Shown one piece after another: positions 1 through 64,000 of a stretch of 64,000 bases of DNA. This stretch comes from a virus (Duplodnaviria > Caudoviricetes). A model generated the notes under the pieces. That model made no database searches and had not been told where the DNA came from. It saw only the letters and a list, made by a program, of their open reading frames with translations. Both the position numbers and the translations under genes were made by a program. The stretch is from IMG/VR virus record IMGVR_UViG_3300010163_000022, positions 658 to 64,657 of that record; one strand, 5' to 3'. Numbering within the stretch: the first letter of the stretch is position 1; the number at the start of each line of letters is the position of its first letter.

Positions 1-154
1 ATATAGTTAGTATTAGTCATATAATGACCAACAATAATTATTTAATTGATTTAAAATTTAGTTTTTCTGGAAAATCCATTTTAAAACATTAAATTTAATT
101 AATCAACTTATAGCAAATAGTATAAATATTTATTTATTAAAGGAGGAATTAAGT

Positions 155-991
155 ATGAATGATAATGAAAATTTGGCTATAAAAGAAGTAAATTTTTTAG
201 GTGATACTTTAGTTGCAGTAAAAGACAATCAAAGTAATATTTATGTAGGTGTAAGATGGATTTGTAATGGTATAGGATTATCTGAGGGGCAAAGAAAAAG
301 ACAAATATCAAATATTCAATCAGATTTAGTTTTGTCTAAAGGGGTATCAAATTTGATCCTCCCTACAAATGGCGGTAATCAAGAAGTGGTATGTTTATTA
401 TTAGATTATATCCCTTTATGGTTAGCTAAAATTAATATTACTCCAACTATGATGCAAGAAAATCCAAACCTAGTTACTAAGTTAATACAATATCAGTTAA
501 AGTGTAAAGATGTATTAGCTAATGCATTTCTATCTCAATTAAATTATCAATATAAATTACCAACAAATTATATAGAAGCTTTAGAACAGTTAGTAGTAGC
601 AGAAAAAGAAAAAGAACAATTAAAAATAGAAAATAAACAACAGCAAGAAAAAATAAAGCAAGATGCTTCTAAAGTTAGTTATTATGATATGATATTAAAA
701 AATAAAAGTTTATTATCTACAACTCAGATTGCTAAAGATTATGGTATGAGTGCTAGAAAATTTAATGAAATTCTTTATAAATTAAAAATTCAATTTAAGC
801 AAAGTGGACAATGGGTTCTATATAGTAATTATCAAAATAAAGGCTATGTTTCAAGTTATACTTTTACATTTGATGATAATAAATCTAAATTAATGACTAA
901 GTGGACTCAAAAAGGTAGAATATTTTTATATAATTTTCTTAAAGAAAATAAAATATTACCAACAATAGAACAAGAAGTTTTAAATTTTTAG
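155..991 (+). CDS. Phage antirepressor (P22 AR N-terminal-like + ANT/KilAC C-terminal domain)
   Basis: N-term EVNFLGDTLVAV...YVGVRWICNGIGL; C-term KVSYYDMIL...TTQIAKDYGMSA...WTQKGRIFLY; AGGAGG RBS. Confidence 0.9.
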   Translation: MNDNENLAIKEVNFLGDTLVAVKDNQSNIYVGVRWICNGIGLSEGQRKRQISNIQSDLVLSKGVSNLILPTNGGNQEVVCLLLDYIPLWLAKINITPTMMQENPNLVTKLIQYQLKCKDVLANAFLSQLNYQYKLPTNYIEALEQLVVAEKEKEQLKIENKQQQEKIKQDASKVSYYDMILKNKSLLSTTQIAKDYGMSARKFNEILYKLKIQFKQSGQWVLYSNYQNKGYVSSYTFTFDDNKSKLMTKWTQKGRIFLYNFLKENKILPTIEQEVLNF

Positions 992-1003
992 GAGAATTAT
1001 AAA

Positions 1004-1387
1004 ATGAATGAAAATAATTTAAAATTTTTAGAGCTTATGGATAAAAAAGATTTTTTTACATCAGATAAATTAATAGAAGTAATTAAAAATCAATTAATAA
1101 ATTATTTAGATTATATAGTATCTTTTATAGAAAAAATAAATAATAAATCTGTTACAAATTTTACTAATTTAAGTAATTTAGTATATTTATTAAGTAAAAA
1201 TTTAGATTTTTATGCAGAGCAAGCAGAAGATAGAAATTATATAAGAGAATTAATTATTAAATTTTTTATATTATTAGAAAATTATAGCAGCAATTTTAAT
1301 AATCAATATAATTTAATTAGCTTATCACATTTATCATTATTAAAAGCAACTTGTCAAATTACTGAAGCTTTAGAATTATTTTTATAA
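1004..1387 (+). CDS. Hypothetical protein
   Basis: 127-aa ORF with AGGAG RBS, co-oriented; no motif recognised. Confidence 0.75.
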   Translation: MNENNLKFLELMDKKDFFTSDKLIEVIKNQLINYLDYIVSFIEKINNKSVTNFTNLSNLVYLLSKNLDFYAEQAEDRNYIRELIIKFFILLENYSSNFNNQYNLISLSHLSLLKATCQITEALELFL

Positions 1388-1393
1388 AATAAA

Positions 1394-1421
1394 TTTACAC
1401 TTTATTTTTATCAGATATAAT
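1394..1421 (+). promoter_or_regulatory. Conserved phage promoter (TTTACA-16 bp-TATAAT)
   Basis: TTTACA ctttatttttatcaga TATAAT; one of nine near-identical copies. Confidence 0.8.
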
Positions 1422-1460
1422 ATTTAATATAAAATTTATTAAAATTATGGAGGTAATAAA

Positions 1461-2378
1461 ATGAGTAATGGACAATTAAGAGAATTAACAAATGAAGTGG
1501 AAATTGTAGGAACATTAAAAAGTTTAGAATGTGAACATTTTACGTCAAAGTCATTAGATGAATATTTAAAAGTAACAGCAGTAATTATGTGTAAAGAAGA
1601 TAATAAAATTCACGAACATACAGTTAAAGCTTTTGCAAAAAAAGGTAGTAAACCATATAAATCTTTAGAAACTGTTGCAACTCAATATCGAGCAGAAGAT
1701 AATCCTCTTTTAGAAGGTGAGCCAGATAGAGTTAGAGTTATAGGTAAATTAAAATTTAATGAATATTATAATCAAAATAAAAGCAAAATAGTAGAATTTA
1801 ATGAAATACAAGGCTCATTTTTTAATAGACTTAAAAAAGATGATGTTAGTTCAGATACAGCTATTGCGATTATTGGTACAGTTATTGATAATTATGTAGA
1901 AGAAATTATAAATCAAGTACCTACAGGTAATTATTTAGTTAATTGTTTTACAATAGGTTATAATAATGATTATATTCAATTATGTAATGTTGTTATTTCT
2001 AAAGAATTAGCTTCCGAATTTTTAAATTTTTATGAACCAGGTAAAACAGGTGTTTTAACTTATAAAATTAATAATTATGTAGAATTAGAAAAATCAAATA
2101 GTATTCAAAGTAATCATGGATTTGGTTCAAAAGAAAAAATTAATAATGTTGTTAAAAAATATGTTAATAATTTAGAAATAATAGGTGGGGATTTACCTTT
2201 AATGCCTCCTGAAGAATATACAGCTGAAGAAATTAAAGATGCTAAAAAAATTCACGAATTAAAATTACAATCTTTTAATACTGCTGCTACTTCTATGTTA
2301 AAAGGATTTAAACATAATAATAAAAACAATGATTTTTATCCTGAGCCAGATGAATTTGATGAAGATTTACCTTTTTAA
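1461..2378 (+). CDS. ssb: Single-stranded DNA-binding protein (SPbeta/c-st-like phage type)
   Basis: OB-fold-like N-term (NEVEIVGTLKS) and acidic SSB tail ending DEFDEDLPF; replication context. Confidence 0.75.
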   Translation: MSNGQLRELTNEVEIVGTLKSLECEHFTSKSLDEYLKVTAVIMCKEDNKIHEHTVKAFAKKGSKPYKSLETVATQYRAEDNPLLEGEPDRVRVIGKLKFNEYYNQNKSKIVEFNEIQGSFFNRLKKDDVSSDTAIAIIGTVIDNYVEEIINQVPTGNYLVNCFTIGYNNDYIQLCNVVISKELASEFLNFYEPGKTGVLTYKINNYVELEKSNSIQSNHGFGSKEKINNVVKKYVNNLEIIGGDLPLMPPEEYTAEEIKDAKKIHELKLQSFNTAATSMLKGFKHNNKNNDFYPEPDEFDEDLPF

Positions 2379-2390
2379 ATAAATTTATTA

Positions 2391-2411
2391 TATCCCCTGT
2401 TTAAGGGGATA
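2391..2411 (+). terminator. Intrinsic terminator-like hairpin
   Basis: TATCCCCT-GTTTA-AGGGGATA just after the ssb stop. Confidence 0.65.
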
Positions 2412-2439
2412 AATTTTAATAAATAGGGAGATTAATAAT

Positions 2440-3006
2440 ATGCAAAAATTAAATGAAGAACAACAAAAATTAGTTGAAGATAATTATAAGTTAATTTATT
2501 TTTTTCTTAAAAAATATAATTTAGATAATGAAGATTGGTATGATATTGCAGCAATAGGCTTATGTAAAGCAGCTAAAGCATATAAACCAGGAGCAACAAA
2601 ATTTTCTACATATGCTATGGTAGTAATGTTAAATGAAATTAAAATTGAAAAAAGGAAAAAGCTATATAAACAAAAAAGTAAAGAAATTAGTTATAATATT
2701 CCATTGGCTAAAAGTAAAGACAGTTTAGAAGAATTAATGCTTGAGGATATTTTAGAAAATAAGAAGAGTTCTGATTTAAGTTCTTATTATATTTATAAAA
2801 AAGCATTTAAAGATAGTTTAAACGCATTTGATAAAATTAAACAATCAATTATTTTAGATTTAATTTCGGGTTATAATCAAGTTGAAGTTTGTGAAAAATA
2901 TAAAATTTATTCTCAATCTTATATTTCTAAAATATATAAAGATTTTAAACAAAAATTTTTAATAAAGGCAGGAGAAAGCGATGGAAGAAACATTAAAAAG
3001 AGGTGA
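2440..3006 (+). CDS. Sigma-70 family RNA polymerase sigma factor (phage)
   Basis: Region 2 motif LVEDNYKLIY...DIAAIGLCKAAKAY...KFSTYA; C-terminal HTH (GYNQVEVCEKY..SQSYISKI). Confidence 0.85.
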   Translation: MQKLNEEQQKLVEDNYKLIYFFLKKYNLDNEDWYDIAAIGLCKAAKAYKPGATKFSTYAMVVMLNEIKIEKRKKLYKQKSKEISYNIPLAKSKDSLEELMLEDILENKKSSDLSSYYIYKKAFKDSLNAFDKIKQSIILDLISGYNQVEVCEKYKIYSQSYISKIYKDFKQKFLIKAGESDGRNIKKR

Positions 3007-3340
3007 TATTTATATTGCAGATTTAGCTAAAGGAATTGGTTCAGAAGAATATGGAATAAGACCTGTTATAATTATAAGTAACGATATAGGTAATAATTAT
3101 AGTCCTATTGTTATAGTAGTTCCTATTACTACAAAACATGGACAAGTTTGTAAAAATAAAAAATTTAAAGGCTTACCTATTCACGTAAGAATTGAAGAAT
3201 TAGATAAAATATCTTATGCGCTATGTGAACAAATTCAAACTATTAGCAAAGAAAGATTAAAAAATAGAATTTCTAGATTATCTAATTTTACTAAAGATAA
3301 AGTAGATTTAGCTTTAAAAATATCTTTAGGAATTGATTAA
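2981..3340 (+). CDS. PemK/MazF-family endoribonuclease, no adjacent antitoxin
   Basis: KRGDIYIADL..GIGSEEYGIRPVIIISNDIGN..SPIVIVVPITT...ALCEQIQTISKERL. Confidence 0.9.
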   Translation: MEETLKRGDIYIADLAKGIGSEEYGIRPVIIISNDIGNNYSPIVIVVPITTKHGQVCKNKKFKGLPIHVRIEELDKISYALCEQIQTISKERLKNRISRLSNFTKDKVDLALKISLGID

Positions 3341-3347
3341 AAATTGA

Positions 3348-3375
3348 TTTACATTTTACTTTTATCAGATATAAT
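3348..3375 (+). promoter_or_regulatory. Conserved phage promoter (TTTACA-16 bp-TATAAT)
   Basis: TTTACA ttttacttttatcaga TATAAT. Confidence 0.8.
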
Positions 3376-3419
3376 ATATATTATAATAAATAAAATTTAA
3401 TTGTAAAGGAGACTTATTA

Positions 3420-4457
3420 ATGATTGATTTATTAAATTTGGAACCAGTAAAAACTAGTATTGATTTAAATTCTTATACAACTTTTATTTATGGAATACCT
3501 AAAATAGGAAAATCAACTTTTGTCTATAATCTTTATAAAGATAAAGTATTATTTTTAGCTACAGAAAATAGATATAAAGTTTTGTCAGGAGCTATGGTAC
3601 AAAAAATTAATACATGGTCAGATTATTTAACAGTATTAGCTCAATTAAGAAATTCTAAATTAAAAGAAAAATTTGATGTTATTTGTATTGATACTGTAGA
3701 AAATTTATATAATATGCTTGAAGAATATATTTTAGCTAAATATAAAGAAACAGAATTTGGATTAGCTGATTGGGGAAAAGATTGGGTAGATTTAAAAAAT
3801 AGTTGGAAAAATGGTTTATCATTAATAGAACAAATTGGATATTCGCCTTGTTTTATTTCTCACGCAATTCAAGTAACAGAAAAAATACCTGCTTCTGGTA
3901 TATTAAAAGAACAAGTAAATAATACAATGACTTTAGTTAAAAATAAAAATAGCGAAGATTATTATGAGTTTACAAAATATGTACCAGATTTAAAAGACAA
4001 AGTTTTTTCACCTATTAATAAAATGGTAGATAATATTTTATTTATGAATATAACTACTGATGAAAAAGGTGCAGAGCATAGAGTTGCTTATTTAAGAGGC
4101 TCTTTACAATGGCTAGCTGGTTCAACTTTTACAGATATTAAGTCAGTTATTCCTTTAGATGCTGAAGAATATAAGAAAGCTGTAAATGAAGCATTAAATT
4201 TAATTGATAAAGATTATACTAAAATAGAAAAAGAAGAAAATTCTTATGACTCTCAGCAAGAATTAGATTTTGATGAATTAATGAATGAAGCTAAAAAAAT
4301 AGGAGTAGATTTAATAAAAGCAGATAAAAAAATTGAAATGCAAAAAATAGTTGATGAAGTTTTTGGTGTAGGTAATAAATTAACTTTAGCTACAAAAGAT
4401 CAGGTTCAATTATTATATGTTGCTGTTCAACGATTAAAAGAATTATTAGAGGCTTAG
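3420..4457 (+). CDS. AAA_24/Sak4-like ATPase (SPbeta YorG-like)
   Basis: Walker A GIPKIGKST, Walker B VICIDT, FISH motif. Confidence 0.85.
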   Translation: MIDLLNLEPVKTSIDLNSYTTFIYGIPKIGKSTFVYNLYKDKVLFLATENRYKVLSGAMVQKINTWSDYLTVLAQLRNSKLKEKFDVICIDTVENLYNMLEEYILAKYKETEFGLADWGKDWVDLKNSWKNGLSLIEQIGYSPCFISHAIQVTEKIPASGILKEQVNNTMTLVKNKNSEDYYEFTKYVPDLKDKVFSPINKMVDNILFMNITTDEKGAEHRVAYLRGSLQWLAGSTFTDIKSVIPLDAEEYKKAVNEALNLIDKDYTKIEKEENSYDSQQELDFDELMNEAKKIGVDLIKADKKIEMQKIVDEVFGVGNKLTLATKDQVQLLYVAVQRLKELLEA

Positions 4458-4467
4458 ACCTCTAATA
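4444..4467 (+). terminator. Intrinsic terminator
   Basis: TATTAGAGG-CTTAGA-CCTCTAATA then T-run; spans the ATPase stop codon. Confidence 0.7.
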
Positions 4468-4515
4468 TATTTTTTATTATTTATACTATTTTATAAAACT
4501 TATAGGGGGATTAAT

Positions 4516-4716
4516 ATGATTACTTTATATTCTACAGATTGTCCAAAATGTAAAATTTTAAAAGAAGAATTAAATAAAAAAGGTATTAGCTTTGAAGAAG
4601 TAAATGATGTTGATAAAATGATAAAAATAGGAATTGCAACAGTTCCTTTATTAAAATTAGAAAATGATAAAATATTAGGATTTTATGATGCTTATAAATT
4701 TATAAAAACAATATAG
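4516..4716 (+). CDS. Glutaredoxin-like protein (NrdH-like)
   Basis: CPKC redox motif, TVP motif; upstream of nrdD. Confidence 0.85.
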   Translation: MITLYSTDCPKCKILKEELNKKGISFEEVNDVDKMIKIGIATVPLLKLENDKILGFYDAYKFIKTI

Positions 4717-4729
4717 GAGGATTATAAAA

Positions 4730-6682
4730 ATGAGTAATACAGATTTTAATATTAAAATGAATTTAGATAAAGATTTTGTACATTTTTTAAAATTTTTATA
4801 TCAAAAGTATGATGAAAATTTAGCAAGAATTAATGGCTTTCATAATGAAAATCTTAATTTTACTGATTTTATTGATAATTTTATTGATAGTCAAACAGTA
4901 GCAGATGTTAGTCCAGATACAAATGCAAATAGTTCAACTAAAGATGTTAATACATTAATGTCAGATATGACAAAGCCCCATTCTAAATTATTATCTTATA
5001 ATAAAATTTTTTATGAATTAAAAAAGGCGTATGGATTAGAAATAGCAGAAGAATGGTTTGAAGATGAATATAATGGAGTTTTTTATCTTCATAATGCAGC
5101 AACTTCTACTTTTAAACCTTATTGTTTTGCTTATGATTTAGATGAGGTAGTAGAAAAAGGATTATTTTTTATTAATAAATTTAAATCTAAACCAGCTCAA
5201 CATTTAACAACATTTAATGACCATGTTTTAGAATTTATAAGTTGGAATTCAAATCGTACTTCTGGAGCTGTAGGTTTACCTTCATATTTAATTTATTCTT
5301 TTTATTTTTGGAAGAAAGATGTAGAAAATAATTTTTATTTAAAAAATCCAGAATATTATAGAAGACAATGCTTTCAAAAATTTATTTATGATTTAAACCA
5401 ACCTTATTTAAGAATTACTGAATGTGCTTTTACAAATATAACTATTATGGATAGAGAATATTTAGTTAGTATTTTTGGAGACAGAAAGTATCCTGATGGA
5501 ACTAATATTATAGATTATATTGAAGAGCTTATAGAATATCAAAAATGTTTTATGGAAGTAGTTTCAGAAATAAGAAAAGAACAGTTTATGACTTTTCCTG
5601 TTTTAACTTATTCTTTATTATATCAAAATAATAAATTTGTAGATGAAGAATTTGCTAAATGGTGTTGTAATCATAATAATTTATGGTATGATAGTAATTT
5701 TTATGTAGGTAATGATGTAGCTTCATTAAGTAATTGTTGTAGATTATTATCTGATACTAAAAAACTTAAAGGATTTATAAATTCTATTGGTGGAACTTCT
5801 TTGCAAATTGGCTCAGTACAAGTTAATACTATTAATTTACGACGTATAGCTTTAATTGCAGATATGTTATCTAGTGATAAAACTAAATCTGAAATAAAAT
5901 TTTATTTTATGTTTAATTTAAAGCAAAAAGTAGAATTATGTATAAAAGTTTTAAAAATAATTAGAAGAATTATTAAACGTAATGTTGAAAAAGGTTTGCT
6001 TCCTAATTATAGTTATGGTTTAATAAAATTAGAAAAACAATACTCTACAATAGGAATTACTGCAATGTATGAAGCTTTAAATGATTTAGGTATGATAGAA
6101 GAAGATGAATTTGGTAATAAATATTATACTAAAGAAGGATTAGAATTTGCATCAGATATTTTTTCTATAATTAATGAATGTATAGAAAATCAAAATGTAG
6201 ATTTTAGTTTTAATATAGAAGCAGTACCAGCAGAAAGAGCTAATGTAGTTTTATGCCAAAAAGATAATTTAATATATAAACCTAATAAAGAATATTTTAT
6301 TTACAGTAATCAATGGATACCTCTTCAGGAAAAATGTACATTAGATGAAAAAATAAAATTAGGTTCAATTTTAGATAAACAATGTGGAGGAGGTCAAATT
6401 AGTCATATTAATTTACAAGCTCCTTTTAATAATGATAAACAGTCTTGGGATTTATTAAATTATATAGCAAGTAAAGGCGTTATTTATTTTGCTTATAATG
6501 TAAAAACTTTTGTGTGCGAAGATGGTCATGGATTTTTTGGACAAATTTGTCCTAATTGTGGAAAACCAGTAGCAGATAGTTATTCTAGAGTAGTTGGATT
6601 TTTAACACCTGTTTCTTCTTATAGTAAAGAAAGAAGGCAGGAATTTAATAAAAGAAAGTGGTTTGATTTAAATGAGAATTAG
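4730..6682 (+). CDS. nrdD: Anaerobic (class III) ribonucleoside-triphosphate reductase, no ATP cone
   Basis: SNCCRL active site, C-terminal Zn ribbon CEDGH..CPNCG, glycyl-radical loop YSRVVGFL. Confidence 0.95.
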   Translation: MSNTDFNIKMNLDKDFVHFLKFLYQKYDENLARINGFHNENLNFTDFIDNFIDSQTVADVSPDTNANSSTKDVNTLMSDMTKPHSKLLSYNKIFYELKKAYGLEIAEEWFEDEYNGVFYLHNAATSTFKPYCFAYDLDEVVEKGLFFINKFKSKPAQHLTTFNDHVLEFISWNSNRTSGAVGLPSYLIYSFYFWKKDVENNFYLKNPEYYRRQCFQKFIYDLNQPYLRITECAFTNITIMDREYLVSIFGDRKYPDGTNIIDYIEELIEYQKCFMEVVSEIRKEQFMTFPVLTYSLLYQNNKFVDEEFAKWCCNHNNLWYDSNFYVGNDVASLSNCCRLLSDTKKLKGFINSIGGTSLQIGSVQVNTINLRRIALIADMLSSDKTKSEIKFYFMFNLKQKVELCIKVLKIIRRIIKRNVEKGLLPNYSYGLIKLEKQYSTIGITAMYEALNDLGMIEEDEFGNKYYTKEGLEFASDIFSIINECIENQNVDFSFNIEAVPAERANVVLCQKDNLIYKPNKEYFIYSNQWIPLQEKCTLDEKIKLGSILDKQCGGGQISHINLQAPFNNDKQSWDLLNYIASKGVIYFAYNVKTFVCEDGHGFFGQICPNCGKPVADSYSRVVGFLTPVSSYSKERRQEFNKRKWFDLNEN

Positions 6683-7208
6683 GACTGTTATGGATGAAAA
6701 TTATCAAGATTATAAAAAGCCTTCTATGTTAATAGCTACAGCTTTTTGTGATTGGAAATGTTGTATAGAAGGAGAATTTGATATGGAAATTTGTCAAAAT
6801 TATCATTTAGCTAAAGGTAAAATAGTTGATATAAGTAATGAAAAATTATTTAATAGATATAAAGCTAATAAATTAACTTCTGCAATTATATTAGGTGGAT
6901 TAGAGCCTTTTATGCAATTTAAAGAAATTTATGATTTTATAAAGTATGTTAGAGATAATAATTGTAATGATGATATTATTATTTATACAGGTTATAATTA
7001 TGATGAAATTCATAAAAAAATAGAAATTTTAAGAAGTTATAAAAATTTAATTGTAAAATTTGGAAGATATAAAATAAACGGAAGAAAAAAATATGATGAA
7101 ATGCTTGGCGTAGAATTAGTTTCTGAAAATCAATATGCTGCCAAAATTTTAACGTGGGAGGAGATAAAATCAATTGCAAAATCAAATAAAGAAAAAAGAA
7201 ATAGATGA
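6672..7208 (+). CDS. nrdG: Class III RNR activase (radical SAM)
   Basis: CDWKC..CQN cluster motif, LGGLEPF, YTGY, KFGRY; overlaps nrdD. Confidence 0.9.
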   Translation: MRIRTVMDENYQDYKKPSMLIATAFCDWKCCIEGEFDMEICQNYHLAKGKIVDISNEKLFNRYKANKLTSAIILGGLEPFMQFKEIYDFIKYVRDNNCNDDIIIYTGYNYDEIHKKIEILRSYKNLIVKFGRYKINGRKKYDEMLGVELVSENQYAAKILTWEEIKSIAKSNKEKRNR

Positions 7209-7443
7209 TAAAATTAAAAAATTATCTATTGATATAGAATTAAATATAAAAGAAGTTATATCAAAAAATTTAAATAAAAAAATTGATGTTTCTGATTTTT
7301 TGTTAGCTTATTTATTAGCTGGAGCAGATATTTTTTATACGATAAATCCTTTAAAAGATAAAAAAAATCAAACACTACTTAATTTTATTTTATTAATAAA
7401 TATAATAGCAAAATCAATTGAAGTTAATAAAAAGGAAGACTAA
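7174..7443 (+). CDS. Hypothetical protein
   Basis: TTG start with GGAGGAG RBS; 89 aa. Confidence 0.65.
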   Translation: MQNQIKKKEIDDKIKKLSIDIELNIKEVISKNLNKKIDVSDFLLAYLLAGADIFYTINPLKDKKNQTLLNFILLINIIAKSIEVNKKED

Positions 7444-7445
7444 AT

Positions 7446-7664
7446 ATGAATTTTTTAAAAGTTATATTTAATTTTATAAATAAATTAGTAAATTTTGTAT
7501 TTAATTTATTTTTTATGCTTTTACCATTTATTTTTATTTCAATAGTATTAAAAACAAGTTTTATTTATCTTTTTAATGTTAATTTAAATTTTTATGGATT
7601 AGTATCTTTATTAATAGCTTTATTTTTATATTTATATATATTAATAATAGTAATAAATAAATAA
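7446..7664 (+). CDS. Small membrane protein (about 2 TM segments)
   Basis: Two hydrophobic stretches; AAGGAAG RBS. Confidence 0.7.
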   Translation: MNFLKVIFNFINKLVNFVFNLFFMLLPFIFISIVLKTSFIYLFNVNLNFYGLVSLLIALFLYLYILIIVINK

Positions 7665-7669
7665 GTATT

Positions 7670-7697
7670 AAAGTCTATCATTTTTATGATAGACTTT
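7670..7697 (+). terminator. Intrinsic terminator
   Basis: AAAGTCTATCA-TTTTTA-TGATAGACTTT, perfect 11-bp stem. Confidence 0.75.
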
Positions 7698-7699
7698 TG

Positions 7700-7727
7700 T
7701 TTACATTTGTAATTTATCAGATATAAT
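7700..7727 (+). promoter_or_regulatory. Conserved phage promoter (TTTACA-16 bp-TATAAT)
   Basis: TTTACA tttgtaatttatcaga TATAAT upstream of the replisome genes. Confidence 0.8.
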
Positions 7728-7765
7728 TTATAATATATAAATAAATTTAACAGGAGGATTACAAA

Positions 7766-8266
7766 ATGAAAAATAATAAAGAAAGATTATATAAATGCAA
7801 AGGGTCTTGTGGTAATAAATATTTGTTAAAAGAAATGTATCAAATCTCAAATCAAAATTATTGTAGTGAATGTTATAGAAATAAAATTAAAAATAACGAA
7901 GATAGAAAAAGATTATATTATTTAGTAAATAAAATATTTGATATTAGTTTTCCTACTGGATTAATGTTAAAGCAAATTAAAGATTATCAAGAAAAAAGAA
8001 ACTATAATTTAGAAAATTTGTATTTAGCTTTAAAATATGTAATAGAAATAAAAAAAATAAATTTAGATATTAAATTTGGATTAGCAATATTGCCTTATTA
8101 TTATGAAGAAGCTAAAAATTATTATGATAATTTAAAAAATAAAAAAAATAATATTAATTGTAAAAATATAAAATTAGTAAAAGTAAAATTAAATACGAAA
8201 GAAGATAAAAATAATTATAAAAATAATATACTAATAAATATGGATGACTTAGGAGATGATAAATAA
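7766..8266 (+). CDS. Putative helicase loader (SPbeta YorH-like, Zn finger)
   Basis: CKGSCG..YCSEC; LAILPYYYEEAKNYY; directly upstream of the helicase. Confidence 0.65.
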   Translation: MKNNKERLYKCKGSCGNKYLLKEMYQISNQNYCSECYRNKIKNNEDRKRLYYLVNKIFDISFPTGLMLKQIKDYQEKRNYNLENLYLALKYVIEIKKINLDIKFGLAILPYYYEEAKNYYDNLKNKKNNINCKNIKLVKVKLNTKEDKNNYKNNILINMDDLGDDK

Positions 8267-9848
8267 AATGGAAAATTTATTAGTTCCAAAAAGATCGATA
8301 TATATAATTTTAGGAGCTTTATGTATAAATCCATTTTTAATCAGAGAAAAAGACTTAAATAAAGAAGATTTTGCTATAGAATTATATAAGATTATATTTT
8401 CATCAATTTATAATTTAGTATATTCCAATCCAGGTATTCAAAAAATAGACCAAATTGATATTGATAATTATTTATCTACGTATCCTAGTTTATATAAAAT
8501 ATGGGAAAAATATAATGGTTATGATTATATAAAAGATTGTATAGCAAATACTAATTTACAAACTTTTAATAATCATTATGATCGATTAAAAAAATTTTCT
8601 TTACTTAGAGATTTAGTTAATAAAGATATAAGTGTATTAGATTTATATAATTATAAAAGCAATGATTTTGCACTTTTAGATAAAGATATGAAAAAAATTG
8701 ATAAAATGTCTTTAGATGAAATATCAGATCATTATTTATTAAAAGTTATTGATATTAGAGATAAATATAAAAATAAAAAATTATCTAAAGATTTTAAAGC
8801 TGGCGATGATATTGATGAACTATTAGATAGTTTAAATGAACAACCTGATTTTGGTCATCCATTTAAAAATGGCTATTATAATTACTTTTTTAGAGGTAAG
8901 CAATTAGGAAACTTTATGTTAAGATCTGCTAGTACTGGAGGAGGTAAAACACGATTATCTTTAGCTGATATTTTAGATGTAGGAATTGATGAAATATATA
9001 GTTTTAAAAGTAAAAAATATATAAAAAATGGGCCTTGTTATCCAAGTTTAATTATTTCTACTGAAATAAATAAGAAAAAATTACAAATTTTAATGTTGGC
9101 TTATATTTCTGGATTAGATACAAGAGTTATTAAAAATGGAAATTATTCAGAAGAAGTAAAAAATCGATTAGATACAGCTAAACAAATTTTAAAAAGAGCT
9201 CCAGTATATTTTATTTATACAAGTGATTTTTCAATTCAAGATATAGAATTAGATATTGAAAAATATATTTTAGAAAAAAATGTTAAATATATAGCTTTTG
9301 ATTATATTCAATTAACGCCAAAATTATCAAGAACAATGTCTAAAGAATTTGGATTAACATTAAGAGAAGATCAGATTTTAGTACAATTTTCTTCAGCTTT
9401 AAAAAGAATAGCAGAAAGTTATAATGTATTTATTTTATCAGGAACACAATTAAATAGAACAGCCAAAGATGAAAATAATCGAGATACTTCAGGTTTAAGA
9501 GGCGCTTCAAGTATAGGAGATAAAATTGATTATGGTATTATGACTTTTAAAACTAAAGAAAATGATTTAATAAAAATTAAACATATACTTGAAGGAAGAA
9601 TAGGATTAATAAAGCCAAATTTTTCTCATTGGATTTATAAAAATAGAGATGAAGAAGCTGAAGTAATAATTTGGTCTAATATGGATTTAGGCAATTTAAG
9701 AGAAAGACCATTATTTGTTACAGATATAGATTATAATTTATTAGAAATTAATCCTGTAGATATTATATATGATAATAGTGAAAATAGTAATGAAGAAGAA
9801 ATACTTAGTAATAGCGATAATTTTGAAAATGAATTAATAGATTTTTAA
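8256..9848 (+). CDS. DnaB-like replicative helicase (YorI-like)
   Basis: Walker A ASTGGGKT, IAFDYIQ, TQLNR, LRGASSIGDKID. Confidence 0.92.
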   Translation: MINKMENLLVPKRSIYIILGALCINPFLIREKDLNKEDFAIELYKIIFSSIYNLVYSNPGIQKIDQIDIDNYLSTYPSLYKIWEKYNGYDYIKDCIANTNLQTFNNHYDRLKKFSLLRDLVNKDISVLDLYNYKSNDFALLDKDMKKIDKMSLDEISDHYLLKVIDIRDKYKNKKLSKDFKAGDDIDELLDSLNEQPDFGHPFKNGYYNYFFRGKQLGNFMLRSASTGGGKTRLSLADILDVGIDEIYSFKSKKYIKNGPCYPSLIISTEINKKKLQILMLAYISGLDTRVIKNGNYSEEVKNRLDTAKQILKRAPVYFIYTSDFSIQDIELDIEKYILEKNVKYIAFDYIQLTPKLSRTMSKEFGLTLREDQILVQFSSALKRIAESYNVFILSGTQLNRTAKDENNRDTSGLRGASSIGDKIDYGIMTFKTKENDLIKIKHILEGRIGLIKPNFSHWIYKNRDEEAEVIIWSNMDLGNLRERPLFVTDIDYNLLEINPVDIIYDNSENSNEEEILSNSDNFENELIDF

Positions 9849-9862
9849 AAGAAGGTTAATAT

Positions 9863-10918
9863 ATGTTATCTGCTAATCAAGTCAAAGAATTATTGAGCAA
9901 GCAAGATATTTTTGATATTTTGAATGAATTGGGTGGAGAACCAAAGTTTCATAAAAGTGTTATTATATCAAAAACTATTTGTCATAATGGAAGTCACAAA
10001 GGTAAAGAGAAATTAATATATTATCCAGATAAAAAAATTTTTAGATGTTATACTGAATGTGGTAATTTTGATATTTTTAAATTAGTTTCATCTGTTTTAA
10101 ATTTAGATTTTATAAATTCTTTTAAATATATTTGTAATAAATTTAATTTATATTCAAAATCAGATAATTATGAATTTGAGTATATAGATAATTCTTTTTT
10201 TAATAAATTTTATAAAGAAAGTGAAAAAATAGAATTATCTATTTTACCAAATTATTATTTAAAATCTTTTTATCAAATATATCATAAGTCGTGGATTAAA
10301 GATGGTATTAGTATAGAAGCTATGAAAAAATTTAATATTCATTTTTCTATAAAAAATAATCAAATTATAATTCCACATTATGATATAAATAATAATTTAA
10401 TAGGTATTAGAGCAAGAAATTTAAATGAAAATTTAGTTAATGAAGGTAAAAAATATGTTCCAATTTTTTATAAAAATAAAATTTTATCTTATCCAACAGG
10501 TGCAAATTTATATGGTTTAAATATAAACAAAGATAATATAAAAAAATATAAAACTATTATATTAGTAGAAGCAGAAAAAAGTGTTTTGCAAAGTGAAAGT
10601 ATGTTTTTTAATAAATCTATAGCAGTAGCTTTAAGTGGTTCATCTTTATCTAGCTATCAAGTAAATTTAATTAAAAATTTAAATATAGAAAATTGTATTA
10701 TAGCTTTAGATAAAGAATACAAAAATAATGATAGTATAGAAGAAGAATTTTATAAAAATAAAATTTATTTAACTATTATAAGTAAATTAATTCCTTATTT
10801 TAATATTTCTGTTATCTGGGATATAGATAATTTATTAAGCTATAAAGACTCACCTCTTGATAAAGGTAAAGAAGTTTTTGAAAAATTATTAAATCAAAAA
10901 ATAGAAATAAATGAATAA
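9863..10918 (+). CDS. DNA primase (YorJ-like)
   Basis: Zn finger TICH..CYTEC, IIIPHYD..GIRAR, TOPRIM EAEKS and ALDKE. Confidence 0.92.
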   Translation: MLSANQVKELLSKQDIFDILNELGGEPKFHKSVIISKTICHNGSHKGKEKLIYYPDKKIFRCYTECGNFDIFKLVSSVLNLDFINSFKYICNKFNLYSKSDNYEFEYIDNSFFNKFYKESEKIELSILPNYYLKSFYQIYHKSWIKDGISIEAMKKFNIHFSIKNNQIIIPHYDINNNLIGIRARNLNENLVNEGKKYVPIFYKNKILSYPTGANLYGLNINKDNIKKYKTIILVEAEKSVLQSESMFFNKSIAVALSGSSLSSYQVNLIKNLNIENCIIALDKEYKNNDSIEEEFYKNKIYLTIISKLIPYFNISVIWDIDNLLSYKDSPLDKGKEVFEKLLNQKIEINE

Positions 10919-10927
10919 AAAAATATT

Positions 10928-10977
10928 AATAAAATAGCATAAACATATTTTAACAATTTTATTTATGCTATTTTATT
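10928..10977. repeat. 16-bp perfect inverted repeat with 18-nt spacer
   Basis: AATAAAATAGCATAAA ... TTTATGCTATTTTATT, abutting the -35 of the next promoter. Confidence 0.85.
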
Positions 10978-11004
10978 TTACATTTTTTTAAGAACTGATA
11001 TAAT
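10977..11004 (+). promoter_or_regulatory. Conserved phage promoter (TTTACA-16 bp-TATAAT)
   Basis: TTTACA ttttttaagaactga-type spacer ending ACTGA, then TATAAT. Confidence 0.8.
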
Positions 11005-11032
11005 AAATATTAAGTAGTATAAATATCAGGGG

Positions 11033-12061
11033 GTGCTAGAGGTGGGGAAATATAATAATTTTAATTCTAAATTAGACAATATAACTATTAGGGAAATAAA
11101 TTCTAAATTAGATTATAATTTAACTTCTTTAAATGATAGAAAACAAAAATTAGATGATATTTTAAGTAATACTAATTTTTATACTGATTATTTCGATAAT
11201 TATTATAAAAGCAATCTTACAAGCAATGATAATCTTTCAGAAAATAATAATGTTTGTAGGTCTTTAGAAAATATGGCTACTTATTTATTAAATTCTGAAG
11301 AAGAAAAAAAACAAAGACAAAAAAATAAAGAATATAAATTATATGTAGATAATAAATATTTTAATTTAAAACTTAATAAAGAAACTTTTTTAAATTCTTG
11401 TGAAAATATTGAATTAGAAAATAATATTATTCATTATTTAAAAAATAAAGAAAATAATATTAAAAAAGTGTATAAAACAAAAATTACTCAAGAGGATTTA
11501 CAAAAAGAAGGATGGTTTGGTGATATATTAAGAAATTATAATGAATGTTTAAATAATTTAACTAATAAATTAACTGATAAACAAAATATAAATCTTTATA
11601 ATAGATATTATTTAACTAGAGCTAAAGGTCAAATTATAGAAGATATGATTTATTGCAAAGAAAGCTTTTTAAAGCCTATAAAATTAAATTTAAAAATTGA
11701 AAATGAGTCTACAAAATACAATTTTGATAACTTTGATTTTACTAATGAAACTCATCTTAAAGGCTTTAAATATAAAAATGATAAAGGTAAATTAATTAAT
11801 ATAAAAGGTTTAATTTATTTTGATTATAAAGATTATGATATAAATGACGATATGTATCATGTTTTGTTAGATTTAGAAAAAATAATAAATAAATCTAATT
11901 TAACTTTTTTTGAAAAGCAAGTATTAAAATTATTAAGAAAAGGATTTAATAATTCAGAAATAGCAAAAAAATTAAAGACTAATCATGTTAAAATTATAAG
12001 AACAATAAATAAAATTATTAAAAAAATTAAATTAGTTGGTGAAACTTATGATGATAAATAA
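11033..12061 (+). CDS. Transcriptional regulator with C-terminal LuxR/sigma-r4 HTH; probable late-gene activator
   Basis: LTFFEKQVLKLLRKGFNNSEIAKKL; sits just before the morphogenesis genes; true start may be GTG 11042. Confidence 0.7.
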   Translation: MLEVGKYNNFNSKLDNITIREINSKLDYNLTSLNDRKQKLDDILSNTNFYTDYFDNYYKSNLTSNDNLSENNNVCRSLENMATYLLNSEEEKKQRQKNKEYKLYVDNKYFNLKLNKETFLNSCENIELENNIIHYLKNKENNIKKVYKTKITQEDLQKEGWFGDILRNYNECLNNLTNKLTDKQNINLYNRYYLTRAKGQIIEDMIYCKESFLKPIKLNLKIENESTKYNFDNFDFTNETHLKGFKYKNDKGKLINIKGLIYFDYKDYDINDDMYHVLLDLEKIINKSNLTFFEKQVLKLLRKGFNNSEIAKKLKTNHVKIIRTINKIIKKIKLVGETYDDK

Positions 12062-12746
12062 TCTTGAATATGAATGTAATAATATTTTACTTTTAAATAA
12101 AAATAAAGAAGGAATTATAAATTATAAAGAAATATCTAAAATAAATATAAATAAATTTTTAAATGATAATAAATATTATACAAGCGATAATTTATGGAAC
12201 ATTTGTTTATCTAAATATAAAGATAATTTTATTAAAGAACTTTATTTTTTAGAACAAAAATTTTATATAGATAAAAAAGATATTTTAAGAATTTTAAGAA
12301 AGCAATTTCAATATCGAATATATGAAGCTTCTATAATTGAAGCAATTTGTATATATAATATAAATAAATCTAAAGATTATACTTTATTAAAAACAAGTGA
12401 TGAAGATGACTATAAAAATAAAATTGATATTAGATTTATAAATAAACATACTCAAATAAATTTTCATTTACAAATAAAAAAATGGAATAAAACTAAATTT
12501 AATAAAAATAAAATAAAAAGAGAAAAAGAAATACAAAAAGAAATTTTTGGGTCAGAAGCAATATATTTTGAAATAGATTTTAAAGAAAATAATCCATCTA
12601 AAAGAAAATTATTTTATAATACTAAAATAATAGATTTTTCTTATTCAGATGGTAAAGATGATAATTTTTTTAAAAATTTTATTGATTTATTAAATTATAT
12701 TCATACAGAAAAAATAGAGAAAATTTTAGATTATTATTTAAACTAA
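12036..12746 (+). CDS. Hypothetical protein, possible PD-(D/E)XK nuclease fold
   Basis: DEDDYKNKIDIRF...HLQIKK resembles the D..ID..QxK pattern; likely start ATG 12048. Confidence 0.45.
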   Translation: MVKLMMINNLEYECNNILLLNKNKEGIINYKEISKININKFLNDNKYYTSDNLWNICLSKYKDNFIKELYFLEQKFYIDKKDILRILRKQFQYRIYEASIIEAICIYNINKSKDYTLLKTSDEDDYKNKIDIRFINKHTQINFHLQIKKWNKTKFNKNKIKREKEIQKEIFGSEAIYFEIDFKENNPSKRKLFYNTKIIDFSYSDGKDDNFFKNFIDLLNYIHTEKIEKILDYYLN

Positions 12747-12855
12747 CTAAAATATTTATTTATAATCTGTACATTTTTATATAATTTATTTATATATATA
12801 ATATAATTATAATATACAAAATTATTCTAAAATTTAAAAAAAATAAGGAGCAAAA

Positions 12856-13044
12856 ATGAAAAATAATAATTCTCAAATTGAACTTGATAATCAATATTGC
12901 TCTTTTTGTGGAACAAATTTAGTTTTAAATATAGACTACAAGAAAAAAGAAATTTTTTTAGTTTGTCCTTTTTGTGGTAAAGAATTTAATCAATCAAATA
13001 TATCTTTTTTAAATAAAAATTTTTTAAAAGAGCTAATTTTTTAA
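12856..13044 (+). CDS. Small Zn-ribbon protein
   Basis: CSFC...CPFC; AAGGAG RBS. Confidence 0.7.
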   Translation: MKNNNSQIELDNQYCSFCGTNLVLNIDYKKKEIFLVCPFCGKEFNQSNISFLNKNFLKELIF

Positions 13045-13053
13045 ATAAAGTAG

Positions 13054-13470
13054 ATGAATAAAATGAGCGATAATATAAAAAGACAAAAAATTTGTGATAA
13101 ATGTGGTAAAATTATTGATATTAATGAAACTTGTAGTTGTTTAAAAAATTTAAAAAATGATTATCAAAAACAATATTATAAAAAAAATAAAAATTTGATG
13201 GATGAACTTACAAGTTTAAAATGGGCAAAATTTAGAAAATTAATAATAGACAGAGACAATGGATATTGTCAAAGATGCTATTATAAATATGGAATTATTA
13301 ATAAATCTAATTTACAAGTTCATCATATTAAGCCTCGTATAAAATATCCAAATTTAGTATATGATGAAAATAATTGTATAACTTTATGTAAAACTTGTAA
13401 TACTCAATTAGGATTACAAGAAGAATTAGATTTTATTTGGAATAAAAAAGAATTAAATTATAATTTATAA
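13054..13470 (+). CDS. Terminase-associated HNH endonuclease (HK97 gp74-like)
   Basis: RDNGYCQRC...LQVHHIKP...NCITLCKTCN; immediately upstream of terS. Confidence 0.9.
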   Translation: MNKMSDNIKRQKICDKCGKIIDINETCSCLKNLKNDYQKQYYKKNKNLMDELTSLKWAKFRKLIIDRDNGYCQRCYYKYGIINKSNLQVHHIKPRIKYPNLVYDENNCITLCKTCNTQLGLQEELDFIWNKKELNYNL

Positions 13471-13482
13471 GGAAGTGAAATA

Positions 13483-13989
13483 ATGTTAAAGGAAACCGGT
13501 TGTAAAAGAACTCCTGCAGCATTATCAAGTGGAAATATTGAAACTTCAGAAGTTCTAAAATTAAAATATGAACAAGAACAAAGATTAAAAGGTAAAACAG
13601 ATTTATTAAATATTATACCAGAATATTTAGATGAATTGGCTAAAGAATATTATCAATTTTTAGTTAGTGAATTAGAAGTTAGCAATCTTCTTGGTAATTT
13701 AGATGTTCCTATTTTAGAACAAGCAGCAGATTGTTTAAGTAAAATGAGATACTGTGATAATATTCTTAAACAAGATGGTATAATAATAGAAATGCCAGAT
13801 AGGTACGGAAATCTTCAGCCAAGAGAACATCCAGCAGTAGGTACTAAACAAAAATATTTAACTCAATTTAGATTTTTATGTAATCAATTAGGATTATCTC
13901 CTGCATCAAGAGCTGCTTTAGTTGGATTAAAAATACAGAAAAAAGAAAAAGATAACGATCCTTTATTAAAAGTTTTAGAACAAGATTAA
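13483..13989 (+). CDS. terS: Terminase small subunit, P27 family
   Basis: EHPAV...QLGLSPASRA motif. Confidence 0.9.
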   Translation: MLKETGCKRTPAALSSGNIETSEVLKLKYEQEQRLKGKTDLLNIIPEYLDELAKEYYQFLVSELEVSNLLGNLDVPILEQAADCLSKMRYCDNILKQDGIIIEMPDRYGNLQPREHPAVGTKQKYLTQFRFLCNQLGLSPASRAALVGLKIQKKEKDNDPLLKVLEQD

Positions 13990-14008
13990 ATAGAGAGAGG
14001 TAAGATGA

Positions 14009-15706
14009 ATGAATTATGAATATTTAAAAAGTCATCCATCTTATAAATATGCTATTGATGTAATAGATAATAAAATTATTGCTGGAAAATATATAAAAAT
14101 AGTTTGTCAGCAATTTCTAGATGAATTAAATAATGAAAATTCTAAATATTTTTTAGATGAAAAAGAAATAAAAAAAATTACTGATTTATCTAAATTAATA
14201 ATTATGCCTACTGGAATTAAGGTTGGCATTTCAGCTTATAAAGCTTTAGCTAATTTTCAATGGTTCTTTTTAATCAATGCTTTATGTTGGAAACATAAAG
14301 ATAATCCATTAAAAAGACGATATGAAAAAAGTGTATTATTAATAGCAAGAAAATCAGGAAAAAGTTTTATTTGTGGATTTATTTTTATAATATTGCTTTT
14401 AACTGAACCTAAATATAGCGAATTTTATTCTGTAGCTCCAGATAGAGAATTATCAAGTATAGTAAAAAAAGAGACAGAAAAAATTATTAGTTCTTCTCCT
14501 CTTATAGAAAAATATTTTAAAATTTTAAAAAGTGAAATAAAATGCAAACTTACTAATTCAATATTTCAACCATTAGCTACATCAGATAATCGTATGGATG
14601 GTAGACAAGCAAATGTTTTTGTTGCAGATGAAGTTGGAGCTTTAAGAAATAGCGGTCCAATTGAAAGTATGATGTCTTCTCAAATGAATATGATAAATAG
14701 AACAGGTATTTTAATTAGCACAGCTTATGAAAATCCACGAAATCCAATGGTAGAAGAAATAAAATACTCTGAAAAAGTTTTAAATAAAGTAATAGAAGAT
14801 GAGACAGTTTTTGCTTTATTATATCAACCAGACGATCCAAAAGATTGGACGAGTGATAAAACATTATTTGAAGCTAATCCTTTAGCTATTGATATTAAAG
14901 AAAATTATGATTTTTTAGTTCAAAAAAGAAATAGAGCTTTAGAATTACCTAGTGCAAGGAAAAATTTTTTAACAAAACATTTAAATATTTTTGTTGATGG
15001 AGACGAGTCAGAGATTTATGTACCAATCGAAGAAGTTGTAAAATGTAAAATAAACTCTTTTGATTGGTCTAATAAAGAGGTTTATTTAGGTGTTGATTTA
15101 TCTCAAACAAATGATAATACAGCTATTTCTATGGTCTATTATGATGTTTTAACTGATATTTTTTATGTTAAAGTATGGGGATTTATTCCAACAGATCGAG
15201 CTTTACAAAAAAGTAAAGTAGAACATATTGATTATTATATTATGAAAGAAAATGGTTATTGTTATTATTGTGGAGATAAAGTTATAAGCTATAGTTTTGT
15301 TGAAGATTTTGTACTTAATTTAGAAAAAAAGTATAAAGTGATTATAAAAGGAATAGGATATGATAGATATAATTGTATTTCTTCAGCTAATAAATGGTAT
15401 GAAGCCGGTTATAATACAATTGAAATAAAACAACATTCTTCAGTTTTATATCCTGCAACAAAATTATTAAAAGAGTCAATTCTTGAAAATAAATTTAGAT
15501 ATGAAAAAAATCAATTATTTGAGATTAATTTTTCAAATTGTAAAGAAGTTAAAGATACAAATTTAAATACTTTTATAAGTAAGAAAAAATCTACAGGAAA
15601 AGTAGATTTAGTTATTGCTACAATAAATGCAATTTGTTTATGGGAAAAGGATATTGAAAATGGATTAAAAAGTAAATATGATGATAATGAATTAGTAATA
15701 TTTTAG
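14009..15706 (+). CDS. terL: Terminase large subunit (cos-type, Terminase_1)
   Basis: ARKSGKS Walker A, ADEVG Walker B, ISTA, GVDLSQTND nuclease motif, KVDLVIA. Confidence 0.95.
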   Translation: MNYEYLKSHPSYKYAIDVIDNKIIAGKYIKIVCQQFLDELNNENSKYFLDEKEIKKITDLSKLIIMPTGIKVGISAYKALANFQWFFLINALCWKHKDNPLKRRYEKSVLLIARKSGKSFICGFIFIILLLTEPKYSEFYSVAPDRELSSIVKKETEKIISSSPLIEKYFKILKSEIKCKLTNSIFQPLATSDNRMDGRQANVFVADEVGALRNSGPIESMMSSQMNMINRTGILISTAYENPRNPMVEEIKYSEKVLNKVIEDETVFALLYQPDDPKDWTSDKTLFEANPLAIDIKENYDFLVQKRNRALELPSARKNFLTKHLNIFVDGDESEIYVPIEEVVKCKINSFDWSNKEVYLGVDLSQTNDNTAISMVYYDVLTDIFYVKVWGFIPTDRALQKSKVEHIDYYIMKENGYCYYCGDKVISYSFVEDFVLNLEKKYKVIIKGIGYDRYNCISSANKWYEAGYNTIEIKQHSSVLYPATKLLKESILENKFRYEKNQLFEINFSNCKEVKDTNLNTFISKKKSTGKVDLVIATINAICLWEKDIENGLKSKYDDNELVIF

Positions 15707-15722
15707 AAAGGAGGTTAATTAA

Positions 15723-17009
15723 TTGTGGCCTTTTAAAAAAAAGGAAAATATTGAAGAACGATCTAGACAGGCAGACTTTAGTTATGGAAGTTTTTTTATA
15801 TCTTCTTTTTTTGGAGATAATAAAGAAATAACTGAAGAACAAGCTTTAAAAATTCCTGCAATTACTTCGTGCGTTGATTTAATATCTTCTTCTATAGCTC
15901 AACTTCCTATTTATTTATATCAAGAAAATAAAAAAGGAGAAGTAATCAAAATAAATGATAATCGAGTTTTTTTATTAAATGAAGAACCTAATAATTTACA
16001 AAATGGATATAATTTTAAAAAACAAATAGTTAAAGATTATTTATTATATGGAGCCTCCTATACAAAAATAGAAAAAGTAAGAAATAAAATAACAGCATTT
16101 TATAATTTAGAAATAGAAAAAATAACTATTACTAAATATTTAAAAAATTCTTATCAATATGATGCAGTAATTAATTTTAATTATGATATTACAAATCAGC
16201 TTAATGAAAATAAATTTTATCCAGAAGATTTAATTATTATTTTAAGAGATAGTGAAGATGGTATTACTTCTAAAGGAGCACTTAAAAATAATTCAGATAT
16301 TATTAAATTAGCTATAGATGAGCTTGATTATTCGAGGTCTTTAGTTAAAAATGGAGCTTTGCCTATTGGAATTTTAAAAACAGCATCAAAATTAACAGAA
16401 AAAGCCATTAAAAATTTAAGAACAAGTTTTGAAAGACTTTACTCAGGGGCATCAAATGCAGGTAAAACAATTCTTTTAGAAGAAGGACTTGATTATAAAC
16501 CAATTTCAATGAAACCTAATGATTTAGATTTAACTAATTCTAAAAAGAATACTATTTCTGAAATTGCTAGAATTTTTAATGTTCCTGAAGCAATGATTAA
16601 TAGTTCAGCAAATAAATATAATTCTAATGAACAAAATAGTTTGCATTTTCTCCAATATTGTATATCTCCTATTATTAATGCTTTAGAAGCAGGTATTAAT
16701 AAATCTACTTTATTGGAAAGTGAAAAAAAGAAAGGATTTTATTGGAGAATAGATACATCTGAATTACTTAGAACAACAGAAAGTCAAAAAGTAGAAACTA
16801 CGGTAAAAGCTATGCAATCTGGATTGTATTCTATTAATGAAGCTAGATCTAAAATTGATTTACCGTCTTTAAATGAAGATTATCTTACTTGGAGCTTAGG
16901 AAGTATTTTTTATAATCCAAAAACAGATAAAATGACTATACCAAATTTAGGTGTTACTTTAGACAAAGATGAAAATAAAACTAAACAAAATAATAATAAT
17001 AATAAATAA
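15723..17009 (+). CDS. Portal protein, HK97 family
   Basis: AITSCVDLISSSIAQLP, EIARIFNVP, SINEARSKIDLP. Confidence 0.95.
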   Translation: MWPFKKKENIEERSRQADFSYGSFFISSFFGDNKEITEEQALKIPAITSCVDLISSSIAQLPIYLYQENKKGEVIKINDNRVFLLNEEPNNLQNGYNFKKQIVKDYLLYGASYTKIEKVRNKITAFYNLEIEKITITKYLKNSYQYDAVINFNYDITNQLNENKFYPEDLIIILRDSEDGITSKGALKNNSDIIKLAIDELDYSRSLVKNGALPIGILKTASKLTEKAIKNLRTSFERLYSGASNAGKTILLEEGLDYKPISMKPNDLDLTNSKKNTISEIARIFNVPEAMINSSANKYNSNEQNSLHFLQYCISPIINALEAGINKSTLLESEKKKGFYWRIDTSELLRTTESQKVETTVKAMQSGLYSINEARSKIDLPSLNEDYLTWSLGSIFYNPKTDKMTIPNLGVTLDKDENKTKQNNNNNK

Positions 17010-17045
17010 AAAATATAAATTAATTTTAAAAGAAAGGAGATAAAA

Positions 17046-18011
17046 ATGAATTTAGAATTAAGGTCTTTTAATATTAATTTTCGATCTAAAATAGAAGAAG
17101 ATAATACTGGCATATTAAAAGTTTCAGGATATGCTAATAAAACTGAACAGCTTAGTGAACTTATGTATGATAAAAAAAGTAATCGAAAATTTAGAGAGCT
17201 TATTAAAAAAGGAGCTTTTAAAAAATCAATAAAAAATTCTTCTTATGATATAGATTTTTTAGCAGAACATAATGATAAGTTAATTTTGTCATCTACTAGA
17301 AATAAATCTTTATTTTTAAATGAAGATGATGAAGGATTGTTTTTTGAAGCAACTATTGTTCCTACTTCTTGGGGACAAGATTACTATAAATTAATTAAAG
17401 ATGAAATTTTAAGAAATATGAGTTTTGGATTTATTGTAATTAAAGATAAATGGACGTATAATACTTCAAAAAATGAATACTTAAGAACTATAGAGGAATT
17501 AGAATTAATTGAAATATCTGTTGTTAGAAATCCTGCTTATCTTCAATCTAATATAGAAGCTCGTGGGATTAATTTGATAAAGAATATAGAAGTACCAAAT
17601 ATTTTATTAAAGGAGAATAGAAAATCAATGGAAAAAAATAAAAATGATAATTTAGTAAATGGAGCTTTAGAACAATGTGAAGAAAAAAGAAATTATATCA
17701 GTAATTGGTATAGTCAAAAAAATGTAACAGAAGCATCATTAGATATAATTGCGGAATTATTAAGTATTTCAAATTATTTTAGTAATGCAGGAGAACCAGA
17801 TAAAGTTAAGAAAATTGCAGAATTTAATTCATTCTTATTACAAATAATATCAGATTATAATACTTCTCTTATTAAAGAAGAAAATGAAAATTTAGATGAG
17901 TCAAGGTCTTTAGATAATAATAATGAAAAAAATTCTAATTTACCAAAAGATTTAAAAGATGCTGAAGAATATTTAAATCAAGCAAAACAAATAATTAATA
18001 ATTTAAAATAA
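17046..18011 (+). CDS. HK97-family prohead protease with a C-terminal extension of about 130 aa
   Basis: FLAEH, DEGLFFEA, MSFGF, LIEISVV..PAY. Confidence 0.92.
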   Translation: MNLELRSFNINFRSKIEEDNTGILKVSGYANKTEQLSELMYDKKSNRKFRELIKKGAFKKSIKNSSYDIDFLAEHNDKLILSSTRNKSLFLNEDDEGLFFEATIVPTSWGQDYYKLIKDEILRNMSFGFIVIKDKWTYNTSKNEYLRTIEELELIEISVVRNPAYLQSNIEARGINLIKNIEVPNILLKENRKSMEKNKNDNLVNGALEQCEEKRNYISNWYSQKNVTEASLDIIAELLSISNYFSNAGEPDKVKKIAEFNSFLLQIISDYNTSLIKEENENLDESRSLDNNNEKNSNLPKDLKDAEEYLNQAKQIINNLK

Positions 18012-18043
18012 AATTATATTAAAATTATAATGGAGGAACTAAA

Positions 18044-19198
18044 ATGAATAAAAAATTAAAAGAATTAAAAGAACAAAAAAATAGTTGTATAGATAGAGTT
18101 GAAGAATTAGTTAATTTAGCTGAGCAAGAAAATAGAACTTTCTCAAGCGAAGAAGAGAAAGAATTTAATACTTTAATTGAAAAAACAAAATCTTTACAAA
18201 CAGAAATTGAAAAAATTGAAGAAATTAGAGTAAAATCTGAAAGTATCAAAAATATGGAAGGAGAAGTGAAAATGGGAGTTAATAAAGATAATGTAAAGGA
18301 TAGAGAATTAAGAGGTTTAGAGTTATATTTAAGAAAAGAAGATGGAGAAGAATTAAGAGATTTACAAGTAACAACAAATGGAACTGCTATAATTCCAGAA
18401 AATGTAGCTAATACTGTTATTACTAAAATAGAAGAAACTTCTCCAGTTTTTGCTAAAGCTCGTAAGTTTCCATCCGTTGCAGGTACTTTGAAAATAGCTA
18501 GAGAAACAGCTTTATCATTAGCAGGTTTTGTTGGTGAAGGTACTAATATTTCAGAATTAGGTTTCAATTTAGAAGATGTTAAATTAACACAAAAAAGAGT
18601 TGGCGCAGCAATATCTTTAAGTAATCAACTTATTAATGACTCTGCAATAGATATAGTAAATTACTCAATTAATTTATTAGCTAGAAGAGTTGCAAAAGCT
18701 ATAGAAAAATCTATTTTAGTCGGTTCTACTGATGATGAATTTAATGGAATAGTTAATGATGATAGTATTGCTAAAGTAACAGCTTCAGGTGCTATCACAA
18801 TAGATACTTTAATGGATGTAATGAATTCTGTAAATCCTGCTTTTTTAACTGATGCACTTTGGATTGTTCAAAGAAAATGCTTCAATCAAATAGCAAAATT
18901 GAAAGATGATATGGGTCATTATTATATGCAAAATGGTGTAGTTAATGGTAAATTAACTTATACATTATTTGGAATTGAAGTTGTTGTAACAGACTCTTTA
19001 ACTGATACTACTCCTATTGTTTTCGGTTCAATTATAGATAGCTATGCTGTTATGATTAAAAAAGGATTAACTTTACAGCATGTTATAGGTGATACAACTC
19101 AAGCTTTAAGAGGTTCTCAATTATTAGTTCTTGATGGTTATATGGATGGTGCAGTTTATAATTCTCAAGGATTAGCAATTTTAACTGTTGGAGCTTAA
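18044..19198 (+). CDS. Major capsid protein, HK97 family
   Basis: N-terminal coiled-coil delta domain; GTAIIPE, FVGEG, SLSNQLINDSAID. Confidence 0.95.
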   Translation: MNKKLKELKEQKNSCIDRVEELVNLAEQENRTFSSEEEKEFNTLIEKTKSLQTEIEKIEEIRVKSESIKNMEGEVKMGVNKDNVKDRELRGLELYLRKEDGEELRDLQVTTNGTAIIPENVANTVITKIEETSPVFAKARKFPSVAGTLKIARETALSLAGFVGEGTNISELGFNLEDVKLTQKRVGAAISLSNQLINDSAIDIVNYSINLLARRVAKAIEKSILVGSTDDEFNGIVNDDSIAKVTASGAITIDTLMDVMNSVNPAFLTDALWIVQRKCFNQIAKLKDDMGHYYMQNGVVNGKLTYTLFGIEVVVTDSLTDTTPIVFGSIIDSYAVMIKKGLTLQHVIGDTTQALRGSQLLVLDGYMDGAVYNSQGLAILTVGA

Positions 19199-19220
19199 TA
19201 AATTTTAATATATTATCAAT

Positions 19221-19246
19221 AAATAGCCTAATTTTTTAGGCTATTT
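19221..19246 (+). terminator. Intrinsic terminator after the capsid gene
   Basis: AAATAGCCTAA-TTTT-TTAGGCTATTT. Confidence 0.8.
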
Positions 19247-19261
19247 TGTGAGGTGAATAAA

Positions 19262-19450
19262 TTGAAAGCAAAAGTATTAAAAAGTATGATATATATTCCT
19301 GATAATAAAGTTGTTAATAAAAACGATTTAATTGAAATTAATGATGATAAATTAATTTATGACCTTTCAAATAAGGGTTTAATTAAAATAGAAAAAGGAC
19401 CTATAAATAAAAAAAATTTAAAAAAAGTAAGTAGTGATATTGATGAATAA
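19262..19450 (+). CDS. Small head-associated hypothetical protein
   Basis: TTG 19262 spaced correctly from a GAGGTG RBS; typical post-capsid position. Confidence 0.65.
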   Translation: MKAKVLKSMIYIPDNKVVNKNDLIEINDDKLIYDLSNKGLIKIEKGPINKKNLKKVSSDIDE

Positions 19451-19781
19451 AATATCAAAAATTACTGAGATAGATTTAGAATTTGTAAAAAATTATTTAA
19501 AAATAGATTATAATGATGATGATGCTTTTTTAGAAACATTAATTATTTCTGCTAAAAGTTTTATTCAATCTTATCTAAATAAAAATTTTTCAGATATGAT
19601 TTTAAATAATGAAGAAATACCTAGTGAATTTACTATTGCTTGTCTTGCTCTTGTTTCTCATTGGTATGAAAAACGAGAAATTACAAATAGCAGTCAAACA
19701 TTAGATGAACTACCTTATATATTTTCAGGAATTCTAGATATGCATAGAAATTGGAATGCTATAGGTGAAGAAAATGAATAA
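19434..19781 (+). CDS. Head-tail connector (HK97 gp6-like)
   Basis: LEFVKNYLKIDYNDDDAFLETLI..A..FIQSY; LVSHWYEKRE. Confidence 0.9.
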   Translation: MILMNKISKITEIDLEFVKNYLKIDYNDDDAFLETLIISAKSFIQSYLNKNFSDMILNNEEIPSEFTIACLALVSHWYEKREITNSSQTLDELPYIFSGILDMHRNWNAIGEENE

Positions 19782-20115
19782 TAAAATTTTTAATATTAAT
19801 CCAGGTAAATTAAATAAAAAAGTTAAAATTTTTAATCAAGCAAATATTTCTGATAAAGCTGGAGGTTATGAAAATCAATTAGAAGAAGTTTGTGAAATAT
19901 GGGCATCAATTATCACCTTATCTGGAAAAGATTTATGGGAAGCTCAAAAATTAAATGCAGATATTTCTCATAAATTAATTATAAGGAATAGAAAAGATAT
20001 TAAAAAATCTCAAATTATTAAATATAAAAATAAAATATTTGATATATTATATTTATTAAATGCAAATGACAAAGAAACTTATTTAGAAGTTATGGTAAAG
20101 GAGAGACTTCAATAA
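19774..20115 (+). CDS. Head closure / head-tail adaptor
   Basis: INPGKLNKKVKI, IWASI, SHKLIIR; ATG 19774 follows an AGGTG RBS. Confidence 0.88.
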   Translation: MNNKIFNINPGKLNKKVKIFNQANISDKAGGYENQLEEVCEIWASIITLSGKDLWEAQKLNADISHKLIIRNRKDIKKSQIIKYKNKIFDILYLLNANDKETYLEVMVKERLQ

Positions 20116-20552
20116 TGTCGACACGAGTGGTTATTCGAATAGAAGGTCAAGAAGAAACAATAAGAAATGTAAGTTCTTTTGATGTTCAAAAAACAGATCA
20201 ATTAAGAAAAATAGTCAGAGAATTTGGTCGTAAGATTGGTAGTGCTGCTCGTAAAGAAGTTCCAGTATCTCCACCAACTAGAAAAAAAACGCACGGTTCT
20301 CCAGGTGATTTAAAAAAGAGTATAAAAGCAAAATATTATTATCAAAATTTAGGAGCTATGGTAGGACCAATGAAACCTAAAGGAGCTCATCGTGGAATTA
20401 TTGAGTATGGAACAAAAGAACGTACTACTAAAAATGGACACAAGACAGGTAAAATTAGTCCACATCCATTTATGGAACCAGCAAGAAAACAATATGAAAA
20501 TACTTATAATCAAAAAATTAAAGAAGTATTTGATGAAGATGTTATTGTTTAA
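20115..20552 (+). CDS. HK97 gp10-family tail completion protein
   Basis: PGDLKKSI, IIEYGTK, HPFMEPA. Confidence 0.88.
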   Translation: MSTRVVIRIEGQEETIRNVSSFDVQKTDQLRKIVREFGRKIGSAARKEVPVSPPTRKKTHGSPGDLKKSIKAKYYYQNLGAMVGPMKPKGAHRGIIEYGTKERTTKNGHKTGKISPHPFMEPARKQYENTYNQKIKEVFDEDVIV

Positions 20553-20565
20553 TTAGGAGAATAAA

Positions 20566-20964
20566 ATGGCAACTAAAATTTTTGAATTACAAAAAAGTAT
20601 TTTTGAAAGATTAAATAATGATGAAATTTTAAAAAAAATGAATTGCAATGGTATTTTTGACTATGTTCCTGAAGACTTCGATCCACCATATATTTGTTTA
20701 GGTCAAATTGTGTCAAATAGCGATGATACAAAAACAGATGTTAATGAAAAAGTCATTTTTTATATTGAAATTTGGAGTGAAGAAAAAGGAAAGAAAAATA
20801 CTTTAGAATTAATGATTAGAATAGAAGAACTTTTAGAAGAATTTTTAACTTTAGAAACAGGTAATATTATAAAACAAAAAATAAAAAGTAGAGAAGTTAT
20901 TGAACAAGATTATAAATTGTTTCATGGAAGTTTAGAAATTGAATTTTATATTGAATGGATATAA
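20566..20964 (+). CDS. Tail terminator (DUF3168-like)
   Basis: IFDYVPEDFDPPYICLG, EIWSEEKG. Confidence 0.85.
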   Translation: MATKIFELQKSIFERLNNDEILKKMNCNGIFDYVPEDFDPPYICLGQIVSNSDDTKTDVNEKVIFYIEIWSEEKGKKNTLELMIRIEELLEEFLTLETGNIIKQKIKSREVIEQDYKLFHGSLEIEFYIEWI

Positions 20965-20994
20965 AATATAAATTTTAAATAGGAGGATAAAAAA

Positions 20995-21675
20995 ATGGGA
21001 AATAAAATTACTGGAATGAAAGTAAAATTATATATAATAGATAATGAAACAGGTAAAATTTTAGCAGGACAACGTAATGCAACTTTATCTCGTTCTGCTG
21101 ATACAATAGATGCAACTTCTAAAGATACTGAAGGATTTTGGAAAGAGTCTTTGCAAGGATTTAAAGAATGGTCTATAGATGCTGATGGTTGTTATGTAAC
21201 AGATGACGAGGCATATAGTATTTTAGAGTCTGCATTTTTAAATTCAGATAATGTAGATGTTTATTTAGAAATGCCTTCTGGAGAAAAAATGAAAGGTAAT
21301 TGTAGTATATCAGACTTTAGTTTAGAAGCTCCTTATGATGATTTAGTAACTTATAGTTTATCATTGCAAGGAAATGGCGCTTTAATAAAAATTCCAGCCG
21401 AACCGCCTAAAGCAGTTACTGTAACTTTAGTAAGTGATAGTGTTACAGCAAATAGTTTTATATTGGAATTCGATCAAAAAGTTGAAGGATTAACTCAGTA
21501 TGATATAAAAGTTAATTCCGGAGTAATTACATCTATAGAAGATGTAGTAGAAGAAGGTAAATTTAAAACTAAAGTTAATATGACAATGAAAGAAAATGTT
21601 AAATATACTGCAATAATTACTAAATTAGGTTATACGTTTAATAAAGTTGAAAATATTGAGTATGTAGTTGTTTGA
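20995..21675 (+). CDS. Major tail protein, TP901-1 family, with a C-terminal Ig-like domain
   Basis: LAGQRNATL.RSADTIDATSKD..GFWKESLQGFKEWSIDADG; APYDDLVTYSLSLQGNG; ends at a TGA in frame with the next ORF. Confidence 0.93.
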   Translation: MGNKITGMKVKLYIIDNETGKILAGQRNATLSRSADTIDATSKDTEGFWKESLQGFKEWSIDADGCYVTDDEAYSILESAFLNSDNVDVYLEMPSGEKMKGNCSISDFSLEAPYDDLVTYSLSLQGNGALIKIPAEPPKAVTVTLVSDSVTANSFILEFDQKVEGLTQYDIKVNSGVITSIEDVVEEGKFKTKVNMTMKENVKYTAIITKLGYTFNKVENIEYVVV

Positions 21676-24600
21676 AGTGCTCTTGGAACTCCAGTAATTA
21701 GTGTAGTGGCCCCTGTGAAAGGGGTTACTCCATCATCAACAGCTACAACAACTGACGAAAATTATACTATAACTTCTTTAGATTGGTTAAATTATGATGG
21801 AACAGAAGCAACTTTAATTAATAATAAATTTAAACCTTCAACAAAATATAAAGCAAAAATAATATGTTTAGCTGATGATGGTTATAGATGGACAGGTACC
21901 ACAACAGCAATTATTGCTAATTCTTCTGAAGTTTCAATTAATATAAACGATGATATAAATAAAAAAGATGCAATTTTATTAATTATAGCTTCTTATGATG
22001 CAACCGAAGATGAAATACCGATAATTGTTCCAGCTGAAAAGCTTGATGTAAATATTAGTCCAGGTAATGCTGTAGGGGCTATTAAAGTAGAAGTTACTAA
22101 TATTATTGGTTCAACAAATAGTTTAAAATATACTATTACAGATAATGAAATAACAGATGTAAACGAAGGAGATATTTTAGAAAATGGATTAAATTTTGTA
22201 AATAATCAGGATATTAATATTAATGAAAATCAATATATTAATATTTTTGAAATTTTTAACGAAAATAATCAAGATAAAATTATAAAATATTGTTCTTCGC
22301 AAGTAAATGCTTCTGATATTAAAAAGCAAGAATTTTTAATAAATTGGGCTATTACTGATACTAATTGTAGTATAAAAGCTAAAGTAAATAATGAAGAAAT
22401 TCAAGGAAATTCAGCAAATTTAGAAATAGGAACTCAAGTAACATTTATTGCTACTTTAAATGAAGGATATAAAATAAAAAATTGGATAGTTAATGGTCAA
22501 AATTACTATTATAATAATAATTTAAAATCTGCACAAGAAAATATTCAAGTATTAGAAAATTCTATAATTATAACAATAACTGAAAATATTAATATTGATT
22601 TAGTAACAGAATTAATAATAAATCAATATAATTTATCATTAATTCAACCAGAAAATGGCATTATTTCAGTAAAAAATTCATTAAATGAAATAATAAAGCC
22701 TCCTTGTTTAATAGATGAAGGAACAAATTTAATATTTACTTTAGTTCCAAATGAAAATTATGAATTAAGTAATTGGATAGTTAATGATAAAGAAGTTCAA
22801 GCCGAAGATGATAAAACTTTAAAATTATCTATATCTTTAGATACTATAGTAACAGCAAATATTCAAGAAATTGTTTTAAAAACTGTTTCTATAGGAAATC
22901 AAAGTAATGAATTAGTACAAGGAACAGGAGCAAATGCTACTTTTGAAATAATAACAAATAATATTGATAATGGAATAACTCCAACTGTTATATGGATAGA
23001 TACTCAGCCAAATAATTTAACTTATAATATTACAAATATTAATAATAATTCTTCTACTTTAACAATAGAAACAACAAACACAACAAATTATGGTGAAACA
23101 AGATTTAAAATTAGTGCAGATGGAATTGAGTCCAATGAAGTAATTTTAAAAATAAAACAATTAATAATTAAAAAAGTTAATTTAAATATAATTCAACCAA
23201 CTAATGGTGGAACTATAAATGGCACTCAGGGAGAGGTAGAAGTAGGTAGTATTCAAAATTATAATATTAATTTATTAGAAGGTTATAATATTAATGCATG
23301 GAATATTACTTCTAATGGAACAAATATTGATAATAATTATATTAATTTATCTGACGATAAAAAATCATTATCTTTAATTGTACCAGACGTGCCAAATGAT
23401 ATTAATATTACAGCTTTATTAAAAGAAGTTGTTACATTACAAGTTGTACAACCTGATAATGGTACGATTTCAATTATTAATCCTGATAATATAGATGTAA
23501 ATCAAATATCTATTATAGATAAAAATACCGAAGTTACTTTTAAAGTTGCATTAAATGATATAAATAAAGATTATACTATAGAATGGTTAGTAAATGGTAG
23601 TAAAATTGAAGGAGAAAATTTAGATACTTTTATTCTAGAAATATCTGAAAATAGTATTATAACTTCGAATTTAAATATAATAGAAAAATATACTATATCT
23701 TGGTTAGTTGGTCAAAATGGTAGTTTAGAAGTATTTAATAGTAATGGAGAAAAAGTTATAAGTAATTCAAAATTTATAAAAAATGAAGAATTGCTTTTTG
23801 TAGCAGCTCCTAATGAAAATTATAATGTTATATGGCCAAGTTCTTTAGTTGTATTACCAGAAGACAAAAATCAAGCTACTTTAGTAGTTACACAAGATTT
23901 AGATTTAGGAGAAATATCTTTTGAACAACAATCTATTTCTAATATAACTTTAGAAGATGGTTCTTTAGGAGAATTAGATGCAGTAAATAATAAAATTACT
24001 GGATTAGATACTAAAAAATATTATTCTATTCGACAAACAAGTAATAATACTTCAAAATATTTAAAATTAAATGGAACGTATAGTGAAGAATATGATTTTA
24101 TAGGTCCAGTATCAGAAGTATCTTTGCCAAGTGATATTCAAGCTAGTTATTATGTTCAAGAAGATACTTTGTCTTTAAAGAATTTTAAATTAGCTAGTGA
24201 AGCATATTCTAATATTGAGCTTTCTTGGACAAAACCAAGTTCTAATCCATTAACTAATTATCAACCTTATATTGTTCAAAATGGAATAGAAACAGAATTA
24301 ACTGAAACTAATTTTTCTGATGATTTACCTATAAAATTAGAAAGTAGTTTATATTCTGGTTCTAGAAAAATGGTTATTAAAAATATTGATAAATTAGTAT
24401 TTAATCAAGAAGTTCTTATTAGATTAAAATTAATAGGTTGCGATGATTTACAAAATTGCAAAAAAGTTTATGACTATGATTATAAAAAGGCAACTTCTTA
24501 TATTTATTATAGTACAACTGAACCAATACAAGGAGAAAGTCCTATGTCTGGATTAAGTGCTGTTCATTCTTTACAACCAGAATTATATGAAATAGATCCA

Positions 24601-25140
24601 GACTCAGTAGTATATAAAAAAGTTTCAGATAATTCTATAGTTAATACAGATGATGTATTTTTAGCAAATACAGATTATTATATAGAAGGAAATATTATTG
24701 CAACAGAAAACTGTAATTTTAGAATTGGAGGAAATAGTACATCTCCTTATAATTCTACAGGATTTTCAACTTATATTACTAGTACTGCAGCAACAGATTT
24801 AAAAACAACAACTTTTAAACAAAAATTTTGTAAAACTGGTGATTTAGGTGGAATTACTGATTTAATGGCAGAACAAAGTAAAACAATTAGCACAGATTAT
24901 ATTTTAACTTGGACAATTCCAAATAAAGAAAATGCTAAATCTATTCAATTAAAAGATGATTATTATAATGAAAATTATAAAAAGCTTAGAAATACTTTGT
25001 CTTTAGATAGTGATACTGTAACAGTTTATGTTAATACTGGAGGCAGTGTAAGTCTTAGATTAATAGTAACTTATAATGATGAAAGTACTAAAAAAAGTAA
25101 TATAGTAAGTTTTACACATATACCAGAATTAAAAAATTAA
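21676..25140 (+). CDS. Multi-Ig/InlB-B-repeat-like tail decoration region; probably the readthrough extension of the major tail protein
   Basis: Same frame as MTP, open immediately after the TGA, no RBS before GTG 21706; repeated (N/E)GYxIxxWxVNG motifs; FN3-like LSWTKP and LTWTIP. Confidence 0.75.
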   Translation, partial: SALGTPVISVVAPVKGVTPSSTATTTDENYTITSLDWLNYDGTEATLINNKFKPSTKYKAKIICLADDGYRWTGTTTAIIANSSEVSININDDINKKDAILLIIASYDATEDEIPIIVPAEKLDVNISPGNAVGAIKVEVTNIIGSTNSLKYTITDNEITDVNEGDILENGLNFVNNQDININENQYINIFEIFNENNQDKIIKYCSSQVNASDIKKQEFLINWAITDTNCSIKAKVNNEEIQGNSANLEIGTQVTFIATLNEGYKIKNWIVNGQNYYYNNNLKSAQENIQVLENSIIITITENINIDLVTELIINQYNLSLIQPENGIISVKNSLNEIIKPPCLIDEGTNLIFTLVPNENYELSNWIVNDKEVQAEDDKTLKLSISLDTIVTANIQEIVLKTVSIGNQSNELVQGTGANATFEIITNNIDNGITPTVIWIDTQPNNLTYNITNINNNSSTLTIETTNTTNYGETRFKISADGIESNEVILKIKQLIIKKVNLNIIQPTNGGTINGTQGEVEVGSIQNYNINLLEGYNINAWNITSNGTNIDNNYINLSDDKKSLSLIVPDVPNDINITALLKEVVTLQVVQPDNGTISIINPDNIDVNQISIIDKNTEVTFKVALNDINKDYTIEWLVNGSKIEGENLDTFILEISENSIITSNLNIIEKYTISWLVGQNGSLEVFNSNGEKVISNSKFIKNEELLFVAAPNENYNVIWPSSLVVLPEDKNQATLVVTQDLDLGEISFEQQSISNITLEDGSLGELDAVNNKITGLDTKKYYSIRQTSNNTSKYLKLNGTYSEEYDFIGPVSEVSLPSDIQASYYVQEDTLSLKNFKLASEAYSNIELSWTKPSSNPLTNYQPYIVQNGIETELTETNFSDDLPIKLESSLYSGSRKMVIKNIDKLVFNQEVLIRLKLIGCDDLQNCKKVYDYDYKKATSYIYYSTTEPIQGESPMSGLSAVHSLQPELYEIDPDSVVYKKVSDNSIVNTDDVFLANTDYYIEGNIIATENCNFRIGGNSTSPYNSTGFSTYITSTAATDLKTTTFKQKFCKTGDLGGITDLMAEQSKTISTDYILTWTIPNKENAKSIQLKDDYYNENYKKLRNTLSLDSDTVTVYVNTGGSVSLRLIVTYNDESTKKSNIVSFTHIPELKN
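21701..21733 (+). promoter_or_regulatory. GC-rich RNA hairpin downstream of the MTP UGA
   Basis: GTGTAGTGGCCCCT-GTGAA-AGGGGTTACTCCAT, about 13 pairs including G-U, 1 mismatch; buries GTG 21706. Confidence 0.5.
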
Positions 25141-25158
25141 AATAAAGGAGTTATAATT

Positions 25159-25488
25159 ATGCAACCAGTGATTATTAAAACAGAAAAAAATGTTTATAAA
25201 TTTAAAATAAAATATTCTACATTATGTGATTTAAAAGTTTTAGGCGTAGATTTAATGACAGATGCTGGAACTAAAAAATTAATGGAAGACCCATCACAAT
25301 TAAGATTAGTTTTTTGGAAAGGTCTTGAGTCAGGAGAAGAGAAAGCTTATTCTAAAGAACAAGCATTTGATATTTTTGATGAAATAATGGAAGATTTGGG
25401 TCCAGAAGAATTTTCTGAAATTATTCCAAAATCTTTAGCAATTAAAACTAAGCCAAAAGAAGAAGAAACAGAAACACCCACAAAATAA
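25159..25488 (+). CDS. Tail assembly chaperone (lambda G-like)
   Basis: Position between the tail tube and tape measure genes; LRLVFWKGL; AAGGAG RBS. Confidence 0.8.
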   Translation: MQPVIIKTEKNVYKFKIKYSTLCDLKVLGVDLMTDAGTKKLMEDPSQLRLVFWKGLESGEEKAYSKEQAFDIFDEIMEDLGPEEFSEIIPKSLAIKTKPKEEETETPTK

Positions 25489-25789
25489 ATTTGAATTTTG
25501 GGATTATATTGACCAATGTTTAAATAGAGCAATAATTGATTTAAAATTAACTAAAAAAGAATTTTTTGATTTAACTCCGTGGGAATATACTAACTTAATT
25601 TATTATTATGATGAAAAACAAGAAAATAACTATACTATTCTTAGAAATGTAGTTTATAATGCTATTTCTAATTTATTTAGAAAAAAAGGCGAAAATGAAA
25701 TAAAGCTTTTTGAAGATAAAAATAAAAAAGAAAAAGATGTAAATCAAATATTGAAAGAAAGAGATGAGCTATTTAATTTTTTAAATTAA
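25439..25789 (+). CDS. Tail chaperone frameshift extension (lambda T-like), not in the ORF track
   Basis: Open +1 frame with no start codon: ...FEFWDYIDQCLNRAIIDLKLTKKEFFDLTPWEY...LFNFLN*; LxLxxxEFxxLTPxE motif. Confidence 0.8.
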   Translation, partial: QLKLSQKKKKQKHPQNKFEFWDYIDQCLNRAIIDLKLTKKEFFDLTPWEYTNLIYYYDEKQENNYTILRNVVYNAISNLFRKKGENEIKLFEDKNKKEKDVNQILKERDELFNFLN

Positions 25790-25826
25790 ATAGCTTTAAT
25801 TTTATTAAAATAAAGGAGGTAAGTAA

Positions 25827-28800
25827 ATGTCTCTTATTGTTAAAATTGGTGCAGATGATAGAGAGTTTCAAAGAGCTATGTCAAGACTTACTTCTGATAC
25901 TAATAATGTAGGTAATAGTTTAATTAAAGTTGGAAAAAAATTAACTACAGCATTAACGGTTCCTATAGCAGGTCTTGGAGCTGGAGTTGTAAAATTAGGA
26001 TCAGAATTTGAAGCAGCAATGTCGCGACTTGGAGCAACAACAAGTGCAACATCTGAAACTTTAGAAAAATTAAATAAAGTTGCAATGAATATGGGAGCTA
26101 CAACTCAATATTCTGCTACAGAAAGTGCTCTTGCTATGAATGAATTAGCAAAAGCGGGATTTACAGCAGAGCAAGCTATGGATGCCATAGGTGGTACTTT
26201 AAGTATGGCAGCAGTAGAGCAAATGGATTTAGCTGAAGCTGCTCAAATAACTTCAAAAATTATTAATGGAATGCAAATGGAAGCTACAGAAGCTTCTCAC
26301 GTAGCTGATGTTTTAAGTAAAACTTCTAATGAAACTGCAACAAGTATTTCTTCTTTGGGTGCAGCATTCGCTCCTGTAGCAAGTTTTGCTTCTCAATTAG
26401 GTGTTGAATTTGAAGATTTAGCTGCAGCTATAGGTATATCAGCAAATGCTGGTAATGATGGAGCTGTTGCAGGAGAAAAATTAATGGCAGTTCTTAGGAA
26501 TATTGCAGCGCCTAGCGCTAAAGCAAAAAAAATGCAAAATGCATTAAATATGGAATTTTTTAACTCAGAAGGAGTAATGAAATCATTACCTGAACTTATA
26601 GATGAAATTAAAACTAAGACTAATGGTATGACAGATGCTCAAAAAGCAGCAGCTCTAAAAATATCTTTTGGCACCGAGTCATTGGCTGTATTATTACCTT
26701 TATTAAAAGAAGGCGGTCAAGCAATATCTGACTATAGTGCAGAATTAAGTAAATCAAATGGCTATGCAGATACAGCAAAAGAAAAAATAAATGATAATTT
26801 AATTGGTTCATTAAAATTATTTGTTTCTGCTTTAGAAACTGCAGCAATTTCTTTATATAATAATATAGGACCTGCAATAAAAGCAGTAGTTGATGCAGTA
26901 ACTAGTATTATTTCAGCTTTTGCACAATTAAGTCCAAGTATTCAACAAAATATAATTTTAATTGCTGGATTATTAGCTGCGTGGGGGCCTTTAGTTTCTA
27001 TAATAGGAACTGCAGTTAAAGCTTTTGGTGCAATTAAGGCAGCAATAACTATGGCTAAAGCAGCAACTACAGCATTTGGAGCAGTTTCAGCTTTATTAGG
27101 CGGACCTATTAATTTAATAGCAGCAGCTATTTTAGCTTTAATTGCTGTAATAGTTTTATTAGTAAAAAACTGGGATAAAGTTAAAGAAGTTACTATTAAT
27201 TGTTGGAATTCAATTAAAGAATTTATGAGTCCAATTTGCGAAGGAATTGCAAATATTGTTAGTTCAGCTTGGAATAAAATAAAAGAAATCACAGAAAAAG
27301 TTTGGAATTGGATTAAAAATTTTCTTAGCAAATGGGGAACTACTATCTTAGCTTTTATAGTTAGTCCTATAGCAGGAATAGTTTTAGTTATTTCTAAAAA
27401 TTGGAATAAAATTAAAGAAGTCACTGAGAAAATTTGGACTAGTATTAAAGATTTTTTATCAAAAATATTAAATACAATTTTAGTTCCTTTTAAAACTGTA
27501 TTTGAAGCTATAAAAAATATTGTAGAAAAAGCTTGGAATGGAATAAAAAATGTAATTTCAACTATTATAAATGCAATAGTTTCTTTTATAAAAGGAAAAA
27601 TTAATGGTATTAAAATTCTTATACAAGGCGCAATGGATTTTATAAAAAATATTTTTGAAACAGGATTTAATGCAGTTAAAATAACTATAGAAACTATTTG
27701 GAATAATATTAAAACTATTTTTCAAACAGGAGTTAATATATTAAAAAATATTATAAAGATTTTTACTTCAGCTTTTAAAGGTGATTGGCAAGGTGTTAAA
27801 CAAGCAGTACTAGCAATTATTAATTCAATTAAAAACCTATTTTCTGTTTTAGTAGGTAACGCAGTATCCTGGGGAAAGAATTTAATGCAAGGATTTTTAA
27901 ATGGATTATCAGGAACAATGAAAATTGTTATAAATACCGTTAAAAATTTTGTAATGAATATTATTAATACTTTTAGAAATATTTTAAAAATTCATTCTCC
28001 TTCTGAAGTTACAACAGAAATAGGTGAATATACAGGTGAAGGAATTGAAAAAGGATTAATAAAATCCAAAGAAAAAGCTAAAGAAGCTGCAGAAGAACTT
28101 GCCAAAGGAGTAGAAGAAAGCTTAGATATTAATACAAGTAAATTTGAAAAAATGTGTGATGCTTTAACTGAAGCAATAAAAAAATCTTATGAAGAGCAAA
28201 AAGATATACAATCAAAAAGTTTAGAAGCTCAATTAAAAGCTGAAGAAAAAGCATCTGATGAAAGAATAAAAATTTATGATAAAGAGTACAATGAAAAATT
28301 AAAATTACTAGATGAAGAAGCTTATAAAAAACAACAATCAATTCAAGCTCAAATAGATGAAATAGAAGCACAAACAGAAGCTGAAGAAAAAGCTTTAGAA
28401 GAACAAGAATATCAACAAAAATTAATTGATTTAAAAAAACAAATATCTACAGCAAAATCTGAAGCTGCAACTAATAAAGCTAAAGCTGAAAATGCTGAAG
28501 AACAGAAAAAAATTGAAAAAGAATTAGCCGAAGAAATAGCTAAAATTAATAAAGATATTAAAGAAACAATCGCTGATAGAGAAAGAAAATTATTATTAGA
28601 ACAAAGAAATGAACAAAAAGAAGCATTAAAAGCTCAGATAGATGAAATAAAAGACTCAATAGATAAAAAGAAAGAAATAATGAAAGAAGAATATGATAAA
28701 TTTAAAGAAAATGAAAATAATAAATTAGAAACTTTTAAAGAAGAAAATAATAAACAAAAAGAAGAATTAGAAAAGCATTATGAAGAAATTTTAAATGATG

Positions 28801-31067
28801 ATAATATTAATGCTGAAGCTAGAAAAATGATTTTAGAAGGCAATCAAGATGAAATATTAAAATTATTAAATGATTATAATCCAAAATGGCAAGACGCAGG
28901 ACAATCATTAGCGGATAGTTTAATAAATGGTCTAAATTCTGAAAAACAAACAGTAGGAGAAGCAGTCGAAGAAGCTTTAGGTTTAAAAGAAATAATACCT
29001 GAACAAAAAGCACAATTAGCAGAATTAAATGAACAAATAAAATTAATGGAAGAAGAAATTGAATACCTAAATGAATTAAAAAGTGAAGCAGATAATAAAA
29101 AATCTTCATCTAAATCTAAAATGAGTGTCGATGATAAAGCTTTATCTCAAATAGGTTTAACTTCTGAAGATATTGATGCAATGCAAGCAAATGCAATAAA
29201 TTTAGATGATAATGAAGAAAATAATGAAAACAATAACTTAGAAAATTCTGATCAGCAAGATAATGATTTATTTAGCGATTTAAATACTGATAATCTTACT
29301 GATTTTATTAATAAAAATGAAGAAATAGTAGCTGAAACAAAAAATATTTGGTCTTCTATGGGAGATTGGTTTAAAAATACATGGAATAGTATTTGTTCTT
29401 CATGCCAAAATATCTGGGATAATATTAAAAATTATTTTAATTCTTTATGGATAGATATATGTAATAATTGTAATAATGCTTGGAATGATTTTAAACAAAG
29501 TTGTATAAATTATTGGAATAATATTGCTAATTCATGTAAAAATATTTGGAATAGTATTACTACTTATTTTAGTGATTTATGGGATACTATTGTTATTTAT
29601 TTTATGGCTGCATGGGATAATATTAAAAATAATCTTTCTAATGTATGGGATAGTATAATTCAAACTTGTAAATCTTTATGGGAACCTATAGAACAAACTT
29701 TCTCAGAAATATGGAATGAAATATCTACATCAGCTATTAGTGCTTGGAATGAAATAAAATCAACTTTACTTTCTATATGGAATAGCATTGTTAATTCTGT
29801 AAATTCAATTTTTAGTAAAGCAACATCAATTTTAACAAATATATGGACTATAGCTAAAAATGTAGTAGTTTCTATATGGAATTATATTACTCAATATTTA
29901 AAAGCTATATGGGATGCTTTAGTAATAACATGCTCCCCTATTTTTGAAAAAATATCAAAAATAATTACAGATATTTGGACAAAAATAAAAAATATAACTT
30001 TAAATATATGGGAAAGTATAAAATCTGCTTTATCTAATTTATGGAATGAAATAATAAACATTATAAATAATATTTGGTCACCAATAAGTTCTTTTTTTAA
30101 TAAATTATGGACTGAAGTATCTCAATCTTTTATTAATATTTGGAATAATATTAAAAATACTATACAAAAAATCTGGGAAGAAATAAAAACTTTAGCTAAT
30201 AATATTTGGACATCAATCAAAAAGTTTTTTGAAACAACTTTAGCTTCAATTACTTCTACTTTCAAAAAAAATTGGAATGATATAAAAACTTGGATAACAA
30301 ATATTTTAAATTCTATAAAAAATACATTTTTGAATATATGGGAAAATATAAAATCTAATATTATAAATATCTGGACAACAATAAAATTAACTGCTATAGA
30401 TATTTGGACATCAATAAAAAATACTTTAATACAATTAGTAACTACTATTAAAATAACAATAGTAAATTTATTTACAAATTTAAAATCAGTATCAATAAAT
30501 ATTTTTAATAATTTAAAATCTACAATTACTAATACTTGGACTAATTTTAAAAATTTAGTAGTAAATACTGTAACTTCTATGGTTTCTAAAATAGAAAATG
30601 CTTTTAATAGATTAAAAACTACTGTTAGTAATATTTGGGAAGGTATAAAATCAAATATAAAAACAGTAATTAATGGAATTATAGGAATTATTAATAAATT
30701 TATAGATGGATTTAATATGCCTGCTGAGGCTTTAAACTCTATTCCAGGAGTAAATGCTCCTATAATTAGCCATATTCCTATGTTAGCTAAAGGTGGAAGT
30801 TTATATGGAAATGGTAATGCTATTGTTGGGGAAGCAGGACCAGAATTATTAACAAAAAGTGGTTCTAATTTAAAAGTAACTCCTTTGTCAGGAAGAGACA
30901 AATCACTATCAAGTCAAGGATTATTAAATAATAATTCAATAAATGGAGTTATTGAAGTTCCTGTAACTTTAGATAGTAAAATTATAGCAAAAGTTATTGC
31001 TCCTATGATTGATGTTAAAATTAAACAATCAGCAGATCAAAAATCAAGAGCAAAAGGAAGGTGGTAA
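25827..31067 (+). CDS. Tape measure protein, TP901 family
   Basis: EFEAAMSRLGA..GATTQYSATESALAM.ELAKAG; Trp-periodic repeats; coiled coil; IPMLAKGG..IVGEAGPELL C-terminus. Confidence 0.95.
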   Translation: MSLIVKIGADDREFQRAMSRLTSDTNNVGNSLIKVGKKLTTALTVPIAGLGAGVVKLGSEFEAAMSRLGATTSATSETLEKLNKVAMNMGATTQYSATESALAMNELAKAGFTAEQAMDAIGGTLSMAAVEQMDLAEAAQITSKIINGMQMEATEASHVADVLSKTSNETATSISSLGAAFAPVASFASQLGVEFEDLAAAIGISANAGNDGAVAGEKLMAVLRNIAAPSAKAKKMQNALNMEFFNSEGVMKSLPELIDEIKTKTNGMTDAQKAAALKISFGTESLAVLLPLLKEGGQAISDYSAELSKSNGYADTAKEKINDNLIGSLKLFVSALETAAISLYNNIGPAIKAVVDAVTSIISAFAQLSPSIQQNIILIAGLLAAWGPLVSIIGTAVKAFGAIKAAITMAKAATTAFGAVSALLGGPINLIAAAILALIAVIVLLVKNWDKVKEVTINCWNSIKEFMSPICEGIANIVSSAWNKIKEITEKVWNWIKNFLSKWGTTILAFIVSPIAGIVLVISKNWNKIKEVTEKIWTSIKDFLSKILNTILVPFKTVFEAIKNIVEKAWNGIKNVISTIINAIVSFIKGKINGIKILIQGAMDFIKNIFETGFNAVKITIETIWNNIKTIFQTGVNILKNIIKIFTSAFKGDWQGVKQAVLAIINSIKNLFSVLVGNAVSWGKNLMQGFLNGLSGTMKIVINTVKNFVMNIINTFRNILKIHSPSEVTTEIGEYTGEGIEKGLIKSKEKAKEAAEELAKGVEESLDINTSKFEKMCDALTEAIKKSYEEQKDIQSKSLEAQLKAEEKASDERIKIYDKEYNEKLKLLDEEAYKKQQSIQAQIDEIEAQTEAEEKALEEQEYQQKLIDLKKQISTAKSEAATNKAKAENAEEQKKIEKELAEEIAKINKDIKETIADRERKLLLEQRNEQKEALKAQIDEIKDSIDKKKEIMKEEYDKFKENENNKLETFKEENNKQKEELEKHYEEILNDDNINAEARKMILEGNQDEILKLLNDYNPKWQDAGQSLADSLINGLNSEKQTVGEAVEEALGLKEIIPEQKAQLAELNEQIKLMEEEIEYLNELKSEADNKKSSSKSKMSVDDKALSQIGLTSEDIDAMQANAINLDDNEENNENNNLENSDQQDNDLFSDLNTDNLTDFINKNEEIVAETKNIWSSMGDWFKNTWNSICSSCQNIWDNIKNYFNSLWIDICNNCNNAWNDFKQSCINYWNNIANSCKNIWNSITTYFSDLWDTIVIYFMAAWDNIKNNLSNVWDSIIQTCKSLWEPIEQTFSEIWNEISTSAISAWNEIKSTLLSIWNSIVNSVNSIFSKATSILTNIWTIAKNVVVSIWNYITQYLKAIWDALVITCSPIFEKISKIITDIWTKIKNITLNIWESIKSALSNLWNEIINIINNIWSPISSFFNKLWTEVSQSFINIWNNIKNTIQKIWEEIKTLANNIWTSIKKFFETTLASITSTFKKNWNDIKTWITNILNSIKNTFLNIWENIKSNIINIWTTIKLTAIDIWTSIKNTLIQLVTTIKITIVNLFTNLKSVSINIFNNLKSTITNTWTNFKNLVVNTVTSMVSKIENAFNRLKTTVSNIWEGIKSNIKTVINGIIGIINKFIDGFNMPAEALNSIPGVNAPIISHIPMLAKGGSLYGNGNAIVGEAGPELLTKSGSNLKVTPLSGRDKSLSSQGLLNNNSINGVIEVPVTLDSKIIAKVIAPMIDVKIKQSADQKSRAKGRW

Positions 31068-31071
31068 TAAA

Positions 31072-31824
31072 ATGGAAATATTATATAATGATTTTAATTT
31101 ATCTTCTATTGGAAGAGTATTAGAAGTTCAAAGGCCTTTAATGCCTACTCCTGCTTTAACTACAGGAAGTATACCTGGAAAAGATGGCTCAATTTTATAT
31201 TATAAACAATTTTCATCTATAAATATTTTAGTAAAATTACTTATTACTACTAAAGATGTTCAAGAATTAAGACAAAAAATAAGATTATTATCTTCAAAAA
31301 TAAACTATAATGAACCTAAAAAATTAATTTTTAATGATGAACCTGATAAATATATTAATGCAATTATTTCTGATGGAATAAGTCTAGAAGAAATTGCATC
31401 TTATGGTAAATGTACTTTAGATTTTTTATGTACAGATCCTTATTGGTATGCCGTAGATGATGATATAATAACTATTTTTAAAAAAGGACAAACTATTTTT
31501 AATAGACAGGGAACTGCTATATCATATCCAATAATAGAAGTTTATGGAGCCAGTAATAATAATGGAAGTTTTATTATTTCTAATGAAGAAACTACTGTGA
31601 CATTTACTGGAGAATTAAAATTAAATGAAAAATTAATTTTAGACTCTGATTTAATGACGGCTTATATTTTAACTTCAAATAATGAAAAAATCTCAGTAAT
31701 TCAAAATTTAGATTTATTAGATTTTATAACTTTAAATAATGGAGAAAATAAAATAAATATTAACACATTAAATGGAGCTTCTTTAACAAAAGTAATTATA
31801 AAATGTAAATCTAGATGGTTATAA
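31072..31824 (+). CDS. Distal tail protein (Dit)
   Basis: LIFNDEPDKY.NA, FLCTDPYWY, GTAISYPIIE; ATG 31072 follows a GGAAGGTGG RBS. Confidence 0.88.
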   Translation: MEILYNDFNLSSIGRVLEVQRPLMPTPALTTGSIPGKDGSILYYKQFSSINILVKLLITTKDVQELRQKIRLLSSKINYNEPKKLIFNDEPDKYINAIISDGISLEEIASYGKCTLDFLCTDPYWYAVDDDIITIFKKGQTIFNRQGTAISYPIIEVYGASNNNGSFIISNEETTVTFTGELKLNEKLILDSDLMTAYILTSNNEKISVIQNLDLLDFITLNNGENKININTLNGASLTKVIIKCKSRWL

Positions 31825-31908
31825 AATATCGTACATTATTTTATGACAAGTATATAAATATATTATAAAATAAAAATAATTTATAAATTATTAGAAAGGA
31901 AAATATAA

Positions 31909-33363
31909 GTGAGTACTAATTTTAGCTATTTATCTTCTATTGATTATAAGAACTTAAAAAATAGTATTAATCAAATAAATAGTAAAATAGGTCCTCGTCC
32001 AATAATTTTAGATGAAAATTATAAAGCATTAGCTATAATAAATAATATTATTAACGCTGAATTAAATCAAGAATTAAATAGTATAGATGAATTTTCTTTT
32101 AGTATTTCTTATAACGATCCTAAAAAAGAATTTTTAAAAAATGAAAATTTAATACAGATGTTTGATACCATATATATAATTAGAGAGATAACTAAAATCA
32201 AAAATTCATCTGAACTTACTTTAGAAGTTTATTCTGAGGCTTTATGGTATGATATCCAATTTACTGATCCTCTTACAGTAATTTCTTGGACTAAAAAAAC
32301 GGCAAATCAAATGATTAAAGATATTTTATCAAAAACAGATTGGACAATTGGAACAATAGATTTTACTAATTCTAAAACATTAACTTTAGATGAAAATAAT
32401 ATTAATCCATTAAGTGCTTTATATGAAGTAAAAAATCTTTTTGATGGAAATTTAGTATTTGATACAAATAATAAAACAGTTAGTTTATTAAAAGAAAATG
32501 AAAAACATTCAGGAGCTTCAATTATTTATAAAAAAAATATTGAGTCTATAGAAGCAAAATATGATACAAAAGATTTAACAACTAAACTTTATATTTATGG
32601 TAAAGATAATTTATCAATTGATAGTATAAATGAAGGAAAAAAATATTTAGAAAATTATACTTATACTTCAAAAAAACGAGTTAAAGTTTTAAAAGATGAA
32701 AGATTTACAGATAAATATCATTTACTTGAATATGGTTATCAACAATTAGAAAAATTAAGCAAACCTAAAATAAGCTATAAAACTACTGCTTTAAATTTAA
32801 AAAGTTTATCAGGATTAAGTCATGAACAATTCTCTATAGGAAGTATTATACGAGTCTATGATAAAGAACTCAATTTAGATATTAATACAAAAATTACAAA
32901 ATGGGTTTATAATATTGTAGAGCCATGGAATACGAAAATTGAACTAGAAATATCAGATGAAAGTGTTTCAAGTTTTCTTTCTGAAAATTTAAATTCAGAA
33001 AATTATAATAATGAAAATTTAGAAACTTCTTCAGGATTTAATTTACTTATGAATTCTAGAGCTGATGATGGATTTGCTTATTGGGAAAATGATGGATTTG
33101 AAATAGATGACCAAATAGGATTAACAGGTTGGTCAAGCTTCAAAACAATTATTGGTTCAGATAAAATAAAAACTTTATCTCAAACAATATATCCTTCTAC
33201 TAGAGAAAATTATACGGTCAGTGGATATTTAAGTTTGCCAGATGATTATATTTACAATTCTAGTGCTAAGATAGGTATTGAATTAACTATAAATTATGAA
33301 GATGGAACTAATGAAGTTATTTATATTCCTTTCTTAGGACAAGGAGCTGAAAATAATGAATAA
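31909..33363 (+). CDS. Baseplate hub / Tal-like minor structural protein with a C-terminal half jelly-roll
   Basis: IIYKKNIESIE...TTKLYIYGKD, GSIIRVYDKEL; C-term NLLMNSRADDG..YW..LSQT..YTVS..YEDG. Confidence 0.85.
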   Translation: MSTNFSYLSSIDYKNLKNSINQINSKIGPRPIILDENYKALAIINNIINAELNQELNSIDEFSFSISYNDPKKEFLKNENLIQMFDTIYIIREITKIKNSSELTLEVYSEALWYDIQFTDPLTVISWTKKTANQMIKDILSKTDWTIGTIDFTNSKTLTLDENNINPLSALYEVKNLFDGNLVFDTNNKTVSLLKENEKHSGASIIYKKNIESIEAKYDTKDLTTKLYIYGKDNLSIDSINEGKKYLENYTYTSKKRVKVLKDERFTDKYHLLEYGYQQLEKLSKPKISYKTTALNLKSLSGLSHEQFSIGSIIRVYDKELNLDINTKITKWVYNIVEPWNTKIELEISDESVSSFLSENLNSENYNNENLETSSGFNLLMNSRADDGFAYWENDGFEIDDQIGLTGWSSFKTIIGSDKIKTLSQTIYPSTRENYTVSGYLSLPDDYIYNSSAKIGIELTINYEDGTNEVIYIPFLGQGAENNE

Positions 33364-34888
33364 TTTTGAACGTATTTTTAAAAAAATTACTCCAAAAGAA
33401 AATCTTAAAATTAAAAATATTAAATTCAAATTAAAAGTAGAAAATGATAATCAAGAATACCATTTTACAGATTTAATGTTTCAAGAAGGAGCAAATTTAG
33501 CACCTTGGATTGAACATACTTCAGAAATGTATCGAACTAAAGCTCCTAGAGTAGTTATTAGATATAGAGATATTACTAGGTATCAAGATATTTCTGATTT
33601 ATTAGTACTTCAGGGAGCTAATGGTGGAGAAGATTTAAACTCTATTTTAAGCTCTATAAAAGATGTTTTTGTTCAAATTTATAATACAATTAAAAATAAA
33701 GGGATAACAATAAAAGATGATAAATTATCTAGTATAATTGAAGCAATTAATAATATTCAAATATCAACTTCATCATTAGATGCTATAGCAGCAGCTCTTG
33801 TTTCTAATGAAGCTTTTGGAATAACAAGCTGCCAATCTACTGAAAGTGCTATAATAGATGTTATTAGTAGTCATACTTGCAAAGGATCTGATACTGAACA
33901 ACAAACTTTAGAAGAAATACAACAAGCTTTAATTGAACGTGGTGTAGAAGTTAATGATGCTAAAAAGATTATAATTTTGTCATCTATTTCTACTATGCTT
34001 GATGGAATTTGTGATGCATTTGAGTTGAAAGGATTTGGAAGACCAAATAATGATATTCCAAGTATTATAGATTTTATTAATTCAATTTCTACAGAAAATT
34101 TAGATTTAGTTCCTATACAAGAAAAATTAAATGAAATGGGTTGGATTACAAGCGAAGCTACAGTAAATAGTATTCTAAATACTCTAAATAAAACTATATT
34201 GTGTACAGAATGTAGTCATAATAATTGTTATTATATTCAAGAAGAACAATATCCTGCAGTGGAAAAATATCCTGACCCGACTGATCCAACAAAATTAGTC
34301 GATCCAACTATTCCAGGTAGAGGTTGTAAAGAATATGCTAATTGTTTATTTTTAGATAGTTCAGTTACTTTTTGGGTTGAATATGGTGAAGGCGCAAAAT
34401 TTGATATTCAAATAGTGTATGCAAAACAAGGACCATTTTCAACCAATGGAAATTCAAAATTTGATTTAGAATTTAATACAGGAATTTATACTGAAAATAT
34501 TGGCGATTTTTTAGGCTATTGTAATAATACTGGATTTATAATTAATCTTCTTGAAGGAAATGATAATGAAATACTAACTAAAAACTTTACTTATACTACT
34601 ACAGGATATCAAGAAGATTTGGCTGAAGCATTAATGCAATTTCCTGATGCTGTACCAGCAGCAATTTTTACTGTTAATACAGAGAATATTAATTCAACTA
34701 CCTATAAATTTTGGATATATAAATTAATTATTACTTCTTATGGAGTAGATGGAGAAACTACCGAAGTTTTATATAATGATTATCCACAAGTTGATATAGG
34801 AGAAAAAGTTACTTTTACTGATACCGAAGTAGGAACAGTAGATATTGGACCAGATTATGCAATTGCTCCTTGGAAAAGATATGAATAG
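33356..34888 (+). CDS. Tail/baseplate protein with helical fibre-like repeats; possible receptor-binding protein
   Basis: N-term FERIFKKI..FTDLMFQEG..W; about 5 repeats of the type L..I..AI..KG; beta-rich C-terminus. Confidence 0.6.
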   Translation: MNNFERIFKKITPKENLKIKNIKFKLKVENDNQEYHFTDLMFQEGANLAPWIEHTSEMYRTKAPRVVIRYRDITRYQDISDLLVLQGANGGEDLNSILSSIKDVFVQIYNTIKNKGITIKDDKLSSIIEAINNIQISTSSLDAIAAALVSNEAFGITSCQSTESAIIDVISSHTCKGSDTEQQTLEEIQQALIERGVEVNDAKKIIILSSISTMLDGICDAFELKGFGRPNNDIPSIIDFINSISTENLDLVPIQEKLNEMGWITSEATVNSILNTLNKTILCTECSHNNCYYIQEEQYPAVEKYPDPTDPTKLVDPTIPGRGCKEYANCLFLDSSVTFWVEYGEGAKFDIQIVYAKQGPFSTNGNSKFDLEFNTGIYTENIGDFLGYCNNTGFIINLLEGNDNEILTKNFTYTTTGYQEDLAEALMQFPDAVPAAIFTVNTENINSTTYKFWIYKLIITSYGVDGETTEVLYNDYPQVDIGEKVTFTDTEVGTVDIGPDYAIAPWKRYE

Positions 34889-34899
34889 GAGGTTCTCAT

Positions 34900-35502
34900 A
34901 TGCCTAACATTCAAAGATTTTTTAAAACTATTTCTCCATCAGATACTAGCCAAAATATATATAGTATAGATTTTAAATTAGTAATAAAAGATAATATAAA
35001 TTTAAATAAAAAAATTAATGCTTTAGATTTATCTTTACAAGAACAGGATAAATTAAGTCAATTTGAAACTCATATAGCAGATAAAAATGAAATACAAAAA
35101 AATTATACATTTTTTAATGGTATAATTCATAAAGAAGATACTATAATAATTCCTTATAGTTCAGAAATTGATAATAATAAAAATAAACTAACTACTTATT
35201 TAGATTGGATAATAAAAGTTAATAAATTAATTTTAAATAATGATTTAGAAATAGGATGTAGAAGAAGTAATAAAAAATTTAAAATAAATTCAATTTTATC
35301 AGAAGCAGATGAATTATATATAAAAGGTAGTACTTCTGAACAGTTTTTAAATAATAACAATTCTTATTATATTGATAATTCTTATTTAAGAGTAGCTAAT
35401 TGGAATAATACTTTTTATATTAAATGTAATCAAAATTGTTATTTAAATTTTATTATAGGTTATTATGATAATTTAAAAACTGAAGGAGAAATATTATTAT
35501 GA
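34900..35502 (+). CDS. Tail/baseplate hypothetical protein with an N-terminus paralogous to the previous ORF
   Basis: IQRFFKTI..IDFKLVIKD..DLSLQEQ resembles the N-terminus of 33356; AGGAGG RBS. Confidence 0.6.
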   Translation: MPNIQRFFKTISPSDTSQNIYSIDFKLVIKDNINLNKKINALDLSLQEQDKLSQFETHIADKNEIQKNYTFFNGIIHKEDTIIIPYSSEIDNNKNKLTTYLDWIIKVNKLILNNDLEIGCRRSNKKFKINSILSEADELYIKGSTSEQFLNNNNSYYIDNSYLRVANWNNTFYIKCNQNCYLNFIIGYYDNLKTEGEILL

Positions 35503-37400
35503 ATATGTGCTGGATTGACTCAAATAATAGTCAAATATATAATTGCTTACAAAAATATTCTAATAAAATGGGTCAAATTGGAATATGCAATTTTTTTATA
35601 AATAAAAATAATTTAATTGAAAATAATTTTAATAATGAATTAAATCAAATTATTTTAAAAAATAATAAAGTAAAATGGCTATTAACAATTCAAAATAAAT
35701 CAAAAGAAGCAATTATTAATTTAATAAACAACGAAGATAATCAAAATAATTTTTTAATTCAATTAGAAAATTTGCTTAAGCAATATTGTGTTAATGGAAT
35801 AGACTTAAGATTTAAAAATTGTGGAGGCATAGAAAATCAAAATAATATTAAAAATTTTTTTAATAAAGTATATAACTTTTTGAACAAAAAAAAGTATATA
35901 TTAAATATTTGTTTGCCTCCTATAACTAAAGCTAATAATTCTATTCATAATGAAAATTGGTGTGCATATGAAGATTATATTAATTCATTAGATACTGTTT
36001 CAATTATGAGTTGTGACAATATTTATTCTTATTCAAATAAAAATGAATTAGAAGGAATTTGTCCTAAAAATTGGTTAAACAAAATATGTAGTTATGCTTT
36101 AAAATGTTTTAATTCTAATCAAATTTTATTAGGAATTAATATTCAAAGTTTAAATTATTCTTTAAATAATCAAGATATAAATAAAAATCTAAATTTTGAT
36201 AGTTATTATGAAGCTATAGATTGGATATATGGAAATAAAAATTATAATAATATTTTAAATAATCAAAATCAAAATTATATACCATTTATATCTTATTTAA
36301 ACGAGAATGAAAAATATTGCTATAGTTTACCTTATATTTATAATTATATAAATCCAAATTATTTTTTAAAAATTGATAATAAAATTAGTCAAGGAGAAAT
36401 ATATATAAGACCTTTTAAAGATAAACAGAATAATTTTATTTTTCCTAATAAATATTGTATGATTTTTGAATTTTTAAGACAAGAACCTAGAAATTTAGAA
36501 CTTTGGTTTGATAATTGGACAAAATATAATAACTTAATAAATTTAAATAACTATTATAATATTCAGGGTCAATGGACTATAGCTGATAATTCTTATTTAA
36601 AAGGTCAAGGACAATTAATATTAAAAAATAATGAATTTAATAATGGAAAAGTTACTATTTCAATTAAATCTAAAACAGGATTAATAGGACCTACTTACGA
36701 AAATTACTGGGCTTGTTGTGATTTTGAAAATAATCAAATTAAGCTTTTTTATAATAATAATTTAATACAAACCATATCAGAAAATTTAAATAAAAATAAT
36801 ATTAATATTATTTCATTACAAGTAAGAGAAAATTCAATAAGAATTTATTATAATAATAATTTAATTATAAAAGTTAATAATTTATTTTCTTCTATTGGTT
36901 TACCTGGATTAAAATCTTTAGAAACTTGTGAAATAAATTATCTTCAATTTTCTGATGCGTGGATTTATAAGCCTCAAGAAAGTTTTAATATTTTTATAAA
37001 TAATAATAACTATGAAATAGGACGTATAAAAAGAACAAATATTGAATGGAATAAAAATAATAATACTTTTAAGTTAACTAAAGATATAGAAGAAAAAGAA
37101 ACTCGAATAGAAACAATTTCTAATAAATATATTTTTAAAACTTTAAATAACTTAGATTTTGAAATAAATAAATTAATAAATTTTAATTATGAAATAGAAG
37201 ATAGCAATGTAAATTTAAGAAAAATTTATATAGGAGATGATAATGGATGTAGTATAATATTTTATAATGATGCGAATATCCTATCTTATTGGAATAATCA
37301 AGTTAAACATAAATATAATATGCTTGGAACTTGTATAGATAATTTAGGAAAAGAAGACAAAAGAATTTGGGATATATTACCAAATTATATAAGTACTTAA
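35499..37400 (+). CDS. GH18-like (chitinase-fold) tail protein with a degenerate catalytic motif and an inserted beta-sandwich
   Basis: NGIDLRFKN at the DGxDxDxE site, DTVSIMSCD, QILLGI, terminal W..Q.K..YN..G...D.LG.ED.RIW. Confidence 0.7.
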   Translation: MNMCWIDSNNSQIYNCLQKYSNKMGQIGICNFFINKNNLIENNFNNELNQIILKNNKVKWLLTIQNKSKEAIINLINNEDNQNNFLIQLENLLKQYCVNGIDLRFKNCGGIENQNNIKNFFNKVYNFLNKKKYILNICLPPITKANNSIHNENWCAYEDYINSLDTVSIMSCDNIYSYSNKNELEGICPKNWLNKICSYALKCFNSNQILLGINIQSLNYSLNNQDINKNLNFDSYYEAIDWIYGNKNYNNILNNQNQNYIPFISYLNENEKYCYSLPYIYNYINPNYFLKIDNKISQGEIYIRPFKDKQNNFIFPNKYCMIFEFLRQEPRNLELWFDNWTKYNNLINLNNYYNIQGQWTIADNSYLKGQGQLILKNNEFNNGKVTISIKSKTGLIGPTYENYWACCDFENNQIKLFYNNNLIQTISENLNKNNINIISLQVRENSIRIYYNNNLIIKVNNLFSSIGLPGLKSLETCEINYLQFSDAWIYKPQESFNIFINNNNYEIGRIKRTNIEWNKNNNTFKLTKDIEEKETRIETISNKYIFKTLNNLDFEINKLINFNYEIEDSNVNLRKIYIGDDNGCSIIFYNDANILSYWNNQVKHKYNMLGTCIDNLGKEDKRIWDILPNYIST

Positions 37401-37426
37401 TTTTAAAAAATATAAGGAGGTATAAA

Positions 37427-37840
37427 ATGAGTATACCTGTATTAAACGAGATGGACAAAATTGCTAATCAAACGCATAACGATTTAATTATTTTTTTTAT
37501 TTTAATTATTATAGCTTTAGTTATTTTTATAATTCCTTTTTATAAATTAATTTTAAAATCTAAAAAAGAAAATAATGAAATACAAATTAAAAAAGACGAA
37601 AATTTATTAAAAATAATACAAGAAAATACTGAAGTATTATCATCTTTAAAAGTAACTCTTGAAAATATTTATAAAAATACTGATTTAACTTTACAAGAAA
37701 TCAATTTAAAATTAATTACTTTAGAAGATGAAAGAAATTCTTTAGATAAAGAAAATTTTAGTATATTAACAATAATTAATAATAAAATAGATAAAATTCA
37801 AGAAGAATTAAATGAATTAAAAAAAAATAGTTTAAATTAA
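37427..37840 (+). CDS. Membrane-anchored coiled-coil protein of the lysis region
   Basis: One N-terminal TM segment; ATG 37427 after AAGGAGG. Confidence 0.65.
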   Translation: MSIPVLNEMDKIANQTHNDLIIFFILIIIALVIFIIPFYKLILKSKKENNEIQIKKDENLLKIIQENTEVLSSLKVTLENIYKNTDLTLQEINLKLITLEDERNSLDKENFSILTIINNKIDKIQEELNELKKNSLN

Positions 37841-37856
37841 GAAAGAAAGTGATAAA

Positions 37857-38168
37857 ATGACTGATAATTTAGATTTTTTAAATAAATTTTTAATTTTACC
37901 AATTTTAGGAATTTGTATTGTTATTGGTTATATTATTAAGCAATCTTTAGATTTTATACCTAATAAATATATACCTTTAATTATGGCATTCTTAGGTTTA
38001 ATTCTAAATATTTGGTTTAATGATTTTAAATTTGATATAAATATTTTATTACAAGGATTAATTAGCGGTTTAGCAAGTACAGGATTTTATGAAACTTTTA
38101 GGAATTTAATAAATAATAGCAATAATAAAAATAATAAAAAGGATGATAATAATGAATATAAATTATAG
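37857..38168 (+). CDS. Holin (Dp-1-like family)
   Basis: ICIVIGYIIKQ..IPNKYIPLIMAFLG..GLISGLASTGFYETF; adjacent to the endolysin. Confidence 0.85.
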   Translation: MTDNLDFLNKFLILPILGICIVIGYIIKQSLDFIPNKYIPLIMAFLGLILNIWFNDFKFDINILLQGLISGLASTGFYETFRNLINNSNNKNNKKDDNNEYKL

Positions 38169-39066
38169 ACAATCACCAAATAAATCAAGTAGAAATGGAT
38201 GGGTTCCAGATATTATAGTTTGTCATATAACAGAAGGAAACTATAATGGTTCAGTTGATTGGCTATGCAATAAAAAATCTCAAGCCTCTTCGCATTTTGT
38301 TGTAAGTAGACAAGGAGAAGTTTCTCAATTAGTAGATTTAAAAGATATGTCTTGGTGCAATGGAACTTCTAATGTTTCTTCTGATAAAAGATTTTATGGT
38401 TTATCTACTTCATCAATAATAAAAAATAGAAAATGTAATGCTAATTATTATACAATAAGTATAGAAACAGAAGGTTATTCTGCTACAACAAAAGGTTCGC
38501 TTTCTAATAGTCAATTTAATTCTTTAGTAAATTTAATTATATATATTAAAGAACAAATAAAAAAAATATATAATATTAATTTAATTATTGATAGAAAACA
38601 TATTTTAGGTCATTATGAAATAAATCCAATTACTAAGCCTAATTGTCCAGGCTCAGAATTTCCTTTTGATAAACTTATTAAAGAAGTTAATAAAAGACTA
38701 AATAATACTTCTAATAATATTATAGAAAATAATAGTAATTTATATAAAGTAAGATTGTCTTGGGATAATTCTCAATCTCAAATTGGAGCATTTTCAAATT
38801 TAAATAATGCCATAAATTTAGTTAAACAAAATAATAAATATAAAGTTTTTAATGAAGACGGAGACCAAATTTATCCTAAATCAGAAGAAAAAATTAAAGT
38901 TGGTTCAAAAATTAAAATAATTGGAACTACTTATGCTACTGGTCAAAATATACCTAACTGGGTTAAAAATAATATTTATACTGTTTCTAAAATAAAAGAT
39001 AATAAATGTTTAATTAAAGAGATAGTTAGCTGGGTTTATATAAATGATTTAGTTATTTTTAATTAA
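38152..39066 (+). CDS. Endolysin: Amidase_2 N-acetylmuramoyl-L-alanine amidase with C-terminal cell-wall-binding domains
   Basis: IVCHITEG, ASSHFVV, SIETEG, ILGHYEI..KPNCPG. Confidence 0.92.
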   Translation: MNINYRQSPNKSSRNGWVPDIIVCHITEGNYNGSVDWLCNKKSQASSHFVVSRQGEVSQLVDLKDMSWCNGTSNVSSDKRFYGLSTSSIIKNRKCNANYYTISIETEGYSATTKGSLSNSQFNSLVNLIIYIKEQIKKIYNINLIIDRKHILGHYEINPITKPNCPGSEFPFDKLIKEVNKRLNNTSNNIIENNSNLYKVRLSWDNSQSQIGAFSNLNNAINLVKQNNKYKVFNEDGDQIYPKSEEKIKVGSKIKIIGTTYATGQNIPNWVKNNIYTVSKIKDNKCLIKEIVSWVYINDLVIFN

Positions 39067-39072
39067 TCTTAA

Positions 39073-39100
39073 TTTACATTTTATCTAAAACTGATATAAA
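39073..39100 (+). promoter_or_regulatory. Conserved phage promoter (TTTACA-16 bp-TATAAA)
   Basis: TTTACA ttttatctaaaactga TATAAA. Confidence 0.8.
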
Positions 39101-39157
39101 TATAATTAATAAATATATATTATTTATTTATTAATTTAAAAATAAAGGATTGATATT

Positions 39158-39775
39158 ATGAAAATATCTAATATTAGAGTTTATGGATTGCAAGAAAGTT
39201 TAATTGCTTCAGGATATCCTATGAAAAATAATAATCAAATTGAAAATTTAAGCAATAATATGGTTTTTGACTCAAAAGTAGATATAAAAAGAGGTGAAAG
39301 ACTAGCAAATACAAAGATAGGAGAAGGTCACGATAATTTTTTAAATGGTATTATAGTTCAATTTGATTTGAAAACAAATTTAAAATTTTGGCCACAACTC
39401 CAACGTTATCATTTTGTTGATTTTGTTAGTAGCCAATCTATAATGCATACTGTAGAGAAAATTAATTTTAAAAAAGCTGAAAATTATTTTAATAAATATA
39501 TAAGTTATTCAAAAATTTGTGAACTAGAAGAAAAAAGACAAAAATATTTATTAGCTAAAGAAGAAAATAATAAAGATTTAATTGAAGAAGCTTTTAATGA
39601 TTTAGTATATAATATTCCATTAGGATTTGAATATACTGCAAGATTAACTACTAATTATCGTCAATTAAAAACAATTTATAATCAAAGAAAAAATCATAAA
39701 TTAAAAGAATGGAGAGACTTTTGTAAGTCATTAAAAGATTTACCTATGTCTAATCTTTTTATTATTGAAAATTAA
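39158..39775 (+). CDS. Divergent ThyX-fold (flavin-dependent thymidylate synthase-like) protein
   Basis: GHDNFL.GI.VQFDL..QLQRYHFVDFVSSQS; NIPLG..TNYRQLKTIYNQRKNHKL.EWR.FC mirrors the ThyX layout but lacks RHR. Confidence 0.55.
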   Translation: MKISNIRVYGLQESLIASGYPMKNNNQIENLSNNMVFDSKVDIKRGERLANTKIGEGHDNFLNGIIVQFDLKTNLKFWPQLQRYHFVDFVSSQSIMHTVEKINFKKAENYFNKYISYSKICELEEKRQKYLLAKEENNKDLIEEAFNDLVYNIPLGFEYTARLTTNYRQLKTIYNQRKNHKLKEWRDFCKSLKDLPMSNLFIIEN

Positions 39776-39777
39776 AA

Positions 39778-39800
39778 ATAAGCTACATTATGTAGCTTAT
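39778..39800. terminator. Bidirectional terminator at the convergence of the two genome arms
   Basis: ATAAGCTACA-TTA-TGTAGCTTAT between convergent genes. Confidence 0.8.
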
Positions 39801-39814
39801 CTATTTTTAATATT

Positions 39815-40186
39815 CTATTTATCTTCTTCATTATTTTCTAATGCTTTTAAATATGCAGGTTCATCTTTCCAATCACCATATGCTAACCATATATAACATT
39901 CATCTGATGTTGCGAAAATATATTCTGAAACTCCACCATCTATATCATAATATTCATGTTCAAATGTTTCATTTTCATTTAATCTTGAAATAGTTTCTGC
40001 CATAGGAAATCTATATTTACCATTGCTATTCATTATTAATTCTTCATTAAAATGCATTCTTCTAAAGATATTTTTAACTGTGATAAATTTATTTGCTTGA
40101 GTACTACTTTCATCAAAATATATTGTTCCTTCAAAAACGTCACATTTCTCATTGTTTATAGTTACTATCTTTTTAGTTTTATTCAT
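39815..40186 (-). CDS. Hypothetical early protein
   Basis: AAGGAG RBS; own upstream 50-bp repeat element. Confidence 0.8.
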   Translation of the reverse strand: MNKTKKIVTINNEKCDVFEGTIYFDESSTQANKFITVKNIFRRMHFNEELIMNSNGKYRFPMAETISRLNENETFEHEYYDIDGGVSEYIFATSDECYIWLAYGDWKDEPAYLKALENNEEDK

Positions 40187-40199
40187 ATTGATTATCTCC

Positions 40200-40249
40200 T
40201 TTATTTGTTTATTTATTATTTATTATGATATAATTATATCAATTTTCTT
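40200..40249 (-). repeat. 50-bp exact direct repeat, copy 1 (promoter/operator block)
   Basis: Identical to 47041-47090; contains the 16-bp palindrome TGATATAATTATATCA. Confidence 0.9.
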
Positions 40250-40317
40250 CTAATACGTACATATCAATACTAGACAAAAATAAAGTAGATTTTTATACAA
40301 TTTATACAAAAAAATAA

Positions 40318-40338
40318 AGGCCTATTTTAAATAGACCT
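40318..40338 (-). terminator. Intrinsic terminator
   Basis: Minus strand AGGTCTATT-TAA-AATAGGCCT then T-run. Confidence 0.6.
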
Positions 40339-40354
40339 AAATTTATTATTTTAT

Positions 40355-40723
40355 TTACATTAAAAATTTATCAAATATACAAACAGGTATACAAATTCTT
40401 ATAGCCATATCATTGTTATCTAATAAATTTGAAAAATCTTTTATATAAGCTTCTACATTAAAAAATTTATTTAAATTATTTATTTTTTCATTGATATTAA
40501 AACATATATTATCATTGTCTATTTTTGTTTGCAATATATGCATATATAAATTAAATTCATTTTTATAAATTATAAATTCAAAAAATAATTCATTAATAAC
40601 ATAATCATTTAAGTTAGAATATTTATTTAAACATACATCTAAGAATAAATTTTTTATTAATAATTTTTTAAAATCTAATTGCAATTTATCTGATACCTCA
40701 TTAATTTTGTTAATATTCATCAT
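40355..40723 (-). CDS. Hypothetical protein
   Basis: AGGGG RBS; 122 aa. Confidence 0.7.
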   Translation of the reverse strand: MMNINKINEVSDKLQLDFKKLLIKNLFLDVCLNKYSNLNDYVINELFFEFIIYKNEFNLYMHILQTKIDNDNICFNINEKINNLNKFFNVEAYIKDFSNLLDNNDMAIRICIPVCIFDKFLM

Positions 40724-40839
40724 AATAAGCCCCTTTATTTATTTATATAAATTAGTATTTTTTAGCTTAATTTATATAATAGATAAAAATACTAAAAAAC
40801 TACTATATAAAATAAAGATTAATTAATAAAAATAATAAT

Positions 40840-41001
40840 TTACATATTTTCTAAATAACATACTGCTAATTTAAAAATTATATAAACAAAAGCTATTAAA
40901 CAAAATGCCTTAAATCCAAAATATAAATATTCTTGTAAACAATCTAAAAAATTAACATATTCTAAATAATAATTTGTTACTCCAGCATAAGTTCCTATCA
41001 T
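40840..41001 (-). CDS. 53-aa membrane peptide, not in the ORF track
   Basis: GAAGGGAG RBS; MIGTYAGVTNYYLEYVNFLDCLQEYLYFGFKAFCLIAFVYIIFKLAVCYLENM. Confidence 0.65.
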   Translation of the reverse strand: MIGTYAGVTNYYLEYVNFLDCLQEYLYFGFKAFCLIAFVYIIFKLAVCYLENM

Positions 41002-41054
41002 AATAAAAATCTCCCTTCAATATCATAATTTATTTTTTAAATTTATTTATTATT

Positions 41055-41594
41055 TTATTTATATTGAAACTTATATCCACCAACTTTATATTTACGTCCA
41101 GCTATTGTTTCTCTACCTGTTCTTAAGCTTTCTCTAATCCAACCACTATTACAAATATTATTTTCTGATGCCCATTTCATTGTTTCAATTAATCCTTCAA
41201 TAGTTAAAATTAAAATTCCATCTTTAAAAATCTGAATATGTTTCTTACGATTACCTCTTCTATTACTACCATTATTAATAATAATGTTATTTGTCTTATA
41301 AAATTCTTCTTGACTTATTTCTTTTTGATTGCTATTAATATTATCTATTTTATTTTTATTTTCTTGTGCTTTAGATTTTATTTCTTCAAATTTATTTATA
41401 AATTGCTTATCATTTTCTTCAGACTCAACAGATATTTCATTAAATATATTTTTTTTATTTTCTCTTTTTATTGCTTCTTTAACTAATCTTAATAATTTAT
41501 CTTTATTCATATTCCATCTTCTAGCTATATTATATATTTTTGCTACATCTCTAAGCTGTTCTAATGTTAAATTATCAATATCTATATTTATCAT
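41055..41594 (-). CDS. Rho-N-like (HeH) N-terminal domain plus NUMOD1-like C-terminal DNA-binding domain
   Basis: LTLEQLRDVAKIYNI..MNKDKL; C-term ..IRESLRTG..GGYKFQY. Confidence 0.55.
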   Translation of the reverse strand: MINIDIDNLTLEQLRDVAKIYNIARRWNMNKDKLLRLVKEAIKRENKKNIFNEISVESEENDKQFINKFEEIKSKAQENKNKIDNINSNQKEISQEEFYKTNNIIINNGSNRRGNRKKHIQIFKDGILILTIEGLIETMKWASENNICNSGWIRESLRTGRETIAGRKYKVGGYKFQYK

Positions 41595-41610
41595 ATCATT
41601 AATCTCCTTT

Positions 41611-41808
41611 CTATCTTATAAAACTTGAAAATGTTATATGTTTTGCTTTTACATTATATTTTTTAGCTAATTCATCTGACTTTTGATTAAATTTTAAAAT
41701 ATAAGGATTTATCTCTTTTTTAGCTTCTTCTCTACTAATAGCTCCTACATTATATTTAAATCTTGCTTCTTTTGCTTTATTTAAAAGCTCCAAAACCTCG
41801 TCTGTCAT
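41611..41808 (-). CDS. Small hypothetical protein
   Basis: ATG 41808 after an AGAGAGGTG RBS; YNVGAISREEAKKEINPYI. Confidence 0.7.
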   Translation of the reverse strand: MTDEVLELLNKAKEARFKYNVGAISREEAKKEINPYILKFNQKSDELAKKYNVKAKHITFSSFIR

Positions 41809-41931
41809 AATTGCTATCACCTCTCTCTTATACATTTCTCTTATAATTATATTATATCAAGTCCGCAAAATAAAGATATTGACTTTTTTAACAAAAATAA
41901 TATTAATTTTTTGTATATTTTTAACAAATTA

Positions 41932-43938
41932 TTAAATTAATTCTACAGCTATAATTTCATTACCTTTTGTAACAGAACTTCTTAAAGTTAACCTAGATGA
42001 TGCTAAATTAATATTTTCAGTATTGCAAGTATAAACTTTATTTTTCGTTTTTAAATTAATAATTATATCATTTTTTAATGTTAAAATTTTAAAAACTTCT
42101 GATTTATTACTATAAGCATTTTTTACTATTTTTTTATTAAGATTAAATACTCTAAAATCTAATTTATTAATTTTACCATCTTTATAAATTATAATAATAT
42201 ATTTATATTTATTATCTAAAATTGTATAGCCAATTATTAATTTATTTTCTTCTAGCTCTAGAAATGTAGGTAAATATAATCCTAAAGATTTAGTTTTCAT
42301 TTCTTGAATTAAACTTATATTAATTTTATAAAAATTTTGTTTATTATCAAAAATAATTAAGTTTTTATTATTATTTGTTTTAAATTTATCTAAAATAATA
42401 TCGCCTGGCTTTAAATTAATATCATTTTGTTCATTTCTATATTTATAACAATATCCATCTTTTGTTAAATAAATAAATACTTCATAATCTTCTATTTTTT
42501 TCTCAATTAAGCTATAAGATACTTTTTTAGTACTATTATCTATTTCAATAATTTTTGTTTGTCTTTCTTTTCCATATTTTTGCTTTATATCTATTAAATC
42601 TTTAATAATTACTTTATTTATTTGTTTTTCAGAATTAATAATTTTTTTTAGTTTATTTATTTCTATATTTAATTTATCTATTTCTAAAATTTTATCTTCA
42701 ATAAAAAATTTATTCATATTTCTCATTTTCATATTTGCAATATAAGAAGCTTGATTACTTGAAAATTTAAATTTTATTTTTAATTTATCTTCAATTTCTT
42801 TATCTTTAGAATTTTTAATTATATTAATTACTTCATCTATATTATTTAATAAAATTTTAAAACTTTCTAAAATATTAATTCTCTCTAATAATTGAGATAA
42901 TTTATAATTTAATTCTTTTTTAATACAATTTCTTCTCCAAATTAACCATTCTTCAATTATTTGATTAACGCCTAAGACTCTTGGTAAATTATTAATTAAA
43001 ACATTCATATTACAATTATAAGTATTCTCTAAAGGTGTAAATTTATAAAGTTTTTCTATTAACAAATTTTTATCTATATTTCTTTTTAATTCAAGAGAAA
43101 TTGCCATTGTATTTAAACCAGTTAAATCGTGGATTTTTAAAACTTCTTTTATTTTTAAATCTTTTATTAAATTAACAATTTTATCTATTACTGCTTCTCT
43201 TGTAACACCATAAGGAAGCTCTGTAATAATTAATTCATCATCTTTAGCCTCAATTTTAGCTCTTAATTTTAAAGAAACTCTTCCTAAATTATTAAGCTGT
43301 TGAAAAATATTGTCATCTTTTATAATATATCCACCTGTAGCAAAATCAGGTATTAATAAATTATGTTTGTTTGTATTTAAATAATTTATAACTTCATCAC
43401 AAACTTCTGATAGATTAAAAGACGGTAATTTTGATGAAAATCCTATAGCTATTCCTTCTTGAGCATTAAGTAAAATATAAGGGAATTTTATATTAATAAA
43501 TTCTGGTTCTTGTAAAGTTCCATCATAATTATTTTTAAATTCTATAAAATTTTTATTTAAATTTTTTAACATATCAATAGCGAAATCTGACAATTTTATT
43601 TCGGTATATCTGTCTGCAGCAGGTGCTAAATCTCTAGAAGTATATTGTCCAAAGTTACCTTTTCCATCTAATAAAGGATGCAATTGATTATCTTTTTGAA
43701 CCATAGAAACTATAGTAGGATAAGTTGTCGAATGAGGATGATAAAACATAACTCTTCCTGCTACTGACATTGATTTTTTAAAAGAAATTACATTCATTTC
43801 TTTCATTGCCCATAATATTCTTCTATACGATATTTTTAATCCATCATATAAAGAAGGAATTGCTCGATTTAATAAAACTTCTGCAGAAAAATCCATCATA
43901 TATTCTTCTATTAAATTGCTAATATCTTTATTTATCAT
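41932..43938 (-). CDS. Type IIA topoisomerase, GyrA/ParC-like subunit
   Basis: RAIP..DGLK..RRILWAM, YHPHS, GNFG, catalytic AADRYTE, PDFATGG. Confidence 0.95.
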   Translation of the reverse strand: MINKDISNLIEEYMMDFSAEVLLNRAIPSLYDGLKISYRRILWAMKEMNVISFKKSMSVAGRVMFYHPHSTTYPTIVSMVQKDNQLHPLLDGKGNFGQYTSRDLAPAADRYTEIKLSDFAIDMLKNLNKNFIEFKNNYDGTLQEPEFINIKFPYILLNAQEGIAIGFSSKLPSFNLSEVCDEVINYLNTNKHNLLIPDFATGGYIIKDDNIFQQLNNLGRVSLKLRAKIEAKDDELIITELPYGVTREAVIDKIVNLIKDLKIKEVLKIHDLTGLNTMAISLELKRNIDKNLLIEKLYKFTPLENTYNCNMNVLINNLPRVLGVNQIIEEWLIWRRNCIKKELNYKLSQLLERINILESFKILLNNIDEVINIIKNSKDKEIEDKLKIKFKFSSNQASYIANMKMRNMNKFFIEDKILEIDKLNIEINKLKKIINSEKQINKVIIKDLIDIKQKYGKERQTKIIEIDNSTKKVSYSLIEKKIEDYEVFIYLTKDGYCYKYRNEQNDINLKPGDIILDKFKTNNNKNLIIFDNKQNFYKINISLIQEMKTKSLGLYLPTFLELEENKLIIGYTILDNKYKYIIIIYKDGKINKLDFRVFNLNKKIVKNAYSNKSEVFKILTLKNDIIINLKTKNKVYTCNTENINLASSRLTLRSSVTKGNEIIAVELI

Positions 43939-43952
43939 TTTTGCCTCCTAAA

Positions 43953-45857
43953 CTAAATATTTATATATTTATTAAGATTGTTTGATATATATTCTTTTCT
44001 ATAAGAAACATCTAAACCCATCCAATTTTCTAAAACTTTTGTCATTTCTTTAGCATCTTGAATAGTTATTTTTATCAAATTTCTTGTTTTTGCATTCGTT
44101 GCTGTTTCATACATTGTTTTTGCATCTAATTCTCCAAGTCCTTTAACTCTAGAAATAGTATAATCAGTTTTAATTGATAATAATTCTTTATCTTTTTGTT
44201 GTTCAGAATAATAATAAATTATATTTTTATTTTTTGTTTTTACTTCATACAAAGGAGTTTGAACGATATAAATATATCCTTGCTTTAAAAGTGTAGGCAT
44301 TAATCTATAAAACATTGTTATTACTAAACATCTAATTTGAAAGCCATCTGCATCTTGGTCGCTTGCTAAAATTATTTTTCCATATCTTAGATTATTAATA
44401 TTAAAACTTTCTAAATCTTTATTATATCTATCTGTTTCAATACCACAACCTAAGCTTCTAACTAAATCAAGAATAATTTGATTTTTAAAAATAATATTAT
44501 AATCTGATTTTAAACAATTTAATATTTTACCTCTTAAAGCATAAGCTGCTTGATAAGTTGCATCTCTAGCTAAAATAACTGAACCTAATGCACTATCACC
44601 TTCTGCTATAAATAATTCAGATTTATCATTATGAATTTTACAATCTACTAATTTTTCAATCCTATTATTAATAGTTATTTTTTCAGTTAATTTTTTCTTT
44701 AAATTTTGCTTTGCTTTTAAAGCTATTGTATTATGCTTTTGAACTAATAATAAATGATTTATAAATTTTTTAAACATTTCTTCTTTTTCAGTTTTAAATA
44801 TTTCTAATGTTAATTGAGCTTGCTTTTTAGCTATATCTTTATATAATTGCTTATTAGTAGATAATTTAGTTTGATTGCTAAATTCAACTTTGTTAGATAA
44901 ATTAATACATAAAAAACTTACTGAATTTTCAACATCTAATAAAGAAAAACTATTTATATCCTTAGGAAATAAATTATTACTTTTACAATATTTACTACAA
45001 TATAACTTTATTCCATTTAAAATTCCCTCATTAAAACTTCCGCCTTCTTCTAAATAAGTTAAATTTAAATAACTTTCTTGAATTTGCTGCTCTAAAGATG
45101 TTGTTGTTAAATATAATTTTATTTGATTAACTTCATTATTATCATTATAAGTAGTTAAATTTATATCAAAAATATCTGAAGTAACTTGATTATTAACTAA
45201 ATTTTCAAAATATTCTTTAGAATTTTCATAATAATATAAAAATACTTCGTTTATATATTTAAAATAAATTTTAATTTTTGGTGAACTTACTGCAAAATGA
45301 TTAAGTATATTTTTAATAATCTCTTTATTATAGATAGTGCTTGTATAAATATCAGGATCTAATTTAAATATAATTTGAGTTCCATGCTCTTCTTTATTGC
45401 AAGCTTCTTTGGATAGTTCTTGACTTATTTCTCCTCCATTTTCAAAAATAATAGAATACTTAAAGCCTTCATATTTTGATATTACTTTAAAAAAAGAAGA
45501 TGTATAATTAATAACAGTATTACCAACACCATTCGTTCCAGTTGTGGTTTGTTCATTTTCAGTATACTTTGTTCCTGCAAAAAGTGTTCTAAATAAAAGT
45601 TCATAATTTTTAATTCCATTAGTTTCTCCATCTATTTGGATACCTCTACCAGTATCCAAAATAGACAAAGTTTGATTATCTTCTTTCAATTCTACTTCTA
45701 TTTGACCATTTTCAAAATTATTAATGATTTCATCGCAAGCATTAGCAACAACTTCTTTTAGGGGATGATAATAATTTGAACTTGAACCAAACCAGATAGA
45801 TATTTTTTCTCTAGCTTGTTCTTTTGTAGTAAGAACTTTTATTTTGTCATGCTTCAT
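43953..45857 (-). CDS. Type IIA topoisomerase, GyrB/ParE-like subunit
   Basis: EVVANACDE, DTGRGI, GTNGVG, EGDSA, LRGKILN, DQDADG, VKGLGE. Confidence 0.95.
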   Translation of the reverse strand: MKHDKIKVLTTKEQAREKISIWFGSSSNYYHPLKEVVANACDEIINNFENGQIEVELKEDNQTLSILDTGRGIQIDGETNGIKNYELLFRTLFAGTKYTENEQTTTGTNGVGNTVINYTSSFFKVISKYEGFKYSIIFENGGEISQELSKEACNKEEHGTQIIFKLDPDIYTSTIYNKEIIKNILNHFAVSSPKIKIYFKYINEVFLYYYENSKEYFENLVNNQVTSDIFDINLTTYNDNNEVNQIKLYLTTTSLEQQIQESYLNLTYLEEGGSFNEGILNGIKLYCSKYCKSNNLFPKDINSFSLLDVENSVSFLCINLSNKVEFSNQTKLSTNKQLYKDIAKKQAQLTLEIFKTEKEEMFKKFINHLLLVQKHNTIALKAKQNLKKKLTEKITINNRIEKLVDCKIHNDKSELFIAEGDSALGSVILARDATYQAAYALRGKILNCLKSDYNIIFKNQIILDLVRSLGCGIETDRYNKDLESFNINNLRYGKIILASDQDADGFQIRCLVITMFYRLMPTLLKQGYIYIVQTPLYEVKTKNKNIIYYYSEQQKDKELLSIKTDYTISRVKGLGELDAKTMYETATNAKTRNLIKITIQDAKEMTKVLENWMGLDVSYRKEYISNNLNKYINI

Positions 45858-45884
45858 ATTAGTCCTCCTTATTTGTTTTATAAA

Positions 45885-46064
45885 TTAAATTATTTCTTTT
45901 TCTACTAATTTATTGTAAATATATTTATAATTTTTATGAGGTAAAATCTCACCATAAATTCTTGCATATCTTTTACATAAGCCATCAATAAATTCTTCAA
46001 AATTCTCAGTTTTTGTAAATAATCCTTCATTTTTAATTTTTATTAATTCCATCTTTGCATTCAT
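45885..46064 (-). CDS. 59-aa hypothetical protein, not in the ORF track
   Basis: GGAGG RBS; MNAKMELIKIKNEGLFTKTENFEEFIDGLCKRYARIYGEILPHKNYKYIYNKLVEKEII. Confidence 0.7.
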   Translation of the reverse strand: MNAKMELIKIKNEGLFTKTENFEEFIDGLCKRYARIYGEILPHKNYKYIYNKLVEKEII

Positions 46065-46097
46065 TTTAAATCCTCCAATCTAATTAAAATAATAGCA

Positions 46098-46124
46098 AAT
46101 ACTCCTAGAAAATCTAGAAGTATT
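46098..46124 (-). terminator. Intrinsic terminator
   Basis: Minus strand AATACTTCTAGA-TTT-TCTAGGAGTATT. Confidence 0.65.
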
Positions 46125-46134
46125 TTATTATATT

Positions 46135-47019
46135 TTATAAATAACAAACTAATGAACAATATAATCTGTGTTTATTTTCTTCTTCGTTTTGTGCTTTTTT
46201 AACTATTCTTTGGCTTCTTTTGTATGTACTAACAATTAACTTATTATTTTCTAAATGTAAATCTTCAAGCATCTCTTGCAAAGTATATTCTTTTCTATTA
46301 TCAATAAAATCAACAAATGCTAACATATCATTTAATCCTAATATTTCAATTTCTTCTTCTTCATTTGCTGCTTTTTCAACTATAGCTGCTGTTAATAAAA
46401 TCCACGCTTCAATTTCTTTTATATCTGTTGTTCCTTGATGTTTTCTAAATTCTATTGTTCCATGCTTAATATAACTTTTTATATTTAAACTTCTATATCT
46501 TTCTCTTACACCTTGTGCTAAAAATCCAATATTATGACTTTCTTTTCTTAATTCTTTCATATCTTTATTAATCTCTACTGTATCAGCTAAAATATCTTGG
46601 CAATAATAACTATCTTCATATCTTCTAGGATTTATTATACTTCTAATTGCATTAAACTCATACTTTGCATATAAATTGAATAATCTTTGTACTTGAAAAT
46701 TATCAAAATCTCTAATATCATGATGTACATGAAAACCAGCTTTTTTTCCGCCGTGTGCTTTAATTTGTTTTCTTAAAATCTCAACAACTTTTTCTAATTC
46801 ATCAAAATCTTCTAAAACAGGACTTACTACTTCCCATCCGCATTTATCTAAACTACCATCAGGAACTATTTTCCAACTATCAATTAAATCTGGGCTATTG
46901 TGGTCATAATTAAATTCACAATTAATACCTGCTGCTTTGATTAAATCTACTGCTTTTCTAGGGTCAACTTTTGTCATAACTTCTAATTCTACTCCAAATC
47001 TCATTTTTCTTGTCTTCAT
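46135..47019 (-). CDS. Putative amidoligase (Amidoligase_2 / COOH-NH2 ligase type 2)
   Basis: RFGVELEV, WKIVPDGSL, WEVVSPVL, GFHVH, RYRSLN, GTIEFRKH. Confidence 0.9.
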   Translation of the reverse strand: MKTRKMRFGVELEVMTKVDPRKAVDLIKAAGINCEFNYDHNSPDLIDSWKIVPDGSLDKCGWEVVSPVLEDFDELEKVVEILRKQIKAHGGKKAGFHVHHDIRDFDNFQVQRLFNLYAKYEFNAIRSIINPRRYEDSYYCQDILADTVEINKDMKELRKESHNIGFLAQGVRERYRSLNIKSYIKHGTIEFRKHQGTTDIKEIEAWILLTAAIVEKAANEEEEIEILGLNDMLAFVDFIDNRKEYTLQEMLEDLHLENNKLIVSTYKRSQRIVKKAQNEEENKHRLYCSLVCYL

Positions 47020-47040
47020 ATTTATTATCTCCTTTACTTA

Positions 47041-47090
47041 TTTATTTGTTTATTTATTATTTATTATGATATAATTATATCAATTTTCTT
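47041..47090 (-). repeat. 50-bp exact direct repeat, copy 2
   Basis: Identical to 40200-40249; upstream of the amidoligase gene. Confidence 0.9.
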
Positions 47091-47262
47091 GTAACTTGTA
47101 TATAGACAAACTAGACAAAATTTGAAGTATTTTCTATACAAAATTAACAAAAAATCTTTAGTAAATTTAAATATATCTTTTTCTTTATAGTAATTTTATA
47201 TAAATCTTATGTATTTTTTAAAACTTTTTTATCTGTTATTTTATTTAAATAAAGTATTTAAA

Positions 47263-47880
47263 TTAATTCAATAAATATTCTTTAATAATTATATCTTTTA
47301 ACTTATTTTTAAATTTATTTACTCTTTGATTAGCTGCTTGTCTTGTAATTCCATATTTTTCTGCATAATATTTAATAGAATGATTTTTTTTATTTAATAA
47401 AACTGATAACAATTCTTTGTCTTCATCACTAACTATATATTTTTTAATTAATAAACAAAGTTCTTTATATTCTAATAATTCTTGAGCTGTTTCTTTATCA
47501 TCATATAACATTTCTTCTAAAGTAGAATATTCTTTATTGTCATTTTCTTTTAAGGGGGCATTTAATGATATTACTCCATTATTTTTATTTTTTAATGAAA
47601 ATTTTTTAAAAGTTACATTCCTTACGCCTTTTAAAATTTTATAATATAAATAAGTTGAAAACTGATTACCTAAGCATGGATTATATTGTTTATAAGCTCG
47701 CCATAATTCTAATAAAAGTTCTTGTAAAAAATCTTCTTCTTCTGTTTTATTATAAAAAAATTTTAAATTAGCTTTTTTTACTTGAGCAATTACAATTGGC
47801 ATAAATTCTTCTTTGACTTCTTCAAAACTCATAAGCTTTATTTCATTATCAGAAAGTATTATCATCTTTTTTTCACTCAT
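47263..47880 (-). CDS. Second sigma-70 family sigma factor
   Basis: EEDFLQELLLELWRAYKQY..QFSTYLY; ISLNAP; C-terminal HTH YAEKYGITRQAANQR. Confidence 0.85.
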   Translation of the reverse strand: MSEKKMIILSDNEIKLMSFEEVKEEFMPIVIAQVKKANLKFFYNKTEEEDFLQELLLELWRAYKQYNPCLGNQFSTYLYYKILKGVRNVTFKKFSLKNKNNGVISLNAPLKENDNKEYSTLEEMLYDDKETAQELLEYKELCLLIKKYIVSDEDKELLSVLLNKKNHSIKYYAEKYGITRQAANQRVNKFKNKLKDIIIKEYLLN

Positions 47881-47936
47881 ATTATTAATCTCCTTTATTC
47901 TTTATTTGTTTAAATATATTTATTTAAATAAAATAC

Positions 47937-47972
47937 TATTCTAGAATTTTAATTATAAAATATTCTAGAATA
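47937..47972. promoter_or_regulatory. Tandem palindromic operator-like sites TATTCTAGAAT(T/A), 24-bp period
   Basis: 47937-47947 and 47961-47972; the second is a perfect 12-bp palindrome. Confidence 0.5.
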
Positions 47973-48034
47973 ATATTTATTATTTATATATTTTTTATCT
48001 ATATTCTAAAAATTTTTTTAATTTAATAAATTTT

Positions 48035-48592
48035 TTATTTTTGTTTCAATTTTAAACAAGTATAATTATTATTTTCATTTTTTTTAACTAATATATAATT
48101 ATTTAAAATTTTATTATAAATAGAACATTTTTTATAATTTCTAGAACATTTTAAACAATTTTGTTTCAAAAAACTAATATATTCATTCATATTTTCAAAA
48201 ATTCCTATAAAATCTGATTGATAGATATTTAATTTTACATAAGCATTATCTTTATCAATATAAACTCTTTCAACTCTAGGAAGTGCTATATCATCATCTA
48301 CCCAAACTTCTGCTTTTGTCAAACAATCAAACATAACTTTAAAATAATTATTCGGATCTTTACCTTTTCTATCAAAAAAATATATTAAATCTACAAAAAT
48401 TAATTTATTTTTATCAGGCATTTTCCAATTTTGTTTAATTATTTCTTGCTTTACATAAGGAATAAATTCTTTACAATAATCTATAGTTTCTTTAGCAGAA
48501 TAAGATTGAACATATTTTTTATTAGTTCCTGAAACTCTATAATTTAAATAATGATTATTTGATGGAGGTATAGGTGATACTAATTTAAGCAT
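48035..48592 (-). CDS. rusA: RusA-like Holliday junction resolvase
   Basis: PPSNNHY, DPNNYFKVMFDCLTKAEVWVDDD. Confidence 0.88.
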   Translation of the reverse strand: MLKLVSPIPPSNNHYLNYRVSGTNKKYVQSYSAKETIDYCKEFIPYVKQEIIKQNWKMPDKNKLIFVDLIYFFDRKGKDPNNYFKVMFDCLTKAEVWVDDDIALPRVERVYIDKDNAYVKLNIYQSDFIGIFENMNEYISFLKQNCLKCSRNYKKCSIYNKILNNYILVKKNENNNYTCLKLKQK

Positions 48593-49163
48593 TATATTTC
48601 TCCATAAATTCTATTACTCTTTTATAAATATTTTCTTCTTTTAAACTTTCGGCATTTAACCATAAATTTATATTATGTTCAGTATCTAATAATTTAAAAT
48701 CTAAACTATCTCTTTTAATTCTATCTTCAATCTTGTCTAAATTTTCCTTTCTTAAAGATAATCTATTTAATTGCTCTCTTTTTCCTATATAAAGATATAT
48801 TCCTAAAACTTGATTTTTATATTTTTCTTTTATTTCTAAAAATCTTCTTGGTTCAATTATTAAATATTTTGATTTACTTAAATTTATAAAATCATTTTTA
48901 TTAAATCCATATTGCCACATATATTTTAATGTTTCTATATAAAAACTTCTTGTAAAAATTAATATATCTTGATTTTTTAATTCATTAAAAAATTCATTAC
49001 TTATAAATTTATAATCAAAAAATTCATAACTTTCATCATCACGCTTTTGTCTTGTTGTATATTGATAAATTGGTTCAAAATTGCTATTTTCTTTAAGTTT
49101 ATTAAATAATGTTGATTTACCACTACCGCTTTTTCCAATAATACAAAAAATTTTATTTAACAT
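48585..49163 (-). CDS. Guanylate-kinase-like nucleotide kinase
   Basis: GKSGSGKST, YTTRQKRDDE, RIKRDSLDF. Confidence 0.85.
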   Translation of the reverse strand: MLNKIFCIIGKSGSGKSTLFNKLKENSNFEPIYQYTTRQKRDDESYEFFDYKFISNEFFNELKNQDILIFTRSFYIETLKYMWQYGFNKNDFINLSKSKYLIIEPRRFLEIKEKYKNQVLGIYLYIGKREQLNRLSLRKENLDKIEDRIKRDSLDFKLLDTEHNINLWLNAESLKEENIYKRVIEFMEKYNA

Positions 49164-49185
49164 TATTAATCCCTACTTTAATTTT

Positions 49186-49548
49186 TTAATAATTATTTTT
49201 TTGTCTATCATAATTAATTTGATGTTTCTTTTTATATCTTTCTAATATTTCATCTTTTGTCATTCCTAAAGCTCCTGCAACATTCATAACAAAATGAAGA
49301 ACATCAATAAATTCATCTTTAGCTAAATCATATTGCTTATCAAAATCATAATTTTCTTTATCATATTTCTTGGACCAAGGTTTAATATAAGGAATTTCTC
49401 TTCCACATTCATGCAATTCTTCAGTAGCAAAATATAATTGGCCTCTAATATAATTAGCTAAATCTTTTTTTGTCATATTTTCTAAATTATAACCTAAACT
49501 TTCTTGAAATTCCAAACATTCTTTTAAAATATACTCTAAACTATCCAT
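49186..49548 (-). CDS. All-alpha (dimeric dUTPase/MazG-like) dNTP pyrophosphatase
   Basis: EELHE..E, EFIDVLHF, YKKKHQINYDRQ. Confidence 0.85.
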   Translation of the reverse strand: MDSLEYILKECLEFQESLGYNLENMTKKDLANYIRGQLYFATEELHECGREIPYIKPWSKKYDKENYDFDKQYDLAKDEFIDVLHFVMNVAGALGMTKDEILERYKKKHQINYDRQKNNY

Positions 49549-49588
49549 AACTATAACTCCTTTAATTTTAAAATTTAAATTTAATATA

Positions 49589-49616
49589 TTTATATCTGTT
49601 ATATTTAAAATGTAAA
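49589..49616 (-). promoter_or_regulatory. Conserved phage promoter (TTTACA-16 bp-TATAAA)
   Basis: Minus: TTTACA ttttaaatataacaga TATAAA. Confidence 0.8.
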
Positions 49617-49630
49617 TTAAAATTATAAAA

Positions 49631-52054
49631 TTATTTATCTAATTTATTTTTATCTATAAAAACTTCTATTTTTTCAAAATTATAATTCCCTATTTTGTAA
49701 GTTGTATGATTATATAAACTACCTATTTTTCGTGGTATAAATTGGTCATTTTTTCTATATCCTACTATAACTATTTTTGTACCTCTTTCAAACCAAGAAA
49801 TATCTAATATTATTTTTTCTTTATCTTTTATTTCTACAATTTTTTCATCATAATAATTATATAAAGCTTTAGAATAATTAACAACAACTAATCCATATTG
49901 AGTAAGAAGATATATTAAATGTTTACTTTTATTTTTTTCTACTACTGTTCCACCAATTAAATCTACTTTTATTTTTGGTCTTTTAGAGCTATAATCTTTA
50001 ATTGGTTCTTCAGGTAAATTATAAAAATTAGATAATTCAAAATAATTTTTTATAGGCATTAAATCAAATTCGTGTTTATCTGAGTAAAATAATAATGTTT
50101 CAATTTCCCACGACTCTTTTGTTCCTTTACAATTTTCTTGCCAAAATTTATTTTTTATTATTTTGTTATATAAATCTATAGCCTCTTGAGAATTTATATA
50201 TTGTAATAATTTTACTATACTTTTCTTGTAAAATCTGTCAAATTTTGTACTGTCTATAATTAATTTATTATTTTTAAAACTATAATCTACATCTTTAGAA
50301 TATTTTTCAATAAATTCTTTTTCTAATTCTTCATTTATTTCAATTTTATTTCTGCCAAAAACTTTATTTCTAAAATTATATATTTTTAATTCTTCTTCAA
50401 ATTTTTCTTTATCTATATAATTTATAATAATAGGTAGTTGAACCATTGTTATTTTTTTCTTATTTTCTACTGCATAATTTACAAAGTCTATCATTATTTT
50501 TTTTCTATCTTTATTAAAACAATCAAAACATCCAGCTTTAATTAAACTTATAATTTGTTTATTAGATATTTTTACTTTATTTAAAAAATCATTAAAACCA
50601 CTAAAAGGACGTAATTGCAATATTAAATTTATTGCATCATTACTTAAACCAATAATAGGCTTTAATCCAAATAAAATTTGATTAGTTTCTTCTAAAGGAG
50701 TAAATCCTAATTCAGATATATTTATATCAGGATTTTTTATAACCCCTTTCATATCTCCAACTGCTTTAGCTAATGCTCCATAATTAGTTCCATTAATATT
50801 ATCTTCAGATAAGCCAGAATTAACTGCTAAACATGCAGTTTGCCAATAAATTGTTCCATATCTATAACAAATATTCATTTCAATCATTAAAATTAATGTA
50901 TACCCAGTAGTATGTGGATTAGAAAATGAATAACTAAAAGAAGGTTTAAAACAATTATCCCATACATAGTCTAAAAATATTTTTCTAGCTCCTAAACTTA
51001 AGCCTTTTTTAATATATTTATTATATTCTACTTCTAATTCTTTCTTATTTTGCTTAGCTATTAATTTTCGATATTTATTTGCTTCTGTTAAATTATAATT
51101 AGATATATTTTTATCCATTATTACTTTCATTATTAATTCTTGAGAGTCACAAATACCATAATTTTTTAATAAAAGATTTTTTAAAACATCTATCTCTTTT
51201 TGATTTAATCCATAATCTTTCATTTCTTTAAACCATAAATCTATATTTTTTTTATATCTAATAAATTTATCTAAGGGCTGTTCTCCTTCACAATTTAATC
51301 TCATTAAGTTATTTCCAATACATAATTCATCAAAAGTTCTTGCATTAAGTTTTTTCAAAGCTTGTTGTCCTATTGGAGTAGTATATTGAAAAGCATCCAA
51401 TACTTTTCCTTCATATAACAAATCAAACATCTCTTGAGCATTCATCTCTAAAATATCAGGATGAAAATAATTATTATAAGTTTTTCTTAAAGACTCTTTC
51501 CATTGTATTTTATTATATTTTAATAATAAATTTAAAGCTTCTTTAATTCTCTGTAATGCATTTATAGATAAAAAATCTAATTTTAACCCACCCATATATT
51601 CAGTATCTACAGCATCAAATTGAGTTATAGCTAAATTAGAAGTAGTAGTCATCATTGCATTTTGTTTAATATAACTATTATTAAAAATAATCACTGCTGA
51701 AGCATGCTGCCCACGCCCAGATACTAATCCTTCAATAGCTAACATAGTTTCTTTTAAATTATCATATTTTTCTACAATATTAATAAAATCTTTCGCTGGC
51801 TTTTTACCTTTTTCTTCATTTCCATAAAAACATTCTTTTAAAGTCCATATTCCACCTTTTTCTACTGGAATTAATTTAGATAAATTTTGAGCAATATCAG
51901 TATCTATTTTTAATCCTCTACAAGAAGTTAATACTGCTGATCTTGCACCTTCTGTAGTAAAAGTTCCAACATTAAGAACATTATTTTTTCCATATTTTTG
52001 TTTTACTAATTCTAATATTTCTAATCTTTTACTTCCTTCTGTGTCAATATCAAT
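49631..52054 (-). CDS. dnaE: DNA polymerase III alpha subunit, exon 2
   Basis: Begins IDIDTEG, completing the PDIDID motif; HASAVI, KLDFLS, SFSNPH..Y, NPDINIS, FGLKPI.GL. Confidence 0.93.
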   Translation of the reverse strand: MDIDTEGSKRLEILELVKQKYGKNNVLNVGTFTTEGARSAVLTSCRGLKIDTDIAQNLSKLIPVEKGGIWTLKECFYGNEEKGKKPAKDFINIVEKYDNLKETMLAIEGLVSGRGQHASAVIIFNNSYIKQNAMMTTTSNLAITQFDAVDTEYMGGLKLDFLSINALQRIKEALNLLLKYNKIQWKESLRKTYNNYFHPDILEMNAQEMFDLLYEGKVLDAFQYTTPIGQQALKKLNARTFDELCIGNNLMRLNCEGEQPLDKFIRYKKNIDLWFKEMKDYGLNQKEIDVLKNLLLKNYGICDSQELIMKVIMDKNISNYNLTEANKYRKLIAKQNKKELEVEYNKYIKKGLSLGARKIFLDYVWDNCFKPSFSYSFSNPHTTGYTLILMIEMNICYRYGTIYWQTACLAVNSGLSEDNINGTNYGALAKAVGDMKGVIKNPDINISELGFTPLEETNQILFGLKPIIGLSNDAINLILQLRPFSGFNDFLNKVKISNKQIISLIKAGCFDCFNKDRKKIMIDFVNYAVENKKKITMVQLPIIINYIDKEKFEEELKIYNFRNKVFGRNKIEINEELEKEFIEKYSKDVDYSFKNNKLIIDSTKFDRFYKKSIVKLLQYINSQEAIDLYNKIIKNKFWQENCKGTKESWEIETLLFYSDKHEFDLMPIKNYFELSNFYNLPEEPIKDYSSKRPKIKVDLIGGTVVEKNKSKHLIYLLTQYGLVVVNYSKALYNYYDEKIVEIKDKEKIILDISWFERGTKIVIVGYRKNDQFIPRKIGSLYNHTTYKIGNYNFEKIEVFIDKNKLDK

Positions 52055-53066
52055 CACACTACTTAATTTTTAAAAATAGTGCGGACTATATCATAGTCTT
52101 CAGCTTAATCTGTTCAGACTCCATGCGCTTCGAATATAGCCATACAAAACTATATCCTATCTACTCAGCTAATTATTTAATTTATAATTGCTTTTCGTTA
52201 GTCTCTTCACATTTATTTAAATCATCTTTTAATATCCAATAAATTCCATTAAGTTTTTCAAATCCAGAAATTTTATATTGTTTTGGCTTTTTATATCCTA
52301 TATTTGCAGTTTTATAGTTATTAATAAGATATTGAATTAATTCAGATTTCGTATCAAATTCTATAAAAGAGCTATCTCTTAAATATAAAATACAAGCTTT
52401 AGCTTTTGGATTATTTTTTCCTTTTAATAATCCATTCTTCTTTTTTAAATCAGACAATTTTTTCTTTTTTTCTTCAGACCATTTATTATTATAATTAGGA
52501 TTATTTTTACCTTTATATCTTCCTTTCATTTTTAAAGATAAATTTTGTTTTTGAATATCTGTCCAATAATTTTGATAATTAGGATTATTTTTTCCATAAT
52601 TACAAAATTCTTTACAACAATAATTTTCCCCTAATTTATAATAATATTGCTGATAATAAACTTCTTTTTTTCTTACTTCATTAATATTATCTGACTCAAA
52701 TAAAATTATAACTTCAACATTTTCTATTCCTATTTTTGATACTTCTTCTTTCCACAAATTTGAACGAATTTTAAAATCAAACTCTCTTTTATTTTTAGAA
52801 TATTTACCACCAATATAAAAAATTTTATTATTTATTTTATTTTTATGAGCATATACATAAAATTTTTTAATTTTTATTCCTCCTAAGGAATTAAAAGATA
52901 ATTTAAAATTTAGCACAGCGATTGTCTTTTTATTTTAAAGATTTTCCCTGTTAGCAAAAGCATTAACTAATCATTTCCTATTAGAAACTAACGCTGCTTT
53001 CACACCGATTGTTAATCGTTCACATGGTTATTCGATAATCATTTCTGATTAAAGGGACGTTATTTC
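52055..53066 (-). mobile_element. Group I self-splicing intron (1012 nt) in dnaE
   Basis: Exon ends ...CCGGAU with IGS GUCC (U-G at the splice site); R-like GAAGAGACUA, S-like GAUAUAGUCC (P7), P3 GCUAA/UUAGC, P9 GCACUA/UAGUGU; terminal G; joining restores ERPTMPD|IDID. Confidence 0.92.
52182..52871 (-). CDS. Intron-encoded GIY-YIG homing endonuclease with NUMOD3 repeats
   Basis: FYVY..FYIG..R..E; three GKNNP repeats; 3' end overlaps the intron R element; likely ATT start at 52871 (the track's GTG 52916 lies in the intron core). Confidence 0.85.
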   Translation of the reverse strand: MKKFYVYAHKNKINNKIFYIGGKYSKNKREFDFKIRSNLWKEEVSKIGIENVEVIILFESDNINEVRKKEVYYQQYYYKLGENYCCKEFCNYGKNNPNYQNYWTDIQKQNLSLKMKGRYKGKNNPNYNNKWSEEKKKKLSDLKKKNGLLKGKNNPKAKACILYLRDSSFIEFDTKSELIQYLINNYKTANIGYKKPKQYKISGFEKLNGIYWILKDDLNKCEETNEKQL

Positions 53067-54407
53067 ATCCGGCATTGTAGGACGTTCTTCAGATAAAAAT
53101 CTCCAATAAGGTAAATCATATTTCAAAGGATTAACTTGAACTATATCTAAAAGATAATTAGTATAATAACAAGCTGCTGAACCTCTACTAGGACCTACTA
53201 AAGAAACTTTCCACATTAAATCTATAATCTCTTTTGTTAATACAAAATAAGATGATAAATTTTGATTTAATTTTTCAGAAATATTATAAATAGTTTTTAA
53301 CTCTAAATTAATTCTTGATAAATTTTCATCATTTAATTCTTCATTTTTTTCAATCATTCCATTAGCTATTAAATGTAAATAATATTTATTAATTTTTTCT
53401 TCACTATTAGCAAATATTTTTAAATATTTATATTTCTCATAATATGGACTAAATAAATTATTTAATTTAAATTCTGGTATATAAGCATTAGGAATTTGTA
53501 TATTTTGTTTAAAATCTATATCTTCTAATTTATTTTTAATTTCTAAAGTATTATTACATAATTCATCTAATAATTTACTATCAAAATAATTATTTAATTC
53601 TTTTTTACTCATAATATAAGTTGTTTTATAAAATTCTTGTACTTCTCTTTCTCCTTCGTCTGATTTTAAATAAATTTCATGAATTTTAGCTTGACTTTTA
53701 TTAAGATAATGAGCATCAGTTGTTACTATACATTTAATATTAAATTTTTTACTTATATTATAAAGTAATTTATTAGCTTTATCTTGATTACTTCCTTTAT
53801 CATTAGGTTGTAATTCTATATAAAAATTATTTTCAAATAAACTTTTACACCATTTTAAAAATTCTTCAGCTTCTTCATTTTTATTTTCTAATAATAAAGT
53901 AGGTAATTCTCCTCCTAAACAAGCAGTTGAAGCAATTAAATCTCCTTTATATTCTTTAGCTATTTTTTCTAAATTATGCTTATATGTTGGAACTCTTTGC
54001 ATACCTTTATAGTAAAAATTATTTTCCCAAGCTAATGAACTTAATTTTTTTAAAGCTTCATATCCTCTACTGTTTTTTGCTACTAATATAAAATGATAAA
54101 AAAGTATTTTTTCATTTAATTCTTTGAGTTTATTTACTTTATTTATATCTACTAAATATATCTCATTACCAAATCCTAATTTAAAATCTTTATCTATTAT
54201 ACCTGCTTCTTGTTGTTTTTTAAGATAATTTTGAGCTTTTATATGAGAGCTTAAACATTCGTGTTCAGTTAATATTAATCCATTTAGTCCTACTTCATAA
54301 GAATAGTTTATTAAATCTTCTATTTTATTAATTGAGTCTCGTAATCTAAAATTTGAAAAACAGCTATGACAATGAACTTCAAACCATGTATTCATTTTAT
54401 TTATCAT
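53067..54407 (-). CDS. dnaE: DNA polymerase III alpha subunit, exon 1 (PHP domain)
   Basis: HCHS, LTEHE, GNEIY, HFILVAKN, TTDAHY, GPSRGSA, RFLSEER; spliced product 1254 aa. Confidence 0.93.
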
Positions 54408-54440
54408 AATTATTATCCTTTCTTATTTACTAAATAAAAC

Positions 54441-54477
54441 AAATTATGACAAAATATATTATATTTTATCATAATTT
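54441..54477 (-). terminator. Long hairpin between the ThyA-like gene and dnaE
   Basis: Minus AAATTATGATAAAATAT-AAT-ATATTTTGTCATAATTT then GTTTTATTT. Confidence 0.55.
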
Positions 54478-54513
54478 TATCAAAAAGATATTATTTTATT
54501 AAATAAAGTATTT

Positions 54514-54963
54514 TTATTTTAATAAATATAAATGAGGCATTGAAACAAATACATTTAATTCTTTATTTTGCTTAATAAAATTTTTATTTAAATACCATTT
54601 TAAAAAAGTTATATCATCTTTTAAAGTAAAAATATTAGCAGATCTTTGGAATACATTCATTATTACTTTTCCTTTAAAAATTGAAAATTGAATACAACTA
54701 ATACATTCATCATTTGAAACAATAATCTGTCTAGGTGATGTAATTATTCCTATTTCAAATTTATATAAGATATGGTCAAGTTCAGTTTTTACTCTTTTAT
54801 AGTATAATTTATCTGTTTTAGGGAAAATAACTTCATAGACATTAGGATTAATTAATAAAAAACTTTCATAATTAATAATTGAATTATCTTGGTATTCTAT
54901 TTTTAAATCTTTATTATCAATAATAAACTTTGGTTCATAAATTATATTTTCGAAAATTTTCAT
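54514..54963 (-). CDS. Minimal ThyA-fold protein, candidate dCMP hydroxymethylase-like enzyme
   Basis: PRQII..ECISCIQFSIFKGKVIMNVFQRSANIFTLKDDI..PHLY aligns to ThyA PCH..QF..GKL..YQRSxD..FNI..HLY. Confidence 0.75.
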   Translation of the reverse strand: MKIFENIIYEPKFIIDNKDLKIEYQDNSIINYESFLLINPNVYEVIFPKTDKLYYKRVKTELDHILYKFEIGIITSPRQIIVSNDECISCIQFSIFKGKVIMNVFQRSANIFTLKDDITFLKWYLNKNFIKQNKELNVFVSMPHLYLLK

Positions 54964-54983
54964 TTTATAAACTCCTATTAAAT

Positions 54984-55961
54984 TTATTTATTATTTATTT
55001 CAAATCCTCGTTCATTCCAAAATTTTTTAGAACTTAATTTTAATTCTTTTAATAATTTTATATAAATATTTCTAACATTTTCAAAAACTTTTAAATGAGC
55101 TGAACCTGTACCTGCTACTTCATGCTTTAATCTTTCTCCATAAATAAAACTATCTGGATGCCATTCAAATTTATCATTTTTAGAATATGGAGCATATAAT
55201 CTTGTAGAATGTTCAGTTTGTGATGATTGTATATAAAAATAATCTGGAGCATCAAAATCTATTAAATTAAAGCAAGCTATAGGATAAACACTACACAATT
55301 CAACATACATTTTTAAAGCTAATACTACATCACTAGAAGGTTGAATTTGCTCATCTTTTCTTTGATTTAAAAATCCTAATAAATCTTTTAAATTACAACC
55401 TACATAATAAGAAGTATCATGGCACTTTGGTAAGCATAACCTTGCATCCATCATAGATATTTTATCACTATCAACCATATCTGCATATAATTGTATACAA
55501 TCTTTCATTAATTTTATATATCTATCTTTAAATTCTGGAGAATTAGAAATTGCTTCAGGCATTGTAATATTATGGCATCTTTGGTCTCTATCTCCTGTAC
55601 AAGATGATGAAAAACTAAAAGTTCTATGACGAAGTAAATGAGTAACATCTTGAATATTAATTCCATCAATTAAATAAACAAATCTTATTAATTCTAAAGC
55701 TGTAGGTAAAGTCTTTTTATTAAATATATTATACATTGCTTCTAATCTTTCGCTAAGCAAAAACTTTTTTTCACTAGGAAAATCTGTCCAAGTCATTTCT
55801 ACAAATTCTGGCATAAATTCAAGTAAATCATTAAATTTAGTATAATTAACTAAAGAAACTTTAATATTAAGCAAATCATTAACTACTTTTCCTGAAGGTT
55901 CTTGATTTCGTCTATTTGTCATAGGTAATGGTATAGGTTCTAAATTCATATTTTTAGGCAT
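54984..55961 (-). CDS. ThyX-fold flavoprotein with a variant motif
   Basis: TALE..F.IDGI..THLLRHRTFSFSSSCTGDR; DARLCLP; NLKDLLGFLNQR. Confidence 0.8.
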   Translation of the reverse strand: MPKNMNLEPIPLPMTNRRNQEPSGKVVNDLLNIKVSLVNYTKFNDLLEFMPEFVEMTWTDFPSEKKFLLSERLEAMYNIFNKKTLPTALELIRFVYLIDGINIQDVTHLLRHRTFSFSSSCTGDRDQRCHNITMPEAISNSPEFKDRYIKLMKDCIQLYADMVDSDKISMMDARLCLPKCHDTSYYVGCNLKDLLGFLNQRKDEQIQPSSDVVLALKMYVELCSVYPIACFNLIDFDAPDYFYIQSSQTEHSTRLYAPYSKNDKFEWHPDSFIYGERLKHEVAGTGSAHLKVFENVRNIYIKLLKELKLSSKKFWNERGFEINNK

Positions 55962-55980
55962 TTCAAATCTTCCTTTCTTA

Positions 55981-56427
55981 TTAAATTAATTTTTTATTTT
56001 TTAATTCTAAAACTATCTCATTTATAGGTTTAATTGTAGAGTCAATTTTTATCTTATTTTTGTATAAAGAATTATTAAAACACTTTTCATAAATTTTTTT
56101 ATGATAATCAAAATCTATTATTTTATGATTTGTTTTTCTACATCTTCTAATTAATTCTTTAGTTTGACAATCTAAATAAATAACTAAAATTTTATTTCCT
56201 AATACTTTGCTTAAAATTTTTTCTAATTTTTTATATTTTTTCTTTAAACTTTTTGGTCTTTTAAAAATCTCGCAATAAGCTCTAAATCCAATTGTTGCTC
56301 TATCAATTGTAATATGTTTATAATTACATTGTTTATTTATCTCTTGTATCAAAGTTGTTTTTCCACTTCTATCGACGCCGCATAAAATTATTATTTTAGG
56401 ATTTACTTCTAATTTTATATTAATCAC
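55981..56427 (-). CDS. dNMP kinase (thymidylate-kinase-like P-loop)
   Basis: GVDRSGKTT, TIDR, VIYLDC, IKIDST; start probably non-canonical (ATA 56418). Confidence 0.8.
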   Translation of the reverse strand: MINIKLEVNPKIIILCGVDRSGKTTLIQEINKQCNYKHITIDRATIGFRAYCEIFKRPKSLKKKYKKLEKILSKVLGNKILVIYLDCQTKELIRRCRKTNHKIIDFDYHKKIYEKCFNNSLYKNKIKIDSTIKPINEIVLELKNKKLI

Positions 56428-56452
56428 CTCCTTATTTATTTATATAATTTTA

Positions 56453-56480
56453 TTTATATCTGTTTCATTTTAAGTGTAAA
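56453..56480 (-). promoter_or_regulatory. Conserved phage promoter (TTTACA-16 bp-TATAAA)
   Basis: Minus: TTTACA cttaaaatgaaacaga TATAAA. Confidence 0.8.
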
Positions 56481-56490
56481 TTAAAATTAT

Positions 56491-57864
56491 TTATTTAGTT
56501 ATTTTAATTATTTTTTTACCAGTTAATCCTCCATACATACTAATCATATCTTTAGCTAAACCTCTTGGACACATAGGAAGTAAATTATTAGAATTATATA
56601 ACTTTATAAATTCATTTGTTAAAAGTTGATTTTGGGTTAAATAAAAAACTAAATCTTTTAAATTTTGAAACTTTTCATTATCTTTATTAATTAAAAATAA
56701 TTGATTAAATAAATCTGGTAATACAATATTAGTATCATATTCATTTTTTAAAACTTCAAAAGCGGTTTGTCTATATAAAGTTTGTAATTCTTTACTTTTA
56801 GATATTTCTTTAAGCTGATTAATCATTGTATCTGGGTTATCTTCATCATAAATTACTGCAAAATTATCTATAGTAATATAACTTTTACCTTCTTTAGTTC
56901 TACATCTTTGAGCCCACTGCTTATTAACTATTAAAATTGAACCAGCCAAAATTGCTTCTTGCATAGTATATTCCATTCTATCGCCATAAAAAGATTGTTC
57001 TATATCAGAGCTAAATTTAAAAGGAACCCATGCAAACATATAATTACTAAAAATATCTATTACTTGGCTATTTGCTATTCTAGGATAAGTATCTACAATA
57101 GGATTTTCATTTCTAGGAAGATTTTTTTGTAATAAATTGTTACAATTTTTATGATTTAAAATATTATGTTTACAACCCATAGATGTATCCATTCCATATA
57201 TATAGCAATTAAATCCATTATCTTTTAATTTTTCAGATAAATCTAATAATTTTTTAGGACCTTTATATAAAACAAATCTACCTATATATACAATTGAATT
57301 TTCTTTCTTTATTTCAAAATCTCTTTTTTTATTAATATCAATCCATAAATGCATAGGATAACATTTATCCTTTTTTGATGGTAAAGCTTGAGCTATTTCT
57401 TTTATATAATAACTTTTAGCAGAATGATTATATATAGCATCAGAAAAATTAAGATATGCCCATAAATAAGGAGTCTCATTAATAGCTTTTAAAAAAGAAG
57501 TATGTTGCATTTGAATTTTAATAGGCTTTAAATCTTTATACATTTCAAAAAAAGCTTTTATATCTTCTGCTTTTAAACCTGAATGCATTTTTGGAAAATT
57601 TAATAAAATTATTAAATCATATTTATTTAATTCATTTTTAATATTTTCTATTTGAGTATAATTAAAAATTTTATATTTATGTTGATATTTATCTTTATAA
57701 GTTGGTTCATTTCTTTTCCAAATAGGATGATAATAATAAGTCACAATTTCTAAATCATTTTTTAAACTCCAATTATACATTTCTTCTACTGATGTACTTT
57801 CTCCATCAATCATTCTAGGATAGCCTCTTAATATTGCAATTTTTCTATTTTTATATAAATTCAT
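56491..57864 (-). CDS. agt: DNA alpha-glucosyltransferase homologue (T4 Agt family, GT-B fold)
   Basis: Collinear motifs vs T4 Agt recalled from memory: NWSLKN/DWFIKN, YDLIILLNFP/CDILIINSVP, QHTS/QHDH, AIYNHS/VIFSHS, YIGR..YKG/WIGR..WKG, MEYT..EA..G/LEYT..EL..G, IYDEDN/WFDEND. Confidence 0.85.
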   Translation of the reverse strand: MNLYKNRKIAILRGYPRMIDGESTSVEEMYNWSLKNDLEIVTYYYHPIWKRNEPTYKDKYQHKYKIFNYTQIENIKNELNKYDLIILLNFPKMHSGLKAEDIKAFFEMYKDLKPIKIQMQHTSFLKAINETPYLWAYLNFSDAIYNHSAKSYYIKEIAQALPSKKDKCYPMHLWIDINKKRDFEIKKENSIVYIGRFVLYKGPKKLLDLSEKLKDNGFNCYIYGMDTSMGCKHNILNHKNCNNLLQKNLPRNENPIVDTYPRIANSQVIDIFSNYMFAWVPFKFSSDIEQSFYGDRMEYTMQEAILAGSILIVNKQWAQRCRTKEGKSYITIDNFAVIYDEDNPDTMINQLKEISKSKELQTLYRQTAFEVLKNEYDTNIVLPDLFNQLFLINKDNEKFQNLKDLVFYLTQNQLLTNEFIKLYNSNNLLPMCPRGLAKDMISMYGGLTGKKIIKITK

Positions 57865-57904
57865 AATTTTCCTCCTCTACTTTATTTTCTTTTTTATAAA
57901 TAAA

Positions 57905-57954
57905 AAGCTAAAAATATTTAAAAGCTTTTAACTTATTAAAATATTTTTTAGCTT
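57905..57954. repeat. Long-spacer inverted repeat between the HD and agt genes
   Basis: AAGCTAAAAATATTT ... AAATATTTTTTAGCTT with one bulged base. Confidence 0.7.
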
Positions 57955-57967
57955 ATTTATTTTAAAT

Positions 57968-58654
57968 TTAAATATCGCTTTCTTTTGCTAGCTTATCTAT
58001 TTTATTGCAAAGATTTAATATTTTTTCAATTTTTTTTGAATTAAATTCTTTTGATAAATCAGTTTTCATATTATTATCTATAGCTTCAATATTTTTTTGA
58101 TAATCAAGATATTTTTCAATTTTTTTATCTAATTCATTTATTCTATTAATTGTATCTAAAAAAATATCATTAATTTCGTGAGTAGAATTACCTAAATTTA
58201 TCTCATTAGAAGTATATAAATATACAGAAATTACATCAGCCATTTTAACTAATAAATATATAAAAGGTTCAGTATCTTTAAAATTATCTAATTCTGAATA
58301 AACTTCATAATATTCTGGTAAATTATTTTTTATATAATTTAATTCTGCTTTTCTTAATATATCTCTTAGCTCTTGATTATCTCTTTTAAAATCATATGAT
58401 AAATCATTAGAAACTAATTCTGGAATATCATGAACGATAATATATTCTATAGCTCTTTGTCTTATTTTTCTATCAATTTTATAATAATCACAAATTTTAA
58501 ATAAACTCGCTGCAGCAATAAACGTATGAGTAGCTACTGACTCATTTTTAATTTTAGGACGATTATTATATCTAATCATTTCTCCAAGTGATAAAATTCT
58601 AGTATCATCAAATATTTGCAAAAATTTATCAAGTTTTTTATTATCTATTGACAT
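57968..58654 (-). CDS. HD-domain (deoxy)nucleotide phosphohydrolase, YfbR/DatZ-like
   Basis: IRYNN..ESVATHTF, IIVHDIPE..D, VKMAD. Confidence 0.88.
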   Translation of the reverse strand: MSIDNKKLDKFLQIFDDTRILSLGEMIRYNNRPKIKNESVATHTFIAAASLFKICDYYKIDRKIRQRAIEYIIVHDIPELVSNDLSYDFKRDNQELRDILRKAELNYIKNNLPEYYEVYSELDNFKDTEPFIYLLVKMADVISVYLYTSNEINLGNSTHEINDIFLDTINRINELDKKIEKYLDYQKNIEAIDNNMKTDLSKEFNSKKIEKILNLCNKIDKLAKESDI

Positions 58655-59100
58655 TATTCAATTTCTCCTTTCCATTTTTTATATTCTTTTTCTAATAAAG
58701 CATCATAAAGTTCTTGATATGTTACACAAATTGCTATTGCACTTTCAGCTAACATTAAATTAAATTGAGAAGTATTTTTTAAATTTTCACAAAAATAAAT
58801 AATAGGTTTATTATTAGCATAAGCATAACCAGCTTCAAATATGGTACCTGTATCTATTTTACCTTTATCACCATTAGAAGTATTTACTAAAATAATATCG
58901 CAATCTAAAATTGATACTAAATTCTTATTTAAAGTTTCTTTTCTTTGCTTTTGAGTTGCATTTGGTAAACAACAAGTTTCTTTTCTAGGTGAAAATACTT
59001 CATAGCCACATTCTTCAATAATTTGTTCTAAATTTTGAACTTGATCTAAATGTAAAGGACAAAACCAACCACTTGCTAAATAAATCTTTTTTTTGCTCAT
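58654..59100 (-). CDS. Nucleoside 2-deoxyribosyltransferase / N-glycosidase family protein
   Basis: KIYLASGWF, EVFSP, DTGTIFEAGYAYA..KPII, FNLML. Confidence 0.9.
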   Translation of the reverse strand: MSKKKIYLASGWFCPLHLDQVQNLEQIIEECGYEVFSPRKETCCLPNATQKQRKETLNKNLVSILDCDIILVNTSNGDKGKIDTGTIFEAGYAYANNKPIIYFCENLKNTSQFNLMLAESAIAICVTYQELYDALLEKEYKKWKGEIE

Positions 59101-59147
59101 TAAATATTCCTCCTTATTTTTTATTTTTAATTAATTTATATAAAATA

Positions 59148-59175
59148 TTTATATCTATAAATTTAAAAATGTAAA
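59148..59175 (-). promoter_or_regulatory. Conserved phage promoter (TTTACA-16 bp-TATAAA)
   Basis: Minus: TTTACA tttttaaatttataga TATAAA; heads the NDT-HD-agt run. Confidence 0.78.
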
Positions 59176-59192
59176 TTAAATTTTAAAACTTT

Positions 59193-60962
59193 TTAAAAAA
59201 ATATATTATCAATAGTTACTTCATCTTTTAATATTTCTATATTTTTTGGTAATAAAATCTCATTTAAAATAAGACAAGGATTATTAGACCAAGAAATTGA
59301 TGGTGTACCTATAACTGAAAGTTCAATACAAGAATTAAAATTATTACCTAAAATATCGCTTAAATTTATAGAACTTGAATTGTACATTATAAATTCTATT
59401 CCATCTTTATATAAAGTAAGCATATTTCCTTTTTTCTTAATATATTTCTTTTCAAAATTTATATTTAAAAAAGCAAATAAAGGTTGATAAACTTTACCTC
59501 CAATTATTTCTAAATTATTATTTATATCTTCTATAGCTACTTTCGAAATTGAACCATCTAAAATTAAATCTACATCATAAATATAATTATCATTTTTTAA
59601 TTCATTAGACAATTCTTTAAATTTTTCCAAATTTTCTTTTTTAATACATATTCCAAAAGCATTAGAATGACCTTGAGCATATTTTACTAGATTTGTTTTT
59701 ATACACCAACTTTTAAAATCTTTAAGTACTTTTTCATATCCTCTTGCTGAACCCATATAATAATCTTTATTTTCATGTAATATTAAAATAGGCTTTCTAA
59801 ATTTATCTAACATTTTATTCGCTGCTAATCCCATAACTGCTCCACTATTTTTATCTAAACTATCATCTATAATTCCTATAGCTATTCCATAATTATTATC
59901 AAATAAATCTTCATTATCTGATATTGCTTTTGATAAAGGAGCTTGTTTTAATTTATCTTTTTTACAAATATCTAAAACATACTCATAAAAATTTAAATTT
60001 ACCGAAATTTTATCAAATTTATTTGTAACTTTATTTTTTTTCTTTTTAATTACTGTTGTATAAATTTTTAAACAAAAATCTTCATTTTCTACTAAAGCTC
60101 GAAATAATTCTTTTTTATCTTCAAGTTCTCCTATTCTTGCAACAGAATTAATTAATGGAATTATAGAAAAAGATAAATTAAATGGTACAATTTTTTCTTT
60201 ATTAGGAAAATAATCTTTAAGTACTGTTTTAATAAATCCATTTTTAATATTATTTAAACCTTTAAAAACTATATTTCTAACTTCATTTTCAGAAATATCT
60301 GAACCATCAGCTATTTGTCCTAATGCAGCTAAATCATAAAAATCTTCTGCATAATTAGTTTGAAGATATTTATCACAAGCTTGACAAAATTTTAATGATA
60401 AACCTGCTCCTGTCAAATTTTTATTTATATCTTTATTTTTACTTATTTGATTATTAATTATTAATAATTCTGGAAATAAATTATTTTCATCTACAATTTC
60501 GTGATGGTCAATTACTATTACATCTATTCCAGAATAAATTAATTTTTTTAAATTTTCTATATCATTACTGCCGGCATCAGGAATTATTAAAATATCTGGA
60601 TTAAATTCATATATTTTATTCATAATCTCATCTGTTAAACCATGTTCTTTTCTATTATGAAGTATATAATTTATATCTATTTTATCTTTTGAGATTTTTT
60701 TAATGTAATTAAATAAAATAGCAGATGAAGTATAACCATCTGTATCTGAGTCTATTAAAATTGCAAATTTGCTTAAAAAAGAAATATGACTAAGAAAAAC
60801 TTTTAAACAAGCTTTAGAACAATAACAGCTAAGTATATCTGTATTATCTTTATCATTAGGATTAAAAAATAAATCTACATCTTGTATTTTTCGATTTTCT
60901 AAAATAATTGGAACAATTTTACCATCATAATCTCGACCAATCTGTTTAATTTGAACTTTCAT
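59193..60962 (-). CDS. recJ: RecJ-like ssDNA exonuclease (YorK-like)
   Basis: DSDTDGYTS, HGL, DAGSND, IDHH, GSAR, GHSNAFG. Confidence 0.92.
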   Translation of the reverse strand: MKVQIKQIGRDYDGKIVPIILENRKIQDVDLFFNPNDKDNTDILSCYCSKACLKVFLSHISFLSKFAILIDSDTDGYTSSAILFNYIKKISKDKIDINYILHNRKEHGLTDEIMNKIYEFNPDILIIPDAGSNDIENLKKLIYSGIDVIVIDHHEIVDENNLFPELLIINNQISKNKDINKNLTGAGLSLKFCQACDKYLQTNYAEDFYDLAALGQIADGSDISENEVRNIVFKGLNNIKNGFIKTVLKDYFPNKEKIVPFNLSFSIIPLINSVARIGELEDKKELFRALVENEDFCLKIYTTVIKKKKNKVTNKFDKISVNLNFYEYVLDICKKDKLKQAPLSKAISDNEDLFDNNYGIAIGIIDDSLDKNSGAVMGLAANKMLDKFRKPILILHENKDYYMGSARGYEKVLKDFKSWCIKTNLVKYAQGHSNAFGICIKKENLEKFKELSNELKNDNYIYDVDLILDGSISKVAIEDINNNLEIIGGKVYQPLFAFLNINFEKKYIKKKGNMLTLYKDGIEFIMYNSSSINLSDILGNNFNSCIELSVIGTPSISWSNNPCLILNEILLPKNIEILKDEVTIDNIFF

Positions 60963-61002
60963 AAAATCCTCCTCATAAATTTATAATTAAATTATATTTT
61001 TA

Positions 61003-61030
61003 TTTATATCAGTCTTATTTAAAATGTAAA
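61003..61030 (-). promoter_or_regulatory. Conserved phage promoter (TTTACA-16 bp-TATAAA)
   Basis: Minus: TTTACA ttttaaataagactga TATAAA. Confidence 0.8.
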
Positions 61031-61091
61031 CTTAAAAAGTTAATTAAAAATAAGACTGAATAATTATAAAATATTAATTATATTTATAAAA

Positions 61092-61286
61092 TTATTTATT
61101 TTTTGCTTTATTTAAAGTTAAACAAATAATAATTATTAGTGATAACATTAAAATTATACAACCATAAATCAAATATAAAAAGAAAATTAAAAATGATAAT
61201 ATCCAACCTTCTATACTTTCAAAAATATTATTACTATTAGCTAAATCTTCAAATTTTTTAGCATACTTATTTAAAAAATCTATCAT
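61092..61286 (-). CDS. Small membrane protein
   Basis: Long hydrophobic C-terminal segment. Confidence 0.65.
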   Translation of the reverse strand: MIDFLNKYAKKFEDLANSNNIFESIEGWILSFLIFFLYLIYGCIILMLSLIIIICLTLNKAKNK

Positions 61287-61297
61287 ATAGCTACTTC

Positions 61298-61984
61298 TTA
61301 AGCATTTATACTTGATAAATTAGCAATTAAACTAGCATATTTTGCAGCTTCTTTTGGTCTTTGTCTTTGTTTTAATTCATATTCATATAGAGCATATAAA
61401 TTTTGATTATCATCAGTATATAATTTATCAATACATTGATATTCTTTTACATTACTATTCCAATTTAATAAGCAATTTTCACATCTAAGATAATTTTCAT
61501 AAGTATAATGGCATAAAAAACAAGCATTTTCTAATTCTAAACAAAAATTATTATCATTAAATTTTAAATTTTGAATATATTTAAGATAATACATTTTAGT
61601 AATATTTAAACTTTCTTTATTATAATTCATTTCTAACATTTTTATACTTAGCCAATTCCACATTTTTCTATGCTCTTCTATTATTTGATTTTTATTTAAA
61701 ATTATTGTATTTTCTTTATCTCTTTTAAAATTTGATTTATAATAAAAATTTAATTTAGGACTTAATATTTGTAAATTAATAAAAGACCGAATTTTAATAT
61801 ATGGAATATCATTATTATTATTATTAAACTCAATATCATCTTTATTAACAAAATTTCTTAAAAAATAACTGGCATCATTTTTAGGATAACCTAATAAATT
61901 TAAAACATTATAATAATTAAAACATACTTCATTACTTATTATTTTTGATTTAATATTATTAATATCTGAATTTTTTCTACTCAT
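61298..61984 (-). CDS. Hypothetical protein with a Cys-rich C-terminal domain
   Basis: EEHRKMWNWL..CFLCHY..CENC..C; AGGAGG RBS. Confidence 0.75.
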   Translation of the reverse strand: MSRKNSDINNIKSKIISNEVCFNYYNVLNLLGYPKNDASYFLRNFVNKDDIEFNNNNNDIPYIKIRSFINLQILSPKLNFYYKSNFKRDKENTIILNKNQIIEEHRKMWNWLSIKMLEMNYNKESLNITKMYYLKYIQNLKFNDNNFCLELENACFLCHYTYENYLRCENCLLNWNSNVKEYQCIDKLYTDDNQNLYALYEYELKQRQRPKEAAKYASLIANLSSINA

Positions 61985-61995
61985 AACTAAACCTC

Positions 61996-62322
61996 CTAAT
62001 AATTAATCATTTTTAAAGCTTGATAATCTTTAAGATTTCTAAGTTTTCTTATACTTACTAAAATATCTAATAACCAATCTTGAAATTTTTCTAAATTTTT
62101 ATCTTCAAGTTTAATAAGTAACCAATACAAGCCTTTTTCATTTAAATAAAAATTACATAAATCATTGTCTACTGAATATTTATATTGCTCTGGAATTTTA
62201 GCAATAAATTTATCAGAAATATTAAAAGCTATTTTTAAATCTTTTAAATTTACTAACCATTCATTACTATTTTTATCTTTAATAAAATCAATTCTCCAAT
62301 CATTATGCTCAAATACTATCAT
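61996..62322 (-). CDS. Stand-alone BRO-N domain protein
   Basis: ATG 62322 after AAGGAG; WLVNLKDL, LNEKGLYWLL, FQDWLLDILVSIRK. Confidence 0.75.
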   Translation of the reverse strand: MIVFEHNDWRIDFIKDKNSNEWLVNLKDLKIAFNISDKFIAKIPEQYKYSVDNDLCNFYLNEKGLYWLLIKLEDKNLEKFQDWLLDILVSIRKLRNLKDYQALKMINY

Positions 62323-62341
62323 TATTATTACTCCTTCTACT

Positions 62342-62890
62342 TTATAATTTTTTATTATTTTTATAAGCAATAAAACAAAATACATCATCAATACTAATTC
62401 CTATCCAACTTATTATAAAAGCTATTTTTATAGGAATATCAATTATTATAGCAATTCCACTACCTATTAATGTTCCTATTGCTGTTGCAATTTGTGCAGT
62501 ATTATCATACTTTTCTCTTGTATCTTTATTATATACAAATGACTTTAATTTATTTGTTCCGCAAATAAGATTTTGAGTTATTACACAATACAAAAATGTA
62601 TCTATTAAATAATATATTATTTTAGTCCATATATTTAATATCATAGTTATATTTAATACTAAATATGTTATACTCTCTAATAGCATTAAAAGCGAATAAT
62701 ATTTATATAGTTTATCTGAATACTTATTCCACATTGGGTTTATTATAATAATTGAAATACATAGTAGTATCTGATTAAGAGATACTATATTAGAAGTTAA
62801 TCCAGCCATTATATATAAATGGATAGCTGGATAACTCATTGTTAAAAATATATTACTCCATAGTGTTGCTTGTATCAATGGTTGTTTCAT
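62342..62890 (-). CDS. Multi-pass membrane protein resembling half of an MFS transporter
   Basis: About 5-6 hydrophobic segments; AIGTLIGSGIA. Confidence 0.6.
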   Translation of the reverse strand: MKQPLIQATLWSNIFLTMSYPAIHLYIMAGLTSNIVSLNQILLCISIIIINPMWNKYSDKLYKYYSLLMLLESITYLVLNITMILNIWTKIIYYLIDTFLYCVITQNLICGTNKLKSFVYNKDTREKYDNTAQIATAIGTLIGSGIAIIIDIPIKIAFIISWIGISIDDVFCFIAYKNNKKL

Positions 62891-62894
62891 ATAT

Positions 62895-63749
62895 TTATTT
62901 ACTTCTTTCTATTAATGGCAAAATATTATCTTCTTTTAATAAATTATAAATGAATTTTCGTCCTTTTTGAGTCCAATATGTGTTAATTGTAGAATGATTA
63001 ACATCTTGAATATCTGAATAAAAATAAGTTTTAGTTCCTGTATAACCTTTTTCAGCATATTTTTGATACAATATCCAAGTTCTATTTCTTTTAAATTGAA
63101 CATTCTTTTTATTAAGATACTTATTTAACCAAATAGCTGATTTTCCATAATCTTTAACTATAATAGAAATTGGAACTAAATCTTTACAATTTAATATTAC
63201 ATCATAATAACTAGCTTTAGGTTTCATTTCTTCAATTTGTTGATTTTGAACAATTATAGTATCTGTAAGTTTTTCATTTTTTTCTACTTGTTCTAATAAC
63301 TGTTTTAATGCATCTTTATAAGTCATTGGTAATTTAGGTTGTATTTGTATCTGTTCTCTCATAACAAAATATTCATCTAATAGTTTATCATAAATATCCC
63401 ACGCTAAATCTGTATCAAATATTTTTATAAGCTTTGCGTAACCACGTCTTGAGAATATAAATATATGTTCGGCTTGTGTTATGGATTGTTTTGCATAGTC
63501 TAAACTTAGTAACAATTCCAACGTGGTAATCTCGTTACCACCTTTTTTTAAATCTATAAAATCAATATTTTCTTTAAAGTGGTCAATATTTCTTAAAACT
63601 GATTTTCTTACTTCTCTCATTTCAAAATTGTGCAATTCTACTACTGTTTTATCTGATATACATTTTTGATTTTCTCCAAATCCACCGTATATTATAGGTA
63701 TTTCTTTATTCATAAAAATTTGATTACCATTTATTTTCAATTCTTCCAT
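62895..63749 (-). CDS. ORF6N-domain antirepressor with an ANT/KilAC C-terminus
   Basis: GGFGENQKCISDK..ELH..RN..HF.ENIDF; KASYYDVIL..WTQKGRKFIY. Confidence 0.9.
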   Translation of the reverse strand: MEELKINGNQIFMNKEIPIIYGGFGENQKCISDKTVVELHNFEMREVRKSVLRNIDHFKENIDFIDLKKGGNEITTLELLLSLDYAKQSITQAEHIFIFSRRGYAKLIKIFDTDLAWDIYDKLLDEYFVMREQIQIQPKLPMTYKDALKQLLEQVEKNEKLTDTIIVQNQQIEEMKPKASYYDVILNCKDLVPISIIVKDYGKSAIWLNKYLNKKNVQFKRNRTWILYQKYAEKGYTGTKTYFYSDIQDVNHSTINTYWTQKGRKFIYNLLKEDNILPLIERSK

Positions 63750-63772
63750 GTTTTATCTTCCTTAATTAATTT

Positions 63773-63886
63773 TTATTTAATTAAATCTTTTAGTATTAAA
63801 TATATTATTACAAATATAAAAAAGAATAAAAACATTTTACCTAACATAATTATAAATATTATTAAATCTAATTCTATAGCTGACAT
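63773..63886 (-). CDS. 37-aa hydrophobic peptide, not in the ORF track
   Basis: AGAAAGG RBS; MSAIELDLIIFIIMLGKMFLFFFIFVIIYLILKDLIK. Confidence 0.55.
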   Translation of the reverse strand: MSAIELDLIIFIIMLGKMFLFFFIFVIIYLILKDLIK

Positions 63887-63965
63887 ATCTAAACAACCTT
63901 TCTTATTTATTATATTTATCTATTATTTTACGGTAAGTTTTTTCTCCTTCTCCTTTCTCTTCAAA

Positions 63966-64000
63966 CTGTATATTTATACATTTTTCTGTATATTTATACA
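63966..64000. repeat. Tandem near-palindromic 15-mer CTGTATATTTATACA, period 20
   Basis: Copies at 63966-63980 and 63986-64000; cut off by the window edge. Confidence 0.75.

Follow-up and report, generated by a model that had tools for sequence, protein, structure and literature searches.

How is a frame of more than a thousand codons translated when it lies directly behind the stop codon of a phage major tail protein gene, in the same reading frame, and the two gene parts are separated by a single UGA? We addressed this question for a locus in a 64-kb stretch of DNA from an uncultured, AT-rich phage, all of which was analysed (hereafter the window). The initial annotation of this locus had proposed stop-codon readthrough into a chain of Ig-like repeats, with ribosome hopping as an alternative.

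Tube gene and the frame behind its stop codon

The major tail protein gene starts at ATG 20995, comprises 226 codons (20995–21675) and ends at TGA 21673–21675. The same frame resumes at AGT 21676 and stays open for 1154 codons up to TAA 25138–25140, exactly as had been annotated. The features of the locus are as follows.

20981–20986, + strand: Shine-Dalgarno site AGGAGG of the major tail protein gene (duplex energy -10.2 kcal/mol)
20995–21405, + strand: tail-tube domain of the TP901-1 family, residues 1–137 of the major tail protein (Pfam PF06199, PHROG 1407, identity to GR1)
21406–21672, + strand: extra C-terminal beta-sandwich (Ig-like) domain, carried by every tube subunit, residues 138–226
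21673–21675, + strand: proposed leaky stop, in-frame UGA followed by A (UGA-A; from the sequence and a tally of stop-codon contexts)
21676–21705, + strand: ten codons, SALGTPVISV, predicted inter-domain linker and first beta-strand of extension domain 1 (alignments, AlphaFold)
21676–25137, + strand: extension, 1154 codons of beta-sandwich modules (open frame; Pfam)
21701–21733, + strand: GC-rich hairpin of 13 bp with loop GUGAA (-18.6 kcal/mol fold)
25138–25140, + strand: TAA stop of the extension, 18 nt before the ATG of the chaperone gene
25159–25488, + strand: tail assembly chaperone G, right edge of the insertion (69% identity to the GR1 tail assembly protein; PHROG 7902/2115)
25827–31067, + strand: tape measure protein, 1746 aa (Pfam PF10145 and tape-measure PHROGs)

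The tube domain is that of a TP901-1 family phage major tail protein, as judged by the PF06199 profile, which matched residues 11–130 with 105.8 bits (cut-off 23.8, E = 2e-30), and by gene position. The gene lies between the tail terminator gene (20566–20964) and the chaperone and tape measure genes, an arrangement syntenic with that of Geobacillus phage GR1 (OK896991), the nearest cultured relative. The tube protein also matched PHROG 1407 (major tail protein) and was 70–80% identical to database proteins annotated as TP901-1 family. Residues 138–226 gave weak structural matches to Ig-like domains (Z 4.2–4.9), and cellular multi-domain proteins aligned to this extra domain. The hairpin after the capsid gene resembles a terminator.

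The extension alone has a mass of 128 kDa, and fused to the tube protein it would form a protein of 153 kDa (1381 aa). Pfam identified Flg_new_2 (InlB B-repeat-like) and SbsC_C in it; the chain includes one unnamed Ig-like and one SbsC_C-like domain as well as several InlB B-repeat-like domains, with FN3-like leads at its end. The distal end had no PDB sequence match, and the ESM Atlas returned only weak FN3 and Ig_J leads for it. The initial label of Ig repeats is thus roughly right, although the extension is actually a chain of varied beta-sandwich modules and not uniformly Ig.

TGA 21673 is the sole in-frame TGA within any gene of the window: when TGA was read as sense, one pair of open reading frames (ORFs) merged, at 20995–25140. 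TGA is a rare stop here, used by 4 of 61 genes. Behind the stops of the other genes of the window the open run spanned 0–31 codons, with two exceptions of 131 and 172 codons, which we assumed, without checking them one by one, to be the next gene in the same frame. The genome has 22% GC, and stops make up ~9% of random codons. In-frame adjacency alone has a chance of 1 in 3, and ten open codons past a stop have a chance of ~0.4, so the case rests on the features combined and not on the frame alone. We rejected genome-wide TGA recoding (code 4 or 25), because only this pair merged and genes truly end at the other three TGA stops. No phage-encoded suppressor tRNA was found, either in the window or within the record's first 900 bases. 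The UGA-A context has been reported to be prone to misreading by tRNA-Trp (PMC5289835).

Signals around the stop and history of the locus

The earliest canonical starts in the large frame are GTG 21706 and GTG 21715. The anti-Shine-Dalgarno duplex at these codons had an energy of only 0.4 to -3.3 kcal/mol, that is, there is no Shine-Dalgarno site, against a window median of -7.9 kcal/mol over first-listed starts. After correction of start calls, such sites were present at ~55 of 59 gene starts; most genes that looked weak had another start nearby with a good site, and one other gene (19443) is apparently coupled without one. Both parts of the earlier observation, that the two GTG codons lack a site that nearly all other genes have, were therefore upheld. 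The locus has a long in-frame coding sequence directly behind UGA-A, with no initiation signal of its own, as in readthrough of the Q-beta A1 type.

Both candidate starts lie inside the hairpin, which begins 25 nt past the UGA and had been noticed from the sequence at the outset. On folding, it gave z = -3.9 versus shuffles, and no other 45-nt fold on the window's + strand was as stable. GTG 21706 is base-paired, with a pairing probability of 0.998, and GTG 21715 sits in the loop, entirely unpaired. Fold energies of the putative initiation region were -18.3 to -18.6 kcal/mol, compared with -2.2 +/- 2.2 kcal/mol at 58 gene starts, a difference of 7.4 SD towards higher stability. Four of the hairpin codons are rare, each accounting for 2–3% of its synonymous family, and 18 of 5000 synonymous recodings folded as well as the hairpin does. 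This rare-codon hairpin is under selection. Its sequence occurs once in the window and is hence no repeated element, and no Rfam family matched it at E <= 10. We rejected it as an intrinsic terminator, since it has no U-run and was absent from the terminator scan. Known recoding stimulators typically lie 5–9 nt after the stop; at 25 nt the hairpin is beyond this range, so there is as yet no mechanistic tie between it and readthrough. Possible functions of the hairpin are the tuning of readthrough, the prevention of internal initiation, and mRNA stabilisation or processing.

A search of 1.8 billion representative proteins yielded 260 domain-level homologues of the extension, mostly long repetitive proteins. 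Among the matches whose best stretch began at query residues 93–108, 14 of 15 started before residue 107, which corresponds to the GTG. Single stretches crossed the stop in four proteins (P0034, query 30–183; P0035, 81–185; P0116, 78–175; P0134, 85–213), and BLASTP alignments continued through a W set at the stop position. AlphaFold placed strands at query residues 97–99 and 103–106, upstream of the GTG, with a mean pLDDT of 93 at residues 101–110 and 93–97 for the domain. Structural matches began at residues 98–99, and those to S-layer SlpA domains spanned residues 98–208. The first beta-strand of the downstream domain is thus predicted to be encoded in the ten codons before the first GTG, and alignments and modelled strands agree with the earlier claim that the domain motif begins upstream of it. 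An Ig-like domain sometimes folds without an edge strand, which counts against the readthrough reading.

Comparison with relatives pointed to the origin of this arrangement. GR1 shares the gene order from terminase to tape measure, with identities of 79% for the tube protein (residues 1–131), 69% for the chaperone and 57% for the capsid protein. By contrast, the GR1 tube protein has 136 aa, without the Ig-like domain, the in-frame stop or the extension, and the chaperone gene comes directly next. The extra domains were likewise absent from ~150 tube-protein relatives (30 IMG/VR loci and the best 119 database proteins), whose tube proteins have 127–170 aa and are directly followed by the chaperone gene. 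Given the GR1-like flanks and the short tube proteins of the relatives, positions 21406–25140 (Ig-like domain, UGA and extension) are a single 3.7-kb insertion that was joined in frame to a short tube gene of the TP901-1 type.

For the extension, no relatives were found by tblastn against 50,697 phage records or by scans of IMG/VR, metagenome and GTDB genome contigs, and in a word-indexed search of 5.8 billion proteins the large protein matched itself only. No longer, fused homologues of the tube protein were found in these searches. The part in common with the best HMMER match (P0002) is an SbsC_C-type repeat only. One match that continued past the stop of its gene (L002) was spurious, and a capsid-based relative (L033) has an unrelated tube protein of 216 aa and no extension. 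Within the databases searched, the extension and the extra Ig-like domain are singletons.

Routes to a translated extension

On balance, the evidence tips somewhat towards low-level readthrough of UGA-A, which would yield a 153-kDa tube-anchored adhesin. Most ribosomes would end at UGA 21673 and release a 25-kDa tube protein, consisting of the TP901-1-type tube domain and one Ig-like domain. A minor share would decode the UGA via a near-cognate tRNA, most likely tRNA-Trp, unwind the hairpin and translate the 1154 further codons. The N-terminal part of the resulting long isoform would polymerise into the tube, and roughly a dozen beta-sandwich modules would point outward as a long adhesin-like arm. 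The 1746-aa tape measure suggests a tail of ~260 nm with a few hundred tube subunits; at a few-percent, Q-beta-like rate, this number of subunits would give on the order of 4–20 arms per tail. The tube gene is highly expressed and ends in the rare TGA in a UGA-A context, which we count in favour of readthrough. The original proposal also gains from the alignments that run through the stop, the buried starts and the in-frame insertion. Readthrough itself and its rate, the incorporation of the long form into the tail and its binding to the host surface are inferred. We think it rather doubtful that the UGA serves specifically for recoding, with the rare-codon hairpin downstream controlling how efficiently this occurs. 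If it did, the hairpin would represent a hitherto undescribed kind of bacterial 3' readthrough stimulator, and the tube would bear a controlled number of ~50-nm, 128-kDa adhesin arms.

The 1144-aa ORF could instead be a separate gene, an explanation that we consider improbable but a serious contender. Translation would then begin by reinitiation of the terminating ribosomes 31–40 nt past the UGA at GTG 21706 or 21715 without a Shine-Dalgarno site, through termination-reinitiation or 70S scanning, or by rare initiation, likewise without such a site, at the GTG exposed in the loop, and the free protein would join the virion by another contact. Gene callers indeed start the ORF at GTG 21706 (P0001), GTG 21715 is unpaired, gene 19443 seems to be coupled without a Shine-Dalgarno site too, and low expression would fit a low-copy fibre. 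However, a spacing of 31–40 nt is long for coupling, GTG 21706 is sequestered in the strongest hairpin of the window, and a protein started there would lose the first strand of domain 1, or, if started at 21715, the invariant Pro as well. Such a protein would open on an Ig-like module, with no recognisable virion-anchoring N-terminal domain, and the insertion that encodes it is fused in frame to the tube gene and has no ribosome-binding site of its own. It is distinctly unlikely that the TGA arose recently by nonsense mutation, entered the assembly as a minority variant or reflects a base-call error; the gene would then normally run on without a break, or the extension would be dead but undecayed. 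TGA is one substitution away from the common codons TTA, TCA, GGA and AGA, the contig is one metagenomic assembly with no relatives to compare, and comparable extensions are dispensable in SPP1 (PMC8718954). A constitutive 1381-aa protein on all of the several hundred subunits would nevertheless be unprecedented and would probably block tube assembly, and a selected rare-codon hairpin just past the stop suggests special handling of the site. An indel error is excluded by the identical frame on both sides of the stop, and because 1154 codons have stayed intact in DNA of such low GC content and high random stop frequency, any loss of function would have to be very recent.

Other kinds of recoding have a very small likelihood in our estimate. 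A hop from GTT 21670 to GTT 21724, as in T4 gene 60, would use matching take-off and landing codons, with a stop right behind the take-off codon and G-rich sequence ahead of the landing codon; hairpin-directed, SECIS-like insertion of selenocysteine at the UGA would use the stable stem-loop downstream, whose apical loop starts with GU. The codon match is trivial, since GTT is the commonest Val codon here, and the hop is disfavoured because it would remove 17 codons and with them the first strand and the invariant Pro of a domain that was modelled with confidence. Moreover, 25 nt separate the take-off site from the hairpin downstream, and the locus has neither the non-coding gap nor the hairpin at take-off of a gene 60-type bypass. 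Bacterial SECIS elements sit immediately after the UGA (PMC7026636), whereas the stem begins 25 nt from it here and matched nothing in Rfam; selenocysteine would also have no apparent role in a linker. Hopping and selenocysteine insertion would both be incompatible with a junction peptide that holds Trp (or another standard residue) together with SALGTPVISVVAPVKG.

If readthrough does take place, a tube subunit would be shown to anchor a 128-kDa appendage. Such tube-anchored arms could affect host range. At 1381 aa, the long form would be the largest tube-protein isoform known, to our knowledge. Annotators would be given a reason to seek startless in-frame 'orphan' ORFs behind structural genes, and UGA-A with the hairpin forms a compact natural cassette for studying readthrough levels in Firmicutes.

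Comparison with recoded structural proteins

Stop-codon readthrough is textbook knowledge for the RNA phage Q-beta; in the literature we found no report of such readthrough in dsDNA phages, and frameshifting is the only way in which tailed phages are known so far to add such arms. This case, if true, would be the first in which programmed stop-codon readthrough is demonstrated for a tailed dsDNA phage. It would also imply that phages take whichever recoding route suits the frame in which an acquired domain block happens to lie; the same suggestion, for frameshifting versus ordinary in-frame decoding of Ig-like extensions, was made in the Atkins 2016 review (PMC5009743). In Q-beta (Qubevirus), the coat UGA is read as Trp by ~5% of ribosomes to produce A1 (PMC6526423, PMC7026636). 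The present locus resembles Q-beta in having a major structural protein, a putatively leaky UGA and a predicted minority, C-terminally extended subunit in the virion. The difference is that Q-beta is an ssRNA phage, which extends its capsid instead of a tail tube, and by 196 aa.

Minority tube isoforms with Ig or carbohydrate-binding extensions arise via recoding in SPP1 (gp17.1*) and in lactococcal phages (MTP-TpeX) (PMC8718954, PMC4759559, PMC6669499). With SPP1 gp17.1* and the long tail-shaft forms of Listeria phages PSA, A118 and A500, the present phage shares the type of virus, a Firmicute siphophage, and a C-terminal extension of the tube protein, here probably a recoded one. In SPP1, the short and extended forms are built into the tube together at 3:1, and the addition adopts an Ig/FN3 fold (PMC8718954, PMC5009743). 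By contrast with our locus, SPP1 gp17.1* arises by a +1 frameshift and adds a single FN3 domain directly after the tube domain.

The likeness to MTP-TpeX of the lactococcal 936 group (Skunavirus) extends to a tube domain with an Ig-like adhesin domain added constitutively, a recoding site (here a proposed one) where the tube gene stops, and a longer extension directly before the chaperone genes, without a start of its own and with a host-binding role that is predicted for our locus. In the lactococcal phages the long isoform, a minority of the tube protein, decorates the tail (PMC4759559, PMC6669499). TpeX results when ribosomes shift by +1 at the shifty stop CCC.UAG, which adds ~200 residues for a total of 470–530 aa, whereas here the extension lies in the zero frame behind UGA and adds 1154 residues for a total of 1381 aa, and there is no sequence similarity between the two. 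The codon before the stop is GTT here and not the CCC of a +1 shifty stop, and because the extension is in frame behind the UGA, readthrough would be needed and not frameshifting. In layout the locus matches the recoded tube extensions, with Ig-like modules that lie directly 3' of the tube gene, before the chaperones, and lack a start. It would work like the SPP1 gp17.1* and TpeX systems but is not a frameshifting member of their kind.

Structural module and the tube gene with its in-frame UGA

The IMG/VR virus record is 64.7 kb long with inverted terminal repeats, and the window covers nearly all of it. The phage has a GC content of 22% and carries a siphovirus structural module at 14-39 kb of the window.

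Genes of the structural module (window coordinates)
within 14-39 kb: terminase, portal, protease and capsid protein
20566-20964: tail terminator, following the connectors
20995-21675: major tail (tube) protein
between the major tail protein and chaperone genes: very large ORF
25159-25488: chaperone
25827-31067: tape measure protein, 1746 aa

Despite the 22% GC, Geobacillus phage GR1 and Bacillaceae prophages share 57-79% identity with this phage in the tube, chaperone and capsid proteins, which implies either a very AT-rich Firmicute host or pronounced compositional drift. A terminator-like hairpin (ATAGCCTAA / TTAGGCTAT, then T-rich sequence) lies directly 3' of the major capsid gene at 19218-19246 and is the second most stable plus-strand fold in the window. 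In the chaperone G/GT, the T part is offset from G by +1, where the canonical arrangement is -1; the G end reads …ACA CCC ACA AAA TAA, and slippage by +1 at CCC_A (25477-25480) would fuse G to the open frame 25439-25789, which encodes …PQNKFEFWDY….

The tube gene starts at ATG 20995 behind a strong AGGAGG site and runs for 226 codons, ending GTT GTT TGA (TGA at 21673-21675). As the initial annotation had reported, the same frame then stays open for 1154 codons, up to TAA 25140. Behind the other genes in the window, the frame shuts after 0-31 codons, except for two runs of 131 and 172 codons, presumably the next gene sharing the frame. When TGA was read as sense, a single ORF pair merged, namely the tube gene and its extension. 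TGA terminates 4 out of 61 genes; apart from the tube gene, it marks the ordinary end of three genes, and one of these (gene 6783-7208) closes with a tandem TGA TAA (7206-7211), a back-up stop that would fit a host with leaky TGA. Our search of the window found no tRNA genes. Taken together, these results exclude genome-wide TGA recoding and mark the in-frame stop as a local feature.

Start signals and the hairpin downstream of the stop

We measured Shine-Dalgarno (SD) strength as the anti-SD duplex energy, with a median of -7.9 kcal/mol over first-listed gene starts. For most seeming exceptions, the start had been miscalled and one with a good SD lay a few codons downstream; about 55 of 59 gene starts had a recognisable SD after correction. 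The only candidate starts in the first 60 codons of the large frame, GTG 21706 and GTG 21715, reached 0.4 to -3.3 kcal/mol against that median, bearing out the claim that both lack an SD. Both are also located within the hairpin at 21701-21733, GTG 21706 with a pairing probability of 0.998 and GTG 21715 in the 5-nt loop. The 50-nt window centred on either GTG folded at -18.3 to -18.6 kcal/mol, compared with -2.2 ± 2.2 kcal/mol (minimum -9.2) for 58 gene starts. Thus, the large frame has no usable start.

The GC-rich hairpin itself was confirmed (13 bp, loop GUGAA, -18.6 kcal/mol, z = -3.9); it occurs once in the window and is the most stable 45-nt plus-strand fold there. Over a stretch of seven codons it includes GTG, GCC, GTG and GGG, each making up just 2-3% of its own synonymous family in this phage, and 18 out of 5000 synonymous recodings of the hairpin peptide folded equally well. 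Indeed, the hairpin looks to be under selection. It contains no U-run, matched no Rfam family and begins 25 nt after the UGA, beyond the reach of a ribosome decoding that codon. In the minimum-free-energy fold, the 9 nt before the UGA (21664-21672) pair with 21738-21746; the resulting multi-branch structure (-30.8 kcal/mol, z = -2.8) holds the main hairpin together with a small stem at 21683-21694.

Protein continuity and insertion history

We searched the residues encoded by 21388-22650, with W placed at the stop (residue 96; GTG 21706 is residue 107), against 1.8 billion representative proteins. Among matches whose best stretch starts at query residues 93-108, 14 out of 15 begin before residue 107. 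Single stretches cross the stop in several database proteins: P0034 (30-183), P0035 (81-185), P0116 (78-175) and P0134 (85-213). In BLASTP, inter-domain junctions of these multi-domain proteins lined up with the segment that runs from the end of the tube protein's extra domain across the W into the SALGTPVISVVAPVKGVTP stretch, and one P0034 alignment was free of gaps through the junction. The tandem repeat units of these proteins open with '…I.V.APV.G..P'; the corresponding segment here, VISVVAP, begins upstream of the GTG, as originally noted. In our alignment A1, the Pro of APV (residue 109) never varies. For the downstream domain, the AlphaFold2 model built with A1 has a pLDDT of 93-97 and places strands at residues 97-99 and 103-106, and its top structural matches were S-layer SlpA domain I (Z 5.5-5.6, residues 98-208). 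Alignments through the stop, modelled strands and the SlpA match from residue 98 indicate that the ten codons from the stop to the first GTG encode a linker and the domain's first strand.

About 150 tube-protein relatives (30 IMG/VR loci and 119 best database proteins) are 127-170 aa long, and all lack the extra domains; the next gene in most IMG/VR loci is the chaperone (roughly 105-115 aa). GR1, the nearest cultured phage, has an identical gene order, with a 136-aa tube protein (79% identity over residues 1-131) and a chaperone of 69% identity. The short tube proteins and GR1 synteny mark 21406-25140 (Ig-like domain, UGA and extension) as a single insertion of 3.7 kb that is joined to the tube gene in frame. 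Its right edge is just upstream of the chaperone ribosome-binding site, and its GC content agrees with that of the rest of the phage. In an 82.5-kb IMG/VR phage (L003) with a 76% identical tube protein, a 224-aa lysine-rich ORF (6910-7584) that looks like a homing endonuclease lies between the tube and chaperone genes, which makes this junction a hot spot for insertions in the lineage.

Probable readthrough of the UGA and known recoded tail proteins

In the simplest reading, UGA-A would be read through at a low level by tRNA-Trp. Of the stop codons, UGA leaks most; in E. coli and B. subtilis, tRNA-Trp misreads it, especially before A, whereas highly expressed genes prefer UAA (PMC5289835). UGA readthrough at about 5% yields the Q-beta A1 protein (PMC7026636, PMC6526423). 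The open frame, missing SD and domain continuity across the stop support putative readthrough, as first proposed, as the best reading, one we somewhat favour. Termination-reinitiation at GTG 21706 or 21715 would use the only candidate starts available, both within the hairpin and SD-less, and we consider it unlikely. That the TGA is a recent nonsense change seems improbable; it would be implausible for several hundred tube subunits all to carry the 1381-aa form constitutively, which argues for a functional stop. A hop from GTT 21670 to GTT 21724, offered initially as an alternative, would delete conserved domain elements, and selenocysteine insertion is disfavoured because the hairpin does not directly follow the UGA; either event is very improbable.

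According to the Atkins 2016 review, it is a matter of chance whether a mobile Ig-like domain ends up in frame (PMC5009743); an in-frame block limited by a leaky stop would fit this picture. The order of tube domain, Ig-like adhesin, recoding site at the stop and long host-binding extension resembles lactococcal MTP-TpeX (PMC4759559, PMC6669499), and SPP1 gp17.1* has a parallel architecture (PMC8718954). By contrast, both of those systems recode by +1 frameshift (PMC4759559, PMC6669499, PMC8718954), whereas the extension here is in frame. The putative readthrough-extended tube protein would be a counterpart of these frameshift-recoded tail proteins.

What the first reader, a model, noticed from the sequence alone, without database searches (positions are those of the whole stretch)
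54514..59100. Candidate undescribed DNA hypermodification system: Agt-like glycosyltransferase plus two atypical pyrimidine-modifying enzymes, a kinase and nucleotide-purging enzymes, next to Pol III alpha
Seen: six co-oriented genes (NDT, HD, agt-like, dNMP kinase, ThyX-fold, mini-ThyA) under two copies of the phage's conserved promoter, directly upstream of dnaE; downstream of dnaE lie a dNTP pyrophosphatase and a second kinase. Known: T-even phages make hm-dCMP with a ThyA-fold enzyme, phosphorylate it, destroy dCTP and glucosylate DNA with Agt/Bgt. Inference: this phage replaces a pyrimidine (most likely C) with a 5-substituted base at the nucleotide level, then glycosylates it on DNA. The parts differ from T4: a 149-aa ThyA core, a flavin-dependent ThyX variant, an HD+NDT pair and a C-family polymerase. 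I know of no characterised example in an HK97-type siphovirus of a Gram-positive anaerobe, but that needs a literature check.
Basis: partly seen in the sequence, partly recalled or inferred. Interest (0 to 1): 0.9.

Follow-up and report, generated by a model that had tools for sequence, protein, structure and literature searches.

The report
Phage DNA base-modification gene cassette
An uncultured phage of an anaerobic, low-GC host carries a conserved gene set that looks built to replace a DNA pyrimidine with a modified one and then attach a sugar, using two enzyme types (a cysteine-bearing ThyX and a half-size ThyA) that nobody has characterised.

Summary
Six co-oriented minus-strand genes lie under two of five exact copies of a phage promoter: NDT, HD 5'-deoxynucleotidase, T4 Agt-like glycosyltransferase, TMPK-like kinase, ThyX-like, and a 149-aa protein. 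They sit upstream of an intron-split dnaE.

The boldest call, "mini-ThyA", holds. The fold matches only the ThyA family. A profile-profile comparison (96%) aligns ThyA R127, C146, R166, S167 and H207. N177 is Asp (dCMP specificity) and D169 is Asn (the 5-hydroxy-dCMP synthase signature).

The ThyX-like protein belongs to a phage-restricted clade with an invariant Cys in place of ThyX Ser88.

The genes co-occur. ThyX-like travels with NDT in 81 of 87 loci. The kinase is fused to mini-ThyA in marine phage contigs (probably large genomes) and to NDT in another clade. Only one isolate, Geobacillus phage GR1, carries the set.

Related Enterococcus phages (VPE25 and VFW) have glycosylated cytosine; their near relative vipetofem carries a normal ThyA and a 352-aa gene I take to be their β-glucosyltransferase at the same genomic position.

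Most likely this is a T4-like pyrimidine replacement plus DNA glycosylation, built from non-orthologous parts. The base identity and chemistry are unproven. The phage encodes NrdD/NrdG, which argues against O2-dependent hydroxylation.

The parts
59146..59175 (-). Copy of the phage promoter motif (TTTACA-N14-GATATAAATA) ahead of NDT-HD(-GT)
   Evidence: 5 exact copies in the window, 0.05 expected by chance; sequence read
58654..59100 (-). Nucleoside 2-deoxyribosyltransferase (NDT), 148 aa
   Evidence: PF05014 E 9e-19; PDB 6evs E 8e-8 with the DTGTxFE motif; found in 81 of 87 ThyX-like loci
57968..58654 (-). HD-domain 5'-deoxynucleotidase-like hydrolase (YfbR/HDDC2/DatZ-like), 228 aa
   Evidence: PF12917 E 2.5e-13; phrog_7076 E 3e-28; PDB 2cqz/1xx7/HDDC2; found in 25 of 87 loci
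56491..57864 (-). T4 Agt-like (GT-B) DNA alpha-glucosyltransferase homologue, 457 aa
   Evidence: phrog_2888 E 1.5e-45; T4 AGT 1xv5 E 4e-6 over nearly full length; 56% identical to the GR1 glycosyltransferase and 29% to Bacillus phage G gp306
56451..56480 (-). Second promoter-motif copy, ahead of kinase-ThyX-like-miniThyA(-dnaE)
55981..56427 (-). Minimal TMPK-like P-loop kinase, 148 aa (GVDRSGKT P-loop, DR motif)
   Evidence: weak PF02223/PF01712 hits; phrog_761; alignment A4; fused to mini-ThyA or to NDT in other phages
54984..55961 (-). ThyX-like flavoenzyme, 325 aa, with invariant Cys121 at the position of ThyX Ser88 and a ~95-aa C-terminal extension
   Evidence: PF02511 58.7 bits, but TIGR02170 36.9 against a cutoff of 87.9; alignment A1; best T. 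maritima match is the chain (3g4c) that carries Cys at position 88 in the printed alignment; AF2 pLDDT 85 and Foldseek ThyX E 1e-9
54514..54963 (-). Mini-ThyA, 149 aa: the ThyA catalytic core (about E. coli residues 120-211) with Cys87=C146, Arg107=R166, Asn110=D169, Asp117=N177, His144=H207
   Evidence: AF2 pLDDT 73; Foldseek gave 210 PDB hits at E<=1e-3, and every hit in the printed list (ranks 1-50) is ThyA/dCMP hydroxymethylase/dCMP hydroxylase; hhalign A5 vs A3 Prob 96.2%, E 2.7e-9
49631..54407 (-). dnaE (Pol III alpha) in two exons (53049-54407 and 49631-52057), split by a ~990-nt group-I-intron-like insert carrying a NUMOD3 homing endonuclease (52182-52916)
   Evidence: Pfam PHP/DNA_pol3_alpha/finger/HHH_6 with contiguous profile positions 103/104; RF00028 21.4 bits, below threshold, at 52869-52951; phrog_314
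49186..49616 (-). Promoter-motif copy (49587-49616) plus a dUTPase_2-family all-alpha NTP pyrophosphatase, 120 aa
   Evidence: PF08761 32.8 bits; phrog_173/18650; homologous cluster in 64 of 87 loci; promoter
48585..49163 (-). Guanylate-kinase-like second kinase, 192 aa
   Evidence: PF00625; phrog_1815 E 8e-32
4730..7208 (+). Anaerobic ribonucleotide reductase NrdD (4730-6682) and a radical-SAM activase-like protein, NrdG (6672-7208). They supply dNTPs and mark an anaerobic host.
   Evidence: PF13597 E 1.8e-79; PF13353 E 7e-10
46135..47019 (-). Amidoligase_2 protein, 294 aa. Possible accessory tailoring enzyme; low confidence.
   Evidence: PF12224 E 2.4e-29; in the closest relative (L005) a homologue sits between NDT/424-aa and ThyX-like
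39073..39775 (+). Fifth promoter copy (39073-39102) plus a second, very divergent ThyX-fold ORF (39158-39775, 205 aa). Possibly co-regulated; role unknown.
   Evidence: phrog_6721 E 2e-50; homologues in Clostridium, Clostridioides and Fusobacterium phages

Best explanation
The cluster is a DNA hypermodification cassette. It works like the T4 hmC-glucosylation system but is built from non-orthologous parts.

Proposed flow. Every step is inferred from homology; none has been shown biochemically.
1. NrdD/NrdG make dNTPs anaerobically.
2. The dUTPase_2-family pyrophosphatase, helped by the HD nucleotidase, converts or purges the canonical pyrimidine dNTP/dNMP.
3. A C5-modified pyrimidine dNMP is made by the two atypical enzymes. 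The mini-ThyA has a dCMP-type pocket (Cys nucleophile, Asp at the N177 position) and no folate-binding half. The Cys-bearing ThyX-like flavoenzyme is the only component that could handle a one-carbon unit.
4. The TMPK-like kinase phosphorylates the product, and the phage's own DnaE incorporates it.
5. The Agt-like GT glycosylates the hydroxyl-bearing base in DNA.
6. NDT, HD and the kinase form a nucleoside-level shunt that reroutes deoxyribose from unwanted bases.

My best guess for the base is cytosine converted to 5-hydroxymethylcytosine, with an O2-independent hydroxymethylation because the host is anaerobic.

Odds: about 0.65-0.7 that a modified pyrimidine is made. Within that, roughly 60:40 cytosine to uracil/thymine.
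For: Gene identities.

Mini-ThyA:
- The fold matches only ThyA-family chains in the printed list, including T4 dCH and the HY126 dCMP hydroxylase.
- hhalign gives 96% and places C146, R166, S167, R127 and H207 on invariant residues, with Asp at N177 invariant across 20 divergent sequences.
- My own alignment reproduces the published specificity rules: 169 is D/D/N and 177 is N/D/D for E. coli ThyA, T4 gp42 and RB69 gp48 (PMC13326640).

ThyX-like:
- It is a phage-restricted clade: 238 IMG/VR contigs, 3 of 185,579 cellular species genomes (all MAGs), and 1 of 50,697 isolate phage records.
- The motif is invariant: RHR..S....C, with Cys aligned to T. maritima Ser88.
- It scores below the NCBIfam thyX equivalog cutoff.

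Co-occurrence and fusions:
- NDT in 81 of 87 loci, DnaE in 65, the NTP-PPase cluster in 64.
- Kinase-miniThyA fusions of ~302 aa, with the ThyX-like gene on the same contig in nearly all testable cases.
- Kinase-NDT fusions.

Decorating enzymes next to the core in other clades: an SDR sugar epimerase/dehydratase in 46 loci, a methyltransferase, an amidoligase.

Co-regulation: the same exact promoter stands before NDT, the kinase, the NTP-PPase and RecJ.

Synteny: in vipetofem (same group as VPE25/VFW by identical TerL statistics), the RecJ-to-DnaE interval holds a ThyA-family gene and a 352-aa neighbour that I take to be the beta-GT. VPE25/VFW DNA resists bisulfite and MspI and is cut by PvuRts1I (PMC4999554).

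No canonical ThyA is present in this phage or in GR1.
Against: - There are no chemical data for any member.
- The Agt-like GT is present in only 7 of 87 loci, so glycosylation is not a property of the core.
- Mini-ThyA lacks roughly the first 115 residues of ThyA and has Asn at D169. It probably cannot bind folate, so it is unlikely to be a classical hydroxymethylase.
- Its D169N signature points to O2/flavin-dependent 5-hydroxylation (PMC13326640). That conflicts with NrdD/NrdG in this phage and in the L011 relative.
- The ThyX-like enzyme keeps the arginines equivalent to T. maritima R147 and R174. In canonical ThyX these contact uracil (my recollection of the structures). The kinase is TMPK-like. 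Both favour a uracil-derived product, or simply dTMP.
- The role of NDT, the gene most tightly linked to ThyX-like, is not explained by the T4 analogy.
Confidence: 0.6

Rival explanations
1. This is thymine replacement, not cytosine replacement. The ThyX-like enzyme is a flavin-dependent dUMP hydroxymethylase. The TMPK-like kinase phosphorylates hm-dUMP. HD acts as a dTMPase and the pyrophosphatase as a dTTPase/dUTPase, as in SPO1-type phages. The GT then makes a glucosyl-hmU, a base-J-like base. Mini-ThyA feeds the pathway from dCMP (for example by covalent-catalysis deamination) or gates the kinase.
For: - The ThyX-like enzyme retains the residues equivalent to T. maritima R147 and R174, and the RxDxxxQ block.
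- The kinase carries a type-I TMPK P-loop and a DR motif.
- HD is YfbR-like.
- No dCMP deaminase was found in the ORFs I scanned.
- ThyX chemistry passes through an exocyclic methylene that water could trap (discussed in PMC8989533).
Against: - Mini-ThyA has an invariant Asp at the N177 position, the dCMP determinant, and is fused to the kinase in marine phages. This suggests the kinase's substrate is the mini-ThyA product.
- The syntenic island in related Enterococcus phages is associated with cytosine modification.
- Replacing about 39% of all bases in a 22%-GC genome with a glycosylated base would be extreme.
Confidence: 0.25
2. This is ordinary nucleotide-pool provisioning with no base replacement. 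The ThyX-like enzyme is simply a divergent thymidylate synthase. dUTPase, TMPK-like kinase, NDT and HD are a dTTP synthesis and salvage kit for an AT-rich genome. The GT glycosylates something other than DNA, such as a wall polymer or a protein. Mini-ThyA is a non-catalytic dCMP-sensing domain.
For: - Each family (ThyX, dUTPase, TMPK, NDT, 5'-nucleotidase, NrdD) has a normal role in dTTP supply.
- The genome is 78% A+T.
- GR1's locus is 32% GC, while its Geobacillus host is, from my own knowledge, about 52% GC.
- The GT is absent from most loci that carry the core.
Against: - The ThyX-like clade is essentially phage-only, has lost several canonical ThyX residues and carries an invariant Cys. 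It fails the thyX equivalog cutoff.
- Loci carrying the core range from 30 to 56% GC, so the module is not tied to AT-richness.
- Mini-ThyA conserves the full catalytic set, not only binding residues.
- The GT is a specific homologue of a DNA glucosyltransferase and sits in the nucleotide operon.
- Sugar-nucleotide enzymes recur next to the core.
Confidence: 0.2
3. This is the glycosylated 5-hydroxycytosine pathway of the RB69/DLP3/RL38JI type. Mini-ThyA is a minimal flavin-dependent dCMP 5-hydroxylase. Reduced flavin comes from the ThyX-like flavoprotein, or in GR1 from the adjacent nitroreductase. The kinase makes 5ho-dCDP, and the GT glycosylates 5hoC.
For: - D169N plus N177D in the window's clade matches the published diagnostic for 5hodCMP synthases.
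- Foldseek hits include the HY126 dCMP hydroxylase 9iqu.
- Loss of the folate-binding half fits a folate-independent reaction.
- GR1 has an NAD(P)H nitroreductase inside the cluster.
- The published assay likewise needed a cognate dNMP kinase.
Against: - The known reaction needs O2. This phage and the L011 relative encode the O2-sensitive NrdD.
- Many marine homologues have Asp or Glu, not Asn, at position 169.
- At 149 aa it is far smaller than the 217-240-aa hydroxylases and may lack a flavin pocket.
Confidence: 0.12

Closest known systems
T4 glucosyl-hydroxymethylcytosine system (gp56 dCTPase/dUTPase, gp42 dCMP hydroxymethylase, gp1 dNMP kinase, Agt/Bgt, td, NrdD/G)
   Same: The logic matches: NTP pyrophosphatase, C5-pyrimidine enzyme with Cys and Asp177, dNMP kinase, and an Agt homologue. 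The GT is a true sequence homologue of T4 Agt. Anaerobic RNR is present. The genes are clustered with the replicative polymerase.
   Different: There is no full-length ThyA-family enzyme. The ThyA-like part is a 149-aa core without the folate-binding half. A Cys-bearing ThyX paralogue is present. The kinase is TMPK-like rather than gp1-like. NDT and HD have no T4 counterpart. The polymerase is C-family DnaE.
5-hydroxy-dCMP synthases and glycosyl-5-hydroxycytosine pathways (RB69 gp48, DLP3 gp80, HY126 AfhB, RL38JI; PMC13326640)
   Same: ThyA fold, catalytic Cys, and the N177D and D169N signature in the window's clade. A dedicated dNMP kinase and GT-B transferases are present.
   Different: The known enzymes are 217-240 aa, use flavin plus O2, and come from aerobic or facultative Gram-negative hosts. 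Here the protein has 149 aa, the host is anaerobic, and position 169 varies across the family.
Enterococcus phages VPE25/VFW and vipetofem (Andrewesvirinae) with glycosylated cytosine (PMC4999554)
   Same: Related virion module (TerL 60%) and the same replication-module layout. The modification genes sit between RecJ and DnaE. The host is Gram-positive and the phages are siphophages.
   Different: In vipetofem the island has a conventional 281-aa ThyA-family gene and a 352-aa neighbour that I take to be the beta-glucosyltransferase PMC4999554 reports for VPE25/VFW. Apart from DnaE and RecJ, none of the 13 window proteins I queried (which include the six island genes) has a homologue in the vipetofem interval searched, record positions 40,000-68,000.
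Canonical flavin-dependent thymidylate synthase ThyX and the UMP/dUMP methylase PolB
   Same: Same fold. The RHR motif, the first Ser, and the equivalents of R147 and R174 are retained.
   Different: Ser88 is replaced by an invariant Cys. The H53, E86, R90 and Y91 columns are changed. There is a ~95-aa C-terminal extension. The score is below the equivalog cutoff. The clade is virtually absent from cellular genomes.
Bacillus phage SP-15 (two ThyX homologues; glucosylated/phosphoglucuronylated 5-dihydroxypentyluracil; PMC5977210) and SPO1-type hmU phages
   Same: There is a precedent, as a published hypothesis, for a ThyX paralogue acting in a pyrimidine hypermodification pathway in a Firmicutes phage. 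This window also has two ThyX-fold genes.
   Different: The SP-15 proteins did not appear among homologues of this ThyX-like protein in the phage collection. No biochemical proof exists there either. SPO1 uses a ThyA-family dUMP hydroxymethylase.

Membership tests
T4-type hmC glucosylation system | Full-length ThyA-family dCMP hydroxymethylase (PF00303) with a folate site | tested here: not met
   PF00303 finds nothing in the 64.6-kb record. Only a 149-aa core is present, aligning to E. coli ThyA residues 120-211.
T4-type hmC glucosylation system | Catalytic Cys146 and Asp at position 177 (dCMP specificity) | tested here: met
   C87 and D117 are invariant in 20 sequences and are aligned by hhalign at Prob 96%. 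The rule was checked on T4 gp42 and RB69 gp48.
T4-type hmC glucosylation system | DNA alpha-glucosyltransferase (Agt) homologue | tested here: met
   phmmer to T4 AGT 1xv5/1y6f E 4e-6 over residues 28-386; phrog_2888 E 1.5e-45. The acceptor is not testable here.
T4-type hmC glucosylation system | dCTP-destroying pyrophosphatase and an hm-dCMP kinase | tested here: inconclusive
   A dUTPase_2-family NTP-PPase and a TMPK-like kinase are present. Their substrate specificities are unknown.
T4-type hmC glucosylation system | hmC or glucosyl-hmC actually present in virion DNA | not testable with these tools
   No sequencing run was listed and there are no chemical data.
ThyX (flavin-dependent thymidylate synthase, TIGR02170 equivalog) | Thy1 domain and ThyX fold | tested here: met
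   PF02511 58.7 bits against a cutoff of 24.8. Foldseek hits to ThyX at E 1e-9, TMt 0.6-0.66.
ThyX (flavin-dependent thymidylate synthase, TIGR02170 equivalog) | Score above the curated equivalog cutoff | tested here: not met
   36.9 bits against 87.9.
ThyX (flavin-dependent thymidylate synthase, TIGR02170 equivalog) | ThyX motif RHRxxSxxxxSxR(Y) | tested here: not met
   RHR and the first Ser are present. The second Ser is an invariant Cys, followed by TGDR instead of GRY.
5-hydroxy-dCMP synthase (RB69 gp48 / AfhB type) | ThyA fold with D169N and N177D | tested here: met
   N110 and D117. Asn at position 169 holds in the window's clade, but only in some marine homologues.
5-hydroxy-dCMP synthase (RB69 gp48 / AfhB type) | Complete ~217-240-aa enzyme with a flavin pocket; O2 as co-substrate | tested here: not met
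   The protein has 149 aa and lacks the N-terminal half. The phage encodes O2-sensitive NrdD/NrdG. Flavin binding is not testable here.
Nucleoside 2-deoxyribosyltransferase (PF05014) | Domain above cutoff and the catalytic Glu in the DxGTxxExG motif | tested here: met
   68.1 bits against 28.8. The alignment to 6evs shows DTGTiFEaG. The DNPH1-type phosphate-binding motif is absent, by inspection of the sequence.
Thymidine hypermodification (5-hmdU DNA kinase + aGPT-Pplase amino-acid:DNA transferase) | aGPT-Pplase-type transferase and a DNA-level kinase in the cluster | tested here: not met
   No such family appeared in Pfam or PHROG scans of the cluster and its neighbours. The kinase looks nucleotide-level, being TMPK-like.
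Z-genome (PurZ/DatZ/MazZ) system | PurZ adenylosuccinate-synthetase homologue alongside the HD dATPase | tested here: not met
   HD hits the DatZ-containing phrog_7076. No PurZ-like family appeared in any ORF I scanned.

The most novel reading that the evidence does not exclude
The Cys-bearing ThyX clade is a flavin-dependent pyrimidine hydroxymethylase, or another C5-alkylating enzyme, that has acquired covalent Cys catalysis. It works with a folate-less mini-ThyA/TMPK-kinase module and an NDT shunt. This would be a third, independently evolved enzymatic route to C5-modified pyrimidine DNA, after ThyA-family and TET/JBP-family enzymes. It would be O2-independent and widespread in uncultured marine phages (probably with large genomes) as well as in Firmicutes siphophages.
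Probability: 0.35. Interest if true: 0.9.

Novelty: new variant of a known kind. Interest (0 to 1): 0.78.

Why it matters
All phage pathways known so far for C5-modified pyrimidines start from a full-length ThyA-family enzyme (pre-replicative) or from a methyltransferase/TET-JBP dioxygenase (post-replicative). Here, two uncharacterised enzyme families sit where that enzyme should be:
- ThyX with Cys at the Ser88 position.
- A 149-aa ThyA core, often fused to a TMPK-like kinase.

The mini-ThyA family comprises 463 sequence clusters among 1.84 billion representative proteins. The ThyX-like gene is found on at least 238 viral contigs.

If these enzymes make a modified base, they would:
- define new nucleotide chemistry that can run without oxygen;
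- explain resistance to restriction and CRISPR in a large uncultured phage group;
- add enzymes for making modified DNA in vitro.

The hypothesis can be tested directly, because one cultured phage, Geobacillus phage GR1, carries the whole set.

Tried and rejected
- The look-up of sequencing runs: none was listed.
- HMMER-only searches of the 149-aa protein against Pfam, NCBIfam and PDB gave nothing. hhalign with a shallow 7-sequence alignment gave only 7.7%. The deeper 20-sequence alignment gave 96%.
- The generic sigma-70 scan is not above chance in this AT-rich DNA: 84 found against 90 expected. The real promoter motif came from comparing intergenic regions. My first pattern had the wrong spacing and found nothing.
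- Rfam at gathering threshold found nothing in the window. The group I intron match is below threshold.
- The variable proteins between NDT and DnaE in marine loci, and the 424-aa protein of L005, have no Pfam or PHROG match. I cannot say whether they are glycosyltransferases.
- Literature searches for ThyX combined with hypermodification, hydroxymethylase or NDT in phages found nothing describing this module. No paper on phage GR1 is in the library.
- A Z-genome reading (DatZ-like HD) was rejected: no PurZ.
- A thymidine hypermodification reading of the M6/ViI type was rejected: no aGPT-Pplase.
- The search for related loci with the broad mini-ThyA alignment failed for lack of a conserved stretch. 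The fused-protein alignment A6 was used instead.

Full report
**Observation.**

The window is almost all of a 64.6-kb IMG/VR virus record at about 22% GC. Virion genes lie on the plus strand and a replication/nucleotide module lies on the minus strand.

- **NDT (58654-59100):** PF05014 E 9e-19. The closest solved relative is a true N-deoxyribosyltransferase, and the catalytic DTGTxFE motif is present.
- **HD hydrolase (57968-58654):** YfbR/HDDC2/DatZ-like.
- **Glycosyltransferase (56491-57864), 457 aa:** a genuine sequence homologue of T4 DNA alpha-glucosyltransferase. phmmer gives E 4e-6 over nearly the full length, and phrog_2888 gives E 1.5e-45.
- **P-loop kinase (55981-56427), 148 aa:** its GVDRSGKT loop and DR motif are those of type-I thymidylate kinases.
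- **ThyX-fold protein (54984-55961), 325 aa**.
- **A 149-aa protein (54514-54963)** with no HMMER-detectable family.

The "conserved promoter" is real. TTTACA-N14-GATATAAATA occurs five times exactly, against 0.05 expected by chance. The copies stand before NDT, the kinase, the downstream NTP pyrophosphatase, RecJ, and a second ThyX-fold gene on the other strand.

dnaE follows directly but is split by a ~990-nt intron-like insert that carries a NUMOD3 homing endonuclease. Beyond dnaE lie a dUTPase_2-family pyrophosphatase and a guanylate-kinase-like protein.

The phage has an HK97-type capsid. It also encodes NrdD/NrdG, so it replicates in an anaerobe.

**The 149-aa protein is a mini-ThyA.**

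An AlphaFold model built from a 7-sequence alignment (pLDDT 73) gave 210 PDB hits at E<=1e-3. Every hit in the printed list is a thymidylate synthase, T4 dCMP hydroxymethylase, or the dCMP hydroxylase AfhB of phage HY126.

I then compared two profiles: 20 divergent family members against E. coli ThyA, T4 gp42 and RB69 gp48. hhalign gave probability 96.2%, E 2.7e-9, and aligned residues 72-148 to ThyA residues 120-211. The residue equivalences are:

| Mini-ThyA | E. coli ThyA | Note |
|---|---|---|
| R78 | R127 | |
| C87 | C146 | catalytic cysteine |
| R107 / S108 | R166 / S167 | |
| N110 | D169 | |
| D117 | N177 | |
| H144 | H207 | |

R78, C87, R107, S108 and D117 are invariant across the 20 sequences. 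H144 is nearly so.

The protein lacks roughly the first 115 residues of ThyA, which carry most of the folate contacts, and also the C-terminal ~55 residues.

In a 2026 study (PMC13326640), Asp at position 177 marks dCMP-specific enzymes, and Asn at position 169 was diagnostic for flavin/O2-dependent 5-hydroxy-dCMP synthases. My own alignment reproduces those states in T4 gp42 and RB69 gp48.

The window's clade has both substitutions. In marine homologues position 169 is Asn in some and Asp or Glu in others, while Asp177 is invariant.

A full-library profile search finds 463 representative clusters. They are either ~150-230 aa standalone proteins or ~300 aa fusions. None of the 150 listed hits looks like a full-length ThyA.

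**The ThyX-like protein is not an ordinary ThyX.**

It scores 36.9 bits against the NCBIfam thyX equivalog cutoff of 87.9. In 23 sequences that share as little as 39% identity with the window protein, the motif is invariant: VTHxxRHRxxSFxxxCTGDR. The Cys aligns with T. maritima Ser88, and the best-scoring T. maritima chain in the PDB (3g4c) carries Cys at that position in the printed alignment.

The equivalents of R78/H79/R80, R147, R174 and the following RxDxxxQ block are kept. The H53, E86, R90 and Y91 columns are changed. A conserved ~95-residue C-terminal extension is added.

The clade is essentially phage-only:
- at least 238 IMG/VR contigs;
- 3 of 185,579 species genomes, all MAGs;
- one of 50,697 isolate phage records, Geobacillus phage GR1.

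GR1, a Bacillus wiedmannii assembly contig and several IMG/VR contigs show the same order: DnaB, primase, RecJ, NDT, HD, GT, kinase, (RNase H), ThyX-like, mini-ThyA, DnaE, pyrophosphatase, guanylate kinase.

Across 87 loci that carry the ThyX-like gene:
- NDT is present in 81, usually adjacent.
- DnaE is within 10 kb in 65.
- A dUTPase_2-like cluster is present in 64.
- HD is present in 25.
- The Agt-like GT is present in only 7.

Gene fusions tie the parts together.
- In marine contigs the TMPK-like kinase is fused to a C-terminal mini-ThyA, about 302 aa in total. CheckV rates contigs of 34-115 kb as 13-46% complete, so these phages probably have large genomes.
- In a third clade the kinase is fused to NDT.

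Starting instead from the fused kinase:
- DnaE is in 80 of 80 loci.
- The ThyX-like gene lies within 10 kb in 36 of 65 loci with a full upstream flank.
- By matching contig names between the two lists by eye, about 15 more lie on contigs that already held a ThyX-like locus.
- The gene is present in full length elsewhere on the contig in 7 of 10 of the remainder that I tested. The other three are small fragments.

Next to the core, the marine loci carry an NAD-dependent sugar epimerase/dehydratase (46 loci), an Fpg/Nei glycosylase (35 loci), and variable unannotated proteins. The closest low-GC relative has an amidoligase between NDT and ThyX-like. The window has an amidoligase further downstream.

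**Relatives with data.**

The large terminase is 68% identical to GR1's and 60% identical to that of Enterococcus phages VPE25, VFW and vipetofem. VPE25/VFW DNA resists bisulfite conversion, EcoRI and MspI and is cut by PvuRts1I. The authors read this as glycosylated cytosine (PMC4999554).

In vipetofem the interval between RecJ and DnaE holds a conventional 281-aa ThyA-family gene and a 352-aa neighbour. I take that neighbour to be the beta-glucosyltransferase the paper reports for VPE25/VFW; it is annotated only as hypothetical. When I searched 13 window proteins (including the six island genes) against that vipetofem interval (record positions 40,000-68,000), only DnaE and RecJ matched.

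So this genomic position is a modification island in the lineage. The window and GR1 fill it with a different, uncharacterised enzyme set and have no canonical ThyA.

**Mechanism.**

The best-supported reading is a functional analogue of the T4 system:
- NrdD/G supply dNTPs.
- A pyrophosphatase, with HD, turns the canonical pyrimidine dNTP into dNMP or purges it.
- The atypical C5 enzymes make a modified dNMP.
- The TMPK-like kinase phosphorylates it.
- DnaE incorporates it.
- The Agt-like GT glycosylates it in DNA.

Which enzyme does what is inferred, not shown. Mini-ThyA has a dCMP-type pocket but no folate half. The ThyX-like enzyme is the only candidate one-carbon handler. Its Cys sits where Ser88 lies close to C6 of the pyrimidine in canonical ThyX (my recollection of the structural literature), which would suit covalent activation.

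The same enzyme set occurs both in phages with NrdD (this one and L011) and in phages without it (GR1 and L014). An O2-independent chemistry, that is hydroxymethylation, is therefore more parsimonious than the O2-dependent 5-hydroxylation that D169N would otherwise suggest.

The retained uracil-type arginines in the ThyX-like enzyme and the TMPK-like kinase keep a thymine-replacement (glucosyl-hmU) version alive. A plain dTTP-provisioning reading cannot be excluded. It fits poorly with four observations: the clade is phage-only; the catalytic-site changes are invariant; mini-ThyA is conserved; and sugar enzymes recur next to the core. The 30-56% GC range of carriers also counts against it.

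The role of NDT, the most faithful partner of ThyX-like, remains the least explained part. Its fusion to the kinase suggests a nucleoside-level shunt: dNMP to dN by HD, base exchange by NDT, then re-phosphorylation.

**Novelty and verdict.**

Pre-replicative pyrimidine replacement followed by DNA glycosylation is a known kind of system. Glycosylated cytosine in a Gram-positive siphophage has been reported since 2016.

What appears new is the enzymology, together with its wide distribution in uncultured phages. I found no description of it in the searchable literature.

Earlier first-stage notes of this scan flagged the same Cys-ThyX (e1-5910220, this stretch) and a similar MazG-NDT-HD-ThyX-kinase-DnaE block in another genome (e1-3280806). 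My comparative analysis agrees with both.

Interest 0.78; new variant of a known kind.

Noticed in passing
window 52058-53048 (minus strand), within dnaE: dnaE is interrupted exactly between Pfam DNA_pol3_alpha profile positions 103 and 104. The insert is ~990 nt, has higher GC, and encodes a NUMOD3 homing endonuclease (52182-52916). Rfam group I intron RF00028 matches 52869-52951 at only 21.4 bits, below threshold. Likely a group I intron in the replicative polymerase gene.
   Followed up: partly
window 39073-39775 (plus strand): A second, very divergent ThyX-fold ORF: 205 aa, PF02511 27.9 bits, with QRYH in place of RHR. It follows the endolysin and is driven by an exact copy of the same promoter motif as the nucleotide genes. 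Its family (phrog_6721, function unknown) occurs in Clostridium, Clostridioides difficile and Fusobacterium phages.
   Followed up: partly
window 39073, 49587, 56451, 59146, 61001: Five exact copies of TTTACA-N14-GATATAAATA (0.05 expected by chance) define a regulon of nucleotide and replication genes. The phage also encodes two sigma-70-like proteins (2440-3006 plus strand, 47263-47880 minus strand).
   Followed up: partly
window 4730-7208 (plus strand): Anaerobic ribonucleotide reductase NrdD plus an NrdG-like activase. This supports an anaerobic host and constrains the possible modification chemistry.
   Followed up: yes
window 46135-47019 (minus strand); L005 8484-9692: An Amidoligase_2 (PF12224) gene. 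In the closest relative it sits inside the NDT...ThyX-like cluster, so the modification may carry a further amide-linked group in this low-GC clade.
   Followed up: no
L020, L025, L027, L030, L035, L063 and others (e.g. L063 6813-7721): Marine phage contigs (probably large genomes) encode a ~302-aa fusion of the TMPK-like kinase and mini-ThyA. Position 169 (E. coli ThyA numbering) is Asn in some and Asp/Glu in others, which suggests subfamilies with different chemistry.
   Followed up: partly
L015 7800-8738, L016, L017, L040, L044, L074, L077, L078, L033: A third clade fuses the TMPK-like kinase (GIDRVGKTT P-loop) to NDT (~311 aa), followed by HD and ThyX-like. This hints that the kinase may act on the nucleoside made by NDT.
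   Followed up: partly
L003 11048-12034, L080 16228-17223, L041 5952-6767 and about 40 other marine loci: An NAD-dependent sugar epimerase/dehydratase (46 loci) and an Fpg/Nei DNA glycosylase (35 loci) recur next to ThyX-like/NDT in the marine phages. Two tandem dUTPase_2-like genes lie directly upstream of ThyX-like.
   Followed up: no
L001 (Geobacillus phage GR1, OK896991) 8823-9422 and neighbours: GR1 adds an NAD(P)H nitroreductase/flavin reductase, RNase H and two thioredoxins inside the same cluster. Its locus is 32% GC.
   Followed up: no
window 57865-57967 (minus strand): The HD-GT intergenic region lacks the promoter motif but contains an AT-rich inverted repeat (AAGCTAAAAAATATTT ... 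AAATATTTTTAGCTT), seen only by reading the sequence. It could be a terminator or attenuator between HD and the GT.
   Followed up: no

Follow-up and report, generated by a model that had tools for sequence, protein, structure and literature searches.

What does an enzyme of the T4 alpha-glucosyltransferase (Agt) type modify when it is encoded by a phage that appears to be without the customary enzyme for its substrate? Sugar-decorated bases allow phages to escape restriction enzymes and CRISPR, complicate sequencing and are a source of DNA-labelling enzymes, and the characterised Agt-type enzymes are, to our knowledge, all encoded by T-even phages of E. coli, with 5-hydroxymethylcytosine (hmC) as their substrate. 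Here, we analyse a gene for a putative glycosyltransferase (GT) that places the Agt family in Gram-positive phages without the usual hmC-making enzyme, beside two atypical and putatively pyrimidine-modifying proteins. The gene lies in a 64,000-nucleotide stretch of viral DNA (the window), which comprises nearly all of an IMG/VR record of 64,657 bp that is about 73% complete. A sequence-only reading of this DNA had proposed that the gene encodes a full-length homologue of T4 Agt in a putative Firmicutes phage, acting on a hydroxymethyl-pyrimidine already present in the DNA.

The GT open reading frame has an ATG start with a GAGGAGG ribosome-binding site 7 nt upstream. Its product matched PHROG 2888 (‘alpha-glucosyltransferase’) with an E value of 1.5e-45, residues 5-393 aligning with positions 2-420 of 421, and a phmmer search of PDB sequences returned T4 Agt as the sole significant match (1xv5, E 4e-6, residues 28-386 against T4 23-396); identity to T4 Agt is 18%. 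Pfam could not settle the family, since a weak Glycos_transf_1 match was the only one in the scan and the AGT model PF11440 was not reported for the GT at E values up to 10 (the precomputed matches of PF11440 in relatives P0022 and P0025 are faint or weak), and it was PHROGs and structure that did so. An AlphaFold model of the GT, generated with 22 homologues as input, had a pLDDT of 92. When this model was searched with Foldseek, T4 AGT chains took ranks 1-9 (E 4e-22 to 1e-19), while the next family, GT4-type enzymes, appeared at 2e-11 or weaker. Structural alignment with VIA-align superimposed the model on T4 Agt at Z 33.3-34.5, with an rmsd of 2.3-3.2 A over 352-373 residues, the GT-B fold being shared at Z 34.5 over 366 residues. 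In comparison, the non-Agt structures TarM, PimA and HepE reached Z 23.9, ten units below T4 Agt, and TarM, PimA, BshA and other GT4 enzymes, the nearest structures after T4 Agt, lay at Z 20-24. Thus, cell-wall GT4 enzymes stand behind T4 Agt both in Foldseek and in VIA-align (34.5 versus 23.9), and the full-length homology that had been proposed from the sequence is borne out by similarity far beyond chance. As modelled, the GT appears to have T4 Agt as its only close structural relative. Its assignment to the T4 alpha-glucosyltransferase family (a-gt; PDB 1xv5, 1y6f, 1y8z), which we take to be CAZy GT72, is secure and, taken alone, the GT is a new member of an already known family.

Residue conservation was assessed in an alignment of 154 family members with T4 Agt. 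The near-invariant positions of the GT (G21, D83, D142, R196, K201, G224, F277, E298 and E303) correspond, in the same order, to T4 G15, D76, D135, R204, K209, G233, F289, E306 and E311. They include the UDP-binding residues G21, R196, K201, E298 and E303, which are 94-99% conserved across the 154 members and equivalent to T4 G15, R204, K209, E306 and E311. For T4 Agt, Thomas et al. (2018, PMC6024577), citing Lariviere 2005, give G15 and R204 as binding the beta-phosphate, E311 as binding the ribose, and H114, H116 and H140 as the glucose contacts. Two of these histidines are kept in the GT as H121 (T4 H114) and H147 (T4 H140); the third, H116, is replaced by S123, so that T4 D115 and H116 read Thr and Ser. 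The motif correspondences listed in the sequence-only reading hold throughout, namely QH (Q120 H121 = T4 Q113 H114), NHS (H147 S148 = T4 H140 S141), IGR..KG (G195, R196, K201 = T4 G203, R204, K209), EYT..E (E298, E303 = T4 E306, E311) and DED (D340 = T4 D349). So does the change from QHDH to QHTS, which the 154-member alignment identifies as specific to this clade, other family groups having QHDH or MHE[IL]. The donor site for UDP therefore reads as intact in the alignment, and the sugar pocket as different. The replacement of H116 bears on sugar specificity rather than fold, and it lends support to the earlier suggestion that the donor sugar or acceptor base may differ, as does the loss of all three glucose-contacting histidines in five members of the clade (P0009-P0013).

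The C-terminal extension that had been noted in the translation is also real: residues ~392-457 of the model lie beyond the part that can be aligned with T4 Agt, and the model confidently folds these 65 aa into a hairpin and two helices. Extensions of at least 40 extra residues are found in 63/154 family members (~40%), including both copies in Bacillus phage G. The extension, the low identity and the Thr/Ser pair all set the GT apart from T4 Agt, as does its basic character (pI 9.0 versus 6.1).

The family is small. When 1.84 billion representative proteins were searched with a profile, there were only 211 Agt-like matches, which lie on phage contigs in every context examined, and the close GT clade comprises 22 clusters. 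Among 50,697 GenBank phage records, matches to the GT were confined to Geobacillus phage GR1 (56% identity over the full length) and phage G (29%). The GR1 protein (UDY80704.1, in OK896991.1) bears only the generic annotation ‘glycosyltransferase’, and a literature search by the phage name found no study. The two phage G proteins, gp306 and gp313, are annotated as alpha-glucosyltransferases and belong to the same long-form subfamily with an extension (29% identity over 97% of the length), but they have MHE[IL] at the QHDH position and are encoded near a gp42-type dCMP hydroxymethylase that keeps D169, a thymidylate kinase and sugar-nucleotide genes.

The window has a G+C content of 22%. Up to ~39.8 kb its genes are on the plus strand, with replication genes followed by those for structure and lysis; beyond this point minus-strand genes for replication and nucleotide metabolism take over. 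The phage encodes NrdD/NrdG, an anaerobic ribonucleotide reductase, and the best matches of NrdD come from phages of Clostridium. This suggests that the host is anaerobic and, as an indirect sign, argues against an aerobic lifestyle of the phage. In this it differs from GR1, which infects an aerobic thermophile and has a class Ia ribonucleotide reductase and a nitroreductase-like gene in the corresponding block. No tRNA genes that could serve as a clue to the host were found in the DNA searched. A low-GC Gram-positive host, where T4 has E. coli, would fit the relatives of this phage (GR1 and contigs that belong to assemblies of Bacillus wiedmannii and Priestia megaterium), and these relatives and the Clostridium-phage-like NrdD agree with the earlier label of Firmicutes phage.

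Like T4 Agt, the GT is encoded by a phage and among replication genes. It closes an NDT-HD-GT unit, named after a nucleoside 2-deoxyribosyltransferase-family protein (NDT) and an HD-domain phosphohydrolase, which sits within the replication and nucleotide-metabolism arm (Table 1). The order RecJ-NDT-HD-GT-kinase-ThyX-like-149-aa protein-DnaE is conserved: it recurs in GR1, with its RecJ-like, NDT, HD, kinase, ThyX-like, 149-aa and DnaE neighbours, in the two Bacillus-group contigs (B. wiedmannii and P. megaterium) and in a further five from IMG/VR or Logan. NDT is syntenic with the GT in all relatives, and the DnaE gene downstream of the 149-aa protein (hereafter miniThyA) is split in the window. 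The GT, kinase, ThyX-like and miniThyA genes follow one another in that order within 3.4 kb. The NDT protein resembles bacterial N-deoxyribosyltransferases and the HD protein resembles nucleotide phosphohydrolases of the OxsA/PH0347 type, while the likeness of the kinase to RB69 gp45 is confined to the P-loop. The promoter-like family TTTACA-N16-TATAA occurs 10 times in the window, where 0.72 matches would be expected. A generic sigma-70 scan round the GT gave 55 promoter-like sites against 50 expected, and a terminator scan of the same region found none; both are uninformative in DNA this rich in AT.

Table 1 Features of the GT locus and related genes, with positions in the window.
Feature	Position	Strand	Evidence or remark
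Promoter-like TTTACA-N16-TATAA sequence, preceding the NDT-HD-GT unit	59149..59175	-	No copy between this site and the GT start
Nucleoside 2-deoxyribosyltransferase-family protein (NDT), first gene of the NDT-HD-GT unit	58654..59100	-	PF05014 E 9e-19; PDB 6evs E 8e-8
HD-domain nucleotide phosphohydrolase (YfbR/OxsA-like), directly upstream of GT	57968..58654	-	PF12917 E 2.5e-13; phrog_7076 ‘dATP triphosphohydrolase’ E 3e-28; PDB 2cqz, 1xx7
Agt-family (T4 alpha-glucosyltransferase-like) GT-B glycosyltransferase (GT), 457 aa	56491..57864	-	PHROG 2888, PDB 1xv5, model, Foldseek, VIA
Promoter-like site of the same TTTACA-N16-TATAA family, just past the GT stop, upstream of kinase	56454..56480	-	Motif match
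Small P-loop nucleotide kinase (thymidylate-kinase-like), 148 aa	55981..56427	-	phrog_761 E 4e-12; weak PF02223; position conserved in all relatives
Divergent ThyX-like flavoprotein, 325 aa, Cys121 at the motif Ser	54984..55961	-	PF02511 E 8.6e-16
Putative truncated ThyA-fold protein (miniThyA), 149 aa; C146, R166, S167 kept, D169N, N177D	54514..54963	-	Alignment, hhalign, Foldseek, VIA
MazG-like NTP pyrophosphohydrolase (candidate dUTPase or dCTPase)	49186..49548	-	phrog_173 E 5.5e-14; phrog_18650 ‘dUTPase’; PF08761 E 1e-7

Turning to the enzymes that accompany Agt-like proteins elsewhere, we used clade-specific alignments to retrieve 77 loci from Agt clades that are phage-G-like or more distant. 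A ThyA homologue is encoded within 10 kb in 54/77 of these loci, and every one of the 54 combines L143D, C146, R166, S167, D169 and N177D, the signature of the gp42 dCMP hydroxymethylase; D169N occurs in none (0/54). More generally, a partner hydroxymethylase would be recognised by L143D/E, D169 and N177D. The same gp42-type signature is present in the ThyA homologues of phage G and of locus L015, the latter having a TAGT-like second transferase too. As a prior, this partnership would link the Agt family to modified cytosine. The GR1-like clade, by contrast with T4, is without a gp42-type dCMP hydroxymethylase, and miniThyA is always there instead. ThyA (PF00303) is absent from the record, at its 73% completeness, and from the complete genomes of GR1 and of G001, a second relative (84.6 kb, with terminal repeats). 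C5 DNA methyltransferases (PF00145) are absent from the record and GR1, and a search for TET/JBP (PF12851) was uninformative, with no match in the record or GR1, nor in any control genome. The earlier premise of a hydroxymethyl-pyrimidine acceptor is therefore upheld for the family at large, in which Agt-like proteins travel with a gp42-type enzyme in 54/54 other loci that have a ThyA homologue nearby, but is in doubt for this phage and its complete close relatives, which have no such enzyme and whose sole, putative ThyA-fold protein carries D169N. The residue at the position of T4 D115 was also tried as a predictor of the type of ThyA partner and showed no clean link, P0025 having QHEP in a GR1-type context.

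When the core of miniThyA was aligned with ThyA using MAFFT and hhalign, Cys87 fell on C146, the tripeptide QRS on Q165-S167, Asn110 on D169, Asp117 on N177 and His144 on H207; miniThyA has no counterpart to some 100 ThyA residues, among them the E58 region. The hhalign match has an E value of 5e-4 and a probability of 31% over the catalytic core. With a model of low confidence (pLDDT 58), Foldseek retrieved thymidylate synthases and the phage HY126 dCMP hydroxylase at E 5e-4 to 1e-3 (the hydroxylase at 1e-3), and VIA-align gave Z 7.1 for T4 dCMP hydroxymethylase and Z 6.5 for the HY126 dCMP hydroxylase (9iqc), these structural matches (9iqc/9iqu, MilA, T4 dCMP hydroxymethylase) being interleaved with unrelated folds. 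A sequence-profile search on PDB sequences found no match for miniThyA, and nothing usable came from the ESM Atlas. Its kinship with ThyA is suggested, weakly, by motifs, by hhalign and by fold matches of low score; within this kinship, an Asp at N177 would favour cytosine over uracil as the base handled.

The ThyX-like protein matched solved ThyX structures only at E 0.19, although its Pfam match to PF02511 is at E 8.6e-16. The ThyX motif is RHR-X7-S, and here an invariant Cys stands at the Ser of this motif while the dUMP-binding arginines are kept; the positions invariant in the ThyX-like family are R111, R113, C121, R174 and R201. Since a 98%-complete relative (G002) encodes a canonical ThyA (L143, D169, N177) besides the ThyX-like gene, the ThyX-like protein is less likely to serve simply as a thymidylate synthase.

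Taken together, these data make it probable that the GT glycosylates phage DNA at a cytosine oxygenated on C5. With the usual cytosine-modifying enzyme missing and two odd substitutes in its place, a sugar-decorated base made by an undescribed route is probable. In such a pathway, the ThyX-like flavoprotein and/or miniThyA would produce the modified cytosine at the nucleotide level, the small kinase would act next, and the HD hydrolase, NDT and MazG-like proteins plausibly trim the ordinary nucleotide pool. The GT would work after replication on duplex phage DNA, moving a hexose from a host UDP-sugar onto an oxygen of the C5 substituent with retention of configuration (alpha), and the glycosylated base would shield the DNA from host nucleases. 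The scanned ORFs of the window include no sugar-activation genes (nucleotidyltransferase, sugar kinase), which makes glucose, or else some other common UDP-hexose, the probable sugar.

As to which oxygenated cytosine receives the sugar, 5-hydroxycytosine (5hoC) is our tentative candidate, at rather less than even probability. Lee et al. (2026, PMC13326640) showed that 5-hydroxy-dCMP is made, in a reaction requiring flavin and O2, by ThyA homologues with D169N, a residue that they treat as diagnostic, and trios of kinase, glycosyltransferase and synthase mark glycosyl-5hoC clusters (PMC13326640). Since the sole, putative ThyA-fold protein of the phage carries D169N, the acceptor may be 5hoC and not a hydroxymethyl base, and both this substitution and the trio of kinase, GT and ThyA homologue would support such a reading. 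The RB69, DLP3, RL38JI and HY126 systems described in the same work (PMC13326640) unite a nucleotide kinase, a glycosyltransferase and a ThyA-fold protein with D169N and N177D, for which miniThyA is the candidate counterpart in the window, and they make the modified dCMP first and add the sugar on DNA, as we predict for the window. They also carry sugar-activation genes, of which the scanned window ORFs showed none. Several further differences argue against 5hoC. Their synthases have 217-240 aa, so that miniThyA, with 149 aa and without the E58 region, is ~90 residues short of the published enzymes. Their glycosyltransferases (PMC13326640) are GT4-like (MshA-, PimA- or BshA-like), whereas the GT is Agt-like. 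Moreover, their chemistry requires O2, yet the window phage carries the anaerobic NrdD/NrdG. Finally, at locus L064 a remote mini-ThyA-like ORF that keeps D169 adjoins an ordinary hydroxymethylase, and so proteins of this kind may be accessories and not the base-modifying enzyme.

A T4-like acceptor, hmC, is hardly less likely than 5hoC, though again at well under even odds. The ThyX-like flavoprotein would here install the hydroxymethyl group, with miniThyA possibly helping, and the GT would make alpha-glycosyl-hmC. The dCMP hydroxymethylase partners of the other Agt loci with a ThyA homologue, and those of phage G and L015, speak for hmC, and the canonical ThyA of G002 makes it probable that the ThyX-like protein is something other than a plain thymidylate synthase. 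Furthermore, FolD, a supplier of methylene-tetrahydrofolate, is encoded in one relative, the genes for the ThyX-like protein and miniThyA overlap by one base in three relatives, and an O2-independent route would be in keeping with the anaerobic ribonucleotide reductase. Against this, the D169N substitution in miniThyA points away from folate chemistry, and the dUMP-binding arginines mean that the ThyX-like protein could be an ordinary if divergent thymidylate synthase. We know of no ThyX-type hydroxymethylase, and a search of the literature on ThyX and hydroxymethylation in phages found nothing relevant; the ThyX-like protein could be such an enzyme, which would restore hmC as the acceptor and would itself be new. 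It is conceivable, if speculative, that in GR1-like phages miniThyA and the Cys-bearing ThyX-like flavoprotein jointly replace a ThyA-type hydroxymethylase or hydroxylase, possibly without O2, and that an Agt enzyme with an altered pocket then adds a sugar, possibly one other than glucose.

It is improbable that the GT acts on something other than DNA, be it a protein, wall teichoic acid or a small molecule akin to a nucleoside. That TarM, PimA, BshA and other GT4 enzymes are the nearest structures after T4 Agt, that Glycos_transf_1 is the only Pfam match, and that the complete relative G001 does without a GT would all be compatible with such a role. The best non-DNA structural match, the wall teichoic acid alpha-GlcNAc transferase TarM of Staphylococcus aureus (PDB 4x7r), is likewise a retaining GT-B enzyme (Z 23.9), but it is a chromosomal cell-wall gene product of 493 aa with an extra inserted domain, and the gap of ten Z units favours T4 Agt. 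In addition, the family is small and on phage contigs in all contexts examined, its other members are tightly linked to dCMP hydroxymethylases, and the position of the GT is fixed inside the replication and nucleotide block, not among lysogeny or lysis genes.

A base-J-like glycosyl-hydroxymethyluracil (hmU), for which the ThyX-like enzyme would hydroxymethylate dUMP, as the ThyX scaffold binds dUMP, and the HD 5'-deoxynucleotidase and NDT-like proteins would remove thymidine nucleotides in a manner resembling the dTMP-purging activities of hmU phages such as SPO1 and SP8, is very improbable even though the titles of 1y8z and 1y6g describe crystals of T4 Agt with DNA containing hmU, since thymine is probably kept, to judge by a thymidine kinase in GR1 and a canonical thymidylate synthase in G002, residue 177 of the putative ThyA-fold partner is an Asp of the cytosine type, and a dUMP-type (Asn177) hydroxymethylase partner occurs in no family member examined.

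With a C5-oxygenated cytosine as the probable acceptor, the GT and its partners would represent a form of phage DNA glycosylation that is known in kind and new in its partner enzymes. Should 5hoC be the acceptor, a second substrate would be added to the one known for the Agt family; should it be hmC, this base would have a new, possibly ThyX-based, route of synthesis. Geobacillus phage GR1 is in culture, and the modified-base question is directly accessible there. In T4, glucosylation is dispensable and hmC synthesis is not. A parallel is seen in G001, which keeps all of the neighbour genes and has the GT nowhere in its genome, so that the GT appears to be an add-on to the nucleotide module.

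In related phage loci, the slot of the Agt-family (T4 alpha-glucosyltransferase-like) glycosyltransferase gene (GT) and the genes that follow it were also looked at. In G001, a complete 84.6-kb GR1-like genome from IMG/VR, the GT position, flanked by the HD and kinase genes, is occupied by a 262-aa phrog_33243 ORF with weak endonuclease similarity (locus L020, 3898-5700), and this genome has no Agt-like gene at any other place. In the case of a second relative (L016, 2813-7345), the order NDT-HD-GT is followed by two more ORFs of 351 and 346 aa, one matching the N-terminal half of PHROG 2888, the 'alpha-glucosyltransferase' profile, and the other its C-terminal half. The pair could represent an additional Agt-like transferase that is split or duplicated.

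Agt-like genes were also observed in clusters that carry a hydroxymethylase. A Logan contig (L015, 5586-9129) carries three consecutive genes, for a ThyA of the dCMP-hydroxymethylase type, a GT-A transferase resembling TAGT, and an Agt-like GT of the long form that is 33% identical to that of the window. This trio is the enzyme set of T2/T6, and the phage that encodes it has a RecJ gene like that of GR1. A separate hypermodification cluster (L064, 1-6700) includes a gp42-type (T4-like dCMP) hydroxymethylase and a 180-aa mini-ThyA-like ORF bearing the motifs RR, DCIS, RSSD and SLH, together with a nucleotidyltransferase fused to an APH-type kinase, a 460-aa protein, an Agt-like GT and a C5 DNA methyltransferase.

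Further features of the window were identified outside the GT gene itself.

Further features of the window, with strand and profile matches
Feature	Position	Strand	Match
Ant-like anti-repressor gene, paralogue 1	155-991	+	
Anaerobic ribonucleotide reductase NrdD and NrdG-like activase	4730-7208	+	
Second ThyX-like ORF, 205 aa (weaker match)	39158-39775	+	PF02511, 27.9 bits; phrog_6721, E 2e-50
Amidoligase_2 gene, replication arm	46135-47019	-	PF12224
DnaE-type polymerase, 808-aa piece	49631-52057	-	
NUMOD3/homing-endonuclease-like ORF between both DnaE pieces	52182-52916	-	
DnaE-type polymerase, 452-aa piece	53049-54407	-	
Ant-like anti-repressor gene, paralogue 2	62895-63749	-	

The second ThyX-like ORF, which has RYH at the position of the RHR motif, sits where the plus-strand late/lysis arm ends; Geobacillus phage GR1 has only one PF02511 match. 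The NrdD is 46% identical to that of Clostridium phage c-st, whereas GR1 carries a class Ia ribonucleotide reductase and flavodoxin in place of the NrdD/NrdG-like pair. GR1 also possesses an Amidoligase_2 gene, followed there by a gamma-glutamylcyclotransferase.

The DnaE-type polymerase is encoded in two pieces (49631-54407, minus strand), whereas in GR1 and other relatives it is a single unbroken gene of about 1263 aa.

At the record ends, the two Ant-like paralogues point inwards, and the sole long inverted repeat in the window (99 nt, 74%) pairs 872-970 with 62907-63005; in IMG/VR, the record is annotated with inverted terminal repeats. Finally, a promoter-like family, TTTACA-N16-TATAA, occurs in 10 copies spanning 1394-61030 of the window, against 0.72 expected. 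The spacer ends in GA in all but one of the 10, and these nine copies precede genes of the early, replication or nucleotide-metabolism classes.
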